Positions 1-64,000 of a DNA stretch of 64,000 bases are shown in pieces. The stretch covers positions 11,833-75,832 of the forward strand of contig JAQTTP010000001.1 of the NCBI GenBank assembly GCA_028710695.1. The letters are read 5' to 3'. The position numbers and the translations under genes are program-made. Below the pieces are notes generated by a model. That model saw only the letters and a program-made list of their open reading frames with translations, had not been told where the DNA came from and made no database searches. This DNA comes from Candidatus Iainarchaeum sp. Its GTDB lineage: Archaea > Iainarchaeota > Iainarchaeia > Iainarchaeales > 0-14-0-20-30-16. Position 1 is the first letter of the stretch. The number at the start of each line of letters is the position of its first letter.

Positions 1-43
1 GTATGATAGATAATTAATAAAAAGAATTGGTCTATATTTATAT

Positions 44-934
44 ATGCCTAAACCTTTGAAAATTGGAAGAGAAAGAATTACTTGTGGGAATGAAATTATA
101 TCCCGGAGGCAGGGAAGAAAACTTATCGAACTTATGAGGCGACATCAAGACCATGGAGAAGTAGTTCCGCTATTAAAGAAAGTAGGGCAATATGTAAGAG
201 TAAAAACAGTACAATTTTCAAATCCAGCAAAGTTAATAGTACATAATTCTACCGGATCACTACACAATGCCGCTTTATGGAGTACTATTAAACTGTATAT
301 TTCAAATATCCGAAAAAGGGATCCGAGAACACTTCCTATTCTTTTAAATGAATTGGCAGAAACATTGAGGACCGCAAATGCAAGTATAGATTTAGGAACA
401 GCAAGAATTACTTCTAACAAGAAAGAAAACGGCGCGAATTTACAACTTATTTTGGGGGAGCTAGAGAAAAGGGATGCTTTTGTGTACAAATGGGGAATTC
501 CCGAGATATATGCTCAAAAAGAATCAAACACAACAATATTGGATTTACATTCTCATCCAGAAAGATCTCCTTTTTCTTTGGGGGATTTAACACTTGCGCT
601 AAATCAAGATAATAATGTGGGCATAATAATTCCGCACAGAAATTCATATGAATTAATTGTAATTCCAGGAAAAGCTGGGTTAGAAAAAGCAATTATACTA
701 TATAAAATAAGACTAAACTACATAGAACAAGAAATTGCACGAGGCAGAAGGCCTTTACAAACAGAACTACGTGGAATTACAAATTATTTTTCTTTTTTAA
801 GAACATTTTTACGAAAACAGTTAGTCAGAAAACGGCTCTCTTACGAGGAATACAAAAGAGCAATCACTATTTTAGATACCCCCACAAAAGCATTTAATCT
901 AAAACAATTAAGGGAATTAAATATTGCAAAATAA
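44..934 (+). CDS. hypothetical protein with JAB/MPN-like metal-binding motif
   Basis: 296-aa ORF. HSHPERSPFSLGD fits HxH-x6-S-x2-D, one residue short of canonical JAMM HxHx7Sx2D. Start uncertain: TATA-like ATTTATATAT abuts ATG-44 and the next in-frame ATG is at 134. Confidence 0.45.
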   Translation: MPKPLKIGRERITCGNEIISRRQGRKLIELMRRHQDHGEVVPLLKKVGQYVRVKTVQFSNPAKLIVHNSTGSLHNAALWSTIKLYISNIRKRDPRTLPILLNELAETLRTANASIDLGTARITSNKKENGANLQLILGELEKRDAFVYKWGIPEIYAQKESNTTILDLHSHPERSPFSLGDLTLALNQDNNVGIIIPHRNSYELIVIPGKAGLEKAIILYKIRLNYIEQEIARGRRPLQTELRGITNYFSFLRTFLRKQLVRKRLSYEEYKRAITILDTPTKAFNLKQLRELNIAK

Positions 935-954
935 AAAAAGAAAAAATAAAACCC

Positions 955-1656
955 CTACTCAAATTTAGGAGGGTCTTCAAAATAATATTTTACTGTTGCT
1001 TTTAACAAACCAAGATAAATTGGTTCCTCTTCTTTTCTTAGGCTTGCAAAGTTGATTTTTACAACTGTGTCTTTGTCCTTTTTTTCAATAGAATAATTTT
1101 TTATTTTTTCTTTTGGCAAAGCCGCAGAAATAAATTTTTCTATTCTTTCTTTACCAGTTGGAATTAATTTTAATTTATAATAAACTTCTATTTTGTGGTT
1201 TGCAAACGGAGAATTAAAATCTACTAGAACTCTTCCACCAGTAACACTTTTTACAGTTCCAACTCTGCCATCGGCATTAACTTGTAGCCCAACAAAAGGG
1301 TTAATTTTATTGTCTCTAAAATCGCTAGCAGCAATTACTCTTAGCAATTCTGCTTTTCTTATTCCATATGCATCTTTAGGTTCTAAAACTAGGTAAAATT
1401 CTTCTCCAACTTTTAGAGTTTTTAATTTTTCTTCAGTTTTTCTAAAAGCAGAACCAACACCTTCTAGAACTACTTTTTCACCATTGAAAAACAAGGCAGG
1501 ATTATTTGATTTTACATTACTTTCAATAACTTTTCCAACAGTCAAATCTTTAATGTAATAGTCAACAACATAAATTCCTTTGACTTCTTTCTTAACGTCT
1601 TTTTTTGATTCCACTTTAACACTTTCTTTATTTTCTTCTTGTTTCTTTACTACCAT
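955..1656 (-). CDS. FKBP-type peptidyl-prolyl cis-trans isomerase (SlyD/archaeal long FKBP-like)
   Basis: 233-aa ORF. GEEFYLVLEPKDAYG and VDFNSPFANHKIEVYYKL resemble the FKBP core (DxNHPLAG..L.F.V) with an inserted flap. Confidence 0.7.
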   Translation of the reverse strand: MVVKKQEENKESVKVESKKDVKKEVKGIYVVDYYIKDLTVGKVIESNVKSNNPALFFNGEKVVLEGVGSAFRKTEEKLKTLKVGEEFYLVLEPKDAYGIRKAELLRVIAASDFRDNKINPFVGLQVNADGRVGTVKSVTGGRVLVDFNSPFANHKIEVYYKLKLIPTGKERIEKFISAALPKEKIKNYSIEKKDKDTVVKINFASLRKEEEPIYLGLLKATVKYYFEDPPKFE

Positions 1657-1667
1657 TAAATCACCTA

Positions 1668-3182
1668 TTATTTTTTTACCTTTTTATCATCAACTTCAAT
1701 TCCTTCAGGCCTCAATAAAGGGAATATTACACATTCTCTCATTGGCCTATTCATTAATGTTGCAAATAATCTTTCTGAAACACCAAATCCACATGCCGGC
1801 GGCATACCATATTTCAAGGCTTCAATGAAATCTTTATCATGGTCTTGCGCTTCAACATCGCCTTGTGCTTTTAACTTGGCTTGTCTCTCAAATCTTCCTT
1901 CTTGGTCAATTGGATCATTTAATTCAGAATAACCATTTCCAATTTCGCTTCCAGCAAGGATAACTTGGAACTGTTCAACTTTTCTTGGATCCTCTTTTTT
2001 TCTTTTTGCAAGAGGAGATAATTCAACTGGTTGGCCAACTAAAAATCCAGGGCCAGACAATTGCTTTCTACAATGTTTCCACAGAACATCAATTAATCTC
2101 CATTTGTCTACTTTTGGATCATACACCATACCAAGTTCATCAAGTTTTTTCTTTATTTCTTTTTCTGTTGCTTTGTAAATATCAATTCCTGTTTTTTCTT
2201 TTATAACTTTTTCAAAGTCATATTTTTCCCATTTTTTTGACATATCTACTTTGTAACCTTTTGATTCAAATTTCAATGTCCCTAAAACTGCTTTTGTTAC
2301 TTCTTTATACATCTCTTCAACTAATTCCATTCCGTTGTCATAATTTGCATAGCCCCAATAAAATTCCATTTGGGTATAATCCTGCAAATGCTCCATATCC
2401 ATTCCTTCATTTCTAAATTGCCTACCAAGTTCAAATGTTTTTTCATAGCCGGCAACTAGAAGTCTTTTTTGCCACAATTCACCCATTGAAATACGCAAAT
2501 AAACATTAATGTCCAAAGCGTTATGGTGTGTTTTAAATGGTTCTGCTGATGCACCACCTGCGGAATTCTCAAGCACAGGAGTTTCAACTTCCAAAAATCC
2601 GTTTTTAACTAAAAAGTTTCTAATTGTGCCCCAAAAAATCTGTTTTTTTACAAATAATTCTTTTACTTCTTGGTCCATTATTATGTCCAAATATCTTTTT
2701 CTAAATTTGTCTTCTTCATCTTTTAAACCATGAAATTTATCTGGCAATGGCAAGATAGATTTTGAAAGAATTTGCAATTCATTTGCCAAAACAGAAAGTT
2801 CTCCTGTTTTTGTTTGCATTACTTCTCCCTTAACACCAATTATGTCCCCGGCATCTGTTTTTTTGAACAATGCCATTGTTTTTTCAGGTGTTTCGTCCTT
2901 TTGAAAAATTACTTGAATAAATCCTTTAAAATCTTGCAATTTAACGAAATTTAGCTTTCCAAACTCTCTTTTCGTCATCATTCGGCCAGCAACAACAACT
3001 GTTTTTCCGCTTTTTTCATCATTTTTAAGTTTAGAAAAATCCCCAATAATATCAGAAGTCCAAACACGTTTTCCAGTAATTTCGAACTTACTTGGGAATG
3101 ATTCAATTCCTTCAGCGTTCATATCAGCTATTTTCTTTAGCCTTTGATCAACAATTTGCTGTCCTCTTCCTTTTGATTCCAT
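1668..3182 (-). CDS. lysS: lysyl-tRNA synthetase, class II
   Basis: 504-aa ORF with an N-terminal OB anticodon-binding region. Class II motifs present: FELGRQFRNEGMDMEHLQDYTQMEFY, GSEIGNGYSELNDP, GMPPACGFGVSERL. Confidence 0.95.
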   Translation of the reverse strand: MESKGRGQQIVDQRLKKIADMNAEGIESFPSKFEITGKRVWTSDIIGDFSKLKNDEKSGKTVVVAGRMMTKREFGKLNFVKLQDFKGFIQVIFQKDETPEKTMALFKKTDAGDIIGVKGEVMQTKTGELSVLANELQILSKSILPLPDKFHGLKDEEDKFRKRYLDIIMDQEVKELFVKKQIFWGTIRNFLVKNGFLEVETPVLENSAGGASAEPFKTHHNALDINVYLRISMGELWQKRLLVAGYEKTFELGRQFRNEGMDMEHLQDYTQMEFYWGYANYDNGMELVEEMYKEVTKAVLGTLKFESKGYKVDMSKKWEKYDFEKVIKEKTGIDIYKATEKEIKKKLDELGMVYDPKVDKWRLIDVLWKHCRKQLSGPGFLVGQPVELSPLAKRKKEDPRKVEQFQVILAGSEIGNGYSELNDPIDQEGRFERQAKLKAQGDVEAQDHDKDFIEALKYGMPPACGFGVSERLFATLMNRPMRECVIFPLLRPEGIEVDDKKVKK

Positions 3183-3268
3183 GATAAAAATATTGGGGTA
3201 TAGGATTTATAAATGATTGCTACAAGTAATATATATAATACTTAACTGTAACACTTACTGGGATAAAC

Positions 3269-3676
3269 ATGGAAAATTACGACAAATTATTAGACAAGGC
3301 TTTTGAAAAAATCAAATCTAGCAAAGAAACTGAGGGCCGTTTCGAACTTATAGAACCTGACTCTTTAATTCAAGGAAAAAAGACATTAATTAAAAATTTA
3401 CAAGCAATTGCAAAAAATTTAAACAGAGACATAAACCACATTGCAAAATATTTTGCAAAAGAAACTGGTGCTGTTGGAAATTTGGATGGTGGAAAATTAA
3501 TACTTAATAGTGCAATTTTACAAACAAAAATAAAATTGATTTACAATAATTATCTTGATGCTTATGTTTTTTGTAAACAATGTAAAAAACCAGACACAAA
3601 ATTCCTGACTGAAAAAGGAGCACAAGTAATTAAATGTGAAGCTTGCGGTGCAATGACTTCAGTAAAAAAGATTTGA
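3269..3676 (+). CDS. eif2b: translation initiation factor aIF2 beta subunit
   Basis: 135-aa ORF. C-terminal C4 zinc ribbon CKQCKKPDT...CEACGA and typical aIF2-beta length and layout. Confidence 0.9.
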   Translation: MENYDKLLDKAFEKIKSSKETEGRFELIEPDSLIQGKKTLIKNLQAIAKNLNRDINHIAKYFAKETGAVGNLDGGKLILNSAILQTKIKLIYNNYLDAYVFCKQCKKPDTKFLTEKGAQVIKCEACGAMTSVKKI

Positions 3677-3685
3677 GGTGAATAG

Positions 3686-3997
3686 TTGACAGAAGAAATT
3701 TCAAATGAATTTAGTTTAAAGATGCCAAACCAAAAAAACAACGAGCATTTAGCAATTGTAACTTTACAAACTGGTGCTGAATTTTTAAAAGCAATGTGCG
3801 ACGACAAGATAGAAAGATCTTGTAGAGTTCCTGGAAGATTAAGAAGAAAAATTTGGCTAAGAGAAAATGATGTAGTTATAATAAAAATTTGGGAGTATGA
3901 TCCAAAAAAAGCAGATATTATTTGGAAGTATTACCCACACCAAGTAAAAAGATTAAGAGCAACAGGCGCCTTACAAGGAATAGATATTCCTGAATGA
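3686..3997 (+). CDS. eif1a: translation initiation factor aIF1A
   Basis: 103-aa ORF with S1-like OB core CRVPGRLRRKIWLRENDVVIIKIWEYDPKKADIIWKY. TTG start preceded by GAGGTG (3675-3680). Confidence 0.85.
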   Translation: MTEEISNEFSLKMPNQKNNEHLAIVTLQTGAEFLKAMCDDKIERSCRVPGRLRRKIWLRENDVVIIKIWEYDPKKADIIWKYYPHQVKRLRATGALQGIDIPE

Positions 3998-4024
3998 TTT
4001 AGGCCTTGCAACTATGTGATATTT

Positions 4025-5614
4025 ATGGACGTTAAACCAGTAGTTTCTAAACATTTCAAAGATTACAGCCTAATAAAGCCAAAAAATAAAGGCTTTGGAG
4101 ATTTAACAATTGTAATAAAAGAGCCTGAAGAAAAAAAGATTAAAATCTTGAAAAAAGATCTTGAAAAGTTTGAGGGAATCGAAAAGGTTGAACAAAAAGG
4201 GCTATTTCTAAACATTTTTTACGAACCAATCCCATATTTTTATAATTCTAAAAAAACAAAAAAAGGCAATGTAAAAACAATGATAGAATATTCTCAACCA
4301 AACCCAAATAAAGAAATGCATGTTGGCCACTTAAGAGGCGCGATATTGGGGGAGGCACTAGCAAGAATAGTTGAACAAAGGCAAACAGTAATTAGGGCAA
4401 CATTGTACAACGATAAAGGCATACATATGTCAAAAACAATTTTGGGATATTTAGAAAATAAAAACAAAAAAGAAGATACTCCAAAGTTCATCAATGATTG
4501 TTATACGATTTATTCTAAATTAGAGGAACAAGATGAAAAATATAAAGACCTTGCTCAAGAAATTTTGGTTAAATGGGAAAACAAAGACAAAGAAACTTGG
4601 AAAATCTGGCAGAACATAAGAGATATTTCAATTAAAGGTTTCCATGATGTTTACAGATTGTTAGACATTAAATTTGATGCGGAATATTATGAAAGCGAAG
4701 TTTATGAAGCAGGAAGAAAGGCAGTTCTTGAAAAATACAACGAGGGAATTGTAGAAATTGACAGAAGTGGAAATTATATAGTAAGATTAGATTCTTTACC
4801 AGAAAAAGTTGTTTTAAGGGCAGATAATACGACAATTTATGCCACCGCAGACATTGCACTTACTGAAAAAAAGTTTACTGATTATAATTTAGACAGAAGT
4901 ATTACAGTTACAGATAATGCACAAAATTTATACTTCAAACAGCTTGCAGAAATTCTAAAAAAATTCAAATATAATTTTGGGGATAAATTCGAGCACGTAG
5001 GATATGGCACAGTAACTTTAAAAACCGGAAAAATGAGCAGCAGAAAAGGAAATATAATTACTGTTTTTGATTTTTACAATACTTTATTTGCAGAGGCATA
5101 TAAACAAACAAAAGGAAAGAGGCCAGATTTATCAGAAAAAGAAGTTAATGCTATTGCAGAAGGCGTTACTTTAGCAGCAATGAAATATTACATTCTAAAA
5201 TACGATGCAAAAGTAGATATGGTTTTTGACTTAGAAAAAAGTTTGGACTTAAAAGGTGACACAGGCCCGTACTTGTTGTACAATTATGTAAGAACAAAAA
5301 GTATTATAGAAAAATCAAAAATAAAACCGACAACAATCACAGAAGTATACACAGAAAAAGAAAAAGAAGTTCTAAGAATGCTTTCAGAATTCAATACAAA
5401 AATCGATGACTGTGTTAAGCATTTGACAACACATTTCTTAGCAAAATATTTGTATGATTTGACTTCTTTATTGAATTCTTATTATGAAGAAACAAAAATA
5501 ATTGACAACGATCTCAAAAAAATGAAGAATAGAATTTCTTTGTTGAATGAGGCAAATTCCATAATAAAAGATGGGTTAAATTTATTAGGAATAAAAGTAG
5601 TTGAAGAAATTTAA
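4025..5614 (+). CDS. argS: arginyl-tRNA synthetase
   Basis: HIGH-type motif PNKEMHVGHLRG, an MSSRKG-type KMSK loop, and a C-terminal DALR-like anticodon-binding region. Start moved to ATG-4025, downstream of GTGAT. Confidence 0.9.
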   Translation: MDVKPVVSKHFKDYSLIKPKNKGFGDLTIVIKEPEEKKIKILKKDLEKFEGIEKVEQKGLFLNIFYEPIPYFYNSKKTKKGNVKTMIEYSQPNPNKEMHVGHLRGAILGEALARIVEQRQTVIRATLYNDKGIHMSKTILGYLENKNKKEDTPKFINDCYTIYSKLEEQDEKYKDLAQEILVKWENKDKETWKIWQNIRDISIKGFHDVYRLLDIKFDAEYYESEVYEAGRKAVLEKYNEGIVEIDRSGNYIVRLDSLPEKVVLRADNTTIYATADIALTEKKFTDYNLDRSITVTDNAQNLYFKQLAEILKKFKYNFGDKFEHVGYGTVTLKTGKMSSRKGNIITVFDFYNTLFAEAYKQTKGKRPDLSEKEVNAIAEGVTLAAMKYYILKYDAKVDMVFDLEKSLDLKGDTGPYLLYNYVRTKSIIEKSKIKPTTITEVYTEKEKEVLRMLSEFNTKIDDCVKHLTTHFLAKYLYDLTSLLNSYYEETKIIDNDLKKMKNRISLLNEANSIIKDGLNLLGIKVVEEI

Positions 5615-5621
5615 TTTTATC

Positions 5622-6296
5622 TTAATCAAAAGATATTTCTAAATCTCTTGCAACTCTATCTATTTTCTTTATCATTTCATTTTCAGTATAAACTGTTATC
5701 ACATAATTTCTATGGAAAATAAGTTTCAAATTATGAGATTCAATAACAAAGTTTTTCATATTTTGACTATATGCATATTCAATTAATTTTGGCAAGACAG
5801 TATAGCTAGCTCTCAAATAAGGGCCATCTTTTGCTACCCCCAACTTTTTTACAAAGTCGTCTGTTTTCATGTCGCCAATAAATTCTGGCTTAAAAATATA
5901 ACTTTCTGCAAATCCATCTAAAGATCCCGACAAAAATGCAAATATCTTCTGCGGATCTTGTACTTTATATTTTCTTATAGTTCTGTAGGTTTCTAAAAAT
6001 AGAGCTACTTCTCTCAATTTTAGACTTACACTTGTGATTTGACTTTGTAAATCTATTAAGTCACTATAAAAATTACCGTAGTTTTCTAATAAGGCAGTTG
6101 TTTTTATGATCTGGCCAACTACTTTCTTGTCTTCGTTGCTCAAAGTTGTTTTTGACTTCAATTCATCGAAATATTTATGGACTTCTTGAAAATAAGTGAT
6201 TATGGCTTCCATTTCGCTAAAGGTCTTACGACTTTTAGTTAAATTTTTTTCTATCTTCTTTATACTATCCTTAACTATAGTCTTATCTAGAACCAT
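5622..6296 (-). CDS. hypothetical protein
   Basis: Long ORF with no motif I recognise. Start moved to the ATG preceded by GGTG (track start 6308). Confidence 0.5.
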   Translation of the reverse strand: MVLDKTIVKDSIKKIEKNLTKSRKTFSEMEAIITYFQEVHKYFDELKSKTTLSNEDKKVVGQIIKTTALLENYGNFYSDLIDLQSQITSVSLKLREVALFLETYRTIRKYKVQDPQKIFAFLSGSLDGFAESYIFKPEFIGDMKTDDFVKKLGVAKDGPYLRASYTVLPKLIEYAYSQNMKNFVIESHNLKLIFHRNYVITVYTENEMIKKIDRVARDLEISFD

Positions 6297-6350
6297 TTTA
6301 CACCACATAAAATATAGAAGTAGAGGGCTTTTAAAATTATGCCAAACCGG

Positions 6351-6956
6351 TTACTTTGGGGCATAAGGATTTATGTTCAGGTTAGAGGAGTCAATTTTTG
6401 CTTTAACGGCGTCACCCAAAGCATCAGTGTCAAAGAATAAGTCTAAGAAGTATTTACAGGTATTGTAGCCTGTGTCTTTTGTTGTAGAGATTATTACTTT
6501 GTTGTCATAAAGAATTATTTCATCGATATCATTATTTGAATTATATTCTACAAGGAAATTACTTGCTTTTGCGGCATCACATTCTTCCAAAGTGTAGGAA
6601 AGGTATTGTTTAGTCTTTGAATCATATCCTGCACAAAAAGTTACTTCTTGTTCCTTAACTTTGTAAAGAGATAGAACATTTTTGTCATTTCCGCTTAAAA
6701 CCATACTATAGAGCAGGCTACAACCATACTCATTACCGTTTTTTTCTTGCTCAGAAATATCTGTAAAAAAAGTCCAATCATTGTTATCCACATATTTTCC
6801 CAGAAGTTCTTTAATGTTGCTATCAGATTTAAACATTATCCCTTGCTCGTTTACTTCGTTAATATATTTTTTCTCTTGGGCATAGGCATAATAATAGATT
6901 AATATTGCAATTATTAGAACCAATAGAACAATTATAATGATCTTCTTTTTATCCAT
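6351..6956 (-). CDS. hypothetical N-terminally membrane-anchored or secreted protein
   Basis: N-terminal KKK plus hydrophobic stretch IIIIVLLVLIIAILIYYYAYA. GTGAT SD precedes ATG-6956. Confidence 0.55.
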   Translation of the reverse strand: MDKKKIIIIVLLVLIIAILIYYYAYAQEKKYINEVNEQGIMFKSDSNIKELLGKYVDNNDWTFFTDISEQEKNGNEYGCSLLYSMVLSGNDKNVLSLYKVKEQEVTFCAGYDSKTKQYLSYTLEECDAAKASNFLVEYNSNNDIDEIILYDNKVIISTTKDTGYNTCKYFLDLFFDTDALGDAVKAKIDSSNLNINPYAPK

Positions 6957-7024
6957 AAAAATCACAAAATATAAGATCCCTGTGCCTTTATGGCACTTTT
7001 TTCTTTCTTTTGGTGAGGTTAAGA

Positions 7025-7053
7025 TTTTCTTTCTTTTCCAAAAAGAAAGAAAA
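7025..7053 (-). terminator. perfect 13-bp hairpin with T-tracts just 3' of tRNA-Asp
   Basis: TTTTCTTTCTTTT-CCA-AAAAGAAAGAAAA (plus strand), 5 nt downstream of the tRNA 3' end. The oligo-T arm fits archaeal termination signals. Confidence 0.55.
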
Positions 7054-7058
7054 GGTTA

Positions 7059-7130
7059 CGCCCAAACCGGGAATCGAACCCGGATCGCAACCGTGACAGG
7101 GTTGCATCATAGCCATTAGACCATTTGGGC
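7059..7130 (-). tRNA. tRNA-Asp (GTC)
   Basis: 72 nt. Acceptor GCCCAAA/TTTGGGC, anticodon arm CAACC-CTGTCAC-GGTTG, T arm CCGGG-TTCGATT-CCCGG, discriminator G, no encoded CCA. Confidence 0.9.
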
Positions 7131-7200
7131 CCGGGATTTTTAAAAAAAATCCTAGGTTGGCAAAAAGACCATATCTTCGCGACAAGTCGCTTGATATTCC
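7131..7200 (-). promoter_or_regulatory. conserved structured 5' flank (candidate transcribed leader) of tRNA-Asp
   Basis: Near-identical to 18459-18518 upstream of tRNA-Gly. Two hairpins plus a conserved linker. A TATA-like TTTTTTATATAC lies about 25 nt upstream of the block. Confidence 0.5.
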
Positions 7201-7299
7201 AGATTACCTAGAAAAGGTAAAGTATATAAAAAATATTTTCCTATGAATCTGTTTTTAAAGGTTATCTATGTCTTTCTTGGTTTTTACCCCTATTTGCAT

Positions 7300-7869
7300 C
7301 TATTTAACTATATAATAGACTCCTGCTAAAAAGCCACCACTAAGAGCAGTAATCAACTGAATTAGGCTCATAGGCAACAACATGGCTTGCGGGACAATGC
7401 TAAATGTAACAAATAGAATAGTTACCACAAAAAGCAGAGCAGACTTTGCTGTGCCACCCAAAAACACAGTTAAGAAATAATTTTTGCTTTTTAAAACTTT
7501 AAAAGTTCGAATTATATAAACAAACAAAAAGTTTGATGCCCAAATAAAAGGCATTAAATAAATAAGATATATTGATAATGGCCCAAAAACAATTCCTGAA
7601 ATCATAGTTCCAAAAGCAGGGAGCAATATAACTGGAAGAATTTTTTTATATTCGTAGTTTAAGGCACAATATGCCAATGCAGCATTTACTACTGTTCCAA
7701 TTAATAATTGATTTGGAAAAAAAGTAATTTTACTAAAAAATATTGGCACAAAAAAGGCAATACAAGCCATAAAAAGCAGGTCAATTTTTTCAGATTTAAA
7801 AAATTTGAAATAAGAATTAGTATCCTTGTACAAAAATTGATATTTGTATTTTCTAAGCAATTTGTGCAT
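7300..7869 (-). CDS. multi-pass membrane protein (possibly ECF S-component-like)
   Basis: 189-aa ORF with about 5-6 hydrophobic helices. NQLLIGTVVNAAL loosely resembles vitamin-transporter S components. Family assignment is weak. Confidence 0.5.
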   Translation of the reverse strand: MHKLLRKYKYQFLYKDTNSYFKFFKSEKIDLLFMACIAFFVPIFFSKITFFPNQLLIGTVVNAALAYCALNYEYKKILPVILLPAFGTMISGIVFGPLSIYLIYLMPFIWASNFLFVYIIRTFKVLKSKNYFLTVFLGGTAKSALLFVVTILFVTFSIVPQAMLLPMSLIQLITALSGGFLAGVYYIVK

Positions 7870-7900
7870 AAAGTATATTACTCATTGCATATTTAAAAGA

Positions 7901-8731
7901 TTATCTTATTTCCATATTTCCTGATGGTAATTGTTTTACAAAGTCGTCCAAAGTCAGATATTTTGCATCATTTGTTTTTAGGAATCCAAAGAATTTGGAG
8001 TTCAATTTTTTGGCAGCATCCCCTTTTTTTAATCTTCCTTGTAAAACTTGCAAAATTTCTGTTTTTGCATTTTTCTTTACTGCAGATTCGGATCCAGAAA
8101 ATGGCAGATAAATTTTTTCAGATTCAAAAAACTTTGAAATATCTAACAATGAAAAAGATAGCCTAAGATCCATACTTTTATACCACTTTCTTTCGCCCCT
8201 TATTACAAATGATCCTTTTGGCAAATATTCTCCGGGCCCAGGGGTTTTTGAAACTTGGTCCGGGCTAATAGAATAAACATCTATTGATCCAAATCCTTCT
8301 TTCCAAGCTTTAGAAAAACAGCCAGCAAATAAAGCGGCATCATTAAGATCAACTTCTTTTGCTTTGGAACCGCCTTTTAGCAAAACAAAGGCAGCACCTT
8401 GTATGTTTGTGTGGAACGCAACATCATCTTTTTCAAGATATTTTTTTATTAGAAGTTCGTTTGTTGTTGAATCTCTACCCGCCACAATTAGATGCCCGTT
8501 AGTGGAAATACTCCAATAAAATTTTTCAAACCAAAACATAGTTCTTTTTGCTTTAGCAATGGATTTTTCTTTAGTTATGGAGCTTTTTGCATTTTCTGTG
8601 CGTAGCTTTTTTTCTAGGTCCGCTCTAGCCACAAGTGCAGATTCTGACTTCTTTTTGTTCTTTTTAGAAGAAAGATAATATTCCTGCGCGCTTTTGTAAA
8701 CTGAATCGTAAAGGCCAATTTCAATATCCAT
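7901..8731 (-). CDS. NFACT/Rqc2-family protein, C-terminal half (NFACT-R/DUF814)
   Basis: FWFEKFYWSISTNGHLIVAGRDSTTNELLIKKYLEKDDVAFHTNIQGAAFVLLKG matches the DUF814 pattern (w.ssdG..i.vGrn..qNe.L......D.wfHa...pG..vvlk). Confidence 0.75.
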   Translation of the reverse strand: MDIEIGLYDSVYKSAQEYYLSSKKNKKKSESALVARADLEKKLRTENAKSSITKEKSIAKAKRTMFWFEKFYWSISTNGHLIVAGRDSTTNELLIKKYLEKDDVAFHTNIQGAAFVLLKGGSKAKEVDLNDAALFAGCFSKAWKEGFGSIDVYSISPDQVSKTPGPGEYLPKGSFVIRGERKWYKSMDLRLSFSLLDISKFFESEKIYLPFSGSESAVKKNAKTEILQVLQGRLKKGDAAKKLNSKFFGFLKTNDAKYLTLDDFVKQLPSGNMEIR

Positions 8732-8817
8732 AAAGATTACCTATACTAATATAATAAACAAAAATATTTATATATAAAAAAGCTATTTATAGAGAATAGA
8801 GAGAAATGGGTGAAATT

Positions 8818-9561
8818 ATGTCATTAGAAAGAATTCCAACAGGTATTAAGGGTTTGGACGAGCTTATTGAGGGCGGAATCCCAAAAAACAGAACTATTTT
8901 GGTTGCTGGTGCAACAGGTTCTGGGAAAACAATATTTTCTATGCAATTTTTATATAATGGAATTATGGAAAGCAATGAGCCAGGGGTTTACGTTACTTTG
9001 GACGAAAGGCCAGATCTTATAAGAGAGGATATGGAAAACTTTGGCTGGGATGTAAAAGACCTAGAAGAACAAAGAAAACTAGTTATCGTTGATGCTTCTA
9101 TAGGGAGATTAGGACTTCCCTCAAACGAGGAACACGCAATAGTAGATACTAGCTTTGACTACAAAAAGCTTATGCTGGAAACAATTAAAGCCTGTAAGTC
9201 AGTTGGAGCAAAGAGGTTAGTAATAGACTCTGTTGCAACTATGGGTATGTATTTCAAGAATCCTGATGATGCAAGACTTGCAATATTAGAAATGGTCTAC
9301 ATGTTTTCAAAAATTGGAGTTACTACTCTTATGGTCTCAGAGATTGAGCAGGATACAAAAAAATACAGTAGATTTGGAGTAGAAGAGTTTGTAACAGATG
9401 GTGCATTTATACTGAAGTATCTTGATACTGGTGTTCAAGGGATAAACCGAACATTCTTAGTAAGAAAAATGAGGGGAACAAACCACTCATCAGATATACA
9501 CCCTTTAGAAATAAACAAGAAAGGCATCGAGATAACAAAAATAGAACAATACGGCATCTAA
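8818..9561 (+). CDS. KaiC/RadA-like RecA-superfamily ATPase (single domain)
   Basis: N-terminus RIPTGIKGLDELIEGGIP, Walker A GATGSGKT, Walker B-like LVIDS. Start moved to ATG-8818 after GGGTGA. Confidence 0.8.
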   Translation: MSLERIPTGIKGLDELIEGGIPKNRTILVAGATGSGKTIFSMQFLYNGIMESNEPGVYVTLDERPDLIREDMENFGWDVKDLEEQRKLVIVDASIGRLGLPSNEEHAIVDTSFDYKKLMLETIKACKSVGAKRLVIDSVATMGMYFKNPDDARLAILEMVYMFSKIGVTTLMVSEIEQDTKKYSRFGVEEFVTDGAFILKYLDTGVQGINRTFLVRKMRGTNHSSDIHPLEINKKGIEITKIEQYGI

Positions 9562-10298
9562 AGAAGCAAAATAAGGCCTACAATTACAATAACTAATACC
9601 AATAACTTAAGCCAAACAAGTTTGCCTTTAAAAAACCAAGAAATTACTTCAAAAAGCAGTTTGGATAAATACAAGAAAATGTGCCCCAAATACTTAAAAA
9701 AACCAAGTGGGCTCTTTATTTCAGACACCATATTAGAAAAAAGAGTCAAATTACCCCTGTCTTTTAAGCCATCTATGGCTCCTTCTAAAAAATCAAAGCC
9801 AGATAGGGCTGTTTTGTTAGTTGCTACGATAGATATTTTGTAATCCTTGTCTAATTTAAGGCCTATTTCCCAAATTGGTAAATAAACAAGCTCAACTTCT
9901 GTTATGAAGTGCTTATCTTTTTCTTCCAGTAAATAAGGCAATTTGTAGTTTAACAGGTCCAAAGCCTTGTTTTCTTGGCTAATCTTTGGCGTTATAATCT
10001 GTGGCTTATAAAGTTTATATTCTTCTAAAGTTAATAATTTATCCAGCTCCATACGTTCTGACTTTATTGCATTACAGAACTCTTTGTTATCTAAAACGAT
10101 CTCTGAATTGCCAGCATTAAGGAAGCCAGTGCCTTTCTTTTTACCATGATGGTATTCAAAGACCCAAAATGGAATATAATACAAATCAAATGCAGGGGTA
10201 TCGTAATCAGATAAATCTGTGCCTTTTTTCGATAACAAACCGTCTAGATACTCATTCATGTCTTGTGGAGAAATAGTATTTAAAAAAGTAGAACGCAA
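9558..10298 (-). CDS. hypothetical protein with C-terminal transmembrane helix
   Basis: 246-aa ORF ending LVWLKLLVLVIVIVGLILLL. Its stop overlaps the stop of the KaiC-like gene by 4 nt (convergent). Confidence 0.5.
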   Translation of the reverse strand: MRSTFLNTISPQDMNEYLDGLLSKKGTDLSDYDTPAFDLYYIPFWVFEYHHGKKKGTGFLNAGNSEIVLDNKEFCNAIKSERMELDKLLTLEEYKLYKPQIITPKISQENKALDLLNYKLPYLLEEKDKHFITEVELVYLPIWEIGLKLDKDYKISIVATNKTALSGFDFLEGAIDGLKDRGNLTLFSNMVSEIKSPLGFFKYLGHIFLYLSKLLFEVISWFFKGKLVWLKLLVLVIVIVGLILLL

Positions 10299-10333
10299 TC
10301 AGTACACCCAACAAAGATTATGGGAAAGAAGGT

Positions 10334-10693
10334 TTACTTCTTCCTCTTTATTATCTTTATTTTTGTTGGAGTTAAAATAACTTGCTCTTCGGAAATTCTT
10401 GCGATGTCTCCGTCGATTTCAGTAACAAATCTCTTTAACTTAGCCATTTGTTCCTTTAGTCTTACTGGGCTTCTCTTAACTAAGTCCCCTACGTTCAACA
10501 AAATTATGTTTCCGTCCTTTAGTTCTTTAGCAACAGACTTCAAATCTGTGTCTGCCTTTAAAACCATTGGCTTAACATATGCGTCAGCATCATCGTACAT
10601 TTCTTCTTCAGAAACATCCAAATTGTTTAGGAAGTCTTCAATGTCAACTTCTTCTGACTTTGATTTTTTTAACATTTTTTCTATAAATGCCAT
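10334..10693 (-). CDS. sepF: SepF-like cell-division protein (DUF552)
   Basis: 119 aa. Acidic N-terminus followed by VKPMVLKADTDLKSVAKELKDGNIILLNVGDL...GDIARISEEQVILTP, typical of the SepF fold. GGAGGGGT SD upstream. Confidence 0.7.
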   Translation of the reverse strand: MAFIEKMLKKSKSEEVDIEDFLNNLDVSEEEMYDDADAYVKPMVLKADTDLKSVAKELKDGNIILLNVGDLVKRSPVRLKEQMAKLKRFVTEIDGDIARISEEQVILTPTKIKIIKRKK

Positions 10694-10795
10694 TTATACC
10701 CCTCCAGATAAGTATCACATTTTTAATCTGATAAAACATAGCTGTTAATATTTATAAATATATTGCACCCGCAAGGGTTTCTTTTGATGGACCGG

Positions 10796-10820
10796 AGCTT
10801 TTCTTTTTGAAAGAAAAGCT
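10796..10820 (-). terminator. 11-bp hairpin with T-tract 3' of tRNA-Lys
   Basis: AGCTTTTCTTT-TTG-AAAGAAAAGCT, 5 nt downstream of the tRNA 3' end. Confidence 0.5.
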
Positions 10821-10825
10821 TAGTA

Positions 10826-10899
10826 TGAGTTCGCGGGGATTCGGACCCCGGACACCTGGCTTAAAAGGCCAGTGCTCTACCAAGCTGAGCTACGAACCC
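10826..10899 (-). tRNA. tRNA-Lys (TTT)
   Basis: 74 nt. Acceptor GGGTTCG/CGAACTC (one G-U), D arm GCTC-AGCTTGGTA-GAGC, anticodon arm CTGGC-CTTTTAA-GCCAG. T loop reads TCCGAAT, so C at position 55. Confidence 0.85.
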
Positions 10900-10931
10900 A
10901 CTTTCTAAAAGAAATTCGATAATATCTCTTT

Positions 10932-10951
10932 CTTTATAAATATTTATAAAG
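10932..10951. promoter_or_regulatory. perfect 20-bp palindromic double TATA element between divergent tRNA-Lys and mutS
   Basis: CTTTATAAATATTTATAAAG equals its own reverse complement. It lies about 35-50 nt from the tRNA-Lys 5' end (10899) and from the mutS ATG (11001). Confidence 0.55.
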
Positions 10952-11000
10952 GTATACATGAATCAAAAGCAATATAAAACAATTTTCCTAATTTGTATAT

Positions 11001-13448
11001 ATGGATGATTTAACCCCCGCAATGAAGCAGTTTGTAAAAGTAAAAAGAGAATATCCTACTTCCTTGCTTCTATTCAGAATGGGCGATTTTTATGAAACTT
11101 TCTTTGATGATGCTAAAATTGCGTCCAAGGTTTTAAACATTACACTTACAAAAAGAGGGGCGCAAGGGGTTCCACTTGCGGGAATACCATACCACGCTTT
11201 AGATAATTACCTGGCAAAGCTTGTTAAGGCCGGGTATACAGTAACTATAGTAGAACAAATGGAAGATCCAAAACTTGCAAAAGGCCGACTAGTAAAAAGA
11301 GATGTTTTACGGACAATCACGCCTGGAACCGTATTAAATGGAGACTTTTTAGACTCAAAAACAAATAATTACATTGTAAGCCTGTGTTTATCTGAAAAAG
11401 TTGGACTAACTGTGTCCGATATTTCCACTGGAGAATTTAAGGTTACAGAACTAAATGATTTAGAAGAACTAGTACACGAATTGATAAAAATACAGCCCGC
11501 AGAAATAATTTTGCCAGACAATACAAGTGACAATATTATTAATAGAATTAAAAAAGTTACAAATTCTACAATCACTCCTTTTTCATTTATATTTTTTAAT
11601 AAAGAATTTGGATTAGAAGAACTAAAAAACCATTTTAATGTTCTATCCCTGGACGGATTTGAAATTAGTAACAAGGATCTAATTATTGCATCTGCAGGGG
11701 CACTATTATATTATTTTAGAATAACTCAAAAAAGCAGAATAAACCACATAAAGACAGTAAAGAAATACAGCATACATGAATTCATGTATTTAGATTCGCA
11801 GACTGTGCAAAATTTAGAACTTATAGAAAATAATTTTGACAGAACAAGAAAGCATACTTTGTTAGGTGTTTTAGATAATACAAATACATCTATGGGCGCA
11901 AGGATGTTAAAAAGAGAGATTTTGAGGCCATTGTTAAATAAACACAAAATTGACGCGAGACTAAATAAAGTTGAAACAATAATAAACTCCCAGTTATATT
12001 ATGACATCGCAGATATTCTAAAACAAATTCCAGATATTGAGAGAATACTTTCAAAAATATCAATGAACACCGCAAATGCAAGAGATTTAATTGGCTTAAA
12101 GAATGCAATATTTGTTTTGCCACAGCTAAAATCATTTTGTGAAAAAATCGAGAATTTTAATTTTGAATTAAACCAAGATATTTTAGATATTGGAAAACTT
12201 ATTGACACAAGCATAGTTAACGAACCACCAATGTTACTAAGGGATGGCGGAATTATAAAAAGAGGATTTAACCAAATAATTGACGAATTAAAAGATATAA
12301 AAGAAAATATAAGTGACAAAATTCTAGCAATCGAAAAAAGCGAACGTGAAAAAACCAACATAAAAGGTTTAAAAGTAAAATACAACAGAATCTTTGGTTA
12401 TTTTATTGAAATTCCCAAGGCAAATGAAAAAGTTCCAGAAAATTATCTTAGAAAACAAACATTAGTAAATGCAGAAAGATACATCACTGAAGAATTAAAA
12501 CAGTTGGAAGACACGTATTTAAGTTCTGAAGAAAAAGCAAAAACTTTGGAATACGATTTATTCTTTAAAATTGTTGAAGAAATTAATACAAAGATTGTTG
12601 ATTTGTACAATGTCACTAAAGGGATTGAAGAAATTGATTTTTTTAATTCAATGGCAATAACTGCAATAAAAAACAATTATGTAAAACCAATAATTTCAGA
12701 AAACTATAACTTGGAAATAACTAATGGACGACACCCAGTTATAGAAAAGATTGAAGAAAATGAATTCATAAAAAATAATTTGTTCTTAGACAAAAACGAA
12801 CAGAACATTATGATTTTGACTGGCCCAAACATGGCAGGAAAATCAACATACTTAAGACAAAATGCATTAATAATTTTAATGGCCCAAATGGGCTCTTTTG
12901 TCCCTGCAGAAAAGGCAAACATAGGATTAATAGACAGAATTTTTACAAGAATTGGTGCGAGAGATAATCTTGCAATGGGTCAAAGTACATTTATGGTAGA
13001 AATGAATGAGGTTGCAAATATTTTAAATAATGCAACCGAAAAAAGTTTTATTATTTTAGATGAAGTTGGAAGAGGAACTTCTACTTTTGATGGGCTAAGC
13101 ATTGCCTGGGCAGTAGTTGAATATATTTTTGAAAACATAAAAGCAAAAACTTTGTTTGCAACACACTATTACCAAATTACCGAGTTAGAAGAAAAGTTTG
13201 CGGGAATAAAAAATTATCATATTTCAGTAAAGGAACATAATGGAGACATAATATTTTTGAGAAAAATTCTACGTGGAAGTATTGATAAAAGTTATGGAAT
13301 AGAAGTTGCAAAGCTTGCAGGAATTCCAAAAGCAGTTATTGAAAGAGCAAAAGTAATTGAGTCACAAATGGAATTAAATATTAACAAAAAAGAAACAGCA
13401 CCAGAAATTACAGTAAAAAAACTTGTTGGCCAGAAGACTTTATTCTAA
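11001..13448 (+). CDS. mutS: DNA mismatch repair protein MutS
   Basis: 815 aa. N-terminal mismatch-binding region TPAMKQF..KREYPTSLLLFRMGDFYETF, Walker A GPNMAGKST, Walker B ILDEVGRGTSTFDG, THY motif. Confidence 0.95.
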   Translation: MDDLTPAMKQFVKVKREYPTSLLLFRMGDFYETFFDDAKIASKVLNITLTKRGAQGVPLAGIPYHALDNYLAKLVKAGYTVTIVEQMEDPKLAKGRLVKRDVLRTITPGTVLNGDFLDSKTNNYIVSLCLSEKVGLTVSDISTGEFKVTELNDLEELVHELIKIQPAEIILPDNTSDNIINRIKKVTNSTITPFSFIFFNKEFGLEELKNHFNVLSLDGFEISNKDLIIASAGALLYYFRITQKSRINHIKTVKKYSIHEFMYLDSQTVQNLELIENNFDRTRKHTLLGVLDNTNTSMGARMLKREILRPLLNKHKIDARLNKVETIINSQLYYDIADILKQIPDIERILSKISMNTANARDLIGLKNAIFVLPQLKSFCEKIENFNFELNQDILDIGKLIDTSIVNEPPMLLRDGGIIKRGFNQIIDELKDIKENISDKILAIEKSEREKTNIKGLKVKYNRIFGYFIEIPKANEKVPENYLRKQTLVNAERYITEELKQLEDTYLSSEEKAKTLEYDLFFKIVEEINTKIVDLYNVTKGIEEIDFFNSMAITAIKNNYVKPIISENYNLEITNGRHPVIEKIEENEFIKNNLFLDKNEQNIMILTGPNMAGKSTYLRQNALIILMAQMGSFVPAEKANIGLIDRIFTRIGARDNLAMGQSTFMVEMNEVANILNNATEKSFIILDEVGRGTSTFDGLSIAWAVVEYIFENIKAKTLFATHYYQITELEEKFAGIKNYHISVKEHNGDIIFLRKILRGSIDKSYGIEVAKLAGIPKAVIERAKVIESQMELNINKKETAPEITVKKLVGQKTLF

Positions 13449-13491
13449 AAAGTAAGATTTATATACTTGTTTTGCATATATATTCCGCTAA

Positions 13492-16400
13492 ATGAAATAT
13501 GGTTGGTTAATCGTTGTCATAGTTACACTTTTACTTTTCCTTGCCGGCTGTATTAATGAAAAAGAAAAAACTGAACTAATTTCTTTGTGTAACAGTAAAA
13601 CAAACATTTCATACAGTGACGCCCCAATTTGCCTAACTGCGACAAAATGTCAAGAAAAATATAATTCTATTTTTGGATCGTCTTTAACGTCCGACACTTT
13701 AAAAATTGTAGAAACTGCAAAATCAAACTATCAAAAGTCTGTTGTGGATTCGTGGGTCGGAATAAGTAATCTATTAGAAACTACTAAAAAAGTAAATGAT
13801 GGTTGTGAGGATCCAACTTCAGATAGCTTTGTAAATGATTTACAATATTTATATTCTTACTCAAAAATAAGTTCAAAAGATCTAGCAAATTTAGGATATA
13901 GACAAACTGTACTTTTGGGAACAATAAAAAATATTTTAGAAAATAACGACATAAATCTTATGGGAGATACAGAAGTTTATAAAACCTACACAGAAGTCAT
14001 AGATAATTGGAATACTTTAATGAATAACTTTGTCTTAGTAAATAAAGAATTTAATTTACAACAGACAAAATACAATTATTGGGCAACATTTAACAGCAGC
14101 TATCTTTATGCTCCAGGAAAAGTTTCGAGCCAGTCTGTTGATAGTTACAAAAACATAATAAAATATGGCTTATTACAAGATGACTTATTTGGATTTACTC
14201 TGGACATAATTCCCGAAAACACGTTATTATCTGCCTTTGCAGATGCGATTTATGATAATGTAATAGGTAGCGATAGTGTAAGCTATGAAAATCTAAGCTC
14301 GGTATTTGAACAGTATTTTAATCTTGGCGATTTTATAAAAGAATATTCCAGTTTGTTTGGATATGGCGGCACATTAATTAATAGTTTAAATGGAAATATT
14401 TCAGAGCTCGACTCAGAAATTAGAACATTGGAATTAACATTAGACACACAGAAAAAAGATATAGAAAAAAATTTTGATGAACTTAAAAACTTAGAAGAAA
14501 ACAGTGACACAGAAAGTTATTTACTATCATACTTTGGAATGGACACGAAAAAAATTGATTATTCCGAAAAAATTGCGAACTTAAAGCTTCAATTACAAAA
14601 CTTAGATAAATCTCTTGGAAAGAAATACCAGGTAACAAATCAAATTGAAAATGAATTAAAAACGATTTTAGATTACAAAAATAAGCAGGCAGAAAATAAT
14701 AATCTTATTTCTTTTTTGTGTAGTTCAGAACTTAATTCAATAATTACTGAAAATAAAAACAATGCAACTTTGAGTTATTATTTTAATAAATTTAAAAGTT
14801 CCAAAGATATCACTGACTGTTATTACTTCTTAAAAAATTCCGAAAATACTGCTGAAACAGATTGTGACTTTGAACTTAAAAAGCTAATTGACGAACTTCA
14901 TTTAGAATACAACTCTGACCCCCAATTCTCTTGTGAAGAACTACAAAAGCTGAAATCTAATATTCTTTTGTATCTAGACAAAATTACTTTTGGAGAAATA
15001 AAAAATAATGTAATTAATGCCGCAGAGAAAGTTAATGTAATTAATTATAAAAGCCCAATTTGTGCAAAACCAGAATCTTATGATTTGCTTGAATTTAAAA
15101 AGCAAATAAAGGGGGTTATTGAAATTTCAGAAAGCATTATCGACTCTGGGCTACAAGGACTAATTGAAAAAATTAATTATTGGAATACAAAAAGTGCAGA
15201 AGTTTTGGAAAACTCTTTGTCTTGCCACCTTACAAATAAAGCAAGGTTATCAAACAATAGCTTAATTTTTGATGTAGGCTTTAATTATGATGGAAAAATT
15301 AATACAAAAATAAAAACAAATTACAATATTACAAGTTTGTCAGGGCAATGTTTAGACAGTTATATCTGTAAGAACAACTATTGTGACTTGATTTTTAGCT
15401 GTTTAAAAAAATTAACTAATTTAGTAATAGAATTTGAAAGTTATAAACAAGAGAAACAAGAAATTAACTATTCGGACGATTTAGAAATAGCTCAAAAGTT
15501 TTGTTTTGAAAATGATAATTCAAACCCGATTTTTGACGAAATATATTCCGCAGATAAAATCAGCGTTTATTCTGATTATGGCAAAGAAATTAAACATTAT
15601 TTAAGTGACAAAAAAATTCAACTGTGGAATCAAGTATTCGAAAAGGGAGATTGTATTTTTATAAAATATTATTTTTATGATGCAATAAAGAAGGCTTTGT
15701 TATTAGAAAGCACAGATAAAATTTCCGAAAACATTACCAGATATAAATATAAGTTAGAATTAGAAAATACAATTTCGGTAACTCAAAATAACATAGCAGT
15801 TAATTTAGATTTTTATTATGATGCTGCTACGCAAAACCCTACAATTTTTGACTCGCAGGGAAAAGAATACAAAATAACAAAAACAAATAGTGGTTTTGTT
15901 TTTTACGCAAGTCTGGGCGCATTGTCTAAAGAAACGTACTCTATTTTATTTTATGCAAAGGATGAACAAAAAAAGTTCATTTTTGAGCTTACAAACATAA
16001 AAACAACAATTTCAGACTTAGCAAATTCAAAAAGTAATACAATAAAAGAAGAGGCCAATAGCCTCCTAAAACAAATTTCTAGCTTAGAAACAGTCAATCC
16101 AAAAAACAACAAGCTTGCTTTTGACGAACTAACTGCTCTAAATAAATCTACGTCTGATCTAATTACAAAAAATAAGAAGTTTTTGGTTTGGGCAGATGAA
16201 AAAGATATCAGCATAAAAAAACTAAAAAATCAAAAAAACTTCTTAGAGCAATTAAAAAGTAACTCGGTAAATCTGATAAAAAAAGAATTAATAAAAGAAT
16301 TTTCCTCTTTTGAAGTCACAGAGGATTTAGCAAAGTTAAATGAGCAGATTAACCTTCTTGAACAATTACCTGAAAATTCAGATATTCCCAAATTAGAAAA

Positions 16401-17274
16401 CATTCGCGACAAATACACAAAAAATTTAGAATCACTTGTTGAAGATGGCTACAAAAAATATTTAATTTTACAAGATAATGCCAAAGCTTTAGATCTAACC
16501 TTTTATGAAAATTCAAGAATATTTGACTCCGCAAAAGAAAGTTTATTTTTTGAGGATTATAATGCCTTATTTAACACAATTACCCAAATGGATGCTTTAT
16601 TAACGCAAAATGAATTAATTATTAATACAAAGGTATCTGAAATAGGAGAAAATATTTTAACTAGATTTTCAAAAATAACTGATATAAAGAACAATTTGGA
16701 TCCAGTTTGGAACAAATATAACTTTTTATTAAACCAATTCAATTCTACAAATTTTGATCTTGTAAAAAAATACGAAAAAATTCCAGTCACTTTATCTGAT
16801 TTAAAAGACAACAAATCGATTTTGGATTCTGTGTCAAAAGAGATAGTTGCATTAAACTCTGCAGAAGAAAATTTCAAAAAGGAATATTTCAAAAATAAAT
16901 TCGACGCAATAAATGACTTTGACTCAAAGAAAATTGACAAAACTATTTTTAATTATCAGCTTGCAAGCAAAAACATTGATGACATTGAAGCAACTCTAAA
17001 CACACTGGCGACAAAAAATATTGATCTTGCGGAAAAAAGTGATGGCGATAAAAGTTTACTTTATGATGCAAAAACAAATTTAGAAAATAGAGATTATTTT
17101 GGAGCAATAATAAATGCAAAAAGAGCAATGGCGGGGGCAGTAACCACAACATCTAAAACTGCAATATATGGTTTAAGTATAGTTATTTTCGGCGCTGTTG
17201 CTTTTGCATTATATTCTTTAGTTTTCAAAAAAAGAAAAAAGAAAAAGATTACTTATTATACTGTTCCAAAATAA
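13492..17274 (+). CDS. giant coiled-coil surface protein, putative lipoprotein with C-terminal membrane anchor
   Basis: 1260 aa. N-terminal signal with lipobox-like LFLAGC, a long low-complexity K/E/N/L-rich heptad-like body, and C-terminal helix IYGLSIVIFGAVAFALYSLVF followed by KKRKKKK. Confidence 0.7.
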   Translation: MKYGWLIVVIVTLLLFLAGCINEKEKTELISLCNSKTNISYSDAPICLTATKCQEKYNSIFGSSLTSDTLKIVETAKSNYQKSVVDSWVGISNLLETTKKVNDGCEDPTSDSFVNDLQYLYSYSKISSKDLANLGYRQTVLLGTIKNILENNDINLMGDTEVYKTYTEVIDNWNTLMNNFVLVNKEFNLQQTKYNYWATFNSSYLYAPGKVSSQSVDSYKNIIKYGLLQDDLFGFTLDIIPENTLLSAFADAIYDNVIGSDSVSYENLSSVFEQYFNLGDFIKEYSSLFGYGGTLINSLNGNISELDSEIRTLELTLDTQKKDIEKNFDELKNLEENSDTESYLLSYFGMDTKKIDYSEKIANLKLQLQNLDKSLGKKYQVTNQIENELKTILDYKNKQAENNNLISFLCSSELNSIITENKNNATLSYYFNKFKSSKDITDCYYFLKNSENTAETDCDFELKKLIDELHLEYNSDPQFSCEELQKLKSNILLYLDKITFGEIKNNVINAAEKVNVINYKSPICAKPESYDLLEFKKQIKGVIEISESIIDSGLQGLIEKINYWNTKSAEVLENSLSCHLTNKARLSNNSLIFDVGFNYDGKINTKIKTNYNITSLSGQCLDSYICKNNYCDLIFSCLKKLTNLVIEFESYKQEKQEINYSDDLEIAQKFCFENDNSNPIFDEIYSADKISVYSDYGKEIKHYLSDKKIQLWNQVFEKGDCIFIKYYFYDAIKKALLLESTDKISENITRYKYKLELENTISVTQNNIAVNLDFYYDAATQNPTIFDSQGKEYKITKTNSGFVFYASLGALSKETYSILFYAKDEQKKFIFELTNIKTTISDLANSKSNTIKEEANSLLKQISSLETVNPKNNKLAFDELTALNKSTSDLITKNKKFLVWADEKDISIKKLKNQKNFLEQLKSNSVNLIKKELIKEFSSFEVTEDLAKLNEQINLLEQLPENSDIPKLENIRDKYTKNLESLVEDGYKKYLILQDNAKALDLTFYENSRIFDSAKESLFFEDYNALFNTITQMDALLTQNELIINTKVSEIGENILTRFSKITDIKNNLDPVWNKYNFLLNQFNSTNFDLVKKYEKIPVTLSDLKDNKSILDSVSKEIVALNSAEENFKKEYFKNKFDAINDFDSKKIDKTIFNYQLASKNIDDIEATLNTLATKNIDLAEKSDGDKSLLYDAKTNLENRDYFGAIINAKRAMAGAVTTTSKTAIYGLSIVIFGAVAFALYSLVFKKRKKKKITYYTVPK

Positions 17275-17283
17275 TTTAAGTAA

Positions 17284-18264
17284 TCAATTCAAGCCAATGA
17301 TTTTACTTACCTTCTTCAATTGTTTTTTGTTCATTGAAAGCAAGGGGTAGTAAATATTTTCACAGTAACCACTGAAACAATCTTTTCCCAGAAACCCATA
17401 AAGCTTTTTGAAAAACTTGTCATATTTTGTTTCTAAGTATTCTTTAAGCTTGTCACAAAATATTTTATTTGGAGTATCAGTCACTACTGGATTTGTTTCT
17501 TCTGCGGGCAGAGTAGTTGTTTGAGTTGAACTAGGCTCTGTTGTTGTAGTCGTTGTTTCTGTTGTGGTTGTAGTTTGTGTTGGAGCTGGCTCTTGCTGAG
17601 CAGGTGGTTGAGTTGTAGTTGTTTCTGTAGGTGCCGGAGGCGGTGTTATTACCTCTGGAACGGAATTGGCTTTATAATAATTATAATATTTCATCACTGT
17701 TTGGACATAGCCATTATTGTTGGGATCAACATATAGGCCATCAATCTGATCTACATCTTGCCAACCATATCTATAAGCAGACGCAACCTTATTCAGATCT
17801 CCAGAATAGTGGTCTGACAAGGCCTTAAGAAACCAACAACCTCTATTAAAGCTTTGGGCGGGGTCAAAAGCATTATCCATATATGGCGCCTTTGCAGGAT
17901 CTGCTTCTGCAGGCATATCATACTTCCAGTTCTTTGGGCTTGGATATGGCACACCAGCCACACCTGGGCCTGTTAGCTGTAAGATTCCTTTACCATAATA
18001 GCTACCACACCATTGTGGTGTTCCGGAGTCATAGGCTAGCTTTTCTTCTTCGTTCACACAAAGTGGATTAAAATCTGATTCTTTATGTGCAATTGCTGAA
18101 ACAAAATAAGGATCTAAGCCCCAGCCATCTTTACAAATTTGGTTTATTTGCACCCAATATGTGCAAATTGGCTCGCTTCCATAAGCTTTAGGGCATTGGT
18201 CATAAGAAAATGACAAAGAAATCAATGCTACAAGAAAAAATCCAAAAATAAATTTATAGCTCAT
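17284..18264 (-). CDS. secreted SLT-family lytic transglycosylase-like protein with Thr/Pro-rich linker
   Basis: Signal peptide FGFFLVALISLSFS. SLT motifs AIAHKESDFNP (ES), GKGILQLT (GLMQ-like) and ASAYRYGW (AYNxG-like). Linker PPPAPTETTTTQPPAQQEPAPTQTTTTTETTTTTTEP. Confidence 0.75.
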   Translation of the reverse strand: MSYKFIFGFFLVALISLSFSYDQCPKAYGSEPICTYWVQINQICKDGWGLDPYFVSAIAHKESDFNPLCVNEEEKLAYDSGTPQWCGSYYGKGILQLTGPGVAGVPYPSPKNWKYDMPAEADPAKAPYMDNAFDPAQSFNRGCWFLKALSDHYSGDLNKVASAYRYGWQDVDQIDGLYVDPNNNGYVQTVMKYYNYYKANSVPEVITPPPAPTETTTTQPPAQQEPAPTQTTTTTETTTTTTEPSSTQTTTLPAEETNPVVTDTPNKIFCDKLKEYLETKYDKFFKKLYGFLGKDCFSGYCENIYYPLLSMNKKQLKKVSKIIGLN

Positions 18265-18353
18265 CTAAAAAATACACAAAATTAGTATTTATAACTTTCT
18301 CTTTAGACAACCGGGGCTTTATGCCCCCTCTTTTCTTTTTTGGTGAACTTATG

Positions 18354-18379
18354 CTTTTTTCTTTTGAAAAAGAAAAAAG
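18354..18379 (-). terminator. hairpin with T-tracts 3' of tRNA-Gly
   Basis: CTTTTTTCTTT-TGAA-AAAGAAAAAAG, 7 nt downstream of the tRNA 3' end. Confidence 0.5.
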
Positions 18380-18386
18380 GATAGAG

Positions 18387-18457
18387 TGCGAATGCCGGGA
18401 TTTGAACCCGGGTCACGGCCTTGGCAAGGCCGCAGTCTACCACTGACCTACAATCGC
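18387..18457 (-). tRNA. tRNA-Gly (GCC)
   Basis: 71 nt. Acceptor GCGATTG/CATTCGC (one U5-U68 mismatch), anticodon arm CGGCC-TTGCCAA-GGCCG, T arm CCGGG-TTCAAAT-CCCGG, discriminator A. Confidence 0.88.
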
Positions 18458-18458
18458 T

Positions 18459-18518
18459 CCGGGATTTTTAAAAAATCCTAGGTTGGCAAAATGACCATAT
18501 CCCACAGAGGGATATTCC
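18459..18518 (-). promoter_or_regulatory. conserved structured 5' flank (candidate transcribed leader) of tRNA-Gly
   Basis: Second copy of the block at 7131-7200. TATA-like GATATAATAC lies about 20-25 nt upstream of the block. Confidence 0.5.
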
Positions 18519-18556
18519 GTACCTGTCAAATTGTATTATATCTTCTACTTAGGGGT

Positions 18557-19882
18557 TTATTTAAAAAAATATCTTTTAGCAAGGGCTAATAAAATGATCA
18601 CACCACCAAGGACTGCAGCAAAGATAACTATGTTTGTGTAATCCTCGTCTTCTTCTTGGGCCTGCTTGTCATTGCCATCTTGTGTTTGATTATTGTCTAT
18701 AGACTCAGGCTGAGACGTGGTTAATGGCTTAGTTTGTGCTATTTTCTCACTAACAACTTCAAAGTTACCATCTATTTTTTCACCAGGGAGATACAAAATA
18801 TACGGCACATATGCAATTCCATTTATGTCTGGTGCTTTAAGGTCTAAGCAATAATTTCCATATAAGTTTCCAGTAAACTCTTTTGGCTCAAGAGACGAAA
18901 AAAATGCAATTGGCAAAACTAAAAAGTTTGAATCAATACAAAAGTTAAATTTTTCACCAGATTTTAATTTTTGAGGATAGTTAAAATCATAATTTTGGAT
19001 TATTCCTTTTGTTGAAATAATATTAATGTTTAAGTCAAGAGCATTCGGCTTACTTAAAATAAATCCATCTAATGACACATTTGCAAGAATAGAATCATGC
19101 ATTTCGTCATAGTCAGAAAATGTTGCGCTTTTTATGTGGGTTGCGTCTAAATAATAAACTTGGTTATAAGTTGGATCTGCTCCTATCCAACCATAGTTTA
19201 CATCATAAACATCAAGCCAGGCATGTGATCCCCAACTTTTTCCATCAAAAACATAGCCAACTACAAGCCTTGTTTCATAACCTTTTGATTTTAGAATTGC
19301 AGATTCCAAAATTGAAAAGTCAACACAGACTCCTTTCTTTTTTGTAAGTGTATCTGCAGATGTGTCAACATTATAATATAAATCACTTAGCTTGGAGTAA
19401 TCGTATTCTAAGTTTTTGTTGATCCAGGAAGTAACATTAATTAAAAATTTTATTAAGTCTTTGTCATAAAGATCGTTTGCTAATTTTTGTATTTCGGGGG
19501 ATATAACTAAATAATTGCTGTCAGAATATTGCAAATATTTCAGGTCAGTTGGTTGGGGGCTTTTTATTACATACTCCAATGGAAATTTTACATCTTGGCT
19601 TATATGCTCTAGTTTATAGGTTATCCAGCCATTGCCATACTTATCTACTTCTGACTTTGGGGTTATTGTTTTTGAATCTGCCAAGATACTTTCTTTTACA
19701 GTTTCAAATGACATCGGACGCAAAAGCTTTAGTTCCAACCACTCTTTACTATCAAGATCCTGACCCAAGGAAAGAGAATAATCAAAGCTATACTTTACAG
19801 TTACCTCGCCATAATTGTACGGATAATAAGCGCTAACAAGGGGGATTAAAAGCAAAAAAAGCAGAAAGTAAGATTTATTCAT
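18557..19882 (-). CDS. secreted transglutaminase-like (Cys-His-Asp) protein with C-terminal membrane anchor
   Basis: Signal peptide. Transglutaminase core KKGVCVDFS...GSHAWLDVY...GWIGADPT. C-terminal helix IVIFAAVLGGVIILLALA followed by KRYFFK. Confidence 0.78.
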   Translation of the reverse strand: MNKSYFLLFLLLIPLVSAYYPYNYGEVTVKYSFDYSLSLGQDLDSKEWLELKLLRPMSFETVKESILADSKTITPKSEVDKYGNGWITYKLEHISQDVKFPLEYVIKSPQPTDLKYLQYSDSNYLVISPEIQKLANDLYDKDLIKFLINVTSWINKNLEYDYSKLSDLYYNVDTSADTLTKKKGVCVDFSILESAILKSKGYETRLVVGYVFDGKSWGSHAWLDVYDVNYGWIGADPTYNQVYYLDATHIKSATFSDYDEMHDSILANVSLDGFILSKPNALDLNINIISTKGIIQNYDFNYPQKLKSGEKFNFCIDSNFLVLPIAFFSSLEPKEFTGNLYGNYCLDLKAPDINGIAYVPYILYLPGEKIDGNFEVVSEKIAQTKPLTTSQPESIDNNQTQDGNDKQAQEEDEDYTNIVIFAAVLGGVIILLALAKRYFFK

Positions 19883-19934
19883 TAATAAAAGACAGAACCA
19901 AATAATATATTCTTTTCCTTGTTAATAGGTATAT

Positions 19935-21143
19935 ATGGTAGATATCAAAGAGATGTTCAGATCGGAGATAAAGAAAAACAGCGTTTTCAAAAACAAGAAC
20001 ATTGTTTCTCCACACTACATCCCAGACATACTGCCATTTAGAGACGACCAGATAAAAGAGATTATATTGAATTTAGCTCCCGCGTTACAAGGAAAGAAGA
20101 TAAACAACTTATTTTTATATGGAAAAACAGGGACTGGAAAAACTAGCACAATAAAAGTAGTTCTTGCAAAAATGGAAGAATTGGCAAAAGAAAGGACTGA
20201 TTGCAAAAATATAGTTACAACTTATATCAATTGTAGAAATCACAATACAAAATATAGAATTATTCTAAAACACATAAACGATTTATACAAACATGACTAT
20301 GTTGGTTACTCTTCTTCTTTCGTTTATGACAAATTAACAGAATATGTAAGAAAAAACAAGATTGGTTTGATAATTGTTCTAGATGAAATTGATTTAATAA
20401 AAGATGTTGATGACACAGTTTATGCATTAACAAGAGCCAATGATGAACTAACGGAAGGATCAATAAGCATTGTCGGGGTATCAAATAATGTAATGTTTAA
20501 ACAAAAATTAGATATGAGAACAAAAAGTAGTTTATGTGAAAAAGAGTTAGTGTTCCCGCCATATAATGCAAACGAACTAACAAAAATATTACAAGACAGA
20601 GTCCAAGAAGGGTTTAATGAAAACTGCGTAGAAGATTCTGCAATTGGGTTAGCATCAGCATATGCTGCACAAGAATCTGGAGACGCAAGAACAGCCATTT
20701 TACTTTTATTGAGGGCTGGAGAAATTGCTGATGAAAACAAAGAAACAAAAATTACTGAAATTGATGTTAGAAATGCAAAAAAGAAAGTTGAAAAAGATAT
20801 TTTACTAAATATGGTCAGCACATTGCCAGAACAATTACAATATGTTTTGTTTGCAATAACCAGATTAACAAAATCAAAAAATCAAACTACTTTGGGGCCA
20901 AATAGCGAAGGCATATTACATTCCGGAGAGGTATACAACGAATATTATCGGATTGCAAAAATACAAGGAAAAAGCCCAGTATCTCTAAAATGGTTCAAAC
21001 AGTATCTTGAGGAACTAGAGCTATATGGAATGATTGCAACAACAATATCTGGAAAAGGAGTAAGAGGGACAACTACCCTTATAAAATTAGGTGCAGACGC
21101 AGGAATTCTAAATAGCATTTTGGAACCAAAAATTAGCATTTAA
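19935..21143 (+). CDS. cdc6: Orc1/Cdc6 replication initiator
   Basis: 402 aa. Walker A GKTGTGKT, Walker B IVLDEID, sensor region GDARTAILLLLRAGEIA, C-terminal winged helix. Confidence 0.95.
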   Translation: MVDIKEMFRSEIKKNSVFKNKNIVSPHYIPDILPFRDDQIKEIILNLAPALQGKKINNLFLYGKTGTGKTSTIKVVLAKMEELAKERTDCKNIVTTYINCRNHNTKYRIILKHINDLYKHDYVGYSSSFVYDKLTEYVRKNKIGLIIVLDEIDLIKDVDDTVYALTRANDELTEGSISIVGVSNNVMFKQKLDMRTKSSLCEKELVFPPYNANELTKILQDRVQEGFNENCVEDSAIGLASAYAAQESGDARTAILLLLRAGEIADENKETKITEIDVRNAKKKVEKDILLNMVSTLPEQLQYVLFAITRLTKSKNQTTLGPNSEGILHSGEVYNEYYRIAKIQGKSPVSLKWFKQYLEELELYGMIATTISGKGVRGTTTLIKLGADAGILNSILEPKISI

Positions 21144-21715
21144 TTCTTTTTTGTTTTCTGTCTTTTTAAGTTAAGCAATTCTCTTTTTATTTTTCTGTCA
21201 AGATCATCATTTATTTGTTTTGATTGCAGAGTTTCAAGCTCAATTTTGTGCTTTGAATATAATTCTTGGAATAAGTTTTCAGACATATTTTTTGACAAAT
21301 ATTTTTTAGTTATTAGATTTATTTTTTCTTTTAGTTCTTGTTCGGTTGTTAATTCAGAAATTTGGGCCACCCTTATTTTTGATTCTAGTTCAAAAATGGC
21401 TTGGTCAAGAATTTCCTTTTTCTTTTTGAAAGTTTCTTCACTTATGCCTCTTTTAAAAAATAGCATCTCAAGTTGCTTTAGTTCTTTTTCTTTTTCATCT
21501 TTTTGTTTATAATATTTTGAAACTTTTGTTTTTTCAAAAATACTTTTAAGCTTGTTAAAAAATGCAAAAAAAGCACCAAGCAAAATAGAAACTACAAAAA
21601 AGATTATTGCGAGAATGAGGAGAACATAAATTGAGGTAAATAAAAAGGCCACTAAAGATATTATTAAAAAAATTACAAAAATAAATAAAATAACAAATAA
21701 CAATTTTTTCATCAT
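21140..21715 (-). CDS. membrane protein (2 TM helices) with cytoplasmic coiled-coil tail; last gene of the secreted-protein operon
   Basis: 191 aa. Two N-terminal hydrophobic helices, then a K/E-rich heptad region. Its 3' end overlaps cdc6 by 4 nt (convergent). Confidence 0.5.
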   Translation of the reverse strand: MMKKLLFVILFIFVIFLIISLVAFLFTSIYVLLILAIIFFVVSILLGAFFAFFNKLKSIFEKTKVSKYYKQKDEKEKELKQLEMLFFKRGISEETFKKKKEILDQAIFELESKIRVAQISELTTEQELKEKINLITKKYLSKNMSENLFQELYSKHKIELETLQSKQINDDLDRKIKRELLNLKRQKTKKN

Positions 21716-21725
21716 AAAAATACCA

Positions 21726-22322
21726 TCAGCTGTAGACTTTTATGCTATCTTTTATCACATAATACCCAAACAGATCATTTTCAAAGTCAGAGGTATTTGC
21801 TGAGTATTGGATTGTTATATACTGCCCACTAAAAGGATATGAATAAAACAAATATTTTTTGTTGTCTTTTGTTGAGCAAAATTGATAGGTATCTCCAATT
21901 TGCAAATAGGTTACTGCATCAAAACCATATTCACTTGTAGTGTCTTTTATTAAGTCAGTAATTTTGCTGTATTTCAGAGCTTGTACCGATATTTTGCTAT
22001 TTCCTTTAGAAAAAGTTAGGGGGCTTGCACTAAATAATGAATAGCCTTCTGGTTCAGATAAATAAACTTGGCCAAAGGCGTATTGTGTACCAGATAGATT
22101 TGCAGTTGAAGCCTTCAAACCTTGTAGACAGTCGCCTTCAGAAAAAGTGTATTTTTTCTCTTCTGCTTTTGTGTCTTTTACGTCGGGAAGGTTTATGCCA
22201 AGACCAGATTTTTCAATACTGTCTTTTGGCTTTACTTCTGCGCCAGAAGTAACAACATAAACAACTAAAACTGCAATAAGGGCAATTAAAATCAATATCA
22301 AAACGATGAGTCTTTTATTCAC
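21726..22322 (-). CDS. N-terminally anchored or secreted hypothetical protein
   Basis: 198 aa with N-terminal RLIVLILILIALIAVLVVYVV. GTG start overlaps the upstream TGA stop (GTGA) and is preceded by GGAAGGTGA. Confidence 0.55.
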   Translation of the reverse strand: MNKRLIVLILILIALIAVLVVYVVTSGAEVKPKDSIEKSGLGINLPDVKDTKAEEKKYTFSEGDCLQGLKASTANLSGTQYAFGQVYLSEPEGYSLFSASPLTFSKGNSKISVQALKYSKITDLIKDTTSEYGFDAVTYLQIGDTYQFCSTKDNKKYLFYSYPFSGQYITIQYSANTSDFENDLFGYYVIKDSIKVYS

Positions 22323-24739
22323 TTTCTCACCTTCCTACTAATTATAAACCCCACTGCAAACAATAGCAATAATACAACCGGGAATGAAATTGCCGGGGTT
22401 TTAAATACTTTTGTTGAACCAACAACAGTAAATGCAAATTCATCTTCAAGACCTTGTATTGACAAACTTATGTTATAAGGTTCTGGCATTGCTTTAGCAA
22501 GCTTTGTGCCATCAACTAAATAATATACTATTTTTGCATCACCAGGACTTAATGTGAAATCATCAAAGTCTTTTGTTTCTTTATTTGTGTATGGGCCAGA
22601 TAAACCAACAATTTCGTTGTTGTCGTACCACAACCCAGATTCAAATTCCACCGGAGTAAATGAATATTCTGTAAGACCGTTATTTGTAATTATTATTTCC
22701 AGTTCTTTGATTTCATCTTGTTTCATAGTTTGGAATTTCTTGACATCTAAAAATAATCCCAAACCAACAGCAGGAACTATTTCTATTTTGTTAGAATTAT
22801 AACTACAGTAATATTCTTGAATATCAGGAATTGCGTTTTTATAACAAACTTCTAATTTCAAGTCGTAAACATTAAAGTCCACAAGTTTTCCATTAATCTT
22901 AAAATCCCAGGAATCTAATATGTTTTGGCCTGCAGCATTATCTCCGCTTTTTATAATTACCTCATTAAGATACCAATCATAAATATAATCATAGCTTGCA
23001 TTAATGTCTGCTTGTAATTCCATTACATTTTTTCTTTCTATTTTCTTTGGAACCCCTGCTGCTGGGCCCATTTTGCTTTGTGCATTAAGATTACAATAAT
23101 TTTTCTTTCCAGTATCAATCCAATCCGTAGAAACTGGTTTTATTGATTTTATTTTTGGAGTATTTTCTATAAAGACCATTAGATTTACGTTTGAAATAAA
23201 TAACCCATTATAATACAAGTAAGTTACTAACATTTTTGGTTCTGGATCTTTGCTTGTTGTTGTAAAAAGGCCTTTATTTGAATATTCCAATTTCTTTTGT
23301 AGTGGCCCAAAGAAAAATCCAGAATTACTATCTAATTTTTTAAGAACTAATTCTTTAATTAAAAAATATGAAAGGAATTGTTCCTCATTAGAATTCTTTT
23401 TTGAAGTATAATAGTTGTCAAGTAATGTCGCTTCTTTTAATATGGTATCTTCTTTTTTATTATCAGAAAATACATATGCAGAGTACAAAGAGGTAATGTT
23501 TTGCACAGGTAGTTGTTTGGCCTTAATAGTTTGTATTAATGCATTTAAATCTACGGGCCTAATGTCCAAATTATCTGCAATTTGAGAAAAGGACATTTTT
23601 GAAAGCCCTTGCGGGTTACCCAATAATACCGCCTTGTTTGCGGGGCTATAAACAACATCAAAGATTGCTTTTAGTTTGTTGCTTGTTTGTGTTAGCTCAT
23701 CTGCAGATAAAAGCAAATTCAAAATAACTCCATTGTAGTCTTTATCAGACACAAGGTTTAAAGTATAATCAAAATCGTATTTTACGCCTTTGTTACAAAC
23801 ATAGATATCTCCAAGCACGGTTTCCATTGTAACAGATGGGAATTTTAAGGTTATTACTGGCGGAGGATTAGACCATACCAAGTTATAACTTCTAGAATAT
23901 AGCACTTGATTTGTATCATTTTTTACTGCAAGAATAAAATAAACATCTTTTTTTTCATAAATGCCTGGATACAAAGTAGAATAATATAAGGCATTTTTTA
24001 TATTTCCGTAAGCCAAATCCAAAGAATAAGTTTTATTTTCTATTCCTTTTTCTGTCTTTATTTCTGTAAATGTATTATTATCAAAAGAGTACAAAAAGCT
24101 TACAGTATAGTTATTATCATTAAAATCAACATTACCTACTTTTACGTTTAACGGCAGATCAAAATTTTCTATTTCTAATATGTTGTCCAGTGAAATCCCA
24201 TTCTTTATTAAAGTTGGTTTTTTTACAACAACATATGCATTTACCGCAGTAGAATCTAAGCCATATAAAATTGTTGCATTTGCTTTGTAAGTTCCAGGAT
24301 ATGTTGCCTTAAAACTTAACAAAAAATGATATGGATTATACGAAAAATAATTCCCACTTTCATAAGAATAAGTATTATTTTTGTAAGGTATTTCTAAAGA
24401 TGCAAATTCAGGAGTTACTTTCCAATACCATTGCATTTTGTTATAAACATTTCCAGTTATCACTGACGGATACAAACTAAGGGTTTCTCCAAAGTTTATT
24501 GTCTTTTGAGAATAACCAAGATTTAAAGTCTGATCATTGTCAGCATTAAGCCCAGAATCAAGTTCAAAACAAATATTTACATCTTCATTTGATGAGCAGT
24601 TATAACTCTGTTCTCCAATTTGGAAATCAAAGTTGTAGGTATATTGCTTTCCGTTTACAGTAAATTGGTAAGAGCCAGCAAATACTGCACAACTTAATAA
24701 AACCAAAAACAAAACAAAAAATATTTTTCTAAAATCCAT
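22319..24739 (-). CDS. large secreted hypothetical protein with C-terminal membrane anchor
   Basis: About 806 aa. Sec-type signal KIFFVLFLVLLSCAVFAG, beta-rich N/Y/S/T composition, C-terminal SFPVVLLLLFAVGFIISRKVRK. GTGATC SD contains the stop of the upstream gene. Confidence 0.6.
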   Translation of the reverse strand: MDFRKIFFVLFLVLLSCAVFAGSYQFTVNGKQYTYNFDFQIGEQSYNCSSNEDVNICFELDSGLNADNDQTLNLGYSQKTINFGETLSLYPSVITGNVYNKMQWYWKVTPEFASLEIPYKNNTYSYESGNYFSYNPYHFLLSFKATYPGTYKANATILYGLDSTAVNAYVVVKKPTLIKNGISLDNILEIENFDLPLNVKVGNVDFNDNNYTVSFLYSFDNNTFTEIKTEKGIENKTYSLDLAYGNIKNALYYSTLYPGIYEKKDVYFILAVKNDTNQVLYSRSYNLVWSNPPPVITLKFPSVTMETVLGDIYVCNKGVKYDFDYTLNLVSDKDYNGVILNLLLSADELTQTSNKLKAIFDVVYSPANKAVLLGNPQGLSKMSFSQIADNLDIRPVDLNALIQTIKAKQLPVQNITSLYSAYVFSDNKKEDTILKEATLLDNYYTSKKNSNEEQFLSYFLIKELVLKKLDSNSGFFFGPLQKKLEYSNKGLFTTTSKDPEPKMLVTYLYYNGLFISNVNLMVFIENTPKIKSIKPVSTDWIDTGKKNYCNLNAQSKMGPAAGVPKKIERKNVMELQADINASYDYIYDWYLNEVIIKSGDNAAGQNILDSWDFKINGKLVDFNVYDLKLEVCYKNAIPDIQEYYCSYNSNKIEIVPAVGLGLFLDVKKFQTMKQDEIKELEIIITNNGLTEYSFTPVEFESGLWYDNNEIVGLSGPYTNKETKDFDDFTLSPGDAKIVYYLVDGTKLAKAMPEPYNISLSIQGLEDEFAFTVVGSTKVFKTPAISFPVVLLLLFAVGFIISRKVRK

Positions 24740-24744
24740 AAAGA

Positions 24745-25428
24745 TCACTTAGGAATTGGGCCCCCAAAGCCTTCTGGAACTTCTTGAGGTAATTCAAAAT
24801 CATCAGGGTTTATACCGCCCATTTTGTTGTCGTATTGCTCTAAGATAAAGTCATAAGCATTATCTGAATAAATGCCTGCGCCAATTAATGCGTCATAATC
24901 AACAGATGGAATTGAAGTTGCAATAGTAGAAAATGATGGCGGTGGCAAAATGTTAAATAACACATAGGCGTTTGCTGCTTTTAGGCCCATACTTAGCCCT
25001 TTGTAAGCAAGAGGATATTTTGTAGTAAAGATAACTGCAAAAGTCTTATTATTTGTAAGTTTAGATGGTGTAAAAACTGCCTTATAACCATATCCAAAAG
25101 CATCAGTAAAAATCATATTTCCTACGACACAACTATTATTTCCAATACACTTTATTGTACTTCCTGCGGGTGCGTTTATGCTTTTTATTTTTATGTTCGC
25201 GTAAATGTTGTAATCATAAATTGTTTCATTTATCTCTGGGGCGTTAAAATCATACCCACTTATTAAATCGGAGATTGAAATATCACCATAAGGATCATAT
25301 GTTTGTGTATTATAATATTCTTGGGGCTGTTCAAAGTTTATTGGTTTTGCATTGACGTCTAAAGAGTATAGAACCCCCGCACATAAAACCAAAAACAAAC
25401 AAACCAAACTAATTCTTTTAACATTCAT
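24745..25428 (-). CDS. secreted hypothetical protein
   Basis: 227 aa with signal peptide RISLVCLFLVLCAGVLYS. AGGTG SD overlaps the TAG stop of the upstream gene. Confidence 0.55.
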   Translation of the reverse strand: MNVKRISLVCLFLVLCAGVLYSLDVNAKPINFEQPQEYYNTQTYDPYGDISISDLISGYDFNAPEINETIYDYNIYANIKIKSINAPAGSTIKCIGNNSCVVGNMIFTDAFGYGYKAVFTPSKLTNNKTFAVIFTTKYPLAYKGLSMGLKAANAYVLFNILPPPSFSTIATSIPSVDYDALIGAGIYSDNAYDFILEQYDNKMGGINPDDFELPQEVPEGFGGPIPK

Positions 25429-25436
25429 AAAAACAC

Positions 25437-26693
25437 CTACTTAAGTTGTATCTCCAAAGATGGATAATTGTAAGTACAAATTATTTTGAAATCTGGATTA
25501 TTAAGTTCTATATTTTGTGTTCCAATATCATCATCTGTAGCACCAAACTTGGCGCCAAAAGAAAATTCAAGATTATCATAAGGGAAGTATGCTTCTATTG
25601 AATAAGTTACATTTGGATCCTCAAACAGTACTGCCTTTCCATTTTTTAATTTAAGAGGCATTGAATAATTACCATACTGCAAGCCATAAGGAATCTCTGA
25701 ATCGTCCAAATTTTGTGTAATTTCTTCTAAAATTAGGCCATTTGGATTTTTTAATTTAACGTTCACAGCATAATTATCACATAAATCTTGTGTAAGTGGC
25801 ACAAAAAGAAGAGGGCCATAAGTAAATTGAGATTTAAAGGAGTCAGGGATATTATAAACTAGAATAAAAGAAGTATAATAACTGGCCAGGGGGGTGCATT
25901 CACAGTCTTCAGAAAAATCAGTACAATCAGAATTACAAACCAGCTCCTTCCCATAAGAAACTTTTATTGTTTGGATACTTATATCTTCTGGGCACTGGCC
26001 TTGTTTTGCAAATAAATAATACATTGTATTATTGTATGACAATTCGCCACAATAAGTTATTAGTTGGTCTGCAGGTAATAAAAAACCAAGATAGTTTTGA
26101 GATCCAGACGGACAAAATGGGTTACCGTCGTCATCTAATTCACAAAAATAATCGCTTATAAACTTAGAAAAATGACTGTCCATGTCTGCTTTGTTATGAT
26201 AGCTCCAATTGTCAAACTTTAAACTCCATTTGTACTGACCAGTTGTAATTGTTTTTTCAGAAGTGGTGTCTTGGCCTGCAAGTGCAAGATAAAAATGAGT
26301 TGATGTTCTTGATAAAATGTCTTTTTTATTTACATAAATAATTCCAGAAAATTCTGAAATTAAAGAGATTTTTCCGTTTGCAGCATTTGAAAATATTTGT
26401 TGAGGTACTTTTTTCTTTGAACCCTCAGAGCTAATTAAAAAATAAACTTTATTTAGGTCACAACCTGCCACAGAAAAACAGGTACCTGAAATATTATTTC
26501 CGGCTCCAGACAAAGATGGATTTACTACTTTTACATAAACTGGATACATTTGGAAAATGTTTTCAGAAGTAAGCACAGAAATTACATCAACATTGCCAAG
26601 AATTGTACCTAGATTTACAGGAGTAAAAGAAAATCCAATTCCAACAAAAATAAATAATCCAAATAATAAAGATAAAACTGCTTGCTTATGCAT
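25437..26693 (-). CDS. secreted hypothetical protein (Cys-containing)
   Basis: About 418 aa with N-terminal hydrophobic AVLSLLFGLFIFVGIGFSF and multiple Cys pairs in the central region. GTGAT SD precedes ATG-26693. Confidence 0.55.
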   Translation of the reverse strand: MHKQAVLSLLFGLFIFVGIGFSFTPVNLGTILGNVDVISVLTSENIFQMYPVYVKVVNPSLSGAGNNISGTCFSVAGCDLNKVYFLISSEGSKKKVPQQIFSNAANGKISLISEFSGIIYVNKKDILSRTSTHFYLALAGQDTTSEKTITTGQYKWSLKFDNWSYHNKADMDSHFSKFISDYFCELDDDGNPFCPSGSQNYLGFLLPADQLITYCGELSYNNTMYYLFAKQGQCPEDISIQTIKVSYGKELVCNSDCTDFSEDCECTPLASYYTSFILVYNIPDSFKSQFTYGPLLFVPLTQDLCDNYAVNVKLKNPNGLILEEITQNLDDSEIPYGLQYGNYSMPLKLKNGKAVLFEDPNVTYSIEAYFPYDNLEFSFGAKFGATDDDIGTQNIELNNPDFKIICTYNYPSLEIQLK

Positions 26694-26768
26694 ACCCATC
26701 ACTTTCCTTACTTATATATATTATTAAGATATTTATTACTTACGATTTTGCCCACTGGTATTCCAACA

Positions 26769-27263
26769 TTAACCAAAGGACTCTAGAATCAGTGAATTCA
26801 ATACTTTGGAAGTGTTTCCATCAACAGAAATAAGCCAATACATGTTTACTAATTTTTCATTGGCAGTTATTGGTTTTGGGCCAGATAGGTCTTTTGTGGA
26901 AATAAGAGAGACATCGTAAACACACAATTTGCTATTTTTGTTTGTTTCTTGCCCAGAATAAAGAGCATTAACTACTGACATATCAAAGCCGAGGGAATTG
27001 GCATCACTTAGTAGAGCCCCTTCGTTCACATTAAAGCTAATCGACTTTAGAACTTCTTCACTTGCATTTGAGTCAAAACCGATATATTCCAAAAGGAAGA
27101 AACTATAGGGTACAAGATAATTTTTGTCTTGGTAGATATCAACATTTAAACAATTAAATTCAGCAGGGGCTTTGCTTCCTCGAGAAATAATCACAAAAAG
27201 AATAATGGCTATTGCGATTAAAACTAGGAAAAAAGATATATATGCTTTATGTTTAAATCCCAT
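26769..27263 (-). CDS. N-terminally anchored hypothetical protein; first gene of the secreted-protein operon
   Basis: About 164 aa with N-terminal KHKAYISFFLVLIAIAIILFVIISRG. Confidence 0.5.
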   Translation of the reverse strand: MGFKHKAYISFFLVLIAIAIILFVIISRGSKAPAEFNCLNVDIYQDKNYLVPYSFFLLEYIGFDSNASEEVLKSISFNVNEGALLSDANSLGFDMSVVNALYSGQETNKNSKLCVYDVSLISTKDLSGPKPITANEKLVNMYWLISVDGNTSKVLNSLILESFG

Positions 27264-27390
27264 CAGACTCACGAAGAAAATAGGAAATATAGCTTTATAT
27301 TTATTTGCTTTCTAAAGTTATATTAACTTATACTAGAGAATTTCTCGGTAGAATTTCATTTTTTGAAAATAAGTTTTTAAGGTGATTAAA

Positions 27391-28140
27391 ATGGGTTTAC
27401 GACCTGCAAGATGTTATAGAGATATCGAAAGATCTTATACAAGAGTAGCTAATAGAGTACAGGCAAAGGATTTCATTGGTGGTGTGCCAAGAACAAGAGT
27501 AAGACAGTTCGTGCTTGGAGACCAGACAAAAGATTTCCCAAAAGTAATACATGTATTTAGTAGCGAGGGGCTACAAATAAGAGACAATGCTTTAGAAGCA
27601 TTTAGGCAGAAGTTAGCTAAAGTTTTAAACGATATTTGCGGTAAAGATAACTTCTTTACAAAGATAAGAATATACCCACATCACGTTCTAAGACAAAACA
27701 AACTAGCAAGTGGTGCTGGTGCTGACCGTTTGTCAAGTGGAATGAAACACGCTTTCGGAAAGCCAATCGGCAGATCCGCGCAAGTAAAAAAAGGGCAGAA
27801 TGTTTTATCAATTGTAGTTAATCCTGAATTTGTAGACAAAATTGTAATCTCATTAAAGACTATTATTAACAAAATTCACTTCAAATATAACATAAAAGTG
27901 GAAGACCATAAAGACAAGATATTAACTGGAAGAAAGAAGTGGACTAGAGAAATCAAGAAGGCGGCATTAGAAACTGAAACTCCTGAAGCAACAGCTACAA
28001 CTAAGGATGCAAAAGTAGATCCTAAGGCTAAAGGCAAAGATGGAAAAGCAGCAGGAAAAGATACAAAAGCTGCTGCTGCACCAGCAAAAGAAGATCCTAA
28101 AGCAAAGGGCAAAGATGCAAAAGGAAAAGGCAAGAAGTAA
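27391..28140 (+). CDS. rpl10e: 50S ribosomal protein L10e (uL16) with long Lys/Ala-rich C-terminal extension
   Basis: Starts MGLRPARCYR after AAGGTGAT SD. The conserved core ends near residue 172. The last ~78 aa form a K/A/D/T-rich tail with DPKAKGKD repeated. Confidence 0.95.
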   Translation: MGLRPARCYRDIERSYTRVANRVQAKDFIGGVPRTRVRQFVLGDQTKDFPKVIHVFSSEGLQIRDNALEAFRQKLAKVLNDICGKDNFFTKIRIYPHHVLRQNKLASGAGADRLSSGMKHAFGKPIGRSAQVKKGQNVLSIVVNPEFVDKIVISLKTIINKIHFKYNIKVEDHKDKILTGRKKWTREIKKAALETETPEATATTKDAKVDPKAKGKDGKAAGKDTKAAAAPAKEDPKAKGKDAKGKGKK

Positions 28141-28176
28141 ATTTCTATAACTTAGAAATTTCTTCGGGCCCTGAAA

Positions 28177-28198
28177 CATTTTGCTTTAAAGCAAAATG
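28177..28198 (+). terminator. perfect 22-nt palindrome/hairpin downstream of rpl10e
   Basis: CATTTTGCTTTAAAGCAAAATG followed by a T-rich tract. Confidence 0.45.
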
Positions 28199-28323
28199 CT
28201 TTCTTAGCAAGAAGTAATTATTCTTCTTTTTTCCTTTTTTTCTATTTTTTACTTTCTTTATAAAAGCAAAAACTTAATATAATTCTCTACATTTATATAT
28301 AAGTTCTTATTAGGGGTGCTTAT

Positions 28324-30609
28324 ATGAATAAAAATATTCTTTGGTTTAAGGAAATACATAAAGACGATATACCTGCAGTTGGTGGGAAAGGCGCAAATCT
28401 GGGAGAAATGGCAAATTCAAACTTTCCAATACCGGGCGGGTTTGTTGTTACTGCTTATGCTTACATAAAAAATTGTGAACAACTAGGCATTTTAGAAAAA
28501 ATCCAAAAGATGGAATCAAGCATAAACGTAGAAGACAGCGAAGAATTAAACAAAAAATCCAAAGAAATTAGAGATTTAATTCTAAAAACAGACATGATAC
28601 AAGAATTAAAAACTGAAATTTCAAAAGCATATGAAAAAATGGGCACAAAAACATATGTTGCTGTTCGTTCCAGCGCTACTGCGGAGGATTTGCCTGGCGC
28701 CAGCTTTGCAGGACAACAAGAAACTTTCCTTAATATTTTTGAAACTAAGAATTTATTAGAGCACGTAAGAAAATGTTGGGCATCCTTGTTTACATCAAGA
28801 GCAATTTATTATAGAAAGAGGCAGGGTTTCGATATTGAAAAGGTTGCAATTGCGGTTGTTGTGCAAAAGATGGCAAACTCAGAAATATCTGGAATTGTAT
28901 TCACTGCAAATCCAATATCAAACAACCTAGATGAATTAGTTGTTGAAGCAGGATATGGCCTAGGAGAGGCAATTGTTTCTGGTTCAATTACCCCGGATAC
29001 TTATCTTTACAACAAAAAAACAAAAAAAATAGTTGAAAAAACAATTGCAACACAAACTTGGAAATACACAAAAAACACCTTAGGAAATAAAAAAGAAATC
29101 GTGCTTCCAAAAGATCAAAAATTACAAAAATTAAGTGATGACAAAATCCTAGAGTTATCAAAAATTTGTGTAAATATTGAAAATCATTACGACAAGCCAA
29201 TGGATATTGAGTGGGCTTTGGAAAAAAATGAATTATATATTGTACAAGCAAGGCCAATAACTACTTTAAAAACAGAAAAAGCAGAGGAATTTGAAACCGA
29301 GGCAAATAAAAAAATATTATTAACTGGGCTGGGAGCATCACCTGGATTTGCGTCAGGAACAGTAAAAATAATTAAGGGTTTATCAGAACTACAGAAAATC
29401 AATAAAGGAGATATAATGGTAACAAAGATGACTACTCCTGACATGGTTCCAGCAATGAAAAGAGCATCCGGAATAATTACTGATGAGGGTGGAATTACCT
29501 GCCACGCAGCAATTGTTTCAAGAGAGCTTGGAATTCCTGCAATAGTTGGTACAGAAAAGGCAACAAAAATATTAAAAGATGAGGAAGTTGTAACTGTGGA
29601 TGCTAGCCACGGCCACGTATATGCGGGAACAGTTTTGCATAAAGAAAGTCCAGAAATTACAACAAAACATGTTGAAAGAAGCGATTTTTTAACTGTAACA
29701 AAAGTAAAAGTGAATGTTGCATTCCCTGAGAGTGCGGAAAGAGCCTCAAAATACAATATTGATGGTGTTGGTTTGCTTAGAGCAGAGCATATGATAACAA
29801 CAAGCGGAATACATCCATTCCACATGGTAAAGCAAGGCAAACAAGACAAATTAAAAGACTTAGTTAAAGAAGGAATAAAAAAAGTTGCACAGAATTTCAA
29901 AAACAAGCCGGTATATTATAGAACATTTGATGCAAGAACTGATGAATTTATAAATTTGAAGGGCGGAGACAAAGAACCAAAGGAAGACAATCCAATGCTT
30001 GGTTGGCACGGAATCAGAAGGGATTTAGATCAGGCAGAGGTATTAAAGGCGCAATTCAAAGCAATAAAAGAACTTTATGATGAGGGCTTCCACAATTTAG
30101 GTATTATGATTCCATTCACAATAAATGTTGAGGAATACAAAAAGGCAAAAGAACTGGCAAAAGAGGTTGGATTAATACCACACAAACATTGTTTCTTTGG
30201 AGTTATGATTGAAACTCCTGCTGCGGCATTAATAATAGATGAATATATTAACGAAAAATTGGATTTTATAAGCTTTGGGACAAACGATTTAACACAGCTT
30301 GTTTTGGGGATTGATAGAAACAATGAAAAAATTCAGACACAATTTTCTGAAAAGCATTTAGCAGTTTTAAAATTGATTGCATATGTGATAAAGAAATGTA
30401 AAGCGAGAGGAGTAAGAACTTCTGTATGTGGACAATCTGCTAGCGACCCTGAAATGGTTAAGTATTTGATTAAATTTGGAATTGACAGCTTGTCAGTAAA
30501 CATAGATGCAATTGACAAGATCAAGGAAACTGTTGAGCTTGAAGAAAAGAAATTAATTCTAGATGCAATAAGGTCTAGAAATATAGATAAAAAGTATGAG
30601 ATTGATTAA
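28324..30609 (+). CDS. ppsA: phosphoenolpyruvate synthase (pyruvate, water dikinase)
   Basis: 761 aa. N-terminal ATP-grasp VGGKGANLGEM, phosphohistidine swivel GGITCHAAIVSRELGIPAIVG, C-terminal PEP-utilising TIM barrel (FISFGTNDLTQ). Confidence 0.95.
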   Translation: MNKNILWFKEIHKDDIPAVGGKGANLGEMANSNFPIPGGFVVTAYAYIKNCEQLGILEKIQKMESSINVEDSEELNKKSKEIRDLILKTDMIQELKTEISKAYEKMGTKTYVAVRSSATAEDLPGASFAGQQETFLNIFETKNLLEHVRKCWASLFTSRAIYYRKRQGFDIEKVAIAVVVQKMANSEISGIVFTANPISNNLDELVVEAGYGLGEAIVSGSITPDTYLYNKKTKKIVEKTIATQTWKYTKNTLGNKKEIVLPKDQKLQKLSDDKILELSKICVNIENHYDKPMDIEWALEKNELYIVQARPITTLKTEKAEEFETEANKKILLTGLGASPGFASGTVKIIKGLSELQKINKGDIMVTKMTTPDMVPAMKRASGIITDEGGITCHAAIVSRELGIPAIVGTEKATKILKDEEVVTVDASHGHVYAGTVLHKESPEITTKHVERSDFLTVTKVKVNVAFPESAERASKYNIDGVGLLRAEHMITTSGIHPFHMVKQGKQDKLKDLVKEGIKKVAQNFKNKPVYYRTFDARTDEFINLKGGDKEPKEDNPMLGWHGIRRDLDQAEVLKAQFKAIKELYDEGFHNLGIMIPFTINVEEYKKAKELAKEVGLIPHKHCFFGVMIETPAAALIIDEYINEKLDFISFGTNDLTQLVLGIDRNNEKIQTQFSEKHLAVLKLIAYVIKKCKARGVRTSVCGQSASDPEMVKYLIKFGIDSLSVNIDAIDKIKETVELEEKKLILDAIRSRNIDKKYEID

Positions 30610-30619
30610 AAGTGATACA

Positions 30620-31549
30620 ATGGAATTAAAATTGAATATTGCCGGATTAGTAGAACAAATAAAAAAACAAAAGAAAGTAAAGAAGGCAATATTACAAGTT
30701 CCAGATGGATTAAAAACTGAGGCACAAAACATAATTGACAAGCTCACTATCGCCACAAAAATTCAGTTTTATTTAGATATAGAACCTGTATATGGGGCTT
30801 GTGATTTAGCAACTAATTTTTCAGAGGCAGTGAACGCAGATTTGATTATTCATTTGGGCCACAGTAAGTTTTGTGAAGCAAGCAAAAAAGTGATCTACTG
30901 GCCAACTTATTATGATATGGCTTCCAAAGATTTAGACGTTCTTGTAAAAAATATAGATGAAAAGTTAAAACAAAAGAAAATCGTTTTTGTTGGACCAATA
31001 CAATATTCAAAGATTATTAAAGAATTAGAAAAACGGGTAAGGCTTGCAAAAGTAATAAAGACAACAAAAACTGGGTTGCTTAACGAAAACCAAATACTTG
31101 GGTGTGATACTTCTATTTTGGATGATATAACTGACAAGGTTGATGCGATTGTTTACATTGGTGACGGAAATTTCCATATTTCTGCATTGGCACAGAAAGT
31201 GCAAATATATCAATTAGAAGATTTAGATATTGTTCCCTATGACCAAAAGGATGAAATAAGGGGCAAAATAATGTCTGAGTACATTTTTAAGAATGCAAAG
31301 AACATTGGGATTTTAGTTACTTCAAAAGTCGGCCAGAACAATTTTTTGGTGGCTGAAAAAATTTACACAAAACTAAAAAAATTAGGAAAAAACCCTTATT
31401 TATTAATTGCAGACTTTATTTCTTATGACAAAATTATGGGCTTAAAGTTGGATTGCATAGTTAATACTGCTTGCCCAAGAATAATTGATGACAAGGAAAA
31501 TTACAAAATGCCCTTAATAAATTACAAAGACATTTTAAAATTCATATAA
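30620..31549 (+). CDS. dph2: diphthamide synthesis enzyme Dph2 (2-(3-amino-3-carboxypropyl)histidine synthase)
   Basis: About 309 aa. ILQVPDGLK, PVYGACD and IIHLGHS segments and three-domain length are typical of archaeal Dph2. AGTGAT SD precedes ATG-30620. Confidence 0.8.
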   Translation: MELKLNIAGLVEQIKKQKKVKKAILQVPDGLKTEAQNIIDKLTIATKIQFYLDIEPVYGACDLATNFSEAVNADLIIHLGHSKFCEASKKVIYWPTYYDMASKDLDVLVKNIDEKLKQKKIVFVGPIQYSKIIKELEKRVRLAKVIKTTKTGLLNENQILGCDTSILDDITDKVDAIVYIGDGNFHISALAQKVQIYQLEDLDIVPYDQKDEIRGKIMSEYIFKNAKNIGILVTSKVGQNNFLVAEKIYTKLKKLGKNPYLLIADFISYDKIMGLKLDCIVNTACPRIIDDKENYKMPLINYKDILKFI

Positions 31550-31558
31550 GTGAACAAG

Positions 31559-32674
31559 ATGTTTTTTCATATTATAACTTCAAATACTTGTAACCTAAAT
31601 TGTAAATATTGTTGTGAAAAAGCATTTGATGAACCCGATACTTTTCCAGAGCCAGTTTGTGAATTAAATAATAAAATAAACTATTCGATACCGCAATTGA
31701 AGAAATTTATTTCTAAGTTTAAAAATAATACAATTACTTTTTATGGCGGGGAACCTCTCCTTAATATTGAACACATAAAAAAAGTAATGGACAATATTAA
31801 AAACATAAGATTTATGATGCAAACAAATGGCTTACTTCTTGACAAATTGCCCCCAGAATATACAAACAAATTTCATACAATTTTAGTTTCTTTGGATGGA
31901 GACAAAAAAACTACAAACAAATATAGGGGCAAAGGCACATATGAAAAAGTAATTCAGAACTTAAAGCTCATTAGAAGGAATGGATTTAAAGGAGAAATAA
32001 TTGCAAGAATGACAATTGAAGAACAAGATATTTACAATTCCGTGCTGCATCTTTTAAACAATAAAGAGTTTCCATTTACAAGTGTGCACTGGCAGCTAGA
32101 TGCTAATTTCTGGTTTAATGATTGGAAGAAAAGAAATTTCAAAAAGCTTTCTGAAAACTACAATAAAAGCATTACAAAGCTCATTGATTTTTGGATTAAA
32201 GAAATGGAACGTAGCAGAAAGGTTGTAAAATTATACCCATTCATTGCAATTATGCACGATATTTTACATAAAAAGACAACAAAACTAAGGTGTGGATCAG
32301 GACATTCAAATTACACAATACAAACAGATGGAAATATAAGTCCCTGTCCAATAATGATGGGAATGAAGAATTACTATTTTGGAAATATAAAACAACTTAA
32401 GCAAGTAGGCAAAGGGTTCCCCATTATAGAAAGATATCAGGATCAGTGCCCTGCTTGTCCTTATTTATCATTGTGTGGCGGGAGATGTATGTACTCTAAT
32501 ATCTTGAATCCTTGGCCAAAAGAGCAAAGGAAATTAGTTTGTGGAACAGTAAAACATTTGATTAAAACCTTACAAAAGAGTGAACCAAAGATAAGAAAAC
32601 TAATTACTACAAAAAAAGTTACTCTAAAAGATTTCAATTTTTTAAGATATAATGGTGCAGAAATTATCCCCTAA
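31559..32674 (+). CDS. radical SAM enzyme with C-terminal SPASM/twitch-like Cys cluster
   Basis: CNLNCKYC (CxxxCxxC) near the N-terminus. C-terminal CGSG...GNISPCP...CPACPYLSLCGGRC. Begins 9 nt after the dph2 stop. Confidence 0.85.
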   Translation: MFFHIITSNTCNLNCKYCCEKAFDEPDTFPEPVCELNNKINYSIPQLKKFISKFKNNTITFYGGEPLLNIEHIKKVMDNIKNIRFMMQTNGLLLDKLPPEYTNKFHTILVSLDGDKKTTNKYRGKGTYEKVIQNLKLIRRNGFKGEIIARMTIEEQDIYNSVLHLLNNKEFPFTSVHWQLDANFWFNDWKKRNFKKLSENYNKSITKLIDFWIKEMERSRKVVKLYPFIAIMHDILHKKTTKLRCGSGHSNYTIQTDGNISPCPIMMGMKNYYFGNIKQLKQVGKGFPIIERYQDQCPACPYLSLCGGRCMYSNILNPWPKEQRKLVCGTVKHLIKTLQKSEPKIRKLITTKKVTLKDFNFLRYNGAEIIP

Positions 32675-33700
32675 TTAAAATATGTATTTTGACTTTCCAG
32701 TGTTGACTACTAATAATTTTGCATCCTTTGGAATCTTATTTTTCATTTGTAAAAGCATCGCAAGTCCAACAAGACCTGATGGCTCTGCAACAATTTTACT
32801 CTTTTCTGCGATGGCGATTGCTTCATCAAGATACTTTTCTTTTAAAATATAAACGTCTGATTTTTTGCCACAATATCCAGCATATCTGTATAATTTAATC
32901 CATTGTTTGTCAAAATGCACAAACGGTAAATAAGGCGAATATAGTTTATCTGCTTTGGAGTTTAAATCATTTGTTGTTACCCCAATAAAATTACAAGACC
33001 TTATTTTTGAAACAGAACCTTTAAAACGTGGATCGTGATTAAGTGTTGACACTTCTTTCTTTACAATATTTAAAACATTTTCATAAAGATTGCCTGTGCC
33101 AAATGGAATAAAGCAATAATCCGGGGTTGAATTTATTATTTCATAACTAAGCCAATCATAAAATCTTGTGGTGGGGTCTAAAGCTTCTGCAGAAGTAACG
33201 TCAAACCCATTTTTGTTTTTTGTTAATTTTAAAATATCTTTAAAACCAAGACATTTTTTACTCAAATCTGTTTTGTAAATTTCGCAACCTAATTTTGCAA
33301 TTATTTTTTCAGTATTTTTGTCTACTGAATTATCAACCAGAACTTTCAAATTTGGGAGGCCATATTTCTTTATTTGTGTTTGTATAGCTATTGCTGCAGA
33401 TCCAGAAGAAATTATTGACATTTGTGGAAGTTTCCCTTTTATTTGGCCTCTCTTTTTTGCAATTAAAATGTCCCTATAAGTAACTATTATTTCCCAAGCC
33501 ATTCTGTCTTTATGTGTGCCAGTGGGATTATAACTTTCATCTTTTAACCAAACATTTGAAAAGCCAGGGATTTCTATTTTGTATGTTGGTGTTGCAGGAA
33601 ATTTAGGATTTTCTGCAGGAAATTCCGGTTTATTTGGATCGTTTTCAGAAGCAATTTTTATTGAATCAAGTATCTTTTTTTCATTGCTATCTAATGGCAT
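32675..33700 (-). CDS. PLP-dependent enzyme, fold type II (threonine synthase/cysteine synthase-like)
   Basis: DESYNPTGTHKDRMA resembles the PLP-lysine motif NPTGSxKDRxA. Length and G-rich loop (SSGSAA) are consistent. Specific activity unknown. Confidence 0.65.
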   Translation of the reverse strand: MPLDSNEKKILDSIKIASENDPNKPEFPAENPKFPATPTYKIEIPGFSNVWLKDESYNPTGTHKDRMAWEIIVTYRDILIAKKRGQIKGKLPQMSIISSGSAAIAIQTQIKKYGLPNLKVLVDNSVDKNTEKIIAKLGCEIYKTDLSKKCLGFKDILKLTKNKNGFDVTSAEALDPTTRFYDWLSYEIINSTPDYCFIPFGTGNLYENVLNIVKKEVSTLNHDPRFKGSVSKIRSCNFIGVTTNDLNSKADKLYSPYLPFVHFDKQWIKLYRYAGYCGKKSDVYILKEKYLDEAIAIAEKSKIVAEPSGLVGLAMLLQMKNKIPKDAKLLVVNTGKSKYIF

Positions 33701-33708
33701 CTAAACAC

Positions 33709-34359
33709 CTATTTTATTTCTGTACATTTTCCTTTACTGTTATGTATAAGATTTGATAGATTTTCAAGATTGTTTGAACAAATTATGGTTTTTATTCCAC
33801 TCCGCTTTATCATTAAGAGCGAAAAAATATCTAAGAAAACGTGTGTTCCTGCTTTTCTTTTGTCCGCAAGAGATGCGATTTCTATTGCATGATCTATCTT
33901 TACTGACTTTAAGAATTGTGCATCTTTGTATTTTTTGGGGTCTTTAGTAAAAATGCCATCTACATTTGTAATATTAAAAAATGGTGCCCCAAACTTTTCT
34001 GCTAAAAGCACAGCAACAGAGTCTGTAGTCAATCCAGGAAATACCCCACTTGTAACAAAAGATTCTGGCAAATTTTCTATTGCGTCCATATCCATTTTGA
34101 TACAAGGAAGTCCAATAATGTTTGATAAGTATTGTGCATTTTCATATGCTGATTTAATTCCGATAACATCATTTTCAAAATTGTTTTTTGTTCCTGATTT
34201 TGATATTCTATCTCGCGCTTTTTTGCCGCCACCAACTACAATTATTTTTCTGCCTTCAATATTTTTTAGAAAATGACGAAACTGAATAATGTATTCATTA
34301 TTGTATTCCCCAGTTTCATTTAAAATTACAGATCCGCCCAAAGAAAACACATAAACCAT
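33709..34359 (-). CDS. pyrH: amino-acid-kinase-fold protein, archaeal UMP kinase-like
   Basis: 216 aa. VFSLGGSV, IIVVGGGKKAR, PGLTTDSVAVLLAE, ITNVDGIFTKDPKK and GIKTIIC match the archaeal PyrH layout. Confidence 0.65.
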   Translation of the reverse strand: MVYVFSLGGSVILNETGEYNNEYIIQFRHFLKNIEGRKIIVVGGGKKARDRISKSGTKNNFENDVIGIKSAYENAQYLSNIIGLPCIKMDMDAIENLPESFVTSGVFPGLTTDSVAVLLAEKFGAPFFNITNVDGIFTKDPKKYKDAQFLKSVKIDHAIEIASLADKRKAGTHVFLDIFSLLMIKRSGIKTIICSNNLENLSNLIHNSKGKCTEIK

Positions 34360-34371
34360 ATTATCACTGCC

Positions 34372-34833
34372 TTAGTTTAATATGAATATACTTATATTTA
34401 AAATTGTTGCAAAAATAATCCAAGCAAAATATGGACTTAGAAGGTATGTTGCTGTTTTGCTTACTTTGTAAAAATAAATCATATTTACTAACACCGCAAT
34501 GTCTAAAATAATTATTTCAATAAGGCCTAAAAGCGGAGACTTCAATGTAAAGAAAAAGAAACTCCAAAGAACATTAAGAACAAGCTGTACAGAGAAAATC
34601 ATTAGCAATTTCTTGTAATGGACGCTGTTTTTCACCAAAATTATGTATAAAGAAATTCCCATTAATATGTACAAGATTGTCCAAACTATAGGAAAGATTA
34701 TGCTTGCAGGAGTAAAACTTGGCTTGATTATAGTTGGATACCAGGTATTTATTGAAACAGAGTTCAAAACACTACCTAAATATCCTGCAAATAGGCACAA
34801 AATCAAGCTAAATGATAGCTTCCTATAGTCCAT
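34372..34833 (-). CDS. tspO: TspO/MBR family tryptophan-rich membrane protein
   Basis: 153 aa, 5 TM helices. NTWYPTIIKPSFTPASIIFPIVWTILYILMG matches the TspO signature. Confidence 0.8.
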   Translation of the reverse strand: MDYRKLSFSLILCLFAGYLGSVLNSVSINTWYPTIIKPSFTPASIIFPIVWTILYILMGISLYIILVKNSVHYKKLLMIFSVQLVLNVLWSFFFFTLKSPLLGLIEIIILDIAVLVNMIYFYKVSKTATYLLSPYFAWIIFATILNISIFILN

Positions 34834-34908
34834 ATCATCACTCTATAAGGGTATAAAAAGATTTCTACTTCATATAAGATATACTTAAAATATTTATATA
34901 GTGATAGT

Positions 34909-36129
34909 ATGGCAAGTACAGATAAAAAATATGAGCAGGTAGAAAAGGAGATCTTCAAAAACAAAATTAAAAAATTAGGAAAAATACAAGGTCGACACAC
35001 AGAGCTCATATCTCTATATGTTCCATTTGGCACAGACAGAGGAACAGTAATGTCACAACTAACACAGGAAGTAAACCAAGCTTCAAACATAAAAAGCCCA
35101 ACTACTAGAAAAAATGTACAGGCGGCATTAAGAAAAATTGCAGAATACTTAAGATTAATAGATTTTAAGCTTCCGGACAATGGCTTGGTTGTTTTTTGCG
35201 GTAATGTAAGCGAAAGAGAGGGCAGACCAGATATACAACTTTTCCATGTTACCCCCATAAGGAAGTTAAACATGAAGACATATAGATGTGACTCAGAATT
35301 TGTAATTGAGCCCCTAAAAGAAATGCTTACTCCTGACAAGTCATATTTAATTATTGCAATAGATAACAAAGAATCAACTACCGCTGTTTTAGAAGGAAAA
35401 AAATACAGAATTATTGACAGAGCACATTCAACTGTTCCCGGAAAGATAAAAGCAGGTGGGCAGTCAGCACACAGATATGAACATTTAAGATTAGATGCTG
35501 CAAATGATTTTTACCACAGGGTTGCAGAACACATAAACAAAGAAGTTGTGCCGTATGTTGAAAAGGTAAACGGAGTAGTTCTGGGCGGCCCAGGGTCTAC
35601 AAAAAGAGACTTTTTTGACAAAGAATATTTAGATTATAGAATTAGAGACAAGGTAATTGGCTTTTTAGATGTTACTTATACAGACGAATCAGGAATCCGA
35701 GAAATAATTGATTCTGCCCAAGACATATTAAAAGAAACAGAAATAGTAATTGAAAAACAGGCAATTTCTGAATTTTTTAAGGCCGCAATAAAATCAAATT
35801 TAGCAGCATATGGCTTTGACGATGTTATTTCTGCACTAAAAACCAACAGGGCAAGCAAAGTATTAGTTTCTGAAGGACTAAACAAAGAAATTAAGGTTGC
35901 TGAATGTCTAAATTGTAGTAAAACAAAAATTTTGTTTGACGAAAAAGATAGCAAAAAATGTGAATGTACTGGAGATTTAGAGGAAATTGAAACACTATCT
36001 CTTGCAGAATATATTACAGAACTATCAGAAAAAAGCAGCACAGATGTAATAATAATTTCTACAGACACGGACGAAGGTGAGCAATTCCTTAATGCATTTG
36101 GTGGTATTGGTGCAATTCTCAGATATTAA
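34909..36129 (+). CDS. prf1: peptide chain release factor aRF1
   Basis: 406 aa with NIKS motif (ASNIKSPTTRKN) and GGQ motif (KAGGQSAHRYEHLR). Confidence 0.95.
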   Translation: MASTDKKYEQVEKEIFKNKIKKLGKIQGRHTELISLYVPFGTDRGTVMSQLTQEVNQASNIKSPTTRKNVQAALRKIAEYLRLIDFKLPDNGLVVFCGNVSEREGRPDIQLFHVTPIRKLNMKTYRCDSEFVIEPLKEMLTPDKSYLIIAIDNKESTTAVLEGKKYRIIDRAHSTVPGKIKAGGQSAHRYEHLRLDAANDFYHRVAEHINKEVVPYVEKVNGVVLGGPGSTKRDFFDKEYLDYRIRDKVIGFLDVTYTDESGIREIIDSAQDILKETEIVIEKQAISEFFKAAIKSNLAAYGFDDVISALKTNRASKVLVSEGLNKEIKVAECLNCSKTKILFDEKDSKKCECTGDLEEIETLSLAEYITELSEKSSTDVIIISTDTDEGEQFLNAFGGIGAILRY

Positions 36130-36742
36130 ACTAATTGCTTTTGATTTTGATGGCACAATTGCAAAAACTACAAAATATGCAAAGACTTTTTTTGAAAAAT
36201 ACGTAGGGCAAGAAATAGATGCAAAAAAATATTTCGGTCCGCCAACAAAAGTAGTTATTGCTAATTTAATAAAAGACTATAAATTAAAAATAAGCTTAGA
36301 AGATTTTTATAAATCTTGGAATAAAAATTACATTTCTTTTGTTTCAAAAAAAAAGATAATTACAAAATCAACAATAAATGCAATTAAAAAACTTAAAAGA
36401 GATGGTTATATTTTAGTAATTATTACTAGCAGTAGCAGAAAGAAACTAAACATTTTACTTTCAAAAGAAATCGAAAAAAATCTTGATCTAATTGTTGGAA
36501 GCGAAGACTATAAAAAAGGGAAACCAAACCCAGAATCTTTGTTAAAATTAATGAAAAAGTATAAAATAAAAAAGAGCGAATGTGTATATATTGGAGATAA
36601 CATTGTTGACATTTACTTCGCAAAAAACGCAGGAATTCGTGGGATTGGCAAAATTGACTTCTTGTATGGAAAGGCAGAATTAGAAAAAGCCGGGGCAACA
36701 GCAACAATAAAAACTATTAAAGACTTATTGAAGCTATTGTAA
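36110..36742 (+). CDS. HAD-superfamily phosphatase
   Basis: HAD motifs FDFDGT, ITSSS, KGKPNPE, GDNIVDI. Start uncertain: GTG-36110 after GGTGGT, or ATG-36092, or GTG-36077. Overlaps the aRF1 3' end. Confidence 0.7.
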   Translation: MQFSDIKLIAFDFDGTIAKTTKYAKTFFEKYVGQEIDAKKYFGPPTKVVIANLIKDYKLKISLEDFYKSWNKNYISFVSKKKIITKSTINAIKKLKRDGYILVIITSSSRKKLNILLSKEIEKNLDLIVGSEDYKKGKPNPESLLKLMKKYKIKKSECVYIGDNIVDIYFAKNAGIRGIGKIDFLYGKAELEKAGATATIKTIKDLLKLL

Positions 36743-36745
36743 TAT

Positions 36746-37819
36746 ATGGAAAAAATTTTGCTTAACAATTTAAATGTAAAATACTTTGAAAGAAATCTTG
36801 ATAATACTTTAACAAATGCATATATTCAAAAAATACAACCTTTAGAAAAAAACGAAAATGCCTTAAAAATAAAAGTAAAATCTAAAGATGTAAATTATGA
36901 TTTAATTGTGTTTGATGGATTCTTATTTTTAACAAAATATAATTATAAAACAAGCGAAAAAACTGGTTTCTGTAAAAATCTTGAAAAACAACTGGGTAAT
37001 GAAAAGATTCTAAAAATAGAACAAAAGGATTTTGAAAAAGTAATTGTTTTTGAAACAAGGAACAATTTTCTAATATTTGAATTATTTTCACACAACAATA
37101 TTATATTAACAGATAAGGATTACAAAATCATTGCAAGCCAAGCCAGAGAAAAATGGGCAGATAGAGAAATTGGCACAAATAAAACTTATATTTTCCCATC
37201 AAATAACAAAAAAAGCCCAGCAAAAATAACTGAATTTAATTTTAATAGCATTTCAGACATAATTTCAAAACTTAATGTACCGCCGTCTCTTGTTGAGCAT
37301 TTTGCAAAAGAAGATCCTAACCCAAACAGTATTGCAAGAAAAATCAAAAAGATATACACTGGGCCAATAGCCATAGACTGCTGCGCATTTTTAAAAAGCA
37401 AGAAATTAGAATATTTTAATACAAAGATAGAGGACCTAGAAACTATAAAAACAGGGTTTAATGATATTGTAGATAAATACATTAATTCTTTAGAAAGTGC
37501 AACTTTAGAAAAAAGTGGAGTGAACAAAAAATCTTTAGAACTTGAAGCCACTATTAAAAAAATGGATCTTAAAGTAGAAGGCTTCAAAAAAAGCATTACT
37601 GAAGATTGCGAAAAAGCAAAATGGATTGAAGCAAATTATGATTTCTTAGAAGAACTTAGATTAACCGTGCTAAAAGCATTGGAAAATGGAAAAAAACCAG
37701 ATGAAATACTAAAAATATTGAAAGTTAAGGGTAAAAATTACCCCCTTCTACAGAATCTAGTAAAAATAGATATGAAGAATAAAAAAATTATATTTTCTAT
37801 TCCTCAGCTTCAGCAGTAA
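36746..37819 (+). CDS. NFACT/Rqc2-family protein, N-terminal half (NFACT-N/FbpA plus coiled coil)
   Basis: IEQKDFEKVIVFE, LIFELFSHNNIILTD and REIGTNKTYIFP match the NFACT-N pattern, followed by a coiled-coil region. No DUF814 in this ORF. Confidence 0.7.
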   Translation: MEKILLNNLNVKYFERNLDNTLTNAYIQKIQPLEKNENALKIKVKSKDVNYDLIVFDGFLFLTKYNYKTSEKTGFCKNLEKQLGNEKILKIEQKDFEKVIVFETRNNFLIFELFSHNNIILTDKDYKIIASQAREKWADREIGTNKTYIFPSNNKKSPAKITEFNFNSISDIISKLNVPPSLVEHFAKEDPNPNSIARKIKKIYTGPIAIDCCAFLKSKKLEYFNTKIEDLETIKTGFNDIVDKYINSLESATLEKSGVNKKSLELEATIKKMDLKVEGFKKSITEDCEKAKWIEANYDFLEELRLTVLKALENGKKPDEILKILKVKGKNYPLLQNLVKIDMKNKKIIFSIPQLQQ

Positions 37820-38081
37820 TTTGCTTTTCATCTACTATAAATACATCACTTACTGCACTAACTGCTGCATATGGTATTTTTATAATTCTGTCACCAGTGT
37901 TCAAATTTAGGCTTTTTACCAATTTTGACTGGCTGTCTATTTCAACTAATAGGTATTCTACGTCTCCAGTTAATTCGTTAACAAGAACATCTATTAATTT
38001 GCCTACTTCCTCTCCTCTTCCTGTTATAACTCTCTTTGAAGCCAATTGCTTAGCTATTGTGTACTTATACATTAACATCAC
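37797..38081 (-). CDS. PRC-barrel domain protein
   Basis: 94 aa. VITGRGEEVGKLIDVLVNELTGDVEYLLVE...IPYAAV is typical of archaeal PRC-barrel proteins. Confidence 0.6.
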   Translation of the reverse strand: MMLMYKYTIAKQLASKRVITGRGEEVGKLIDVLVNELTGDVEYLLVEIDSQSKLVKSLNLNTGDRIIKIPYAAVSAVSDVFIVDEKQITAEAEE

Positions 38082-38337
38082 CCTCTTGTTCCTATATTTT
38101 AATTATAACAATTAAATTAAAGTTCAGGTTATATTTAAATGTTTCTCCTTATGCCCCGAAAAAGTTATACAAGAGGGGGCCCCATAGTTCCAGCATTCAC
38201 TTTTAAAATTAAAAAAATATTTTTGAGTTTAGGGGCCTTCTAATCGAAAACTATATATATGAGTATTATTTTCTATAATATGTAAAGGAAATATTCCTTG
38301 AATGATTTAACAAATTAATTATACTGGAGGGATTAAA

Positions 38338-38652
38338 ATGTTAAGACTATCCGAATTATTCGGCAGAGACATCTATACAGACATAGGAGACTACAAGGGT
38401 AAAGTATATGATATAGTTGTAAACTTAGAAACAGGTAAGTTAGAAACTATTACTACAGAGCCTTTAAAAGTAAAAACAAAACAACAAGCAAAGAAGATAA
38501 TAACTGAGAAAAGTATACCTTACAAAAACGTTTTAGCAGTTAAAGATATTATCATAGTTGCTTCTAAGAATAGAAAAATTGATGATTCTGGCTCAGATGA
38601 TGATAAAAAAAGACCTAGCATAAAAGCAGGTGCATTAGTAAGCTATAGGTAA
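38338..38652 (+). CDS. PRC-barrel domain protein
   Basis: 104 aa. LFGRDIYTDIGDYKGKVYDIVVNLETGKLETI is a PRC-barrel-like N-terminus. GGAGGGAT SD upstream. Confidence 0.6.
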   Translation: MLRLSELFGRDIYTDIGDYKGKVYDIVVNLETGKLETITTEPLKVKTKQQAKKIITEKSIPYKNVLAVKDIIIVASKNRKIDDSGSDDDKKRPSIKAGALVSYR

Positions 38653-38675
38653 AAGGTAAAAGTTAATTTTACCTT
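38653..38675 (+). terminator. 9-bp hairpin immediately after the stop codon
   Basis: AAGGTAAAA-GTTAA-TTTTACCTT followed by a T-rich sequence. Confidence 0.5.
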
Positions 38676-38822
38676 AACTTCTAATTTTTATTTCATTTCT
38701 ATATAATATATATAATTATCTAAAAATTAAAGATTGAAATATAAACTTTATTATATCTATAATCTACATAACTTACAAAAATAGATTAATAATGATAATA
38801 GTAGAACTATGGGGTGTATCTA

Positions 38823-39410
38823 ATGGTAGACGCTTTTTTAGTAAGGTACAAGATAAAAGTATTAGATGAAGTTAAACATTCATCCTATCTCTACCAAAAG
38901 CTATTTAGAGCTATATATGGTTATACCCAAGTTGTTTGTAAACAAACTGGAAAGAAATATGTTTACCATAGACCTGGTGTTTTAAGCAAATTTTCCTATA
39001 TAAAAGAAGGTAAAAACGAGATTATAGTAACTAAAGACGGATTCTCTTATTTAATTAATTTCTTTAAAACAGGCAAAAACCCAGCACATAATTGGCAATC
39101 AAAAGGAAATTGGACTGCAAGCTATAGTGTAGTAGACGTATCTATGGACGAAGCAAAAATAACTAAAGCAGTAGAAAATCAGATAAGAAGCACTTATGTT
39201 ATTGATAATCAAGGTAATTACCGATTGCTTGTGGATCTTTTAGAAGAACTTTCTTTAGGAAAGCACATAGATAAGGTATTTTTGAAGCAATATGAAAACA
39301 TAATTAACTTCATAAAAAGCGGAAGCTGGTATGATGCAGCCTTAAAAAGAAGTGGATTAGTTAAAAAATTCGATAAATTAGTTGGCTTTTATGTAAAATA
39401 TAAAGGCTAA
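38823..39410 (+). CDS. hypothetical protein
   Basis: About 195-aa ORF after GGGGTG SD. No motif recognised. Confidence 0.5.
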   Translation: MVDAFLVRYKIKVLDEVKHSSYLYQKLFRAIYGYTQVVCKQTGKKYVYHRPGVLSKFSYIKEGKNEIIVTKDGFSYLINFFKTGKNPAHNWQSKGNWTASYSVVDVSMDEAKITKAVENQIRSTYVIDNQGNYRLLVDLLEELSLGKHIDKVFLKQYENIINFIKSGSWYDAALKRSGLVKKFDKLVGFYVKYKG

Positions 39411-39424
39411 AAGTAAAAAACTAA

Positions 39425-39922
39425 TTATTTGGTTAATTTTAAGCCTGTTTTTACTTTAGTTGTTAGCATTGCTTTCTCTTTCTTGATATTTATAAGGATC
39501 TCTCTTTTCTTCCATTGTCTTTTTCCGCCTACAGCATTAGTTTCTAATAAACCAATGTCAACAAGGGTCTTTATGTAAGGGTAAAGGCTCTTTTCGTTCT
39601 TATATTCTATGAAAAACATCTGTTTTACTCTATCTTTTATTGTTTGCATGTCTACCCATTCTTCGAAGCCAACAACACTTATTATGTGATAAGCCTGGGT
39701 ATTTTTCATCGGATCTATGTAATTCCATAAATCATCTACCATAACTTCTTCAGGTTCTTCGGAATCGTTATGTATACTTTTCTTAGGTTCACTTTGCTTT
39801 TCCCCTTTGATTTCGAATATTTCTGGATTTTCAGGTTCTTTTTTTGTTTTTACTTCGTGTTCCTTAGTTTTTTCTTCAGTCTTCTTCGAGAATAAGCTTT
39901 TTATTTTATCAAATAAACCCAT
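39425..39922 (-). CDS. hypothetical protein with acidic N-terminal region and probable C-terminal winged-helix domain
   Basis: C-terminal LYPYIKTLVDIGLLETNAVGGKRQWKK looks like a recognition helix plus wing. GTGAT SD precedes ATG-39922. The gene abuts the GTAATTAC array. Confidence 0.5.
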   Translation of the reverse strand: MGLFDKIKSLFSKKTEEKTKEHEVKTKKEPENPEIFEIKGEKQSEPKKSIHNDSEEPEEVMVDDLWNYIDPMKNTQAYHIISVVGFEEWVDMQTIKDRVKQMFFIEYKNEKSLYPYIKTLVDIGLLETNAVGGKRQWKKREILINIKKEKAMLTTKVKTGLKLTK

Positions 39923-39945
39923 TTCTATCACAACACCGTTCATTG

Positions 39946-40045
39946 GTAATTACCGTTATTACAATAATTACGTACGAGTATTTATAATAATTACTGTAAT
40001 TACCAGTAATTACCCTCCGTAACTACCGCAATTACCGTAATTACC
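39946..40045. repeat. left array of the 9-bp-spaced palindromic octamer GTAATTAC(C)
   Basis: Units start at 39946, 39955 (GTTATTAC), 39964 (ATAATTAC), 39987 (ATAATTAC), 39996, 40006, 40019 (GTAACTAC), 40028 (GCAATTAC) and 40037. Confidence 0.9.
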
Positions 40046-40109
40046 AAACAAGGTGAAAAACATAGAGGAAAAACACAAAAGCTGGCAAAAAACGCATTAA
40101 ATATGTTAA

Positions 40110-40131
40110 GTAATAACAGTAATTACTGTTA
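40110..40131. repeat. central pair of units within an 18-bp perfect palindrome
   Basis: GTAATAAC (40110) and GTAATTAC (40119). TAACAGTAATTACTGTTA (40114-40131) is a perfect palindrome. Confidence 0.9.
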
Positions 40132-40274
40132 ACTTTTTTAATTAGCACAGGCACATTTATGAATAATTTACCTACAAATAGCGGAATGTTTAAACAATCT
40201 GAACCTTTCAGTATTGTCCAATAATTTGTGTTTTTTGTGCTTCTTAAAGGCGAAAACTAGTGTGCGATCTGGCG

Positions 40275-40319
40275 TGTAACTACAGTAATTACCGTAATGA
40301 CCGTAATTACTATAATTAC
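40275..40319. repeat. right array of five 9-bp units
   Basis: GTAACTACA, GTAATTACC, GTAATGACC, GTAATTACT and ATAATTACT at exact 9-bp spacing. Ends 33 nt from the tRNAi-Met 3' end. Confidence 0.9.
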
Positions 40320-40351
40320 TTCAAGCCCCAGTTAAATTGACTAAAATAAGA

Positions 40352-40426
40352 TAGCGGGAGTTGGATTTGAACCAACGGCCTCCGGGTTATGAGCCCGGCG
40401 GGCACTCCAGGCTGCCCTACCCCGCT
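40352..40426 (-). tRNA. initiator tRNA-Met (CAT)
   Basis: 75 nt. A1-U72 acceptor AGCGGGG/TCCCGCT, anticodon arm CCGGG-CTCATAA-CCCGG with three consecutive G-C pairs, T arm GTTGG-TTCAAAT-CCAAC. These are archaeal initiator hallmarks. Confidence 0.88.
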
Positions 40427-40450
40427 ATATTATGTAATGATAGTATGGTA

Positions 40451-40996
40451 TTACTTTTTATTGTTTTCCTTTAAAAATGAGGACAAAATTGCATTTTCTT
40501 CTTCGATAACATTGATCTGGGCTTGAAGTTCCTTGTGCTTTTCTACATAATCAATATGTTTCAGAGTTTCACTACACATAGGGCAATTGAAATTATACTC
40601 TGCAGCAACTTCAAAAGGAAAGTCATGGCAGCTGTTTTTACAAACAAACATTTGGTATTCACCATAATATTTTTCTTTTGCTTTTAATTTTTCTAGTTTA
40701 TCCATGTTATCTAAAAATACAAGCTTTGATAATTTATTGTAGTCCATGTACCACTTAAATGTAAACCACCCAGAATTTTCATTTTTTATTTTGTCATAGT
40801 TTACTATTCCATAATAATGTAATTTGTTTAGTATGGATCTTACAACAGTTATTTTGCAATCAAGATGTTGTATAAAGAATTCATCAGATGTGTTTTCTTT
40901 GTTATTACACCAAATAGAAATAAGCTTAGAAGCAGAGCCGTCTATATTTTCTAAATATTTTTGAACGCTATTTAGATTAATAATATCTGCAGCCAT
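40451..40996 (-). CDS. tfe: transcription factor E (TFE-alpha)
   Basis: 181 aa. N-terminal winged helix (VVRSILNKLHYYGIVNYDKIKNENSGWFTFKW) plus a Zn ribbon (CKNSC...CPMC). Confidence 0.8.
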   Translation of the reverse strand: MAADIINLNSVQKYLENIDGSASKLISIWCNNKENTSDEFFIQHLDCKITVVRSILNKLHYYGIVNYDKIKNENSGWFTFKWYMDYNKLSKLVFLDNMDKLEKLKAKEKYYGEYQMFVCKNSCHDFPFEVAAEYNFNCPMCSETLKHIDYVEKHKELQAQINVIEEENAILSSFLKENNKK

Positions 40997-41047
40997 AATA
41001 CTGATGGGTATGATTTTTCTTAAAAAGCAATATGCGCTTATACATAA

Positions 41048-42811
41048 CTAGTAAATATAGTAATTACCCTCTGTCTTTTGTTCTTTGTCTTTCGTAGAGT
41101 TCAATTTATTTACTCTTGGTCTGCCAGATTTTAAATCTTTTCTATAAGTTACATCAAGTATTTTTAAGAATTGGTTCATCCCGCTTTTTTTGTCTTTAGG
41201 TTTTGTACAAAATCCAGTAACCCCTGGCTTTCCATCAAATACAATTATCTTGTCTGAAATAAAATCTACAAAAAGAATATCGTGGTCTACTACAAAAGCA
41301 ACCTTTTTTCTTTTTGCAATTATGGATTGTATTGTTTTTGCAATGTTAATTCTTTCTTCAACATCTAAAAATGCAGATGGTTCATCAAGCAAATAAATTT
41401 CTGCATCAGTTGCAAGAGTTTTTGCAATCATTACCTTTTGTAAAGTCCCTGTGTTTAATTCGTCAAGATACAAATCTTCAATTTCATTTAATTTAAGTTT
41501 AAACCAAAGCTCAGACATCAATACTTCTTGATTTGTGCCCTTTAAAAACTCCCTTACTTTTACATGTTCACCATCAAAATCTTGCGGCTTGTATGACATT
41601 CGCTTATTAAAAACATTTATGTCATTATCCTCTTTTTCAACACCGGCAAGTAATTTTACAAACGTAGTTTTTCCAATGCCATTCTCTCCAACAATTCCAA
41701 TAATTTCGCCCTCATTTAAAGATCCCTCATCAACATCTAATTTGAAATCTTTAAAAGTTTTACACATCTGCGGATAGTTAAAAAATAAGTTAGTTTTTCT
41801 TGCTTGTTCATCCCTGTAGTAAAAATTTATTTCGTAGTCTCGAAATCTTAAGTTTTCATCTTGTATAAAGCCACCCAAGAACTCGTTTATTGCAGTGTTT
41901 GTTGCCTTGGTGCTAGAAACAACACCATAAGCATGCGCTTTACCAAATAGAATATGTAAATAGTCGCATAAGTAGTCAACTAATGCCAGGTCGTGCTCTA
42001 CAATTAGATTTGTATCTTTGTAATCTTCTATTAATTTTGCAAATACAAACCTTTGTTTTATATCTAAAAAGGAAGACGGTTCATCGTAGAAATACAGATT
42101 TGCCTTTTTTATAATCGTTGCAGCAATAGCAACTTTTTGAAGTTCACCACCAGAAAGTGTAGAAACTTCTTTGTTTACTATGTTACCCATTTTTAGCAGA
42201 TCTATTATTTTGTCAAGTTCTTTACGTTCATCAATTTTTTTAAGCAGGTCAATTACTTTGCCTTTAAAATTGTCTTTTATTGCTTTTATGTTTTGCGGCT
42301 TGTATGCGACTTTTGTTTTTCCATCCTTCAAATTTATAAATGTACTTTGAAGTTCTTTTCCTTTGAAATAAGTTATTATCTCGTCGTAATTACCTTGTTT
42401 TTCATAGTCTCCCAAGTTAGGAACTATTGCTCCAGAATAAATATTTAAAATTGTTGACTTTCCAATTCCGTTTTTTCCAATTAAACCAACCGCATTGCCA
42501 TCTCTTACAGTCGGCAGCCTGAACAGCCTAAAACGGTTTTTTCCATATTGGTGTATCGGCTCACTTAAGTCTAAAGATAGATTAATTATTGTTATTGCTC
42601 CAAAAGGACACTTCTTTGGGCAAATTCCACAGCCAGTACAAAGCTCTTCAGAAATTTGCACCTTTTTTTCAGATTCATTATAGACTATTGCTTCCTTGCC
42701 CATTTTGATAACTGGGCAGATATTATAACAGGCAAATCCACACTCTTCTTTCTTACATCTTTTATAGTCAATTATGGCAATTCTTTTCTTTTGCATATTT
42801 ATTTCAACCAA
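41048..42811 (-). CDS. abce1: ABCE1/RLI ribosome-recycling ATPase
   Basis: N-terminal double 4Fe-4S ferredoxin (CGFACYNICP, CTGCGICPKKCP) and two ABC cassettes (GKNGIGKST, GENGIGKTT). Start could instead be ATG-42796. Confidence 0.95.
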   Translation of the reverse strand: MVEINMQKKRIAIIDYKRCKKEECGFACYNICPVIKMGKEAIVYNESEKKVQISEELCTGCGICPKKCPFGAITIINLSLDLSEPIHQYGKNRFRLFRLPTVRDGNAVGLIGKNGIGKSTILNIYSGAIVPNLGDYEKQGNYDEIITYFKGKELQSTFINLKDGKTKVAYKPQNIKAIKDNFKGKVIDLLKKIDERKELDKIIDLLKMGNIVNKEVSTLSGGELQKVAIAATIIKKANLYFYDEPSSFLDIKQRFVFAKLIEDYKDTNLIVEHDLALVDYLCDYLHILFGKAHAYGVVSSTKATNTAINEFLGGFIQDENLRFRDYEINFYYRDEQARKTNLFFNYPQMCKTFKDFKLDVDEGSLNEGEIIGIVGENGIGKTTFVKLLAGVEKEDNDINVFNKRMSYKPQDFDGEHVKVREFLKGTNQEVLMSELWFKLKLNEIEDLYLDELNTGTLQKVMIAKTLATDAEIYLLDEPSAFLDVEERINIAKTIQSIIAKRKKVAFVVDHDILFVDFISDKIIVFDGKPGVTGFCTKPKDKKSGMNQFLKILDVTYRKDLKSGRPRVNKLNSTKDKEQKTEGNYYIY

Positions 42812-42848
42812 GGATATTGTTAAAAATGAATCTCATACTGTTTATGTT

Positions 42849-43880
42849 ATGAAGTATTTTGTACATAAAAAAGAGCAGAACGTGGTAATTACTCCTGAAA
42901 ACCTAGATGATCTTTGGGCTTTAAATAATATAACCCACGAAAACGAGCTAATCTATGGTAAAACTACAAGGCGTTTTAGAGTTGAAGGTTCTAAAGACAG
43001 TGAAAAGAAAACAGTAAATGTAAAAATAAAAATAGAAAAAAAAGAGTTTGACACCCAAGATGGCAGGCTAAAATTTACAGGGATTATTATTGATGGTCAC
43101 CCAGAAGAGTATGTTGACGTTGGCTCGTTCCACACTTTGGATATTGGGTTTGGCGACACAGTAACTATCTACAAAGAATTGCTTGGTTATGAACTGGATT
43201 TAATAGAATCTGCAAAGAAATATACCTTAAACCCAAAAATCATTGCAGTAGTTTTGGACGATGAAACAGCAACAGTTTCCGAAATAAATTATAGCAATTA
43301 TAAAGTTGTGGCAAAAGTAAATTCAAAAAACAAAGGAAAAAGGTATGCAGTAGAAGAAGATAAAAATTATTTTAAAGAAATTTTGGAAAGCATCTCAAAT
43401 ACAAAACCAGAAATGTTGATATTGGCTGGCCCAGGCTTCGACAAAGACAAATTGGGTCTTTACTTAAAAGAAAAGAATCTGAAGTTAAAAACAATTTTTG
43501 TTAACTTGAACGGCGTAGGAACAAATGGCATACTGGAGCTAATAAAAAGTAACTCTTTGTCAAAAACACTTAATGAATTTAAGATATCAAAAGATATAGA
43601 GAAAGTAAACAACTCATTATACAAAATAAGTCAAGGCAAACGAAATATTATCTATGGTCCTAAAGATGTGCAAAGTGTTTTAGAAAATCAGATGGTTGCA
43701 GTAGAAGAATTAACAGTATCCACAAATTATTTTAATGAAAATTATTCAACTCTTAAACCCCACTTTGTAACTATTTCAAATCAAGGCAAAAAAATACATT
43801 TAATTGATTCAAAGAACGATGCAGGAAAAATGCTTGATGGGCTTGGCGGGATCCTGTTAAACTTATTTTATTCTTTGTGA
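42849..43880 (+). CDS. pelA: Pelota (aDom34) mRNA surveillance factor
   Basis: MKYFVHKKEQNVVITPENLDDLWALNNI...GKTTRRF is a typical Pelota N-terminus, with an eRF1-like domain architecture. The track start 42774 would overlap the divergent abce1. Confidence 0.88.
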   Translation: MKYFVHKKEQNVVITPENLDDLWALNNITHENELIYGKTTRRFRVEGSKDSEKKTVNVKIKIEKKEFDTQDGRLKFTGIIIDGHPEEYVDVGSFHTLDIGFGDTVTIYKELLGYELDLIESAKKYTLNPKIIAVVLDDETATVSEINYSNYKVVAKVNSKNKGKRYAVEEDKNYFKEILESISNTKPEMLILAGPGFDKDKLGLYLKEKNLKLKTIFVNLNGVGTNGILELIKSNSLSKTLNEFKISKDIEKVNNSLYKISQGKRNIIYGPKDVQSVLENQMVAVEELTVSTNYFNENYSTLKPHFVTISNQGKKIHLIDSKNDAGKMLDGLGGILLNLFYSL

Positions 43881-43887
43881 CATAAAA

Positions 43888-44193
43888 TTAAATGTCATAA
43901 TTTTTCTTTGTTTTGTAATATTCTTTTAAAAATTCGTTAATGAACTGCCCAGAATAGTATATCTCTTTTGGCCCAATATCTTCTACAGCGAGGAGCTTTA
44001 TACTCACTAACATATTTAGAAGCAGTTTTAAGTCCTCTTGTTCGACCATATGGAATTCATCCATTTTTTTAATTTCGTCTATAGTTGCACCAGATTTTGA
44101 TAACTTTTCTAGCAAGCTTATACATAACTCAGAGCTAGCAATAGCATATTGTTTAGGATATTTTTGGGCGTATTCTATGAAACTTTCGTTCAT
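43888..44193 (-). CDS. hypothetical small protein (possibly winged-helix)
   Basis: 102 aa from ATG-44193. The longer track ORF (to 44367) overlaps rpoK on the other strand. Confidence 0.4.
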   Translation of the reverse strand: MNESFIEYAQKYPKQYAIASSELCISLLEKLSKSGATIDEIKKMDEFHMVEQEDLKLLLNMLVSIKLLAVEDIGPKEIYYSGQFINEFLKEYYKTKKNYDI

Positions 44194-44275
44194 TTTGACC
44201 ACTTTCCTTAGAAATATATATAAAAGTAATGGGTATAAAGGATAATATAATAACTTATATAAAATAGGTGATTTC

Positions 44276-44467
44276 TTGACATGTTCAAAATTTGAAAAAA
44301 CGAGACTATTGGCTACAAGGTCATTACAGATAGCGGATAATGCTCCGCCACAAGTAAGCGCGGACAAGAAAGAGACCCCTTACGAAGTAGCATCAAAAGA
44401 GTTCGAAGAAAAGAAAATACCTTTAAGAATAATTAAGTATAAAGCAGATGGGACAAGGGAGAAATAA
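44276..44467 (+). CDS. rpoK: RNA polymerase subunit Rpo6 (RpoK)
   Basis: 63 aa. SKFEKTRLLATRSLQIADNAPP matches the RpoK/RPB6 core (TRFEKARIIGARALQI..GAP). Confidence 0.85.
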   Translation: MTCSKFEKTRLLATRSLQIADNAPPQVSADKKETPYEVASKEFEEKKIPLRIIKYKADGTREK

Positions 44468-44491
44468 TATTAAAATTGAAAGGTGTGGTAT

Positions 44492-44683
44492 ATGGGTAAA
44501 TCAATGTTAAAACCATTAAAGACAAAAGCAAACACAATAATGGAAGCAGTAAAAGAAATAGGTACAGATTTTGATACTAATAAAAAAACAATAAACAAAC
44601 TAGGTCTGCCAATAACAAAAACAAACGTAAACAAAATGGCTGGCTATATGACAAGGCAAAAGAAAAGAAAACAAAAAGAATGA
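44492..44683 (+). CDS. rps17e: 30S ribosomal protein S17e
   Basis: 63 aa. TDFDTNKK and NKMAGYMTR match archaeal S17e (TDFE.NKK...N.IAGY.T). AAGGTG SD upstream. Confidence 0.75.
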   Translation: MGKSMLKPLKTKANTIMEAVKEIGTDFDTNKKTINKLGLPITKTNVNKMAGYMTRQKKRKQKE

Positions 44684-44687
44684 GCAA

Positions 44688-45281
44688 TCATTCTATTTTT
44701 AATAATTCCTTGCAAAATTCTTTAAGTTGCTTATAGTTTCTTTCCAATTTTTTATTTGCTTTTTCCAAGATTATTTTTATTTGTTCATCAGAAAGCAACA
44801 CTTTTTTCCCAATTTTAATTGGAACCGCCAAGGTTTGTGACCCAATAAGCTCGACCAGATATTTGTCATCTTTTACGTAAAATATTCCGCCCCTTCTAAT
44901 TCCTGATCTTGTCTTTATTTCCAAAAATTTCTTTGCGGTTTCTAAGTCTTTCGCCCCAAAGTGAAAAATGAATGGTTCCTGCTTAAGCCACAGTTCTGGA
45001 AACTTGTTAGTTTTCAAAGCGCCCTTAATCTCAGAAAGCTTTACTTTTCGGTGTTCTTTAAGCACAAAAAGGTTAGGCTGCTTGCTTTCTTCAGTGTCTA
45101 GGCCAATAACCATAATTCGCCCAGCACAGCAGCTAGAAGAATAGATATTTGGCTTTTTGTTTATCTTTTTCAAAAAAGGAATGAGCATTTTGTCGACAAG
45201 TCCTTTGTCTAAAGCAGCCCCAAATTTGGCTACATTGCTCTTTTTACACATTTCGAATCGGTAATCCGCCATGTTTATCAT
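44688..45281 (-). CDS. taw3: tRNA wyosine-derivative methyltransferase Taw3/TYW3
   Basis: 197 aa. SSSCCAGRI matches the TYW3 S-S-C-S-G-R signature. Alternative start at ATG-45272. Confidence 0.72.
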   Translation of the reverse strand: MINMADYRFEMCKKSNVAKFGAALDKGLVDKMLIPFLKKINKKPNIYSSSCCAGRIMVIGLDTEESKQPNLFVLKEHRKVKLSEIKGALKTNKFPELWLKQEPFIFHFGAKDLETAKKFLEIKTRSGIRRGGIFYVKDDKYLVELIGSQTLAVPIKIGKKVLLSDEQIKIILEKANKKLERNYKQLKEFCKELLKIE

Positions 45282-45345
45282 TAGATAGCAAAGATATATA
45301 ACTATTTTTGTGCTTTTTTTATAAGTATTAATAAAAGGTGAAAGA

Positions 45346-46116
45346 ATGTTAAGAAAGATGTACTTATGTTTTTTAATTTTGTTAGTTGGTCTATCGTTTT
45401 CTATAGGTTTTGTAAAGCCTTTAGATAAAGATATCGATTCAGGGAAGATAGATGCATTTGCAAGTATAATGCCTGGCCAAGTTTTAGATATCTCTTTTTT
45501 AAAACAGTATAACGGCGAGTCAATAGAATCAATTACAGTAAAATATAACGACTCTACATTTGAACTCGGGAAGATAAATTATGGTGAACCGTTCATTGAC
45601 GTCTACATAACTGCAAAGGAAAATGCAAGTCCTGGTGTATATGATGTTCTATTTATTTTTAACACAAACCAAGGAGAAAAAACAGTAACTACCTCAATCA
45701 CAATTTCAAAAAATCTTGTAAAAGGCCAATTATTTTTTGTAGGATCTAGTTTGAAGTTACACGAAACTAAAGACATCAAGTACATATTAGAAAACCTAAG
45801 TGACTCAGAAGTAAATTGTAACCTGAACTCAAACCTTGCAGAGTCTTGGATTAAGTACGTAAATGTATCTTTGGGCCCAAAAGAGATAAAGGAATACTCT
45901 AACCAATTTGTGGCAAACAATGTTGGAGATTACGAAATACAATTTGTGTGTGAAGATTACAAAGGCGACAGCTTATTTAAACTTGGAAAGCAGCTTACAA
46001 TAACAGCAGACAGCGCGGAAGAAAATAAATTTCTTTACTTTTCATACCCGGTAATAAATAGTGTTTTGAATCCATTCCACGCGTTAATAAATTATATTTC
46101 TGATTTATTCCAATAA
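45346..46116 (+). CDS. secreted hypothetical protein
   Basis: 256 aa with signal peptide MYLCFLILLVGLSFSIGF and a beta-rich body. AAGGTGA SD upstream. Confidence 0.5.
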   Translation: MLRKMYLCFLILLVGLSFSIGFVKPLDKDIDSGKIDAFASIMPGQVLDISFLKQYNGESIESITVKYNDSTFELGKINYGEPFIDVYITAKENASPGVYDVLFIFNTNQGEKTVTTSITISKNLVKGQLFFVGSSLKLHETKDIKYILENLSDSEVNCNLNSNLAESWIKYVNVSLGPKEIKEYSNQFVANNVGDYEIQFVCEDYKGDSLFKLGKQLTITADSAEENKFLYFSYPVINSVLNPFHALINYISDLFQ

Positions 46117-46173
46117 AACAGGCAACTTATAAGCCCACAAGCTTATAATTTCTTTTCTTATTTATTATTTGTT

Positions 46174-47742
46174 ATGGGGCTTACAAAAAATGAAAAAAAG
46201 TATTCTCTAGACCTAATCTCTTTTTTAAAATTAAATCCAAATGTTTCACAGCTAAAACTTAATTCTGAAAAAATGAAATTATGTAAAAAACATAAACTAA
46301 AAAAATTGCCGCTAAATTCTGAAACTCTTGAATACTGCAATAAAAAAGATATAGAAAAAATAAAACCTTTATTGCAAATAAAAAATGTAAGGCTCAATGC
46401 AGGAGTTAATGTAATTGCTGTTATGTCTCCTCCAAAACCGTGCCCCCACGGAAAATGTATTTTTTGTCCGGGCGGAGTAGACGAAAACCTTCCGCAAAGT
46501 TATACTGGATATGAGCCCGCAGCAATGAGGGCAAAACAAAATTCTTATGATTCTTATAAACAAACAAAGAACCGTCTGGAACAATTAAAGAACGTTGGTC
46601 ACGATATTTCAAAATTAGAAATAATAATTATGGGCGGAACATTCCCATCCTATGACGTACCCTTCCAAAAAAAGTTTATGAAAGGGGTATTTGATGGCAT
46701 TGCTTTTGATGAAAAAAAATCAAAAACCTTTGAATCTGCAAAAAAGAAAATGGAAGTTTACAAATATCGCCCAATAGGAGTAACTTTTGAGACAAGGCCA
46801 GATTCCGCAAACAAAGACCAAATAAAAAATATGCTTTATTTTGGCGGAACAAGAGTAGAACTTGGGGTCCAAAGCCTAAATGACAAAGTTCTAAAAATAA
46901 ATAATAGAAAACACACAGTCAAAGAGGTAATTTCCACAACCCAAAATCTAAAAGATTCTGGCTTCAAAGTTTTATATCACATAATGCCTGGCTTATATAA
47001 AAGTACATTTTCACAAGATGTAAAAGATTTCAAAAAACTTTTTTCAGAGCCATTTTCTCCAGATATGTTGAAAATATATCCCTGCCTTGTAATAAAAGGC
47101 ACCAAGTTACATGGTTTGTGGAAAAAAGGAGCCTATAAACCATACACAAATTCCCAACTTGAAAAATATCTTTCAAAAATATATTATGAAATCCCGTACT
47201 GGACAAGGCTTATGCGTATCCAGAGAGACATTCCCTCTACAAAAATAGAAGCAGGACCAACAAAAAGCAATTTTAGAGATATAATATTAAAAAAATTAGA
47301 TCTTGAAAAAATCAAAGAAATCCGTGCGCGTGAATACGGTAAGAAAATACCTCTAAAAACATCGGACATAGAATATTTTACAGAAAAATACAAAGCAAGC
47401 AAAGGCACAGAATATTTTATCTCTGCAGAAGACCCAGATAGAAAAACATTATTTGGTTTTGTGCGGCTTAGATTCCCATACAAGCCATTTATAGAAAACT
47501 TAAAAGATTCTGCAATTATTAGGGAATTACATGTATATGGCAACATGACACCAGTAGGCCAAGAAAATAAAAGTGCTTTTGGCCAGCACAAAGGATTTGG
47601 AAAAACATTATTAAGTATGGCTGAAGAAATAGCAAAAGAAAAATACAACAAACTTTCAGTCATCTCTGGTATAGGAGCACGCCAGTATTATTATAAATTA
47701 GGTTACAAAATTGATGGAGATTATGTTTCTAAAAAGTTATAG
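46174..47742 (+). CDS. elp3: Elp3-family radical SAM/GNAT tRNA modification enzyme
   Basis: 522 aa. Radical SAM cluster CPHGKCIFCPGG, a TIM-like core, and a C-terminal GNAT domain (QHKGFGKTLL). Confidence 0.9.
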   Translation: MGLTKNEKKYSLDLISFLKLNPNVSQLKLNSEKMKLCKKHKLKKLPLNSETLEYCNKKDIEKIKPLLQIKNVRLNAGVNVIAVMSPPKPCPHGKCIFCPGGVDENLPQSYTGYEPAAMRAKQNSYDSYKQTKNRLEQLKNVGHDISKLEIIIMGGTFPSYDVPFQKKFMKGVFDGIAFDEKKSKTFESAKKKMEVYKYRPIGVTFETRPDSANKDQIKNMLYFGGTRVELGVQSLNDKVLKINNRKHTVKEVISTTQNLKDSGFKVLYHIMPGLYKSTFSQDVKDFKKLFSEPFSPDMLKIYPCLVIKGTKLHGLWKKGAYKPYTNSQLEKYLSKIYYEIPYWTRLMRIQRDIPSTKIEAGPTKSNFRDIILKKLDLEKIKEIRAREYGKKIPLKTSDIEYFTEKYKASKGTEYFISAEDPDRKTLFGFVRLRFPYKPFIENLKDSAIIRELHVYGNMTPVGQENKSAFGQHKGFGKTLLSMAEEIAKEKYNKLSVISGIGARQYYYKLGYKIDGDYVSKKL

Positions 47743-47761
47743 TTTTTAATTGGTGATCTTT

Positions 47762-48169
47762 ATGGATTATATTTTCATATTATTTATTTTAGTTGCACTA
47801 GTAATTGGATTTATCTTGGGTTTCATTTTAATGAAAATTCAAATCTCTAAATATGAATCTGAAATTTATTCTCTTGTAAAAGAAAACAGAAAAGACGCGG
47901 TAAAGAGATCTAGATCAGTTCTTTCTGGCTTAGTAAATGAACAATTAGCACCCTACCTTCCAAATTTCCCATTTAATCCTTCAGAAATAAAGTTTTTGGG
48001 CAAGCCAATAGACTTTATAGTTTTTAGTGGTCTAGACAATAAAGAAGTAAAAGAAGTAGTCTTTGTAGAAGTAAAAACTGGCGGCTCAGTTATGAGCAAA
48101 ACAGAGAGATCTCTAAAGGACGCAATAGAAGGGAAAAGGGTGCGCTGGTATGAATATAGAATTAAATAG
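47762..48169 (+). CDS. membrane-anchored endonuclease related to archaeal Holliday junction resolvase
   Basis: N-terminal TM helix, then RKDAVKRSRSVLSGLVNEQLAPYLPNFPFNPSEIKFLGKPIDFIVF...VVFVEVKTG...ERSLKDAIEGKRVRW. This fits the Endonuc_Holl-type pattern as I recall it. GGTGATC SD upstream. Confidence 0.62.
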   Translation: MDYIFILFILVALVIGFILGFILMKIQISKYESEIYSLVKENRKDAVKRSRSVLSGLVNEQLAPYLPNFPFNPSEIKFLGKPIDFIVFSGLDNKEVKEVVFVEVKTGGSVMSKTERSLKDAIEGKRVRWYEYRIK

Positions 48170-48204
48170 ATATATTATCTAAAATACATAGTAAGGTGAA
48201 TAAA

Positions 48205-48681
48205 ATGGCTGTTTTGGACCAATACGACTTCAAAATACTTCAAATGCTAATAAAGGACGGAAGAGCATCTTTTAGTAACATAGCTAAAGAGATTGGCATA
48301 AGCGATGTTGCAGTAAAAAAACGGTTTGAAAGGCTTATTTCTAAAAAAATAATAAAACAAATATCTCTTGACGTAGGTTATGATGTTGTTGGGTTCCAAG
48401 GTCTATTTTTAGTTTTGCTAAAAGTAAATAATTTCTTTTATAAAAAAATAATGGCATCTCTTAAAGCAGAGGATTTTGTAAAAAGCATCTACAGAACAAC
48501 AGGTGACTATAACATAACTCTTTTTTACTTAGTTCCGGATATGTCTCAAGTTGAATTATTGGACAACTTATTAACAAAGCTAGAGGGCGTGATAGATTTT
48601 AAAATACTAATCGTTACTGGAAAAGAATATGAAAAAGATTCTTTGCCGTTATCAAGTTTACAAGTTTATTATAGGCATTAA
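48205..48681 (+). CDS. Lrp/AsnC-family transcriptional regulator
   Basis: LDQYDFKILQMLIKDGRASFSNIAKEIGISDVAVKKRFERL HTH, followed by an RAM-like C-terminal domain. Confidence 0.8.
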   Translation: MAVLDQYDFKILQMLIKDGRASFSNIAKEIGISDVAVKKRFERLISKKIIKQISLDVGYDVVGFQGLFLVLLKVNNFFYKKIMASLKAEDFVKSIYRTTGDYNITLFYLVPDMSQVELLDNLLTKLEGVIDFKILIVTGKEYEKDSLPLSSLQVYYRH

Positions 48682-48710
48682 AATTTATTTTGCCTTATTT
48701 ATGTGATTCC

Positions 48711-50825
48711 ATGAAAACTATAATTGTTGCAGAGAAACCAATTGCGGGAAGAACAATTTCCGAAATTCTTTCAAGCAAAAAGTATTCTGCAAAATTTTAT
48801 AATAAAATGCCGTATTTTGAATTTTCTTCTAAAGAACTAGGGGAAATAATACTAATTCCATTAAAAGGCCACATTTCAGATGTTGCATTTCCACTAAAGT
48901 ATGCACGGTGGCTTGGTACTGACTTGAAAGATTTAGTTCAAAAGCCAGAAATAAAATATATTATGAAAGAAAAAGAAATTACTGCTCTTTTGAAAAAATA
49001 TGCTAAAGAAGTAAGCAAAATAATAATTGCAACCGATGCAGACCGTGAAGGTGAATCTATTGGCAAAGAAGCAGTAACTTATGTTACAGAAGAAAATCCA
49101 AATATAGAAATAAAAAGAGTATATTATTCAGCAATTACAAAAGATGAACTTAGCAAAGCATTCTCAAACCAGCAAGAATTAAATTATGGTTTGGCAGATG
49201 CAGCAGACGCTCGTAGAGAAATAGATTTAATCTGGGGTGCAGTTCTTACAAGGTTTCTATCTTTAATTATAAAAAGACTTGGCCCAGACTTTTTGTCAGC
49301 AGGAAGAGTTCAGAGTCCAACTCTTGCAAAAATAGTTGAAAAGGATTTAGAAATTGCTAATTTTGTGCCAGAAAAATATTGGCAAGTAGAATTAACTTTG
49401 AAAAAAGGAGAAGAATTTACTGCTCTTTATGAAAAAGAAAAAATTGACAACAATGAATTAGCAGAAAAGATATTCAATTCAGTAAAAGAAAAAGTAAAAG
49501 TTCATAGCTTGGACAAAAAGCAGAAAAAGATTCCAAAGCCAACCCCATTTAACACTACAGACTTTTTAAGAGAAGCAACAAAGCTTGGGTTTTCAGCAGG
49601 AAAAGCAATAAGTATTGCAGAAAATCTTTATATGAACGGATTTATAAGTTACCCAAGAACAGATAACAGAAAATACGTTGGCGTAGACATATTTAAAATT
49701 TTGGCAGACTTAGAACCAGGTTTCAAAAAAGAAGTTGCAAAGCTAAAAAAACAAGATAAAATCACCCCCTCTGCAGGAGAAGAAACAAAAGATCATCCGC
49801 CAATCCACCCAGTAACTCTTGCGTATGAAAACACTCTTTCAAAGCCAGAATGGAAAGTCTACAAATTAGTGGTTGACAGATTTTTTGCAACCCTTGCAGA
49901 AGATGCAGAAGCAAACACAACAAAAGTTTATTTTTCAACCCCAGAATACTTATTTGTTTCAGAAGGTTTAGAAATATTAAAAGCAGGCTGGCTTGAGTTT
50001 TATCCTTATAGAAAAGTGGCAGAAAACTTTTTACCAAGCATGGAAGTTGGAGAAGAGCTTCCAGTACTAAATAAAGAAATCCTTGCAAAAGAAACTAAAC
50101 CACCTGCAAAATATTCACAAGGAACACTAATTAAACTTATGGAAGATCTAAAGCTAGGTACAAAGAGTACTAGGCCAACAATAATAGAAAAGCTTTATTC
50201 TAGAAACTATATAGATGGAGAAAAACAAGTAAACTCAACAGAAATAGCTAAAGCAGTAATATCTGCCCTACAAGAATATGCAAAAGCAATAGTTCTTCCT
50301 GAAACAACAGCAAAATTGGAAGACCAAATGACCTCTATAGAAAATAAGGAAACTACAAAAGAGAAAGTTGTAAACGATTCTAGAGACCTTCTATTAAAAA
50401 TCTTAGACGAGTTATTAGAAAACAAGGGAAAGATAGCCCAGAAGCTTATGGCAGGCATAAGCAGGCACGATTCTTTTGGCCCATGCCTATGTGGTGGAAG
50501 TTTAAGAAAGCTTACTTCTAGGGCCGGGAAATCATTCCTTGGTTGTAGTAATTATCCTAATTGTAAAATAACATATTCTTTGCCACAAAAAGATTTCTAC
50601 ACTTATGCCGGCAAATGTAGTATATGTAATGCCCCAAAGATAGAGCTAAGAAAAGGCAAAAGAAAGTATGAATTTTGCCTAAACCAAAACTGCCCTTCTC
50701 AAAAAGAATATGTAAAGAAAAGAGAAGAAGCGGGGCCAGCAGTAGCAACGGCAGCCTCCACAAAGCCCGTAAAAACAGTTACAAAGAAAACAACTAAGAA
50801 AAGAGTAACGAAGAAAAAAGAATAA
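48711..50825 (+). CDS. topA: type IA DNA topoisomerase (TopA/Topo III-like) with C-terminal zinc fingers and Lys-rich tail
   Basis: Toprim start MKTIIVAEKP...ATDADREGE, active-site region GFISYPRTDN, C-terminal CxxC pairs (CLCGG, CSNYPNC, CSICN), tail KKTTKKRVTKKKE. GTGAT SD upstream. Confidence 0.9.
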   Translation: MKTIIVAEKPIAGRTISEILSSKKYSAKFYNKMPYFEFSSKELGEIILIPLKGHISDVAFPLKYARWLGTDLKDLVQKPEIKYIMKEKEITALLKKYAKEVSKIIIATDADREGESIGKEAVTYVTEENPNIEIKRVYYSAITKDELSKAFSNQQELNYGLADAADARREIDLIWGAVLTRFLSLIIKRLGPDFLSAGRVQSPTLAKIVEKDLEIANFVPEKYWQVELTLKKGEEFTALYEKEKIDNNELAEKIFNSVKEKVKVHSLDKKQKKIPKPTPFNTTDFLREATKLGFSAGKAISIAENLYMNGFISYPRTDNRKYVGVDIFKILADLEPGFKKEVAKLKKQDKITPSAGEETKDHPPIHPVTLAYENTLSKPEWKVYKLVVDRFFATLAEDAEANTTKVYFSTPEYLFVSEGLEILKAGWLEFYPYRKVAENFLPSMEVGEELPVLNKEILAKETKPPAKYSQGTLIKLMEDLKLGTKSTRPTIIEKLYSRNYIDGEKQVNSTEIAKAVISALQEYAKAIVLPETTAKLEDQMTSIENKETTKEKVVNDSRDLLLKILDELLENKGKIAQKLMAGISRHDSFGPCLCGGSLRKLTSRAGKSFLGCSNYPNCKITYSLPQKDFYTYAGKCSICNAPKIELRKGKRKYEFCLNQNCPSQKEYVKKREEAGPAVATAASTKPVKTVTKKTTKKRVTKKKE

Positions 50826-50849
50826 ATAAAAAATAATTCTTACCTTTTT

Positions 50850-51581
50850 TTATCTATGTCTTAAGTAAGAATTGAATATATTGAACTTTGTCAAATATAT
50901 TACTGTTTTTGTTATTTCTAGTAGAGGCACAATAAATATAGTATTTAGTATTAGCCCAACTATTAATCCAGTTGTTCCGCCTATCCACATTGAAATCAAA
51001 CTAACAATAAATATCAATACCACAAATACAAGGTAAACTACAAAAGTAGTCAACTTGTTATTTTTCATGAACTTGTAGTTATGTTCTAAAGCAACCCCAA
51101 TTCCCTCTTCATCAATTATAATTGATTGGGCGCAATAAAATACAAATATCGCTAATATAAAGTATAGAACAGGAATCAAGAATGCAACAACAGTTCCAAC
51201 AAAGATGTAGTAAATTATGAAATAGATTATATTTACAATAAAGGATATCACAAACAAGCTTGTAGTTGATTTTATTATGTGTTTTACCATTTCCATCTTC
51301 TTTACTCCTTGGAATAAGTCTCTTCTTACCACGAACACTAAGATTGAGGTAAACATGGAGTAAATTAAGCTAGATAGCACAATTGCTAACAAAACAAGCA
51401 AATAGACATAAATTGGATAGCCGGCGGCATATACAAAAGTTACATCATTCCCCATCAGAGAGAATGCAAAATTGTTTATAAAGAGAGTAATAAGCAAAGC
51501 AATAGCATATCCCACAACTACGTGGAAGTGCTTAAAGTAGCTCAAAAGGCTATTTTTTACAATATTTTTAACTTTTAACAT
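50850..51581 (-). CDS. multi-pass membrane protein, unknown function
   Basis: 243 aa with about 6 hydrophobic helices. Confidence 0.55.
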   Translation of the reverse strand: MLKVKNIVKNSLLSYFKHFHVVVGYAIALLITLFINNFAFSLMGNDVTFVYAAGYPIYVYLLVLLAIVLSSLIYSMFTSILVFVVRRDLFQGVKKMEMVKHIIKSTTSLFVISFIVNIIYFIIYYIFVGTVVAFLIPVLYFILAIFVFYCAQSIIIDEEGIGVALEHNYKFMKNNKLTTFVVYLVFVVLIFIVSLISMWIGGTTGLIVGLILNTIFIVPLLEITKTVIYLTKFNIFNSYLRHR

Positions 51582-51680
51582 AACTAATCACACTTGTCTC
51601 TTGTTTGTCCTAATAAATAAAAGAAGGAAAGGGATTTAAAGGTTTATTTCAAAATTGGTTAAATCCAATTCTGAAATCCT

Positions 51681-51700
51681 AAAATGCCTAAGGGCATTTT
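51681..51700 (-). terminator. 8-bp hairpin downstream of the Cys-rich protein gene
   Basis: AAAATGCC-TAAG-GGCATTTT, flanked by T-runs on both strands. Confidence 0.5.
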
Positions 51701-51712
51701 TTGATTCCCCAA

Positions 51713-53977
51713 TTACCTCAAACAAGTTACATAGATCTTTGAAACTAGCTCATCCTCTGTATTACTGTATGTTTGTGAAACCCCAGTTATAGTACATTCT
51801 GCCTCTCCATTTGTGGTTGTAACTCCGTCATCATAGTCAAAGTTTTCTCCAGGGCTATCATCAATATCATATTCTTTTCCGCCCTCACTAGTATATGCTA
51901 CGGCATAGTCTGTAATGGGGTTGAATGTTATTCCTGCCAAGTCAAAAGTAACTAGGTTTGATCCTGTTGACCCACAATATTTCCTGGTTTCATGTACAAA
52001 AATGTGTTTACATTGATCTTTAATATTTCCTGCCTGGCACAAAGCAATGTTTTCTGAATAAGTTGAATCACTTTCGTATCCAGTCATTCCACCAATACAA
52101 CTCATTTCAAATAACACCCTAACTGTAATCTGATTTTCTTCTAAATCTAGGCCTGCATTGTACTTTTTGTCTTCAAATTCTGCACAAAGCCCATTATTAG
52201 CCTGGCACTTGTTGTATTTATCTCCAAACATATATTCACATAATTTATTGCCTGTGTAATTAGTGTTTAAAATACTCCAAGCTTTTGTACAATCTGGATC
52301 GTATTTTGTTCCAGATGTCCATTCTGTGTCTTCAACAGAATCAATAAAACTTGTGTTTGATATTAAACCATATGACTTTGTAAATGAGTTTGCAGATAAG
52401 TGTAATTTATCTGAAACTGAACATTTCTTAGCGCCACCAATTTGTGTACAATATCCAGAGTCACATTCTGTGTCATAATTACAAGCAGATAATAATGATA
52501 ATTTGCCGCTAGTCGTTGATGCAACAGAACACACACTATCATTACATGCTAAACCATTTTCACAAAAGCTAAACTTAGCTGAGTTTTTACAAAAACCGCC
52601 GGCTTTTAATAAGCCACAATTTCCCACTATGGCTTTGCTTATTGTTTTTTCTTTTGTCCAACTATATTTTCCATATTCTTGGTAATACAAAGAATTGAAT
52701 TTATAAGTATTATTTATGTTTTTATTGTCTTTTACACAGATTGTGTCATCACAAAACCCATTGGCAGTACACGGAGAACCAACAGGCTGATCAAACTTTT
52801 GTTTACAAGAATCTCCTATTCCCTCAGTAACAGCAATATTATTTTTTGTACACCAATATTTATCTGGACACCCAGATATTTCATTGTCTTTAACACTACA
52901 AATTGTATCTTCTGTACTTTTTTTACATACTCTTAGGTCCATATCACAAATTAAATCTCCGCCACAGTCGGAGTTGTCATAACAACCTTCTTCGTGTAGT
53001 CCGCCCTTACAGATTTTTGACTCTGGGTCACAAACCCCGCTTAAGCATTGAGTTTCTGAAGCACAAGCCTCATTTATTGCAAACTTTTGCTTACATTCTC
53101 CTGAACTACAAAACTCAGCAGGTAAACAATCATCATTCTTTTCACAGGCAGTACAAGCCCCGCCTTTACACAAATTTTTTTCACAATCACTATTTGCAAA
53201 ACAAGAATCCCCTAATGACCGTGAGTTTAGGAGAATACAAGAAAACTCAGGTCCACAAACATATTCTTCTAATGCAAAGTTTTTATTGTCTTCAGTTTCT
53301 ATTTCACAAAAATTGTTTGCAGAGTTTTCTTTACTTTGCTTACAAACCGCATCATTTAAAGTTGTATACTCACATTTTTTTGTTGTTCCGTTACAATAAG
53401 ATATGCCTTCTCCACCTGGAGCAACAGGACAATCTTTGTCATAATCACAAGACAGCCCAGGCCTTAAATCAAAGATTTGTGAGCAATATGCATATTCTCC
53501 GCTTTTTAGTTTTGTACTCTTTAAATTTATTTTTGTGTTAGTCCCTTCTTTAACAAGGTTTTCTAGTTTTACTTCTTCGCCAGCGCCTAATTTTTTGTTA
53601 TAAACTGCACAAATTAAGTCTTCACTACATTCTCCGGAGTTCTTACAAGTCTCTCCGACCTTTTTTGTACCTATGGCGTCTTTGGCGCCACTTTTTCCGC
53701 TACTGCCACTAGTTCCAGATCCAACTGGGCCTTCGCTTGAACCACCCAAATCTGCGCTTTCTTCAGATCCTTCTGTAGAACAATCTAGTTTTATATTAAA
53801 AAAATAAAAGTACATCTTTTCGTTTATACAAAGAGTGTCAGTTGCAGCATTTTGGCCTGCCTTACAAAAGCAGGAATTTGCTTCGTCAAAAATAGGCTTT
53901 TCAGCAAACCCAAAGCCAGAAATAAGAATAAGTCCTAAAAGAACACAAAAACATAAAGCAAGGCCATTAAATCTCAT
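51713..53977 (-). CDS. large secreted cysteine-rich repeat protein
   Basis: About 754 aa with signal peptide LALCFCVLLGLILISGFGFA. Many tandem small modules such as CFANSDCEKNLCKGGAC, CEKNDDCLPAEFCSSGECK, CASETQCLSGVCDPESKIC and CYDNSDCGGDLICDMDLRVC. Confidence 0.65.
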   Translation of the reverse strand: MRFNGLALCFCVLLGLILISGFGFAEKPIFDEANSCFCKAGQNAATDTLCINEKMYFYFFNIKLDCSTEGSEESADLGGSSEGPVGSGTSGSSGKSGAKDAIGTKKVGETCKNSGECSEDLICAVYNKKLGAGEEVKLENLVKEGTNTKINLKSTKLKSGEYAYCSQIFDLRPGLSCDYDKDCPVAPGGEGISYCNGTTKKCEYTTLNDAVCKQSKENSANNFCEIETEDNKNFALEEYVCGPEFSCILLNSRSLGDSCFANSDCEKNLCKGGACTACEKNDDCLPAEFCSSGECKQKFAINEACASETQCLSGVCDPESKICKGGLHEEGCYDNSDCGGDLICDMDLRVCKKSTEDTICSVKDNEISGCPDKYWCTKNNIAVTEGIGDSCKQKFDQPVGSPCTANGFCDDTICVKDNKNINNTYKFNSLYYQEYGKYSWTKEKTISKAIVGNCGLLKAGGFCKNSAKFSFCENGLACNDSVCSVASTTSGKLSLLSACNYDTECDSGYCTQIGGAKKCSVSDKLHLSANSFTKSYGLISNTSFIDSVEDTEWTSGTKYDPDCTKAWSILNTNYTGNKLCEYMFGDKYNKCQANNGLCAEFEDKKYNAGLDLEENQITVRVLFEMSCIGGMTGYESDSTYSENIALCQAGNIKDQCKHIFVHETRKYCGSTGSNLVTFDLAGITFNPITDYAVAYTSEGGKEYDIDDSPGENFDYDDGVTTTNGEAECTITGVSQTYSNTEDELVSKIYVTCLR

Positions 53978-54114
53978 CGTAATCATCTCTTTAGCTAAAG
54001 ATATGTAAAATATGGCGTATAAATATATAAAAGTATATCTAAAGACCCAAATAAGCCCAACTTATTTCACATAAGTTTAAATAAGTTTTGTGACTTTAAT
54101 TATTAGTGATTGTT

Positions 54115-54381
54115 ATGTCTGAAAGTTATGTAAATGTTAATTTGCACATAGATGATTATACAAATAGGGTTTTGGGTGTTATTAAGGAAAAAAACGGATT
54201 AAAAGATAAATCCCAGGCCCTGATGTATTTTGCCAAACAATATGGCAGTGACCTGGTGGACCAAGAGGTAAAAGATGAAGTGATTAGAGAAGTAATACAA
54301 ATAGAAGAGAACCACCTAAAGAAATATGGTCTTAGGGCAAAATCTATAAAACAATTAAGAGAAGAAATAGAGCGTGACTAG
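54115..54381 (+). CDS. putative antitoxin of a RelE/ParE-type module
   Basis: 88-aa ORF ending 15 nt upstream of the toxin-like gene. No motif recognised; the call is positional. Confidence 0.5.
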   Translation: MSESYVNVNLHIDDYTNRVLGVIKEKNGLKDKSQALMYFAKQYGSDLVDQEVKDEVIREVIQIEENHLKKYGLRAKSIKQLREEIERD

Positions 54382-54395
54382 ATTAAAGTGATTTA

Positions 54396-54671
54396 ATGTT
54401 TGATCTTGATTATTCTGATGAATTAAAAGCCACACTTAATAAATTATCTAAAAAAGACCGGAAAAGATATTTTGAAGTAATTAAAAAAATGGATGAAATA
54501 ATTAATTCGGATCCCGAAACAATAAACCACTACAAAAATTTGAGATACAGTTATTCTGACAGAAAAAGAGTGCACATTGGCGAGAAATTCGTTTTAACTT
54601 TCAGAGTATTTATAAAAGAAAATTTTATTCTTTTTGTAAAATTTGCACATAGAGACGATATTTACAAATAA
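54396..54671 (+). CDS. RelE/ParE-superfamily toxin-like protein
   Basis: 91 aa. LNKLSKKDRKRYFEVIKKMDEI..DP...YKNLRY....KRVHIGEKFVLTFRV..ENFILFVKFAHRDDIYK fits the RelE/StbE pattern (..kd....i.kki..i...P......L......R.riG.yRl.y.i.....i.i..i.hR..iY). Confidence 0.68.
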   Translation: MFDLDYSDELKATLNKLSKKDRKRYFEVIKKMDEIINSDPETINHYKNLRYSYSDRKRVHIGEKFVLTFRVFIKENFILFVKFAHRDDIYK

Positions 54672-54824
54672 TTGTTTTCTGCCAAGAAAGTAATTTCTTT
54701 TAGTGGAAATTATTTCGGGGGCCAACAAAGCTTTTTTGTAGAAAACAAAAAAGTTTGAGGGTCAGAAGCAACCTTGTTTTACGCAAAGTTGACTTCTTAC
54801 TGAAGAAATTTTATGAAATAAAAT

Positions 54825-56573
54825 TTACTTCCTGCTTACTTCTTTCTCAATTCTGTCTTTGCTTAGTTCTATAAAAATAGGCCTTCCATGTGGGCAAGTA
54901 AAGGGATTTTCACAATCAAACAAGTTTTCAATGATCTTTTCCATTTGAATCTCATTAAGTGGTGTTCCGGCTTTTACAGACATTTTACATGCAATAGTAG
55001 CAAATAACCCTGCTTGTTTGTCGGTAATATCTGCTTTAATCCCCCTAATAACATCTTTTAGTAATTCCTTGGTTTCTTCTTTAGTAATACTGTTCCTTAT
55101 TTTCAAAGGAATAGTCCTAACTAGCAGTTCGTCCTTAAGTTCATCAATTTCAAATCCAAGTTTTCCAAGCTCATCTTTATTTTCAAGCAAAACCCCTCTG
55201 TCCTCAACAGGTAAAAGGAACCCAAATGGAACCAATAATTCTTGTTTTAATAAGCCATTGTGTTCATGATATTGGGTTTGTATTTGCTCGAAATTATATC
55301 TTTCTTCAGCAACGTGCTGGTCAATAATATAAAAAGAATTATTTTTTTCAACAAGGATGTAAGTATTAAAAATTTGTCCAATAATTTTAAAGTTTTTTAT
55401 TTTCGGAGTAGCATGGTGTTGCATTTCTTCTGGCAAAATATCCAAACTTTTTTGTATACTTTTTTCTGCTTTTATAAAGAAGTCATCCATATCCCCTTTT
55501 TCTGCCTTTGTTTCAGATTCCGCAATAAGTCTTGCAGTTATTGTTGAAATAAGTTGTGTTGGTCTTGTTTTATCAATTTCTGCTTCTTTAATTTGTTCTA
55601 ATGCATTTTTAACAGCATAAAAAGTTGGCAAAAATAATAAACTATCTTCTTTAACCCTTACTTCTAATTTTTGCGGGTGTACATTTACATCAACAATTTT
55701 TGGATTAATTTCTAAAAATATGAATGCATCAGGCCTATAAGTTTTTGGAATCTTTGCTTCAAATGCTTTTTTTATTGCTGACAAAACAGTAAAGTTTTTT
55801 ATTGGCCTATTATTTATGTAAATTTGAGTAACGCCTTTACTTTCGCTTACTTTATTTGGCTTAGTAACAAAAACAATTGCAGAAACCAAGGGATCTTTAT
55901 ATGTTCCTTGGGCTAGGTTTTTTGCAATGTCAAAATGAATTTCATTAACTCTTTCTTCATAGCCTGTTTTTTTCTGAAAGTTATAAGTTTCTTTTCCATC
56001 CACAATAATTTTGAAATTAACCTTTGGATTAGAAATTGCAATGCATTTTATCCAATCAATTATTTTTTTTAATTCATAATTTGTGGTCTTCAAAAATTTC
56101 TGTCTTGCAGGGATATTATAAAATAAATTTTGAACTGTAATCGATGTTCCCTTTCTAAAAGCCGTCATTGTTTTTCTGTTAATCAGCCCATTTTCTATTT
56201 CAATTACATTAGAATGGTCATAACCTTCAATTGCACTTGTAATTTCCATTTTGGAAACATCCGCAATAGTAGATAATGCTTCGCCTCTAAATCCATATGA
56301 CAAAATAGAATAAATATCCTCAATTTTTGTAATTTTTGATGTCGCATGTCTTAAAATAGTTAATTCTAGATCTTCTTCCTCAATGCCGGTTCCGTTGTCT
56401 ATGACAGTTATTTCCTTTTTCCCGCCATCTTTTAGCTTGATAATGATTTCATCAGAATTAGCATCTATGCTGTTCTCTACAAGTTCCTTTACTGCGGAAG
56501 CAGGCCTTTCTATTACCTCTCCAGCCGCAATTTTGTTTATTGTGCTGCTATCAAGAACGTGGATTTTACTCAT
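54825..56573 (-). CDS. mutL: DNA mismatch repair protein MutL (endonuclease-type)
   Basis: GHKL N-terminus IAAGEVIERPASAVKELVENSIDA, DNGTGI, YGFRGEAL. C-terminal DQHVAEERYNFE fits DQHA(X)2E(X)4E, and CPHGRP is present. Confidence 0.95.
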   Translation of the reverse strand: MSKIHVLDSSTINKIAAGEVIERPASAVKELVENSIDANSDEIIIKLKDGGKKEITVIDNGTGIEEEDLELTILRHATSKITKIEDIYSILSYGFRGEALSTIADVSKMEITSAIEGYDHSNVIEIENGLINRKTMTAFRKGTSITVQNLFYNIPARQKFLKTTNYELKKIIDWIKCIAISNPKVNFKIIVDGKETYNFQKKTGYEERVNEIHFDIAKNLAQGTYKDPLVSAIVFVTKPNKVSESKGVTQIYINNRPIKNFTVLSAIKKAFEAKIPKTYRPDAFIFLEINPKIVDVNVHPQKLEVRVKEDSLLFLPTFYAVKNALEQIKEAEIDKTRPTQLISTITARLIAESETKAEKGDMDDFFIKAEKSIQKSLDILPEEMQHHATPKIKNFKIIGQIFNTYILVEKNNSFYIIDQHVAEERYNFEQIQTQYHEHNGLLKQELLVPFGFLLPVEDRGVLLENKDELGKLGFEIDELKDELLVRTIPLKIRNSITKEETKELLKDVIRGIKADITDKQAGLFATIACKMSVKAGTPLNEIQMEKIIENLFDCENPFTCPHGRPIFIELSKDRIEKEVSRK

Positions 56574-56622
56574 ATAGAAATAGAAAACAGAAGGGTATAA
56601 AACCCTATAGTTTTTTGTGTTT

Positions 56623-56883
56623 TTATAGTAAGGTCATACCTTCATTTTCAACGTTTGTAATGTCTGGAATAGAGTTTATTTCGTCCTCAAGTCTAGGCAT
56701 AGCCCCGTCTACCTTGTCAGGTATGATGAAACTTATCTTTATTACCTTTATTCCAAATACCAAGTCTTCTATCTGACTTTTATCATATTTTGCATTTTTT
56801 ATCTTCTTTAGCCTTTCATGCACAGCCTCTAGCTTGTCTTGGTCCTCTACACTTATCTTATAAACTAGTAAAACTTCACCCAT
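56623..56883 (-). CDS. ef1b: elongation factor aEF-1 beta
   Basis: 86 aa. The MGEVLLVYKI... layout and IEDLVFGIKVIKISFIIPD are typical of aEF-1beta. Confidence 0.82.
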   Translation of the reverse strand: MGEVLLVYKISVEDQDKLEAVHERLKKIKNAKYDKSQIEDLVFGIKVIKISFIIPDKVDGAMPRLEDEINSIPDITNVENEGMTLL

Positions 56884-56915
56884 TATAATCTCTCCAATAA
56901 CTAGACCTTAAACGT

Positions 56916-57065
56916 TTATGGCAATTCTATACCACATTTCTTGCATTTGAAAGTATTGCTTAGAACCCTGCAGTGGTTACATCTATGAATTTGCTCTCCA
57001 CATGATGGGCATTTATACTTCACATAATCATCAGTTTTCTTATTACATGTATTACATACTGTCAT
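56916..57065 (-). CDS. small double zinc-ribbon protein (absent from the ORF track, 49 aa)
   Basis: My translation: MTVCNTCNKKTDDYVKYKCPSCGEQIHRCNHCRVLSNTFKCKKCGIELP. Four CxxC pairs. Sits immediately upstream of aEF-1beta, where archaea commonly encode a Zn-ribbon protein. Confidence 0.6.
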   Translation of the reverse strand: MTVCNTCNKKTDDYVKYKCPSCGEQIHRCNHCRVLSNTFKCKKCGIELP

Positions 57066-57139
57066 TATTATCACCTTTTTAAGAATTTAGTATATAAGTG
57101 TTTGTATCTAAAGATTTATATATTATATCACAAAAAGTA

Positions 57140-57212
57140 GGACTTGTGAGGTAATTGGATAACCTAGCGGGCTTCGGACCCGCCTATCGGGGTTCGAGTC
57201 CCTGCGAGTCCA
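57140..57212 (+). tRNA. tRNA-Arg (TCG)
   Basis: 73 nt. Acceptor GGACTTG/CGAGTCC, D arm AGGT-AATTGGATA-ACCT, anticodon arm GCGGG-CTTCGGA-CCCGC, T arm CGGGG-TTCGAGT-CCCTG, discriminator A. Confidence 0.9.
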
Positions 57213-58286
57213 CTAAGTAGGGTATAGCTCAAATTGTCCCTCTTTTATAGTATAGAGAACGAATTTTTCAGTAGTTTCTCCATTTTCATCAAATGAAACT
57301 CCAAAGTTTGTAGTTATTGCACTATCTTTGAATTTTTTGGCAGTACAAGCCACATCATCTTTGCAAATTGAATAAATTTTTGCATATGCATTTGTTAAAT
57401 TATAGTATTGCCAAGAAATCTGTGCTGGCTCCTCTGAATATTTTTCTTTGTATTTTTTATAAAATTCTGTATTTTTATCTAAAAAAGTAGTGCTAAAAAT
57501 TATTCCGTCAGTAGCATTTCCGCCTGTCTTCATTAAATCTGGGTTTTGACATGCTTGGCCACACAAAATTTGTTGTTTTAAGCCCAATTCTCGCGCCTGT
57601 TTTGCAATTTCGCCAACATTTACTGCAAATGCGCCAATATAAATCGCGTCAACGTTTTCGTCAATTTTTAGTAAAGTTGATTTTACGTCTGTAGATTCAT
57701 TAAATTGTTCTATTAAAGAAACATTTCCTCCTAATTCTAAGTATGGCTTTTCAAAAGCATTTTTTACACCTAAACCATAGTCGTCATTTTTGTAAATTAT
57801 TGCAATGTTCTTTAGATTAAGATTGGCATATGCGAGTTTTGCTAAATCTTTGCCTTCTTGTACTGCAGATGGTTGCACTCTAAAAGTATTTAGTCCATTT
57901 GTTGTATACTTTGCAGATGCGGCAATTGCAAACAAAATTTTATTATCCTCTTTTATTGGTTCTTGTAATAGTATTGAATTTGGTGATCCCAAAGTAAAAA
58001 ATGCAGTAATATCTTTGTCTATTAGATAATTATATTCACTTAACGTGTCCTTTGTTGTACTCTTTGTATCCTCCAGATAAAATTCAACATCCTTACCTTC
58101 TGTTTTTAGTTCTTCAATAGCCAGATTAACTCCCTTCTGCATTAAGTCTCCTTGTCTGGACTCTACCCCTGTCATAGGAAGGAGAGCACCAATTTTTAGG
58201 TCGTTTGTAGAATTTGTGCTAAAAAGCAAAACAAAAACAATTACAACAATTAAAACTAATAATCCAATTAGCCAAACTTTTCTCAT
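57213..58286 (-). CDS. membrane-anchored type-1 periplasmic-binding-protein-fold solute receptor (LivJ/K-like)
   Basis: N-terminal TM anchor, then LKIGALLPMTGVESRQGDLMQKGVNLAIEEL, typical of the branched-chain amino acid/amide SBP family. Confidence 0.72.
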   Translation of the reverse strand: MRKVWLIGLLVLIVVIVFVLLFSTNSTNDLKIGALLPMTGVESRQGDLMQKGVNLAIEELKTEGKDVEFYLEDTKSTTKDTLSEYNYLIDKDITAFFTLGSPNSILLQEPIKEDNKILFAIAASAKYTTNGLNTFRVQPSAVQEGKDLAKLAYANLNLKNIAIIYKNDDYGLGVKNAFEKPYLELGGNVSLIEQFNESTDVKSTLLKIDENVDAIYIGAFAVNVGEIAKQARELGLKQQILCGQACQNPDLMKTGGNATDGIIFSTTFLDKNTEFYKKYKEKYSEEPAQISWQYYNLTNAYAKIYSICKDDVACTAKKFKDSAITTNFGVSFDENGETTEKFVLYTIKEGQFELYPT

Positions 58287-58375
58287 AAATAGAAACTTAA
58301 TCTCTTAACTATTTACTATATTGTTGTCAAATAACTAACGACAGACATATATTATTTTCGTAAAACTATTTTATT

Positions 58376-59098
58376 ATGGAACCGGAATTAAAAAGTTTGG
58401 GTTTGACTGACAAGGAAATAAAAGTATATCTTGCCCTATTAAATTTAGGTATTGCACTTGTGAATGACATTGCAAAAAAAGCAGGGACTTACAGAACATA
58501 TACTTACGAAGTTTTAAAATCTCTTAAGGAAAAAGGATTAGTATCACACGTAATAAAATCTGGAAAACAGTATTATGAGGTGGCACCACCTGAAAAATGG
58601 CAATCTATTTTAAAAGAAAAAGAACAAAAATTTAATAAAATCCTTCCCGAATTAAAAAAAATATATTCTATAACTGTTGAAAAACCAAGGACGGAAGTTT
58701 ATGAGGGCAAAGAAGGTCTAAAAACAGTTTTGGATGACATGTTAAAAACAAAGAAAACGATTTATGTTTATGGAAATACAAAGAAAATGTGGCAATATTT
58801 ACAAACAAATTTTCCACAGTTTATTTTGAAACGGTCTAGCCTAGGCATAAAAACAAAAATTGTTGATGTTAGATCCAAAGAAGCAGAAAAAATAAATACA
58901 AAAAGTAAGGTAGAGTTACGAGAAATGCGTTTTCTGCCCAAACAATACGAATTTTCTATGACTACAAATATTTATGGAAACAAAGTTGCAATGTTATCTT
59001 TTCAAGATGAATTTGTAGGAATTATAATAGAAAACAAAAGTATTGCAGAATCTCAAAAAGTAGTTTTTGATTTTCTCTGGTCTTCTGCAAAACCATAA
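58376..59098 (+). CDS. TrmB-family transcriptional regulator
   Basis: LGLTDKEIKVYLALLNLGIALVNDIAKKAGTYRTYTYEVLKSLKEKGLV is the TrmB N-terminal wHTH. 240 aa with a C-terminal effector-like domain. Confidence 0.78.
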   Translation: MEPELKSLGLTDKEIKVYLALLNLGIALVNDIAKKAGTYRTYTYEVLKSLKEKGLVSHVIKSGKQYYEVAPPEKWQSILKEKEQKFNKILPELKKIYSITVEKPRTEVYEGKEGLKTVLDDMLKTKKTIYVYGNTKKMWQYLQTNFPQFILKRSSLGIKTKIVDVRSKEAEKINTKSKVELREMRFLPKQYEFSMTTNIYGNKVAMLSFQDEFVGIIIENKSIAESQKVVFDFLWSSAKP

Positions 59099-59866
59099 CT
59101 ATCTTACATAGCTTGGTTTGACATCTGAAGCTTCATCTTTTGATAATTGCTTTAATGCTGTCTGAACTTCTTTGAATGCTTTTGAAATCTTCTTTGCTTC
59201 TTTGTCAATGTCTTTCAAATCAACTTTCAACTCAAAGTACTTTGAAATGAATTCTAACATTTTCTTTGCTGCCTCAAAATCACCATAAATAAGCTTTGAT
59301 GTTGTTTCTGCCAAGATACAATATCCTTGCATGCCTTCTTCTTTTGCAAATCCAAGAGTTAATCCTGCAACCCCTGATATTGTAATTTCGTCTTGTAATA
59401 ATTTTGCATATTTGCTTGGCTCTTTTTTCTTTGTATTTGTTGTAACAAAATATAATTCTGGATTTTTTGTAATTCTTGCATCAGAAATATCAAGCCCACC
59501 AAAAGTATAAATCTCTTTTACACCCAACTCTTTTGCAATTTCAACAATTTTTTTTGCAAACTCAAAATGTGCTTCTGGATTTATGTTTTCAAAAAGTGCT
59601 GGTTGTGCAATTCCAGTAAGTAAAATAAAATCTTTTTTCTTTGTTTTTATTATAGAAAATTCATCTTTTATTAAATCAATCTGTCCTTTATAAGTTATTC
59701 CTGCAGGCGTAAAATAAGTTGAATAAATGGAACCAATCTTTTCATTTTTCATTTTTTCAGCAATGAAATCTATTGCAATTTTTCCAACTAGGCCAATGCC
59801 TGGCAAGCCAATTAATAAAGTTGGATTATTTAGTTTAACATTTTTCACATTAGAAATAACTGCCAA
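59099..59866 (-). CDS. PAC2-family proteasome assembly chaperone-like protein
   Basis: LLIGLPGIGLVGKIAIDFI N-terminus and a length of about 255 aa are typical of the archaeal PAC2 family. Confidence 0.72.
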   Translation of the reverse strand: MAVISNVKNVKLNNPTLLIGLPGIGLVGKIAIDFIAEKMKNEKIGSIYSTYFTPAGITYKGQIDLIKDEFSIIKTKKKDFILLTGIAQPALFENINPEAHFEFAKKIVEIAKELGVKEIYTFGGLDISDARITKNPELYFVTTNTKKKEPSKYAKLLQDEITISGVAGLTLGFAKEEGMQGYCILAETTSKLIYGDFEAAKKMLEFISKYFELKVDLKDIDKEAKKISKAFKEVQTALKQLSKDEASDVKPSYVR

Positions 59867-59878
59867 GAAATCACCTAT

Positions 59879-60655
59879 TTATTCTCTTCTTTTCATATTT
59901 AACTCGCCTTTTTTTCCAACTTTGGCTATTAAATAATCATTAACATCTTTTATGTGTTTTTCAATTGTTTTATAATCATTAGAAACAAATTTCAGCTGGT
60001 ATTTTCCGCCACCAAGATAAGAAATCTTTTGCTCAACACCTTTATTTTTTGGCATTTCTTTGAACAATTTCTTTATTTCCATTAGTCCGGTTCCAGTTGT
60101 AACTCTTAGTTCTACGTTTTCAATAATTTCTTTTTTTGTTATTGTCATGCTTCTTGAAACAACATTATACAATGCCTCTCTGTACTTTTCAGGAATTTCT
60201 TTTACTCCGTCTTTTCCAGATTCAAGCATCACCTTAAATGCGTCAGTAACAGAATTATATTTTTCAAGAATTTTTGGAACAAGGTCATTCCAGATTTCGT
60301 CTTGTTCTTTTTTCATGTCTTTTGCTAATACACTTAATAATTGTTGGGATCTTTTTGTTTCTCTCCAAGATATCATTTTTTTTCTTTCATTTATTGTATT
60401 CATTCTTGAAAATGAAACATCTATCTGCCCCCTTTCTCTATTGATGGACAGTACAACACCAACTTTTATTTGTCCAGGCCTTACAAAATTTCTTATGTTT
60501 TTTATCCATCTATTTGCAATTTGTGACAACGGAACAAATCCAACAAGGCCAGGGTATTCTTCAAGAGTTACAGTTACCCCGTAAGGGTAAATTTTGTCGA
60601 TCTTACAAACAAGGTGCTCTCCTGGTCTTACTTCATCTAAATCCATATTTCTCAT
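59879..60655 (-). CDS. eif2a: translation initiation factor aIF2 alpha subunit
   Basis: S1 domain PGEHLVCKIDKIYPYGVTVTLEEYPGLVGFVPLSQIANRWIKNIRNFV, followed by helical and alpha-beta domains. Confidence 0.9.
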   Translation of the reverse strand: MRNMDLDEVRPGEHLVCKIDKIYPYGVTVTLEEYPGLVGFVPLSQIANRWIKNIRNFVRPGQIKVGVVLSINRERGQIDVSFSRMNTINERKKMISWRETKRSQQLLSVLAKDMKKEQDEIWNDLVPKILEKYNSVTDAFKVMLESGKDGVKEIPEKYREALYNVVSRSMTITKKEIIENVELRVTTGTGLMEIKKLFKEMPKNKGVEQKISYLGGGKYQLKFVSNDYKTIEKHIKDVNDYLIAKVGKKGELNMKRRE

Positions 60656-60858
60656 TCCTTCTTTTCTTCCTTTTTCTTTTCCTCTTTTTTAACTATCTTA
60701 GCGCCTTTTGTTAATTTGGGGTGTGATGCGCCAGGAGTAGCTAAAACTTCTTCACATTTATTGCAAGAAATTTTGCTTGCTGGTTTGTTGAATGTATACT
60801 GCTTACTTCCACACTTACATTCTATTTCTACAAATTTTGAACTATGAACTTTCTTCAT
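60652..60858 (-). CDS. rps27e: 30S ribosomal protein S27e with K/E-rich tail
   Basis: SKFVEIECKCGSKQYTFNKPASKISCNKCEEVLATPGAS is the C4 zinc ribbon of S27e. Its stop overlaps the eif2a start by 4 nt. Confidence 0.85.
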   Translation of the reverse strand: MKKVHSSKFVEIECKCGSKQYTFNKPASKISCNKCEEVLATPGASHPKLTKGAKIVKKEEKKKEEKKE

Positions 60859-60872
60859 TTTATCACCTTTAA

Positions 60873-61406
60873 TTACACTTCTTTTCCTAATTCTTTTGAG
60901 ATAAATATTTTTGCAATATTTTCTGGCAAAGTAACCTTGTCTCCTGCCGTATACGGACCATATTCAATCATATCAGTTCCAATAAATTTTGGAATTTCTT
61001 TTATGATCTCCAGGTTAACTTGTTTGTCTTCAATTTCTTTTTCAGTCTTGAATTCAACTAAGTATTTTTGTGTGCTCTTTACAAGCTCATCATAGATTTT
61101 AATTTCTTTTCCTGACAGGTTATCAAAGTTTTTGTCATTTCCTTTTGCAGAAGATATTGCTCTTTTAATTATTTTTGTGTACCTTAAGTTAAAAATATCG
61201 TCAACCATCTTTTTGACATTTATGTATTTTCTAAATTCGTCATCTTCAAAACTATACTGTTTTAACTGCACATCTTTCTGTGAGTTTTCCAAGAAATCCT
61301 TTATTTCGTTAAAGAAATTATCTGGTAATTTAACTAATTCAGGTTCCTTAATTTCTTGCCTATGTAACTTTCTAATTATTTCATAGGATAACTCCATCGG
61401 CAGCAC
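60873..61406 (-). CDS. GINS subunit (Gins51/Gins15-like)
   Basis: 177 aa. N-terminal LSYEIIRKLHRQEIKEPELVKLPDNFF resembles the GINS A-domain start. The position directly downstream of priS is the conserved archaeal arrangement. Confidence 0.6.
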   Translation of the reverse strand: MLPMELSYEIIRKLHRQEIKEPELVKLPDNFFNEIKDFLENSQKDVQLKQYSFEDDEFRKYINVKKMVDDIFNLRYTKIIKRAISSAKGNDKNFDNLSGKEIKIYDELVKSTQKYLVEFKTEKEIEDKQVNLEIIKEIPKFIGTDMIEYGPYTAGDKVTLPENIAKIFISKELGKEV

Positions 61407-62604
61407 CTTTTGCTAATAAATATAATGCAATGTTTTCGGGTAATTCAACTAATTGTTTGTAGTATGGCCCGTATGGTTTGCCCGCGATTAGGATTTGGGG
61501 CAGTTTTTCAATATATATCTTTATATTGCCGTTTTTATTAAAAGGATATGCGTCTACGAAGGGCGAAAAGCGATCTAACGTATCTAAAGGGATCTGTTTT
61601 GAGATTAAGGCGGCCCCGCCGTGTATTGTGTTTGGAACCCTCACAATCTTGAAAATATCTATTGATGTGCTTGTGTCAATGCTTAATTTGCTTCCTTGTT
61701 TTAAGTCCCCTAAAAATGAATCTATCACTTTATCCCACAATTCCTTGTTTTTGTCATCGTTTCCAAGTATAGAAATCAGAACCTTCCTTTTTTCCAAAGT
61801 ATTTACTGCATCTTTCTTGCTTTTTACAAATTTCAGGGCAAATCCTGGAATTATTCCCATCTCTACTAAGTCCTTTGTCTTCTGTTTTGAAATGAATTCT
61901 GTAAAGCTTTTTCTAATTTCTCCCTCTGCATTAAAGTAAGGGTATTTGTACTCAATTCTCTTATTAGAAAGCCCAGTTTTTGTAATATAATCGATCAATT
62001 CATTTCTCTCTTCTTGTGTGAGTTTTGACACTTTTTCGGATTTTATTTTCACGTGGTATCCTTTGTGCCCAGAGAAAGAAACAGAAATCTCCTCTTTTTT
62101 GAACCCAAGCTCGTTGATTAAAATATCAATTAAGTTTTTAGTTTGTTTTTTTGTTTCTTCTAAGCATTCATCACAAATATAATCCTCAATTTTTGTATTT
62201 CCTTTGCAATTTGGGCAGGTTTCTAAGCGCCCAGTACCATAACAATTACAATTTGCGCAAAACCACAAATCGTGTTTATCCTTGCATTTAGTAGGCAAAT
62301 CATCAGCATCAAACTCAAATATAAAATCCGAACCAGTTAGTTCTTTTGCCTGCATTGGCCTTGCTGCCGGCTTGTTGTAATATGCTACAGAACAAGATAC
62401 ATAGAACGGAATCTCGCGCCTTAAAAAATCATTGAAAACATAGTCATTTTTGAATTCTAAGTGCCTATTCGCAATTTTCTTCCCAAATATCCCAATTCCG
62501 AACTCTCTTTTTTCAATATTGTCAACAGTAATAAAATGATTCTGATAAAAGCCCTTGTACTTTGATTTCAGATACTGCTCCGTGTCAAAAATCATCCATT
62601 TCAC
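61381..62604 (-). CDS. priS: DNA primase small (catalytic) subunit PriS
   Basis: Catalytic FIFEFDADD, a Zn knuckle (CANCNC...CPNC), and SFSGHKGYHV (SG.rGyH motif). Confidence 0.85.
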   Translation of the reverse strand: MKWMIFDTEQYLKSKYKGFYQNHFITVDNIEKREFGIGIFGKKIANRHLEFKNDYVFNDFLRREIPFYVSCSVAYYNKPAARPMQAKELTGSDFIFEFDADDLPTKCKDKHDLWFCANCNCYGTGRLETCPNCKGNTKIEDYICDECLEETKKQTKNLIDILINELGFKKEEISVSFSGHKGYHVKIKSEKVSKLTQEERNELIDYITKTGLSNKRIEYKYPYFNAEGEIRKSFTEFISKQKTKDLVEMGIIPGFALKFVKSKKDAVNTLEKRKVLISILGNDDKNKELWDKVIDSFLGDLKQGSKLSIDTSTSIDIFKIVRVPNTIHGGAALISKQIPLDTLDRFSPFVDAYPFNKNGNIKIYIEKLPQILIAGKPYGPYYKQLVELPENIALYLLAKGAADGVIL

Positions 62605-62688
62605 ACCCTTTGTGGCTCACCTACATATTTATATATCTATTATATTATATTATATATCTATATTATATATGTAATTGGGGGCTTATTT

Positions 62689-63885
62689 ATGTCTTTAATA
62701 GAACAAATAAAGAAGAAAAGTAATTTAAGTGAAGATGAAATTAATTCAAAAATAAAGGAAAAAATATCCAAATATCCTGGGCTATTTACTGAGGAAAGTG
62801 CTGCCTATGTTTTGGCAAAAGAACTAGGCATTGTTTTAGAGGATAAAGATGTTAAACTTACTCCTTTAAACATTATAGACAACACAATAAAAACGGCAAA
62901 TGTTAATACTGTTGTTGAATATATTTTCCCTCCAAAAGAGTATGTGCAGGGAAGTAAAAAAAGTAAATATGTAAGACTAATTGTTAGAGAAGATGATACT
63001 ACAGTTAACTTGACTTTATGGGATAAATTTGTGCCTTTAGTTGAAACTAAAAAGATAAAAAAAGGATCAATTTTGGCATGTAAGAATTTATCTGTAAACA
63101 AATATAAAAATAAAATATCTCTTGGAACAACATCATTTTCTGATATTCAAGTGACTGGTGAAAAGAAAATTGAACCAGAACAAAAAAGAATTAATGATTT
63201 GTCAGAAAGCGATTTCTTTGTAAAAGTAGAAGCAAAGTTGGTTTCAAAAAGAGAATTAAGAAATATAAATAGCTCAAAAGTAATAAACTTTAGGCTTTAC
63301 GATGGTTTTTACATAAATGCTTCCGCATGGGATGACGCAGCAGAAGAAGTAAATAAAATAGATATTGGAAAAACAATAGTTATTGAAGGCGCCTATGTAA
63401 GGAGAAGACAAAAACTAGAATTGAATGTTCCATCAGACGCAAAAATATCTACTTCTAGCAAAGCATTTGAAGTAGTTGCGGATGCAGACTTACCACTAAA
63501 AAATATTTCTGAATTAGCATACGGTGAAAGAGTAAGACTAAAAGGAACAATAAAAGGCCTTGACAGATTAGTTTCATATAATTGGTGTGACAAGTGTAAC
63601 AAAAAAGCAGAAGACGTTTGTGCTTGTGGAAACAAAGACTTGGTAAAGAACTATATTGTTGGATTTATTTTCGGAGACGAATCTGCAACAACAAAAGCGA
63701 TTCTTTTTAGAAACCAAATTTCCGCACTGTTGGGCTTACAACAAGATATTACAGGAATGACAGAAGACGAAGTTAGCTCAAAACTTTCTACAGTTTTGGA
63801 TAAAGATAAGGAATTTTTGGGTTACTTGAAAAAGAACACATTCTCCGGTGAGGATGAATTTATTGTCATGAGAGTTGTTTCCTAA
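62689..63885 (+). CDS. replication protein A-like ssDNA-binding protein (OB folds plus zinc finger)
   Basis: The N-terminal ...SEDEINSKIKEKISKYPGLFTEESAAYVLAKELGI segment is typical of archaeal RPA. Repeated OB-like segments and CDKCNKKAEDVCACGN. Confidence 0.72.
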   Translation: MSLIEQIKKKSNLSEDEINSKIKEKISKYPGLFTEESAAYVLAKELGIVLEDKDVKLTPLNIIDNTIKTANVNTVVEYIFPPKEYVQGSKKSKYVRLIVREDDTTVNLTLWDKFVPLVETKKIKKGSILACKNLSVNKYKNKISLGTTSFSDIQVTGEKKIEPEQKRINDLSESDFFVKVEAKLVSKRELRNINSSKVINFRLYDGFYINASAWDDAAEEVNKIDIGKTIVIEGAYVRRRQKLELNVPSDAKISTSSKAFEVVADADLPLKNISELAYGERVRLKGTIKGLDRLVSYNWCDKCNKKAEDVCACGNKDLVKNYIVGFIFGDESATTKAILFRNQISALLGLQQDITGMTEDEVSSKLSTVLDKDKEFLGYLKKNTFSGEDEFIVMRVVS

Positions 63886-64000
63886 ATGCGGAAACAATCT
63901 CAGGCCCCTAAAGCAATTTCTGTAAACAAGAAATTGGCTTTTTGGTCATGAGGGTTGTGCAATAATAAGAAATTAGATCAGACAAACAAAACCAATATAA

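What the first reader, a model, noticed from the sequence alone, without database searches (positions are those of the whole stretch)
6982..7200. tRNA-Asp sits in a conserved cassette whose 5' and 3' flanks recur around tRNA-Gly
Upstream flank, on the tRNA strand:
- Asp: GGAATATC-AAGCGACTTGTCGCGAA-GATATGGTCTTTTTGCCAACCTAGGATTTTTTTTAAAAATCCCGG, then the tRNA.
- Gly: GGAATATC-CCTCTGTGG-GATATGGTCATTTTGCCAACCTAGGATTTTTTAAAAATCCCGGA, then the tRNA.

About 43 nt are near-identical. The first hairpin keeps its outer stem (ATATC/GATAT), while the interior differs yet still pairs: GCGAC-TT-GTCGC in one copy, versus an extended stem ATATCCC/GGGATAT in the other. That pattern is expected for a selected RNA structure. 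The second hairpin is GGATTTTT/AAAAATCC.

TATA-like boxes (TTTTTTATATAC and GATATAATAC) lie about 20-25 nt upstream of the blocks. The blocks would therefore be transcribed as 5' leaders of about 60-70 nt and released by 5' maturation.

Downstream flanks are also parallel, read on the plus strand:
- Asp: GTGCC-TTTAT-GGCAC, then TTTTTTCTTTCTTTTGGTGAGGTTAAG, then a 13-bp hairpin.
- Gly: GGGGC-TTTAT-GCCCC, then CTCTTTTCTTTTTTGGTGAACTTATG, then an 11-bp hairpin.

Candidate functions, all inference: a leader-derived small RNA, a processing or regulatory element, or a shared promoter/terminator module.
Basis: seen in the sequence. Interest (0 to 1): 0.62.

Follow-up and report, generated by a model that had tools for sequence, protein, structure and literature searches.

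The report
Shared flanks of two archaeal tRNA genes
In an uncultured DPANN archaeon, the tRNA-Asp and tRNA-Gly genes share a structured upstream leader and a terminator-like downstream module; related species have the same kind of flanks, which makes this a real but modest variant of ordinary tRNA-gene flanks rather than a new kind of gene.

Summary
On the minus strand, tRNA-Asp (7130-7059) and tRNA-Gly (18457-18386) are each preceded by GGAATATC, a variable hairpin interior, and a 43-45 nt block. The two copies of that block differ by one substitution and one 2-nt indel. Both genes are followed by a similar T-rich hairpin, A-rich tract and GC hairpin.

The organism is a low-GC Diapherotrites (DPANN) archaeon from landfill metagenomes. 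Those metagenomes hold exactly two copies of the block.

Orthologous loci in four related species show a clade-wide Asp/Gly leader family:
- a T-tract plus G(C)CAAC(C) at a fixed -38 to -25;
- a GC-clamped T-run/A-run hairpin abutting the tRNA, with two compensatory pair changes;
- segments exchanged between Asp and Gly loci.

Canonical TATA boxes, conserved in orthologs, put the predicted start site at the start of the block.

Best reading (about 0.45): transcribed pre-tRNA leader and trailer modules, kept alike by recombination, with T-tract terminators on the 3' side (shared with tRNA-Lys). No RNA data exist, so the start site, processing and function remain inferred. No Rfam family matches.

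Rivals: a proximal promoter or operator DNA element, REP-like palindromes that collect beside tRNA genes, or a stable leader-derived sRNA. Interest is modest.

The parts
7223..7230 (-). Distal TATA box TTTATATA of tRNA-Asp. It ends 22 nt upstream of GGAATATC.
   Evidence: Sequence read. The box and the following ...CTAGGTAA are conserved in the orthologous loci L034 and L037. Leaderless mRNAs in the window show a TATA-to-start spacing of 21-25 nt.
7176..7200 (-). Start of the tRNA-Asp leader. GGAATATC (7200-7193) is shared with tRNA-Gly. The inner hairpin GCGAC-TT-GTCGC (7190-7179) is specific to tRNA-Asp. The predicted start site is near 7200.
   Evidence: AGCGA...TCGC recurs in the tRNA-Asp leaders of L034, L037 and L038.
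7131..7175 (-). Shared leader block: GATATGG (3' arm of hairpin 1), T5 (7166-7162), GCCAACC (7161-7155), and hairpin 2 GGATTTTT-TTT-AAAAATCC (7152-7134) extended by CC/GG. CGG abuts the tRNA.
   Evidence: Covariance model R1 scores it 70.8 bits. In the metagenomes this stretch is covered by its own contig plus exactly one other contig, the tRNA-Gly copy.
7059..7130 (-). tRNA-Asp (GTC); CCA is not encoded.
7025..7053 (-). Trailer hairpin A, TTTTCTTTCTTTT-TGG-AAAAGAAAGAAAA (13 bp). Its 5' arm is the likely oligo-T terminator of the tRNA.
   Evidence: Oligo-dT termination in archaea is described in PMC2253867 and PMC8716108.
6982..7017 (-). A-rich tract CCTCACCAAAAGAAAGAAAAAA followed by GC hairpin B, GTGCC-ATAAA-GGCAC (6996-6982). 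Read on the plus strand, this is a hairpin followed by a T-tract, i.e. terminator-like and facing the 3' end of the tRNA.
   Evidence: (flagged on the plus strand).
18534..18543 (-). Distal TATA-like box AGATATAATA of tRNA-Gly.
   Evidence: AAGATATAATA is conserved in the ortholog L027. AGATATAC sits 24 nt before the ATG of ORF 34909-36129, the spacing seen at the window's leaderless genes.
18458..18518 (-). tRNA-Gly leader: GGAATATC-CCTCTGTGG-GATATGG (hairpin 1), TTTT (18491-18488), GCCAACC (18487-18481), hairpin 2 GGATTTTT-T-AAAAATCC (18478-18462), and CGGA.
   Evidence: R1 scores it 62.4 bits.
18386..18457 (-). tRNA-Gly (GCC).
18313..18379 (-). tRNA-Gly trailer: T-rich hairpin A (18379-18354, 12 bp), CACCAAAAAAGAAAAGAG, and GC hairpin B GGGGC-ATAAA-GCCCC (18327-18313).
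10768..10820 (-). tRNA-Lys trailer of the same family: AGCTTTTCTTT-CAA-AAAGAAAAGCT (11 bp), CATCAAAAGAAA, and CCC-TTGC-GGG. There is no shared 5' block.

Best explanation
tRNA-Asp and tRNA-Gly are separate transcription units.

Promoter and leader. Each gene has a canonical archaeal TATA box placed so that transcription starts at or just inside GGAATATC. The shared block is therefore the transcribed 5' leader of the pre-tRNA (about 70 nt for Asp, about 60 nt for Gly), which RNase P removes. It belongs to a leader family specific to tRNA-Asp and tRNA-Gly in a genus-level clade of Diapherotrites (DPANN) archaea. The family is built from modules:
1. a start-proximal hairpin;
2. a T-tract plus G(C)CAAC(C);
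3. a GC-clamped U-run/A-run hairpin stacked against the RNase P cleavage site.

Why the copies are alike. The two copies in this genome are nearly identical because leader segments recombine between the two loci (gene conversion, i.e. concerted evolution). The tRNA-proximal hairpin is additionally kept by selection on pairing.

Trailer. The 3' flank is the terminator region. An oligo-T tract directly after the tRNA is written as a palindrome, so that the opposite strand also carries a T-tract. It is followed by one or more GC-hairpin + T-tract units that face the gene on the opposite strand. tRNA-Lys shares this trailer family.

Inferred function, not shown. The leader acts in cis. Its T-tracts (T4-5 and T6-8) and hairpins set how much transcript reaches the tRNA and give RNase P a defined junction. 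It is not a separate gene.
For: Identity and copy number:
- The block is real and far beyond chance.
- The host is an archaeon of the Diapherotrites group. Its closest Cdc6 homolog is 94% identical, and the window holds an initiator tRNA with an A1:U72 pair and an Orc1/Cdc6 gene.

Promoters:
- The tRNA-Asp box TTTATATA ends 22 nt before GGAATATC.
- Leaderless genes in this window have their TATA 3' end 21-25 nt before the ATG.
- The tRNA-Asp promoter is conserved in L034 and L037, and the tRNA-Gly box in L027. The similarity between the two paralogous leaders begins only at the predicted start site.

Leader family in relatives (gene identity 65-86%):
- T-tract + G(C)CAAC(C) lies at -38 to -25 in W_Asp, W_Gly, L032/L038_Gly, L046_Gly, L038_Asp and L037_Asp.
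- Hairpin 2 is kept with two double (compensatory) changes: GGA/TCC in the window versus GCC/GGC in L032, L046 and L038.
- The 19-mer TTGAGCGAAGCGAAACATA is shared by the tRNA-Asp leader of L037 and the tRNA-Gly leader of L046, which are different species.
- Paralogs within or across genomes are often more alike than orthologs.

Association with tRNA genes: across 278 kb of clade sequence, all nine GC-clamped T-run/A-run perfect palindromes found (six distinct once overlapping loci are merged) lie within 62 nt of a tRNA gene.

Termination and processing background:
- T5-T6 runs are not depleted in coding sense strands, so a leader T-tract need not abolish transcription.
- Archaeal RNA polymerase terminates at oligo-dT tracts (PMC2253867; PMC8716108), which fits the T-rich trailer.
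- RNase P protein subunits have been reported in Diapherotrites (PMC4919917).
Against: - No RNA data: no RNA run holds the locus. The start site, leader processing and 3' ends are all inferred.
- T8 in the tRNA-Asp leader is a strong archaeal termination signal (minimal signal T5, PMC2253867), and T>=7 runs are mildly depleted in ORFs (11 observed versus 19.3 expected). A long leader read through T5 + T8 is awkward for an essential single-copy tRNA.
- The fixed -38 to -31 position of the T-tract, which a canonical TTTTTATA occupies in L027, could instead mark a proximal promoter.
- Hairpin 2 is degenerate in one species at both loci (L031_Gly and L037_Asp), so it is dispensable.
- Hairpin 1 is not conserved.
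- All stems are pure Watson-Crick pairs, so RNA-level and DNA-level pairing cannot be told apart.
- A groundwater variant (run X5) has a substitution in one arm of hairpin 2, and no compensating change could be seen.
Confidence: 0.45

Rival explanations
1. Proximal promoter/insulator DNA element. The T-tract at -38 to -31 serves as the TATA element of the real tRNA promoter, and transcription starts at the T/A junction of the palindrome (about -10). The palindrome works as DNA, not as a transcribed hairpin: either as a bidirectional T-tract barrier that stops transcription arriving from upstream, or as an operator for a dimeric regulator. The distal TATA would then drive only a short terminated RNA.
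For: - The T-tract + G(C)CAAC(C) sits at the same distance from tRNA +1 in seven leaders of five species, even though the sequence in between varies.
- In L027 the same position holds the canonical box TTTTTATA.
- W_Lys has TTTATAAA at -41 to -34.
- A start near -10 would give an ordinary short leader and would avoid transcribing T6-T8.
- The same hairpin type (GCCTTTTTTTTGAAAAAGGC) sits 3' of tRNA-Lys in L034, where a terminator is expected.
- The stems are strictly Watson-Crick.
Against: - TCTTTTTG, TCATTTTG and GTTTTTGG have no TA step and do not resemble the TATA boxes seen in front of this organism's genes.
- Conserved canonical TATA boxes exist further upstream, and the paralog similarity starts at their predicted start site.
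- In L034 the motif TTTTTCGCAACC is followed by more than 200 nt of other hairpins instead of the tRNA.
- Symmetric changes in both half-sites fit a nucleic-acid stem better than a protein-binding site.
Confidence: 0.15
2. Small palindromic repeat elements (REP- or MITE-like) collect and recombine in the flanks of tRNA genes. The resemblance between the tRNA-Asp and tRNA-Gly flanks is then a by-product of duplication or gene conversion, with little or no function for the tRNA beyond incidental termination.
For: - Near-identical hairpins occur at non-orthologous places: L034 tRNA-Lys 3' flank versus L038 tRNA-Asp 5' flank.
- Copy number varies in tandem: 3 trailer units in L029 versus 1 in L027, L028 and L030, all of which encode an identical Cdc6. 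L038_Asp has two leader modules 55 nt apart, and L034 has an array of hairpins.
- Mosaic exchange between tRNA-Asp and tRNA-Gly leaders.
- Orthologous leaders diverge fast.
- Relatives carry an IS200/IS605 TnpA(Y1) + TnpB pair next to tRNA-Lys.
Against: - The metagenomes hold only two copies of the block.
- No copy of the hairpin class lies away from a tRNA gene in 278 kb.
- There are no terminal inverted repeats or target duplications, and no transposase in the window.
- Compensatory changes in the hairpin and the fixed spacing to the tRNA argue for constraint.
Confidence: 0.25
3. The leader, or its 5' part (hairpin 1 ending at the T-tract), is released or terminated as a stable small RNA with a function of its own in trans.
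For: - In four leaders (W_Asp, W_Gly, L037_Asp, L046_Gly) a hairpin immediately followed by a T-tract lies downstream of a canonical promoter.
- G(C)CAAC(C) is a conserved motif predicted to be unpaired in the folds.
Against: - The 5' hairpin is the least conserved part.
- No Rfam family matches, even at E <= 5.
- There are no C/D or H/ACA boxes.
- No target could be found, and no RNA data exist.
Confidence: 0.1

Closest known systems
Archaeal stable-RNA gene promoters and oligo-T terminators (Methanococcus 'box A' TTTATATA promoters, from my own knowledge; oligo-dT termination, PMC2253867 and PMC8716108)
   Same: A canonical TATA box lies about 22 nt before the predicted start. A T-rich tract directly follows the tRNA. 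Each tRNA gene is an independent transcription unit.
   Different: The leader here is long (60-70 nt), structured, and shared by two different tRNA genes. The terminator tracts are written as long perfect palindromes and are followed by hairpin + T-tract units facing the opposite way.
tRNA gene organisation in another DPANN archaeon, Nanoarchaeum equitans: leaderless tRNA transcripts, no RNase P, and tRNA-C/D box sRNA co-transcripts (PMC10100707; PMC4247193, which cites Randau 2012)
   Same: The host is a DPANN archaeon. Some tRNAs in the window (Arg, iMet, possibly Lys) have TATA-like boxes close enough for very short or absent leaders.
   Different: tRNA-Asp and tRNA-Gly here have no TATA-like sequence at -30 to -22 and appear to carry long leaders. 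No C (RUGAUGA) or D (CUGA) box is present in the leader. RNase P proteins have been reported for Diapherotrites (PMC4919917).
Bacterial REP/BIME palindromic elements and their Y1 (RAYT) transposases (from my own knowledge)
   Same: Short intergenic palindromes with variable tandem copy number, sequence homogenised within a genome, and a possible role in termination. Y1 transposase genes are present in relatives.
   Different: Copy number is very low and the elements are confined to tRNA flanks. The window has no RAYT. The stems are dominated by T-runs and A-runs.
Bacterial intrinsic terminators (GC hairpin + U-tract)
   Same: Hairpin B plus the T-tract on the plus strand fits the pattern.
   Different: It faces the 3' end of the tRNA with no convergent gene behind it, and the host is an archaeon, where a hairpin is not known to be required.

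Membership tests
Pre-tRNA 5' leader (transcribed, removed by RNase P) | A promoter at the right distance upstream of the start of the leader | tested here: met
   TTTATATA ends 22 nt before GGAATATC for tRNA-Asp, and AGATATAA ends 17 nt before it for tRNA-Gly. The window's leaderless genes show 21-25 nt spacing. The boxes are conserved in orthologs.
Pre-tRNA 5' leader (transcribed, removed by RNase P) | A primary transcript 5' end at the start of the block, with reads continuous into the tRNA | not testable with these tools
   No RNA runs hold the window.
Pre-tRNA 5' leader (transcribed, removed by RNase P) | RNase P is present in the organism | not tested
   The window contains no RNase P RNA. 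The literature reports RNase P protein subunits in Diapherotrites (PMC4919917). The rest of the genome is not available.
Archaeal oligo-T terminator | A T-tract of at least 5 directly downstream of the gene on the sense strand | tested here: met
   tRNA-Asp TTTTCTTTCTTTTT, tRNA-Gly TTTTTTCTTTTT, tRNA-Lys TTTTCTTT, each starting 3-7 nt after the tRNA.
Archaeal oligo-T terminator | Transcript 3' ends mapped at the tract | not testable with these tools
   No RNA data are available.
Any curated RNA family (Rfam 15) | A covariance-model match to the leader block | tested here: not met
   Only tRNA reaches the gathering score. At E <= 5 nothing overlaps 7131-7200 or 18458-18520.
Conserved structured RNA element | Compensatory base-pair changes in relatives | tested here: met
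   For hairpin 2, two pairs change on both sides between the window (GGA/UCC) and L032, L046 and L038 (GCC/GGC). Caveats: only 5-6 sequences are available, the hairpin is degenerate in L031 and L037, and hairpin 1 is not conserved.
MITE / REP / IS200-IS605-derived palindromic element | Dispersed multi-copy distribution, terminal repeats or target duplications, and an associated transposase | tested here: not met
   Two copies in four metagenomes. All hairpins of the class lie beside tRNA genes. No transposase in the window. IS605 genes occur only in relatives.
C/D box sRNA co-transcribed with a tRNA | C box RUGAUGA and D box CUGA | tested here: not met
   Neither motif is present in either leader (sequences).
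Integrative-element att site at a tRNA gene | A duplicated 3' part of the tRNA, and an integrase or viral sequence nearby | tested here: not met
   The repeat lies 5' of the tRNA and excludes the tRNA body. The viral collection gave only two chance hits, in 65% GC contigs.

The most novel reading that the evidence does not exclude
The leader family is a clade-specific cis-regulatory device that couples the output of tRNA-Asp and tRNA-Gly. This would be a T-tract/hairpin attenuator in an archaeal tRNA leader, or a leader read through its conserved G(C)CAAC(C) motif by a trans-acting factor. The two loci would be kept in step because they answer to the same factor.
Probability: 0.15. Interest if true: 0.6.

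Novelty: new variant of a known kind. Interest (0 to 1): 0.38.

Why it matters
Very little is known about how tRNA genes are transcribed and processed in DPANN archaea. The one studied case, Nanoarchaeum, is extreme: no leaders and no RNase P. This locus suggests that another DPANN lineage does the opposite for at least two tRNAs. It would use long, structured leaders that evolve in concert, and palindromic T-tract modules on both sides of the gene.

If the leader proves to be regulatory, it would be a rare example of cis-control of tRNA gene output in archaea. If it is only recombining spacer, it is still a clean small example of concerted evolution of tRNA flanks. It also gives a practical marker, the covariance model R1, for this clade.

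Tried and rejected
Searches that found nothing useful:
- Exact-pattern scans of the GTDB genome set, the JGI metagenomes and IMG/VR with 18-mers from the block gave only chance hits in unrelated, mostly bacterial or high-GC contigs. The source genome and its relatives are either absent from those collections or differ within the 18-mer.
- RNA runs were looked for twice from the window and none was found.
- Three Cdc6 homologs at 57-64% identity were fetched, but their loci hold no tRNA. Extending the window by 10 kb added no new tRNA. One look-up found nothing on record.

Ideas tested and dropped:
- Leader-trailer pairing. Full-precursor folds pair the leader with the trailer, but through different, non-homologous segments in tRNA-Asp and tRNA-Gly.
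- Replication origin (ORB) elements beside orc1/cdc6. The sequence does not resemble known ORBs, and the orc1 flanks have no long intergenic region.
- Leader peptide. The tiny ORF MV(F/I)LPT* is not kept in L032 or L046.
- Antisense ORF behind the SD-like GGTGA. It is not conserved at tRNA-Lys.
- Mimicry of the tRNA's own anticodon arm by GCCAACC. There is no covariation in relatives.
- Covariation counting on a MAFFT alignment of hairpin 2 was not useful, because the alignment is not structure-aware. The pairs were compared by hand instead.

Full report
**1. What is in the sequence**

The window has 31% G+C and five tRNA genes:
- Asp(GTC) at 7059-7130(-)
- Lys(TTT) at 10825-10900(-)
- Gly(GCC) at 18386-18457(-)
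- an initiator-type Met at 40350-40427(-)
- Arg(TCG) at 57140-57213(+)

On the tRNA strand, tRNA-Asp and tRNA-Gly are both preceded by three elements:
- GGAATATC;
- an interior that differs between the two (AAGCGACTTGTCGCGAA versus CCTCTGTGG);
- GATATGGTC[T/A]TTTTGCCAACCTAGGA[TT]TTTTTTAAAAATCCCGG, which runs right up to the tRNA.

A 21-mer from the block occurs exactly twice in the window, and no shuffle reached two matches. The leader alignment stands 13.9 SD above shuffles. The upstream regions of the other three tRNAs show no similarity to it.

The 3' flanks of tRNA-Asp and tRNA-Gly are also alike (z = 11.2). They resemble the tRNA-Lys 3' flank more weakly (z = 3.3-3.8). Each consists of:
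- a long perfect T-rich/A-rich hairpin (13, 12 and 11 bp);
- a CAYCAAAAGAAA-type tract;
- a short GC hairpin.

**2. Whose genome, and how many copies**

Pfam hits include Orc1/Cdc6, class I and II aminoacyl-tRNA synthetases, bacterial-type MutS and an SLT-domain protein. The closest Cdc6 homolog, at 94% identity, is named Candidatus Diapherotrites archaeon CG09_land.

The stretch is found in landfill metagenomes and, as a variant, in one groundwater metagenome.

I laid the assembled contigs of four landfill runs on the locus at 80% likeness. The block 7131-7175 is covered by its own contig and by exactly one other contig. That second contig carries the 2-nt deletion, and its loose end reads into the tRNA-Gly upstream sequence. 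The family therefore has two members in this organism.

Pattern scans of three public collections gave only chance hits. No Rfam family matches the leader, even at E <= 5.

**3. Relatives**

Gene order around both tRNAs is conserved, so I recovered orthologous loci through neighbouring proteins:
- tRNA-Gly loci: L027-L030, L031, L032/L033 and L046.
- tRNA-Asp loci: L037 and L038/L039, plus L034, whose contig ends just short of the tRNA.

Gene identity to the window is 77-86% (L027), 68-81% (L031, L037) and 65-77% (L032, L038). These are different species of one genus-level clade.

Four results matter.

(a) A module recurs at a fixed distance from the tRNA. The module is T-tract, then G(C)CAAC(C), then 2-3 nt, then a GC-clamped T-run/A-run hairpin, then 1-4 nt, then the tRNA. 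In six leaders the T-tract lies at -38 to -31:
- W_Asp and W_Gly;
- L032_Gly (TTTTTGGCCAACCTA-GCCTTTTTTCTAAAAAGGC-CGGA);
- L046_Gly (TTTTTGGCAGACCGT-GCCTTTTTTTGAAAAAGGC-TGGA);
- L038_Asp (TTTTTTCGCAACTT-GCCTTTTTTTTGAAAAAAGGC-AG, plus a second copy 55 nt upstream);
- L037_Asp (TTTTTTCGCAAC with a decayed hairpin).

(b) The outer pairs of the hairpin differ between the window (GGA/UCC) and the other species (GCC/GGC). Two pairs are changed on both sides.

(c) tRNA-Asp and tRNA-Gly leaders exchange sequence:
- a 19-mer is shared by the tRNA-Asp leader of L037 and the tRNA-Gly leader of L046;
- the tRNA-Asp leader in the window is a mosaic of tRNA-Gly-type ends (GGAATATC; GATATGG...CGG) around an interior AGCGA...TCGC that is typical of tRNA-Asp leaders;
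- for both leaders and trailers, several non-orthologous pairs score higher than orthologous ones.

(d) The modules are unstable:
- L027_Gly keeps only the hairpin;
- the L031/L037 species has lost the hairpin at both loci;
- L029 has three tandem trailer units where strains with an identical Cdc6 have one;
- L034 has an array of unrelated hairpins more than 200 nt long.

Across 278 kb of clade sequence, all nine GC-clamped T-run/A-run perfect palindromes found (six distinct once overlapping loci are merged) lie within 62 nt of a tRNA gene. Covariance model R1, built from three leaders, finds only the known copies plus L038_Asp.

**4. Where transcription probably starts**

Many genes in the window look leaderless, with TATA boxes of the TTTATAAA, TTATAAAT or AGATATAC type ending 21-25 nt before the ATG.

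- The tRNA-Asp box TTTATATA (7230-7223) ends 22 nt before GGAATATC.
- The tRNA-Gly box AGATATAA(TA) ends 14-17 nt before it.
- Both boxes are conserved in orthologs, whereas the similarity between the two paralogous leaders begins only at the predicted start.

This favours a transcribed leader of 60-70 nt.

The difficulty is the T-tracts inside the leader: T5 and T8 in tRNA-Asp, T4 and T6 in tRNA-Gly. Archaeal RNA polymerase can terminate at T5-T6 (PMC2253867). In this organism T5-T6 runs are not depleted in coding sense strands, but T>=7 runs are mildly depleted (11 observed versus 19.3 expected). Partial termination, i.e. attenuation, at the tRNA-Asp T8 is therefore plausible.

The alternative is that the conserved T-tract at -38 to -31 is itself the TATA element and transcription starts at about -10. 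The fixed spacing supports this, and so does L027, which has TTTTTATA at that position. Against it, the T-tracts lack any TA step and look unlike this organism's TATA boxes.

**5. The 3' side**

The T-rich arm of hairpin A begins 3-7 nt after the tRNA and is the expected oligo-T terminator. Its A-rich partner, and the following A-rich tract with a GC hairpin, read on the opposite strand as T-tracts. The second of these is preceded by a GC hairpin, and the terminator scan flags it on the plus strand.

The genes downstream of tRNA-Asp, tRNA-Gly and tRNA-Lys are co-directional with the tRNA, and their promoters lie just beyond these units. One inference is that the units stop divergent or antisense transcripts before they enter the tRNA gene. 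This is not shown.

**6. Verdict**

The cassette is real and is older than this species. It belongs to two small families of tRNA-flank modules:
- a leader family for tRNA-Asp and tRNA-Gly;
- a trailer family for tRNA-Asp, tRNA-Gly and tRNA-Lys.

Both families evolve in concert. The best-supported reading is that they are structured, transcribed pre-tRNA flanks made of promoter-leader and terminator modules, and not a separate gene (confidence about 0.45).

The main rivals are:
- a proximal promoter/insulator DNA element (0.15);
- REP-like palindromes that merely collect at tRNA genes (0.25);
- a stable leader-derived sRNA (0.1).

No RNA data are available, so TSS and 3'-end mapping would decide between them. 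By the usual scale this is a new variant of a known kind, and interest is modest.

Noticed in passing
window 39977-40045 and 40276-40319: Two arrays of a 9-nt repeat GTAATTACN with a palindromic core, 4-6 copies each. They flank about 230 nt between the 3' end of the initiator tRNA-Met and ORF 39425-39943(-). They could be iterons or a regulator-binding array, or the edge of an element integrated at the tRNA.
   Followed up: partly
window 28177-28198: A perfect 22-bp palindrome, CATTTTGCTTTAAAGCAAAATG, with no loop, in the 183-nt intergenic region before ORF 28324-30609(+). It is the only long T/A palindrome in the window that is not next to a tRNA.
   Followed up: no
L027 1-1013; L034 3-718: Relatives carry an IS200/IS605-type pair (Y1 TnpA plus TnpB) between MutS and tRNA-Lys. 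The window has none. The IS end next to the tRNA-Lys promoter has the hairpin CCAAC-N10-GTTGG.
   Followed up: partly
L029 8230-8483 versus L027, L028 and L030: Three tandem units of [CAAAAGAAAGAAAA + GC hairpin] lie 3' of tRNA-Gly in one strain, against one unit in strains that encode an identical Cdc6. This is strain-level copy-number variation of the trailer unit.
   Followed up: partly
L034 4240-4571: After the tRNA-Asp promoter and TTTTTCGCAACC comes an array of different T/A-rich hairpins more than 200 nt long. The contig ends before the tRNA.
   Followed up: no
window 7173-7153 and 18499-18479 (minus strand): A tiny ORF inside the shared block: ATG GTC (T/A)TT TTG CCA ACC TAG, giving MVFLPT* and MVILPT*. 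The frame is not kept in L032 or L046, so it is probably not coding.
   Followed up: yes
window 13492-17274 (+): A 1260-aa ORF with no Pfam match, conserved in position and length in all relatives between MutS and the tRNA-Gly locus.
   Followed up: no
window 11001-13448, 54825-56573, 17284-18264: Bacterial-type MutS and MutL, and a protein with a lytic transglycosylase (SLT) domain, in a DPANN archaeon.
   Followed up: no
window 6999-7179, variant in run X5 (groundwater): A variant population keeps tRNA-Asp unchanged and keeps the leader block, but differs in several places: A7136C in one arm of hairpin 2, a T/A tract 1 nt shorter, a changed loop in hairpin A (CCA to TTT), and a 4-nt insertion between the tRNA and hairpin A.
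   Followed up: partly
whole window, coding strands: Sense-strand T>=7 runs are under-represented (11 observed versus 19.3 expected from codon shuffles), whereas T5-T6 and A-runs are not. Many genes have a TATA box 21-25 nt before the ATG, which suggests widespread leaderless mRNAs.
   Followed up: partly

Follow-up and report, generated by a model that had tools for sequence, protein, structure and literature searches.

A clade-restricted row of genes for predicted exported proteins, one of them carrying a strain-variable cassette, in an uncultivated Iainarchaeia archaeon

In the genome of a tiny, uncultivated archaeon (DPANN, Iainarchaeia) a row of six minus-strand ORFs, termed A to F here, is packed between the divergently oriented gene for uL16 and orc1/cdc6. 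Our best explanation, held with moderate confidence, is that A-E represent a clade-restricted island for exported proteins forming an exposed complex of the envelope, in which D is the anchor and B the exposed part that varies. Gene B contains a cassette that recombines at the strain level, a new observation which an earlier analysis of the bare DNA (the sequence-only reading) had missed. That reading had proposed a dedicated cell-surface assembly encoded by six coupled genes. It stands in part: the genes are real, packed, exported-looking and orphan, and their order is kept, but neither the unity of the six genes nor a domain in common to C and D held up.

All six ORFs were found where they had been placed within the window, i.e. 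the whole 64-kb stretch of DNA analyzed. Gene A (26769-27263) encodes 164 aa from ATG 27263 (167 aa from GTG 27272), gene B (25437-26693) 418 aa from ATG 26693 (421 aa as 25437-26702), gene C (24745-25428) 227 aa, gene D (22319-24739) 806 aa from ATG 24739 (809 aa as 22319-24748), gene E (21726-22322), which has a GTG start, 198 aa, and gene F (21140-21715) 191 aa. An independent gene caller run on the same contig returned 164/420/227/806/198/190 aa for A-F. That the earlier reading announced four proteins as 3 aa shorter and named just three was a trivial slip.

The coordinates and the junction sequences bear out a co-directional and tightly packed row whose junctions overlap or measure 5-10 nt. 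The stop codon TAG of B (25439-25437) lies inside tAGGTG, and the ATG of C follows at 25428. Likewise, the sequence GTGATC contains the TGA of C (24747-24745) ahead of the ATG of D at 24739. D and E have a GTGA overlap in common (22322-22319), and the stop codon of E (21728-21726) is followed by the ATG of F at 21715. The 3' end of F and the convergent orc1/cdc6 have 4 nt in common. Shine-Dalgarno-like motifs precede B, C, D and E, compared with a background of 19 of the 55 genes in the window. Gene A is set apart from B by a gap of 66-75 nt. In this minus-strand spacer (26694-26768) a TATA-like element (aatatatataag) is accompanied by a GTGA resembling an SD sequence; a spacer of 69 nt is retained in lineage II. 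B-F may be served by an internal promoter in the spacer. The divergent intergenic region between A and uL16 (27264-27390) is presumed from its sequence and from relatives to hold the promoters of both genes; a TATA-like gctatattt is located ~22 nt upstream of the ATG of A, and the divergent arrangement with uL16 (rpl10e) is present in all relatives. A probably forms a transcription unit by itself or else heads the row.

The expectation that the products are exported or membrane-anchored is supported by hydropathy and composition. Signal peptides were assessed by hydropathy and by eye, and each product from A to F carries an N-terminal hydrophobic segment. Such starts occur in ~16 of the 55 ORFs of the window; from these counts six in succession would be expected an estimated ~0.03 times per window. 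The products of A-E are acidic (pI 4.5-5.5) and Tyr-rich, with 1.0-1.3 N-glycosylation sequons per 100 aa versus ~0.36 in 11 cytoplasmic proteins, a profile that agrees with the other secreted proteins of the window. The region from 13.5 to 27.3 kb is itself rich in secreted proteins, among them a 1260-aa orphan, an SLT protein and a transglutaminase-like protein. For A (pI 4.9) a signal-anchor TM (residues 3-34) and an extracellular domain of ~130 aa are predicted, for C, a predicted secreted protein, a Sec-type signal ahead of a beta-rich core that ends in a Pro/acidic tail at the C terminus, and for E a TM anchor (residues 1-32) with an extracellular domain of ~165 aa. The C-terminal TM helix claimed for D is present (residues 777-805, followed by RKVRK). 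The product of F has the two TM segments described before within a 57-residue hydrophobic start, and then a K/E-rich coiled-coil tail of 134 aa, predicted to be cytoplasmic. With a pI of 9.68 its composition is unlike that of A-E.

The dN/dS comparison took in C-F. Relative to L002 (94% orc1 identity) the ratios were 0.25 for C, 0.175 for D, 0.14 for E and 0.11 for F, values which are rough since dS is near saturation (~0.8-1.1); the reference genes orc1 and MutS gave 0.03. Thus, ratios of 0.11-0.25 identify C-F as real genes. For A and B diverged intact homologues exist. Those of A adjoin uL16 and show 74-75% identity in L017/L021/L022/L027 and 42-44% in L019/L018; those of B show 37-42% identity, and B homologues of 281-287 aa occur in L022/L027/L028 and L004.

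Gene order is kept in three sub-lineages. It reads A-B-C-D in L027 and C-D-E-F-orc1 in L002 and L024, and a reduced three-gene variant B''-D''-F occurs in L004/L014/L016. Homologues of C are found in L024 (83%), L002 (62%) and L027 (220 aa), those of E with 79-88% identity in L002/L005/L012/L024. In the three-gene variant D'' measures 565 aa, A and E are absent, and the B-like and D-like genes of L004 have a stop/start overlap (1275/1275). A-E are confined to a narrow Iainarchaeia clade and are missing at the locus in relatives with 55-64% orc1 identity. F has a different history. It is located between orc1 and uL16 in every relative, the distant ones without A-E included: L003, L009, L013 and L020 possess F alone, and positional homologues were recognized in L004 (53%), L009 (30%), L013, L020 and L003. 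By these positions F is an older, positionally conserved gene. A single six-gene invention can therefore not be upheld, as F predates A-E, and A is spaced from B, has its own TATA-like element and is missing from the three-gene variant.

The number of genes ahead of F varies within the clade (0, 2 or 5). This fluid content, the separate histories of A and F and the general richness of the wider region in secreted proteins would also fit a hotspot that collects unrelated, fast-evolving genes whose products act independently. We regard this as unlikely, since the order B-C-D-E and its tight or overlapping junctions are kept across lineages at a dS of ~1, and B-like and D-like genes occur together in both the five-gene and the three-gene variant. 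The insertion-like distribution between conserved genes, the orphan status of the genes and a hypervariable, receptor-binding-like B could likewise point to envelope or receptor-binding proteins left by an integrated virus or mobile element. This origin is highly improbable: no integrase, capsid, terminase or meaningful PHROGs match and no flanking repeats above AT-rich noise were found, the nearest tRNA lies 2.7 kb past orc1, the GC content of the cluster (0.30-0.33) equals that of the rest of the window, and the position is stable in several sub-lineages.

Searches of Pfam, NCBIfam, PHROGs, PADLOC and PDB yielded no match for A-E, in agreement with the claim that they belong to no known family. 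An exhaustive phmmer search of 1.84 billion proteins recovered three relatives of D, and a profile search with B matched B itself and P0096 only. The domain that C and D were suggested to have in common could not be substantiated: both segments, AVNAYVVV in D and AANAYVLF in C, do occur, but a BLASTP E value of 0.45 and an hhalign probability of 0.4% give them no statistical support.

The architecture predicted for D is that of a type-I membrane protein with signal peptide, ectodomain, TM helix and basic tail. D has two N-terminal beta-rich domains in common with the 565-aa protein P0003 (alignment A2). A clade-specific middle insert (~300-650) follows, with a variable patch (351-450) in which identity drops to 46-52%. 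Next comes a conserved Ig-like membrane-proximal domain (~660-775), then a TP[AG]IS motif, the TM helix and the basic tail. Identity between lineages amounts to 86-98% in the C-terminal 150 residues, the one stretch clearly in common with P0003. In a sliding analysis dN/dS stayed below 1 along the whole of D, with no segment above 1. AF2 models of B (pLDDT 29.7) and D (pLDDT 32.7 overall) were unusable, with pLDDT values of 55-84 in D solely at residues ~662-760. Foldseek searches with D gave generic Ig-like/E-set matches, none with E <= 1e-3; in the model a resemblance to a generic Ig-like sandwich is seen in the membrane-proximal domain only.

A large, acidic, sequon-rich D with a signal peptide and a C-terminal anchor would suit an S-layer of the two-component kind known from archaea, with D as the anchored lattice or stalk and an outer canopy made of B and/or C. 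Genes for surface layers evolve rapidly, many of them being orphans, and B combines conserved ends with a variable middle. Nevertheless, we consider this distinctly unlikely. No match to Pfam S-layer families or PDB S-layer chains was obtained. DPANN S-layer proteins of several phyla are orthologous MSTP-like beta-sandwich proteins, the sole one listed for Iainarchaeota having 1039 aa (bioRxiv 10.1101/2024.05.28.596244), and D has no detectable relation to them. Moreover, a core envelope component is expected to be more stable than A-E, which relatives with an orc1 identity of 55-64% lack at the locus, and than D, whose counterpart D'' in the three-gene variant has just 565 aa.

The Pfam scan of the 64-kb window (52 of the 55 ORFs, at least 120 aa) revealed no pilus ATPase, prepilin peptidase or (archaeo)sortase domain, as had been stated for the ATPase and sortase genes. 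Threads, bundling pili and cannulae-type filaments do without dedicated machinery (PMC12518558). B and C, both small, secreted and beta-rich, adjoin a large anchored D in a window free of a secretion ATPase, and the conserved termini and hypervariable center of B recall flagellin. The cluster might hence encode an ATPase-independent donor-strand-exchange filament with B or C as the polymerizing subunit and D as anchor or tip adhesin. This is very unlikely, given that neither the TasA/camelysin family of Pfam (Peptidase_M73) nor any PDB filament subunit was matched and that no structural model shows jelly-roll and donor strand. A class III signal motif was found in none of the six products, and E scored 13.8 bits against Pilin_N, under the 25.2-bit threshold.

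B is a predicted secreted protein that contains 12 Cys. Its N-terminal domain, with a CF[ST]xAGCD motif (alignments A4/A8), and its C-terminal ...CTY... end are conserved, whereas the region between them is hypervariable. Compared with L022, nucleotide identity amounts to 90-100% throughout A and the initial ~330-400 nt of B. Over B codons ~103/140-240 it is 43-53% for L021/L028 and L017/L029, and in the last part of B and in C it is back to 91-95%. Strains whose flanks are 98-99% identical carry three allele types of B and drop to ~45% nucleotide identity within the cassette; independent reassortment is seen in small patches near the N terminus. Six of the nine A-carrying contigs end within B, and one MAG is broken at the variable point (L026 and L002). 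The alleles come from different assemblies whose ENA accession numbers are neighbors and which probably belong to one study. A chimeric assembly is conceivable, although each allele type is backed by two independent contigs. So sharp a divergence between near-identical strains suggests an exposed surface structure under pressure to vary. B occurs in mosaic alleles, behind which a selective agent may be presumed.

For the favored envelope complex we propose the following mechanism. B-E and probably also F would be co-transcribed and translationally coupled; SD-like GGTG/GTGA elements are seen in or at the preceding stop codons. The Sec system would export the products. D would be held in the membrane by its C-terminal TM helix, with the Ig-like domain, its most conserved part, adjoining the membrane and the more variable parts facing outward. 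A and E would be held by their N-terminal anchors, and B and C released and then retained by binding to anchored partners. Jointly they would form an exposed envelope structure contacting a host, a partner cell or a substrate. A structure used for contact would also be visible to viruses. B would be the most exposed component, its conserved termini presumably serving assembly and its central cassette of ~100-140 residues being exchanged between co-existing strains by homologous recombination.

Several known systems offer comparisons. Sulfolobus threads, Pyrobaculum bundling pili and Pyrodictium cannulae (PMC12518558) resemble the cluster in that secreted beta-rich proteins are grouped with no type IV pilus ATPase, platform protein or prepilin peptidase near; unlike in those filaments, no TasA-superfamily signal was detected in the cluster by sequence. 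D resembles C-terminally anchored archaeal surface glycoproteins (haloarchaeal PGF-CTERM proteins, SlaB of Sulfolobales) in its signal peptide, acidic sequon-rich ectodomain, beta-sandwich character and short conserved motif before TM helix and basic tail. It differs in its motif, TP[AG]IS instead of PGF, and in having no NCBIfam or Pfam match and no archaeosortase in the window.

Bacterial flagellin and other surface antigens combine conserved termini with a hypervariable central domain. B, with near-identical N- and C-terminal segments, reassorting N-terminal patches and an exchangeable center, offers a functional analogy only, having no sequence or structural relation to flagellin and no export or assembly apparatus near. 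Hypervariable ("metagenomic") genomic islands of Haloquadratum, Pelagibacter and others encode cell-surface proteins, and by analogy A-E appear to resemble such variable surface-protein islands. A-E encode proteins predicted to be exported and are found at a constant place in the chromosome, flanked by conserved housekeeping genes, with a gene content that differs between close lineages. Strain variation is locally extreme, and assemblies break at the variable gene B; in a Gracilibacteria episymbiont, too, a hypervariable extracellular-protein gene fragmented the assembly (PMC6851277). The protein families of A-E are new in comparison with the known islands. The variation in B is neither that of short-repeat arrays nor that of glycosylation-gene islands; here a discrete cassette of ~300-400 nt with conserved ends lies inside a single gene and varies by mosaic recombination.

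The window is AT-rich (GC about 0.28-0.35), and its housekeeping genes are archaeal: orc1/cdc6, uL16 (L10e), PEP synthase, diphthamide synthesis, aRF1, Pelota, ABCE1, Elp3, GINS, primase, TFE, topoisomerase and MutS/MutL. Iainarchaeota are placed within the DPANN/Nanobdellati group. In this small-genome DPANN archaeon both MutS (domains I-V; 11001-13448, plus strand) and MutL (54825-56573, minus strand) are complete.

The six minus-strand open reading frames which the sequence-only reading had described next to orc1/cdc6 were all recovered: A at 26769-27263, B at 25437-26693, C at 24745-25428, D at 22319-24739, E at 21726-22322 and F at 21140-21715. The close junctions it had listed were also confirmed. 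The TAG stop of B lies inside tAGGTG, and six bases (TTTTTT) separate this element from the ATG of C at 25428. The TGA stop of C lies inside GTGATC immediately upstream of the ATG of D, the D and E genes have a GTGA overlap in common, and a gap of 10 nt lies between E and F. SD-like GGTG/GTGA motifs were observed upstream of B, C, D and E and, weakly, before A (window background 19 of 55 genes), a pattern that is compatible with internal genes of an archaeal operon. The reported hydrophobic N-terminal segment is present in all six products, and D also has the C-terminal transmembrane (TM) helix, followed by RKVRK. The F product starts with about 57 hydrophobic residues (two TM) and continues as a K/E-rich tail. 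Only about 16 of the 55 window ORFs have a hydrophobic start; thus, a run of six is unlikely to have arisen by chance (we estimate roughly 0.03 such runs per window). The F gene and orc1/cdc6 are convergent and their 3' ends overlap by 4 nt (21140-21143), which leaves no room for a terminator.

Selection on the genes was estimated pairwise against L002, a related locus with an Orc1 94% identical. With dS near saturation the dN/dS values are rough; they amounted to 0.25 for C, 0.175 for D, 0.14 for E and 0.11 for F, compared to 0.034 for orc1 and 0.032 for MutS. C to F are real genes under purifying selection, in which non-synonymous change runs three to seven times faster than in housekeeping genes. 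Other secreted proteins nearby behaved similarly (0.09-0.12). A scan along D in windows of 50 codons revealed no window with dN/dS > 1. The D orthologue of L002 at first sight contains a frameshift at about 13477-13579. This is an assembly artefact of the public MAG, a 100-N scaffold gap with 55-nt duplicated flanks which imitates a frameshift, and a pseudogene was rejected.

About 25 related loci were recovered, anchored on orc1 and on uL16, and exhibited four arrangements. In the distant Iainarchaeia L003, L009, L013 and L020 (Orc1 55-64% identical) an F-like gene (181-200 aa, 2 TM plus coiled coil) stands alone between orc1 and the divergent uL16, apart from an additional OmdA-like gene in L003; no trace of A-E was found within 10 kb. 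The L004/L008/L014/L016 lineage (Orc1 80.5%, uL16 75%) has the order uL16 | B''-D''-F | orc1, with B'' of 287 aa, D'' of 565 aa (P0003) and F at 53% identity, and A, C and E are absent. The full order A-B-C-D-E-F is kept in the window lineage and its two sisters (L024/L012 and lineage II). Identities to the window in L024/L012 are about 90% for Orc1, 83% for C, 83% for D, 88% for E and 82% for F. Lineage II is represented at the orc1 end by L002/L005 and at the uL16 end by L017/L021/L022/L026-L030. Its proteins are 75% (A), 62% (C), 73% (D), 79% (E) and 79% (F) identical, while B reaches about 41%, and this only within its first 160 residues. Finally, L019/L018 (uL16 68%) keep A at 42-44% identity, and the contigs end there.

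From these four arrangements we conclude that F is an older resident of the orc1-uL16 slot and lies outside the novelty, that B and D form a core which travels together, and that A, C and E come and go. The earlier description of the row as one six-gene unit was consequently abandoned, since F is older in the slot than A-E and is present in relatives without them. The newer genes are placed between F and the divergent promoter region, and F closes the row on its 3' side, 10 nt downstream of E in the window and 4 nt downstream of D'' in L004. Unlike A-E, which are acidic (pI 4.5-5.5), F has a pI of 9.7 and a cytoplasmic tail. The same arrangements bear on the proposal that the locus is no more than a hotspot where unrelated exoprotein genes gather: the tight B-C-D-E junctions are conserved and B and D co-occur, which argues against it. 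They also bear on the proposal that the cluster encodes an S-layer, for which it is phylogenetically too unstable. On the other side of the slot, uL16 (27391-28140, plus strand) ends, especially at 28009-28133, in a C-terminal tail of about 70 residues rich in Lys and Ala, an uncommon trait in this ribosomal protein. The tail contains a 75-nt tandem duplication, and the tails of relatives, e.g. L003, are similar.

The strain-level hypervariability of B is a new finding. It was observed by comparison of lineage-II contigs, which stem from separate assemblies whose ENA accession numbers lie close together. From uL16 through A and the A-B spacer to the first 330-400 nt of B these contigs are 98-99% identical at the nucleotide level. 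Beyond that the similarity collapses, and blastn alignments end at the same point. Measured column by column against L022, identity is 43-53% over B codons from about 103/140 to 240 and returns to 91-95% (L028) over the last ~40 B codons and C. Three types of this central cassette were found, and each is supported by a pair of independent contigs (L022/L027, L021/L028 and L017/L029). Residues 28-42 and 59-63 form two short patches in the N-terminal part whose reassortment does not follow that of the cassette, a mosaic that is the signature of homologous recombination between alleles existing side by side. The window B (418 aa) is a longer allele with ends as in the others, CF[ST]xAGCD in the N-terminal part and ...CTY... 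towards the C-terminus. Six of the nine contigs with A end inside B (L017, L021, L023, L026, L029, L030), and the MAG GCA_964565125.1 is split inside B into L026 and L002. The variability of B accounts for the breaks found here in MAGs of the clade.

Two known sources of such variation were considered for B and rejected. The pattern is unlike that of a target of a diversity-generating retroelement (DGR): no reverse transcriptase domain was detected among the scanned window ORFs and no template-like direct repeat of the B region was found. The differences affect all bases (about 50-55% of nucleotide positions), with indels among them, and B is conserved at its extreme C-terminus, as opposed to the adenine-templated changes in a C-terminal variable region of DGR targets. 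Nor does it resemble a polymorphic toxin/immunity cassette, with its variable C-terminal toxin domain and co-varying immunity gene. The variable part of B is central with the last ~40 residues conserved, and the downstream C does not co-vary but stays 91-95% identical across B allele types. Pfam and PADLOC revealed no toxin domain in the cluster proteins.

The A-E proteins look extracellular in character, judging from their composition. They are rich in Tyr, Asn and Ser/Thr and low in Lys and Glu, and contain 1.0-1.3 N-X-S/T sequons per 100 residues compared to a mean near 0.36 in eleven cytoplasmic window proteins. A similar composition was observed for the clearly secreted transglutaminase-like and 1260-aa proteins nearby. 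Topology was assigned by hydropathy and inspection: A and E would have long N-terminal anchors, B and C Sec-type signals, and D would be a type-I membrane protein.

The alignment of the D family allowed the anatomy of this protein to be described. A signal peptide is followed by two beta-rich N-terminal modules, which P0003 also has (about 22% identity). The middle of the protein is an insert of about 350 residues confined to the window clade, and residues 660-775 form a conserved domain. The terminus comprises a TP[AG]IS motif conserved across the family, the TM helix and a basic tail, and the sequence ends in ...KTPAISFPVVLLLLFAVGFIISRKVRK. The TP[AG]IS motif is not common to other C-terminally anchored window proteins. 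No known archaeosortase motif (PGF, PEF, VPXXXP...) was detected at the C-terminus, and there was no NCBIfam match at E <= 1. Identity between sub-lineages is 86-98% over the last 150 residues, where dN/dS is lowest (0.01-0.08), while residues 351-450 are 46-52% identical to L012 with flanks of 84-100% and a dN/dS of 0.2-0.3. Such polar conservation would be expected for a membrane-fixed stalk with a distal exposed part. An AF2 model of D from a four-sequence MSA had a mean pLDDT of 32.7; only residues ~662-760, a predicted beta-sandwich, reached 55-84. Foldseek of this model against the PDB retrieved generic Ig-like/E-set domains only, none at E <= 1e-3. The rest of the D model and the AF2 model of B (4-sequence MSA, pLDDT 29.7) were unusable.

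Searches with all six proteins in Pfam, NCBIfam, PHROGs and PADLOC gave nothing beyond sub-threshold noise; A-E had no Pfam match at E <= 1. PDB sequence and profile searches with the D, A, B, C and E families yielded no match below E 0.1. Protein D is identical to PHH82_00170 at NCBI, annotated as hypothetical protein on a 238-kb contig. A word-indexed homologue search with D returned D itself as the sole match, and an exhaustive phmmer search against 1.84 billion representative proteins returned three sequences: P0002 (the C-terminal half of the L002 orthologue), P0004 (a 50-aa fragment) and P0003 (565 aa, 30% identity). Of these, P0003 is the sole true distant relative. The B-family profile retrieved B itself and P0096, nothing else. 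No paralogues of A-F were found within the window, and B and D showed no similarity. A common domain of C and D, suggested by the sequence-only reading, was not supported either (BLASTP E 0.45, hhalign probability 0.4%); the pattern F..F...YP..YK...NAYV which both contain may merely be a generic beta-hairpin signature.

The machinery of known surface structures was sought as well. A regular expression over the first 40 residues detected no class III signal of type IV pilins (FlaFind-type; charged residue and G/A at -2/-1 before the hydrophobic stretch) in A-F, and the Pilin_N match of E remained at 13.8 bits against a cut-off of 25.2 (E 0.11). The lipobox pattern is absent from A-F. The 64-kb window has 55 ORFs of >= 120 aa; the Pfam scan covered 52 of them and detected no PilB/FlaI-type ATPase, PilC/FlaJ platform protein or PibD/FlaK prepilin peptidase; no sortase or archaeosortase gene was found among the scanned ORFs (the contig has 238 kb). 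A-E matched no MSTP-like or Pfam 'S-layer' family by Pfam, PDB sequence or Foldseek of the D model. For the TasA superfamily of donor-strand filaments (AbpA, threads, cannulae), whose subunits are jelly-rolls with a donor strand, there was no match at the sequence level (Pfam Peptidase_M73/TasA; PDB sequence). By the tests applied, the locus does not belong to the type IV pilins, the archaeosortase substrates, the MSTP-like S-layer proteins, the DGR targets or the polymorphic toxins. The S-layer proposal is weakened further, since D has no relation to the MSTP-like proteins which have been described as forming the S-layer in DPANN phyla. A remnant of a mobile element was also considered; no supporting genes, repeats or compositional signal speak for it, and ORB-like or att-like repeats around the cluster were AT-rich chance matches only.

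Several further genes of the window encode secreted proteins. A 1260-aa orphan (13492-17274, plus strand) has a signal ending in LLFLAGC (lipobox-like), a C-terminal TM helix, a poly-Lys tail and no Pfam match. It is conserved at 75% in L002/L011 and about 40% in the L004 type and is another large candidate envelope or S-layer protein. The protein encoded at 17284-18264 (minus strand) combines an SLT lytic-transglycosylase (murein-cleaving) domain with a Thr/Pro-rich linker, which in an archaeon hints at contact with bacterial cell walls; L004-type relatives have an unrelated 296-aa ORF at this position. The transglutaminase-like protein (Transglut_core/DUF553; 18557-19882, minus strand) has a C-terminal TM anchor, and its gene adjoins orc1 in all close relatives (48-79% identity). 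A secreted 757-aa protein (51713-53986, minus strand) contains 60 cysteines and shows a weak DUF7107 match, with no Pfam family above threshold. In L021 an OrfB_IS605 (TnpB-like) gene (539-1333) lies about 8 kb from the cluster; there is none at the matching place of the window.

The best-supported reading is that A-E constitute a set of exposed envelope proteins. Here D would be the anchored scaffold, and B would be antigen-like and exposed more than any other component. C would add another soluble subunit, and A and E would serve as accessories with anchors of their own. We infer export, anchoring and operon structure from the sequences; composition and the pattern of variation suggest surface exposure. 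Complex formation, and a role in adhesion to a host, partner or substrate or as a virus target, are conjecture on our part. An ATPase-independent filament was considered as well: A-E might form an undescribed attachment organelle or filament of one freshwater-type Iainarchaeia clade, with D as membrane anchor and a flagellin-like B whose conserved termini would drive assembly. The recombining central cassette of B would then determine which host or partner is recognised, or allow escape from viruses. We regard this as unlikely.

DPANN archaea are considered to live through contact with other cells, and orphan secreted proteins are common in their genomes. To our knowledge, the interface molecules of DPANN phyla without cultures, including Iainarchaeota, are mostly unknown. 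The exposed envelope set would offer a concrete, syntenically defined interface candidate, an anchored scaffold D with a strain-variable exposed B. The mapped boundaries of the B cassette and the defined pair of anchor and variable protein make the locus directly testable at the population level. Should the products prove to be ordinary exoproteins that act independently, the interest of the finding would be no more than local.

We rate the locus as a lineage-specific variable surface-protein island of new protein families. By function it is alike to the variable surface-protein islands of population genomics, and it resembles the hypervariable extracellular-protein gene of Gracilibacteria which fragmented an assembly (PMC6851277). 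The layout of B, with conserved ends and a variable middle, is reminiscent of flagellin-type antigens.

Follow-up and report, generated by a model that had tools for sequence, protein, structure and literature searches.

The spacer at 39923-40351 of the window (the whole stretch of 64,000 nucleotides that was analysed, from Candidatus Iainarchaeum sp., GTDB lineage 0-14-0-20-30-16) separates the gene of a small winged-helix protein from the initiator tRNA gene and is filled with copies of the octamer GTAATTAC, which raises the question of what these repeats are for. The first-pass annotation, made from the sequence alone, had named three candidate functions: a centromere-like site, a non-canonical replication origin, or an extended autoregulatory operator. 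The last of these is borne out best, since the octamer is tied to the promoter of the winged-helix gene throughout the phylum and brackets its TATA box; the origin gained no positive support, and for a plasmid-type centromere no partner motor was found among the flanking genes scanned or pre-annotated.

Layout of the octamers in the spacer and at the winged-helix promoter

The following features were identified in the spacer and at its borders:

39425-39922, minus strand: gene of the winged-helix protein (165 amino acids), start at 39922 set by alignment of homologues
39927-39931, minus strand: GTGAT, Shine-Dalgarno-like, 4 nt upstream of the ATG
39946-39971: proximal triplet 1, between TATA box and start codon, three units with starts 9 bp apart
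39981-39988, minus strand: TATA box, TTTATAAT (TTATAAAT in gene sense)
39987-40013: proximal triplet 2, units 39987, 39996 and 40006, on and upstream of the TATA/BRE
40019-40044: proximal triplet 3, units 40019, 40028 and 40037, 31-32 bp from triplet 2
40110-40131: central pair at 82 bp from the proximal array, an exact unit (40119) and one with a single mismatch (40110)
40215-40236, minus strand: conserved motif AAAAACACAAATTATTGGACA, 92% column identity in five genomes
40276-40319: distal (right) array, five units (starts 40276, 40285, 40294, 40303 and 40312) at exactly 9-bp spacing
40350-40427, minus strand: initiator tRNA-Met gene (CAT), upstream of the winged-helix gene and read in the same direction

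Between 39946 and 40319, seven exact GTAATTAC octamers and nine with one mismatch were counted, which recovers the at least 16 copies or near-copies described before for 39923-40351; the window contains 73 octamers with no more than one mismatch, 16 of them here. In the window as a whole, 11 octamers are exact against 1.45 expected, a number reached in none of 100 shuffles. The repeats are real and far above chance; by eye, their clustering had been judged not to be compositional. The nine units of the left array (starts 39946, 39955 and 39964 and the six of triplets 2 and 3) follow each other at spacings of 9, 9, (14+9), 9, 10, 13, 9 and 9, and a pseudo-unit with two mismatches (start 39978) overlies the TATA box. 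Their number and mostly 9-nt spacing, the two central units and the five right units at exact 9-nt spacing all agree with the layout first described, and Tandem Repeats Finder reported a period of 9 in both arrays.

Triplet 1 has the form GTAATTAT-n-GTAATAAC-n-GTAATTAC and covers the expected transcription start (~39958). It is the same in five genomes, including the imperfect units, and only the one-base linkers differ. The first two units of triplet 2 lie 41 bp from the matching units of triplet 1 and the third 42 bp; 41 bp is also the most frequent distance between octamers in other species. The unit at 39987-39994 adjoins the TATA box and covers the BRE position, and the block TTATAAATACT at the TATA box is invariant in five genomes. 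The left array had been said to overlap the likely promoter of the winged-helix gene, and the TATA-like TTTATAAT is indeed conserved in five related genomes. GTGAT, which is found just upstream of the ATG in 5 of 5 close relatives with differing alignment columns for some rows, may act as a Shine-Dalgarno-like element.

The central pair coincides with a perfect 18-bp palindrome at 40114-40131, as described before. Its exact octamer (40119-40126) is kept in relatives; the unit at 40110 and the palindrome occur in this genome only. The distal array ends 30 bp from the 3′ end of the initiator tRNA gene, and four of its units are kept in 5 of 5 close relatives.

An AT-rich core of about 230 bp had been described between the arrays. 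Its A+T content is 68.7%, compared with 68.4% for the window, and 51% of all 230-bp windows reach or exceed this value, so that it is not distinguished by composition. Its duplex stability is also unremarkable, with the least stable 100 bp only at the 92nd percentile. The inverted 11-mer which was reported to bracket it is present but lies within chance, as 38 of 300 dinucleotide shuffles gave an equal or longer inverted repeat. The AAAAACACAAATTATTGGACA motif is located directly after the TFE stop codon in most other Iainarchaeota. Rfam covariance models applied to the spacer found only the tRNA above threshold, and sub-threshold microRNA-like matches were rejected as an artefact of the palindromic repeats. 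The tRNA-Met (CAT) is read as initiator type from its sequence (an A1:U72 pair, and an anticodon stem that contains three G:C pairs).

Conservation of the octamer across the phylum

In the alignment of five genomes, 72% of the octamer columns are invariant, compared with 17% of the other spacer columns. The number of units, the imperfect units and the irregular spacings (9, 10, 13, 14) are kept in relatives whose winged-helix proteins are 63-87% identical to that of the window. For the wider phylum, the comparison of the syntenic region proposed in the first-pass annotation was carried out on 80 related loci. The gene order is TFE, initiator tRNA-Met, spacer, winged-helix gene, followed by a convergent uncharacterised gene and a PRC-barrel gene; this cluster is found in 77 of 80 species, with the PRC-barrel gene syntenic in 74 of 80 loci and the tRNA in most of them. 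The spacer is non-coding and conserved (229-588 bp) in otherwise compact genomes. An exact GTAATTAC is located within ~120 bp upstream of the homologue in 75 of the 77 evaluable species loci, usually as the sole copy in 6-12 kb, and 59 of 60 spacers together contain 124 octamers, whereas 1.3 are expected. The sites are dense in the spacer. Within ~3 kb of the gene, coding regions included, 41 octamers were found against 4.4 expected from a first-order Markov model; farther out, 366 kb contain 5 where the model predicts 3.3, which is the background level. The octamer sites are under purifying selection and are tied to the promoter of the winged-helix gene across the phylum.

Most species have one to three sites, all at the core promoter, where they flank the TATA box. 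The common design is an octamer, the TATA box and then an octamer 15-20 bp before the ATG. Known archaeal repressors (MDR1, LrpA, Phr, TrmB) act at such a promoter position. The spacings between octamers are quantised at ~10, 20, 31, 41, 51 and 62 bp, which places the sites on one helix face, as expected for cooperative binding. In the lineage of the window, with its at least 16 copies, the octamer has been multiplied into arrays.

Two rearranged loci (L116 and L117) have a Dus gene directly upstream of the winged-helix gene. The array lies upstream of Dus, presumably at the promoter of a Dus-winged-helix operon. In L117, the flanking gene on the array side is Ham1p-like instead of TFE, and the spacer shows no evident tRNA. 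In these loci, the array stays with the promoter that drives the winged-helix gene, even after the insertion of Dus or when the tRNA is absent upstream. A further locus, L063, contains three octamers in a 3′-3′ intergenic gap, which is not a promoter.

Outside the spacer, four isolated exact octamers are located in the window:

39214-39221: 3′ part of the convergent uncharacterised gene 38823-39410
41060-41067: last codons of ABCE1, ~40 bp upstream of a TATA-like box of TFE
42386-42393: inside ABCE1
42885-42892: 5′ end of the Pelota ORF, with the start of ABCE1 ~75-90 bp downstream

Three of them (39214, 41060 and 42885) had been listed before and are exact, while the copy at 42386 had been missed. 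The octamer at 41060 is kept in 5 of 5 genomes, although only 25% of the codons for invariant residues are identical. The ABCE1-internal octamer is found at offset 403 in three genomes, and in two others an exact copy lies 14 bp away (417). L001, L114 and L118 have exact octamers in or beside the Pelota ORF, which may be counterparts of 42885. In addition, L001 contains an exact octamer inside its homologue of 38823-39410, and L114 and L118 have exact octamers at 3680 and 3737, within the called homologue. In one clade, octamer pairs are also found upstream of tRNA-Lys(CTT) and other genes. A role as a general tRNA promoter element was considered and rejected, as the octamer is present at only 10 of 168 tRNA genes. 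When the literature was searched for the octamer, only primers and motifs of no relevance to it were retrieved.

The winged-helix protein and its family

The 165-amino-acid protein consists of an N-terminal amphipathic helix (MGLFDKIKSLF), a disordered linker with acidic and basic residues, the winged-helix domain and a C-terminal helix. A winged-helix C-terminus had been suspected before, and structure prediction agrees with it: the AF2 model has a pLDDT above 90 over residues 67-154, and the top Foldseek matches are all winged-helix proteins. The fold matches include the DNA-binding domain of Fur (top matches), TubR (3m8e), pNOB8 AspA, RosR and STIV F93, of which the TubR match is generic (TM 0.49). 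Invariant residues are S119-T126, on and just before the helix 121-129, and G139-K146 in the hairpin 133-146; we take the former as the putative recognition helix and the latter as the putative wing.

The gene is not the orphan it was first taken for, as 55 homologues were found and the family is present in 149 species genomes. It is restricted to the Iainarchaeota (DPANN archaea). Searches of Pfam, PHROGs and NCBIfam with the winged-helix protein and its 198-amino-acid neighbour gave nothing above noise, a PDB profile search with the winged-helix protein found no sequence relative, and a profile search of 1.84 billion representatives returned 39 clusters only and no remote family. For the 198-amino-acid neighbour, a confident structure model was obtained, but it matched no fold in the PDB and thus offered no clue to function. 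The N-terminal helix varies in sequence but is cationic and amphipathic in all family members, with a median hydrophobic moment of 0.60 and a net charge of mostly +2 to +4.

A proposed autoregulatory operator and the alternatives

The spacer is probably a multi-site autoregulatory operator of the winged-helix gene, with the distal and central clusters as auxiliary elements. GTAATTAC would be the recognition site of the product of 39425-39922, an assignment suggested by guilt by association, and the protein units would bind the octamers cooperatively, each palindromic box being occupied by one dimer. At the BRE/TATA, the units of 39987-40013 would keep TBP and TFB from binding, and the three units between TATA box and start codon (39946-39971) would block the recruitment of RNA polymerase, so that the gene would repress itself. 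The central (40119) and distal (40276-40319) clusters as well as the isolated boxes within ~3 kb would serve as auxiliary operators, which would raise the local concentration of the protein and may loop to the promoter. We infer that the adjacent protein is the binder, that the effect is repression and that looping occurs.

A winged-helix dimer usually uses two major grooves, and an 8-bp palindrome is too short for such a dimer. TubR, whose dimer contacts a short site within one groove, is a precedent that would suit the 8-bp palindrome. The packing at 9-10 bp would be explained if each octamer took up one dimer in this way. Against the operator model, the 9-bp spacing of the units is out of helical phase, and at least 16 sites, in-gene sites or a 3′-3′ cluster as in L063 are not obviously needed by a simple autoregulator. 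The conserved N-terminal amphipathic helix is also unexplained by it.

We know of no regulator-and-site pair characterised for the uncultivated DPANN Iainarchaeota, and the operator pair, if confirmed, would be a first anchor for reading gene regulation in their genomes. The prediction is exact, with one family without Pfam or NCBIfam assignment, one 8-bp site and one promoter design in ~75 species. The association with TFE, ABCE1 and the initiator tRNA suggests, along with the conserved amphipathic helix and the PRC-barrel synteny, a coupling to growth control or a role in chromosome positioning, and the latter, if true, would be of much wider interest.

Several known systems resemble this arrangement. 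In archaeal autoregulated repressors (Ss-LrpB, MDR1, Phr, the TrmB family, RosR), the sites likewise overlap BRE/TATA and the transcription start, with several regularly spaced boxes in their own promoter. However, they have no detectable sequence relation to the 165-amino-acid protein, whose N-terminal amphipathic helix and long disordered linker set it apart, and the octamer locus has far more sites, with auxiliary ones hundreds of bp away. The heptad arrays of the Omega repressor (pSM19035) and the hexamer arrays of Fur also comprise many contiguous very short units, direct or inverted, with cooperative polymer-like binding. Omega has a ribbon-helix-helix fold, however, and the metal-sensing dimerisation domain of Fur is absent from the 165-amino-acid protein; the sequence and length of the unit differ in both. 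In TubR/tubC (type III plasmid partition, pBtoxis), a small winged-helix protein is combined with short tandem repeats in two blocks upstream of its own operon, and here, too, the site would double as binding array and autoregulatory operator. In contrast to tubC, the repeats have 9 bp instead of 12 bp, no TubZ gene is located nearby, and the locus is chromosomal and conserved in the phylum among housekeeping genes, without sequence similarity. In ParR/parC (type II, plasmid R1), the core promoter of the binder's operon lies between arrays of short direct repeats, and the centromere is also the operator. The octamer locus shares the repeat arrays at the core promoter of the putative binder's gene, but ParR is a ribbon-helix-helix protein with 11-bp iterons which needs the actin-like ParM, and ParM was not found among the scanned genes here. 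Noc/NBS and MatP/matS are site-specific DNA binders with clustered chromosomal sites, and Noc has an N-terminal amphipathic membrane helix, as the winged-helix family appears to have. Their folds are ParB-like and ribbon-helix-helix, respectively, and their sites are spread over large domains of the chromosome instead of one gene.

Tandem short repeats upstream of the gene of a small DNA-binding protein, as in parC and tubC, are present at the locus. A plasmid centromere is nevertheless not assumed, because the partner motor was not found among the scanned genes and the setting is a conserved chromosomal one among housekeeping genes, found in 77 of 80 species, and not that of a plasmid or mobile replicon. 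It had been noted that no partition ATPase gene is adjacent, and none was found among the flanking genes scanned with Pfam or pre-annotated. Pfam assigned the window genes from 36746 to 45281 only to translation, transcription and PRC-barrel functions, besides uncharacterised ones, and the precomputed domains of related loci give the same picture. ABCE1 and, at a distance of 31 kb, a KaiC-like protein were the only ATPases in the scanned set. A chromosomal landmark, i.e., a centromere-like site or a tether of DNA to membrane or divisome in which the protein would coat the cluster of sites, its N-terminal amphipathic helix would attach the locus to the membrane or a partner protein, and autoregulation would be a by-product as in ParR/parC, TubR/tubC, Noc and MatP, is rather unlikely. 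It is favoured by the retention of that helix in all family members despite sequence drift, by the gradient of sites around the locus which falls to background beyond ~3 kb, by the site at 41060, kept in five genomes despite saturated synonymous positions, by the near-constant ABCE1-internal site (offsets 403 and 417), by the three sites of L063 in a non-promoter gap, by TubR and pNOB8 AspA among the fold matches, and by the syntenic PRC-barrel gene, as PRC-barrel proteins have a function in the division of archaeal cells (bioRxiv 10.1101/2023.03.28.534520). However, no motor domain of the ParA, ParM or TubZ type was detected in the scanned neighbours or the pre-annotated genes of related loci, the one to three core-promoter sites of most species look like a plain operator, and PRC-barrel genes are frequently neighbours of translation genes, with other housekeeping functions possible for them (bioRxiv 10.1101/2023.03.28.534520). 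Membrane binding of the helix is, moreover, a mere prediction from its sequence. The more specific proposal of the winged-helix protein as a membrane- or divisome-associated site-specific DNA anchor, in which its N-terminal helix and the arrays and in-gene sites within ~3 kb form a landmark working with the syntenic uncharacterised and PRC-barrel proteins, similar to a centromere, Noc or MatP and specific to this DPANN phylum, is quite doubtful.

It is likewise improbable that the octamers are bound by another factor, with the winged-helix gene merely as its most conserved target. Nothing in the sequence directly identifies the binder, and octamers upstream of tRNA-Lys(CTT) and other genes in one clade, and of TFE and ABCE1 in the clade of the window, imply that the motif controls more than one gene. 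But across ~75 species the only constant partner of the motif is the winged-helix gene, even after upstream rearrangement, motif and putative recognition helix are both invariant across the phylum, and small winged-helix regulators as a rule control their own genes.

A non-canonical chromosomal replication origin, with the arrays as sites of an initiator or accessory factor around an unwinding core, is very improbable. The long conserved non-coding spacer with helically phased repeats in most species would fit an origin, and none is evident beside orc1/cdc6 in the window. On the other hand, the core is neither A+T-rich nor easily melted, Orc1/Cdc6 is encoded 19 kb away (19935-21143) and was found in none of the 80 related loci, and the array follows the winged-helix promoter in rearranged loci. 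The window was scanned for the ORB/mini-ORB core motif TTCC....GAA (PMC1904270). Eight TTCCNNNNGAA matches were obtained, none of them in the spacer and without a cluster of three or more within 600 bp. The octamer itself had been described before as unlike canonical ORB/mini-ORB. The GC skew, which the first-pass annotation had named as a check for an origin here, follows the gene strand and has no minimum at the octamer region, and neither the ORB-like scan nor the skew gave an origin signal anywhere in the 64-kb window. The gap at 53986-54825 was rejected as an alternative origin, as it contains small ORFs and no repeat family. An iteron-type plasmid origin (17-22-bp iterons and a rep gene) was discarded as well, since the units have 8-9 bp and no Rep-like domain is found in the flanking genes.

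Finally, a functionless slippage product, i.e., a nonamer microsatellite, is hardly credible. Tandem GTAATTACN was found in one virus contig and 58 metagenome contigs, the latter unrelated and mostly GC-richer; the winged-helix gene is absent from all of them. When metagenomes were scanned for three exact tandem units, 2 of 60 loci were the winged-helix locus, and the rest were mostly unrelated GC-richer nonamer repeats. A scan of viral contigs for two tandem units gave 33 matches, nearly all bare pairs, and the four viral loci richest in units (L091 with about five) have no homologue of the winged-helix gene. In the window and the 80 related loci, however, the octamer is restricted to the surroundings of the winged-helix gene, the details of the arrays are conserved in five genomes as described above, and species without arrays keep single boxes at the same promoter positions.

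Octamer arrays upstream of the winged-helix gene

The window comes from a genome of the Iainarchaeota (Diapherotrites, DPANN) with a G+C content of about 31–32%. It contains 11 exact copies of the self-complementary octamer GTAATTAC compared to 1.45 expected, a number reached in 0 of 100 shuffles. The repeat region, with 7 exact and 9 one-mismatch copies, is located in the spacer 39923–40349 between a winged-helix gene and a tRNA gene, both on the minus strand. Period-9 arrays were found at both ends of the region with Tandem Repeats Finder, and the unit coordinates of the first-pass annotation proved correct. Three triplets describe the left array better; their matching units are 41–42 and 31–32 bp apart, corresponding to four and three helical turns.

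Features of the spacer and its borders
39425–39922 (minus): winged-helix gene
39946, 39955, 39964: first triplet of the left array, between TATA box and start codon
39987, 39996, 40006: second triplet, on and upstream of the TATA box 39981–39988
40019, 40028, 40037: third triplet
82 bp beyond the left array: central octamer pair
40215–40236 (minus): 21-bp motif AAAAACACAAAWTNTTGGACA, downstream of the tRNA as in the whole window clade
40350–40427 (minus): tRNA-Met(CAT), by its sequence an initiator tRNA because it has an A1:U72 pair and an anticodon stem with three G:C pairs

The interval 40046–40275, previously regarded as an A+T-rich core, has 68.7% A+T compared to 68.4% in the window; an equal or higher A+T content is found in half of all 230-bp windows, and the interval is also ordinary in duplex stability. 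The inverted 11-mer reported there exists but is not significant, since 13% of the shuffles equal or beat it. The least stable 100-bp duplex of the whole window lies at about 38700–38800, outside the repeat region, in the intergenic DNA that separates the PRC-barrel gene from the 195-aa gene.

The product of 39425–39943 is 100% identical to NCBI PHH82_00255 from Candidatus Iainarchaeum sp., and its homologues begin at the ATG at 39922 (MGLFDKIK...), the start codon assumed before. The gene, previously taken for an orphan, is not one: 55 homologues were found in a collection of 5.8 billion proteins, all displayed source names being Diapherotrites, Iainarchaeum or "archaeon," and relatives occur in 149 species-level genomes. 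When 1.84 billion representatives were searched exhaustively with a profile, only 39 clusters and no remote family were returned, and sequence searches in Pfam, NCBIfam, PHROG, and PDB gave no match. The predicted winged helix was recovered by AlphaFold2 at residues 67–154 (pLDDT above 90), preceded by an N-terminal helix (10–18) and a disordered linker (22–50) and followed by a C-terminal helix. Foldseek matched generic winged-helix proteins only (E ~1e-3), including Fur DNA-binding domains, STIV F93, RosR, TubR, pNOB8 AspA, and PadR and ArsR types. Invariant residues are S119–T126, on or just before helix 121–129, and G139–K146 in the 133–146 hairpin, presumably the recognition helix and wing, respectively. 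The N-terminal helix is cationic and amphipathic in every family member, with a median hydrophobic moment of 0.60.

Conservation in the Iainarchaeota

Gene order is near-constant across the 80 related loci and is found in 77 of them, namely TFE, tRNAi-Met, a spacer of 229–588 bp, the winged-helix gene, a convergent unknown gene of ~195 aa, and a PRC-barrel gene. Of 77 evaluable loci, 75 have exact GTAATTAC immediately in front of the winged-helix gene, usually as the sole copy in the entire 6–12-kb locus. Sixty spacers contain 124 exact copies (in 59 of the 60) vs. 1.3 expected. Farther than ~3 kb from the gene, its frequency falls to background, with 5 copies vs. 3.3 expected in 366 kb. The common design consists of an octamer, the TATA box, and a second octamer 15–20 bp before the ATG, e.g., GTAATTAT-TTTAA-GTAATTAC. 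The distances between sites are quantised (10, 19–22, 29–32, 41, 51, and 61–63 bp), and the sites therefore lie on one helix face.

Arrays characterize a lineage of five genomes (the window and its close relatives L001, L114/L115, L118, and L002), whose winged-helix proteins show 63–87% identity to that of the window. They share, from the tRNA to the gene, a distal array of 4 or 5 units just after the tRNA, a conserved 21-bp motif, one central octamer, and proximal triplets around an invariant TTATAAATACT. In the five-genome alignment, 72% of the octamer columns are invariant vs. 17% in the other spacer DNA. Conservation extends to imperfect units like GTAATTAT and GTAATAAC, which keep their imperfections, and the copy number is stable; a microsatellite does not behave in this way. 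The repeat feature is real and selected. The sister clade (L116, L117) has a Dus gene directly in front of the winged-helix gene, and its array lies upstream of Dus; L117 additionally carries a Ham1p-like gene in place of TFE on the array side, with no tRNA evident in the spacer. The array therefore follows the promoter driving the winged-helix gene and not the tRNA.

In sister clades, the dihydrouridine synthase gene Dus is inserted between tRNA and winged-helix gene, at L116:1984–3000, L117:924–1883, and L006:4022–5963. The latter also harbors an inserted gene which, read from its translation, looks glycosyltransferase-like and has five exact octamers within 1 kb of coding sequence.

Tandem GTAATTACN also occurs independently in 58 metagenome contigs that are unrelated and mostly richer in G+C (L119–L178 without L126 and L170; G+C 28–64%) and in one virus contig, none of which encodes the winged-helix family. 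The nonamer itself is therefore found outside this family as well. (GTAATTACN)n reaches at least 8 units in places, and the copy in the IMG/VR virus contig (L091:5600–5680) is located upstream of a small gene. Our conclusion rests on conservation within the Iainarchaeota and not on uniqueness of the repeat.

Probable operator and alternative functions

Archaeal repressors (MDR1, LrpA, Phr, TrmB) block TBP/TFB when located over BRE/TATA, and RNA polymerase recruitment when located between TATA box and start site. Because the octamers occupy exactly these positions, the region is probably a multi-site autoregulatory operator. The adjacent winged-helix protein would bind the octamers and thereby repress its gene, presumably with one dimer per octamer, for which TubR, reading a single groove, is a precedent. 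Auxiliary operators may be provided by the central and distal clusters and by nearby isolated sites. The best explanation of the feature is an operator array that belongs to a new, phylum-restricted winged-helix regulator.

The amphipathic helix, the sites near the gene, and three sites in a 3′-3′ gap of L063, from another clade, are not explained by the operator model and keep two further readings under consideration. A small local regulon may comprise ABCE1, TFE, and the winged-helix gene itself, and the locus could serve as a chromosome landmark with a centromere-like or membrane-tether role, a reading that is unlikely but more interesting than the operator. Exact octamers are enriched ninefold within ~3 kb of the gene, promoter excluded (41 vs. 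4.4), mostly due to about ten loci in three clades. The isolated copies listed for the window by the first-pass annotation were confirmed, but a fourth at 42386 had been overlooked; all four (39214, 41060, 42386, 42885) lie within 3 kb, three of them >1 kb from the spacer (p ~8e-5, a post hoc estimate). The copy at 41060, ~40 bp upstream of a TATA-like box of TFE, is kept in 5/5 lineage genomes, where only 25% of the codons for invariant residues are identical. For the copy inside ABCE1, three of these genomes have offset 403 and two have 417. The array architecture resembles parC and tubC; however, membership in a plasmid partition family is ruled out by the chromosomal, conserved locus, and no ParA/ParM/TubZ-type domains were found in the flanking genes scanned or pre-annotated. 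A replication origin is highly improbable. An Orc1/Cdc6 gene is present at 19935–21143, with only ~50 bp of upstream intergenic DNA, but in none of the 80 related loci; the eight mini-ORB-like matches (TTCC....GAA) in the window form no cluster and none is in the spacer, the spacer core has no unwinding element, and the GC skew, a check proposed earlier, follows the gene strand. No ORB-like cluster was found beside Orc1/Cdc6 or elsewhere in the 64 kb, so the window shows no evident replication origin for this genome.

With its listed start at 42774, the Pelota ORF overlaps the beginning of ABCE1, and its 25 N-terminal residues look spurious. Translation probably begins at the ATG at 42849 (MKYFVHKK...), which would place the 42885 octamer in Pelota codons 13–15, ~75–90 bp upstream of ABCE1. 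In the clade of L063, GTAATTAC also occurs upstream of tRNA-Lys(CTT), as pairs 19 bp apart (L063:3777–3803, L072:3317–3343) or as a single site (L075:3389), and in L078 a pair precedes a 228-aa gene by 85 bp, which suggests a few extra octamer targets in this clade.

Further elements of the locus

The convergent 195-aa gene (38823–39410, plus strand) has 84 homologues, the named members all being Iainarchaeota or unclassified archaea, and is syntenic with the winged-helix and PRC-barrel genes in 77/80 loci. Its AF2 model is of very high confidence (pLDDT 93.7, pTM 0.88); a fold search in PDB gave nothing significant (best E 0.12).

Besides the octamer, the spacer between tRNAi-Met and winged-helix gene carries another motif, (A)n-CACTCAC-(T)n, which is strand-specific and present in 2–6 copies per spacer in 36–40 of 60 species (~34-fold enriched; e.g., L027:5567–5956 and most of the related loci L003–L080). 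Its spacings of 42, 52, 62, 73, 83, and 93 bp correspond to multiples of 10.4 bp (Rayleigh R = 0.79), and phase is likewise kept between these copies and the first octamer. The motif is absent from the window, whose clade has lost it and carries the distal octamer array instead.

The motif AAAAACACAAAWTNTTGGACA was found in the TFE/tRNAi-Met interval of at least 36 species (e.g., L005:5320, L007:5260), mostly right after the TFE stop codon. Of 64 copies, 43 directly follow a stop codon, and some are located at other ORF ends; it could be a 3′-end or termination element, or a protein site.
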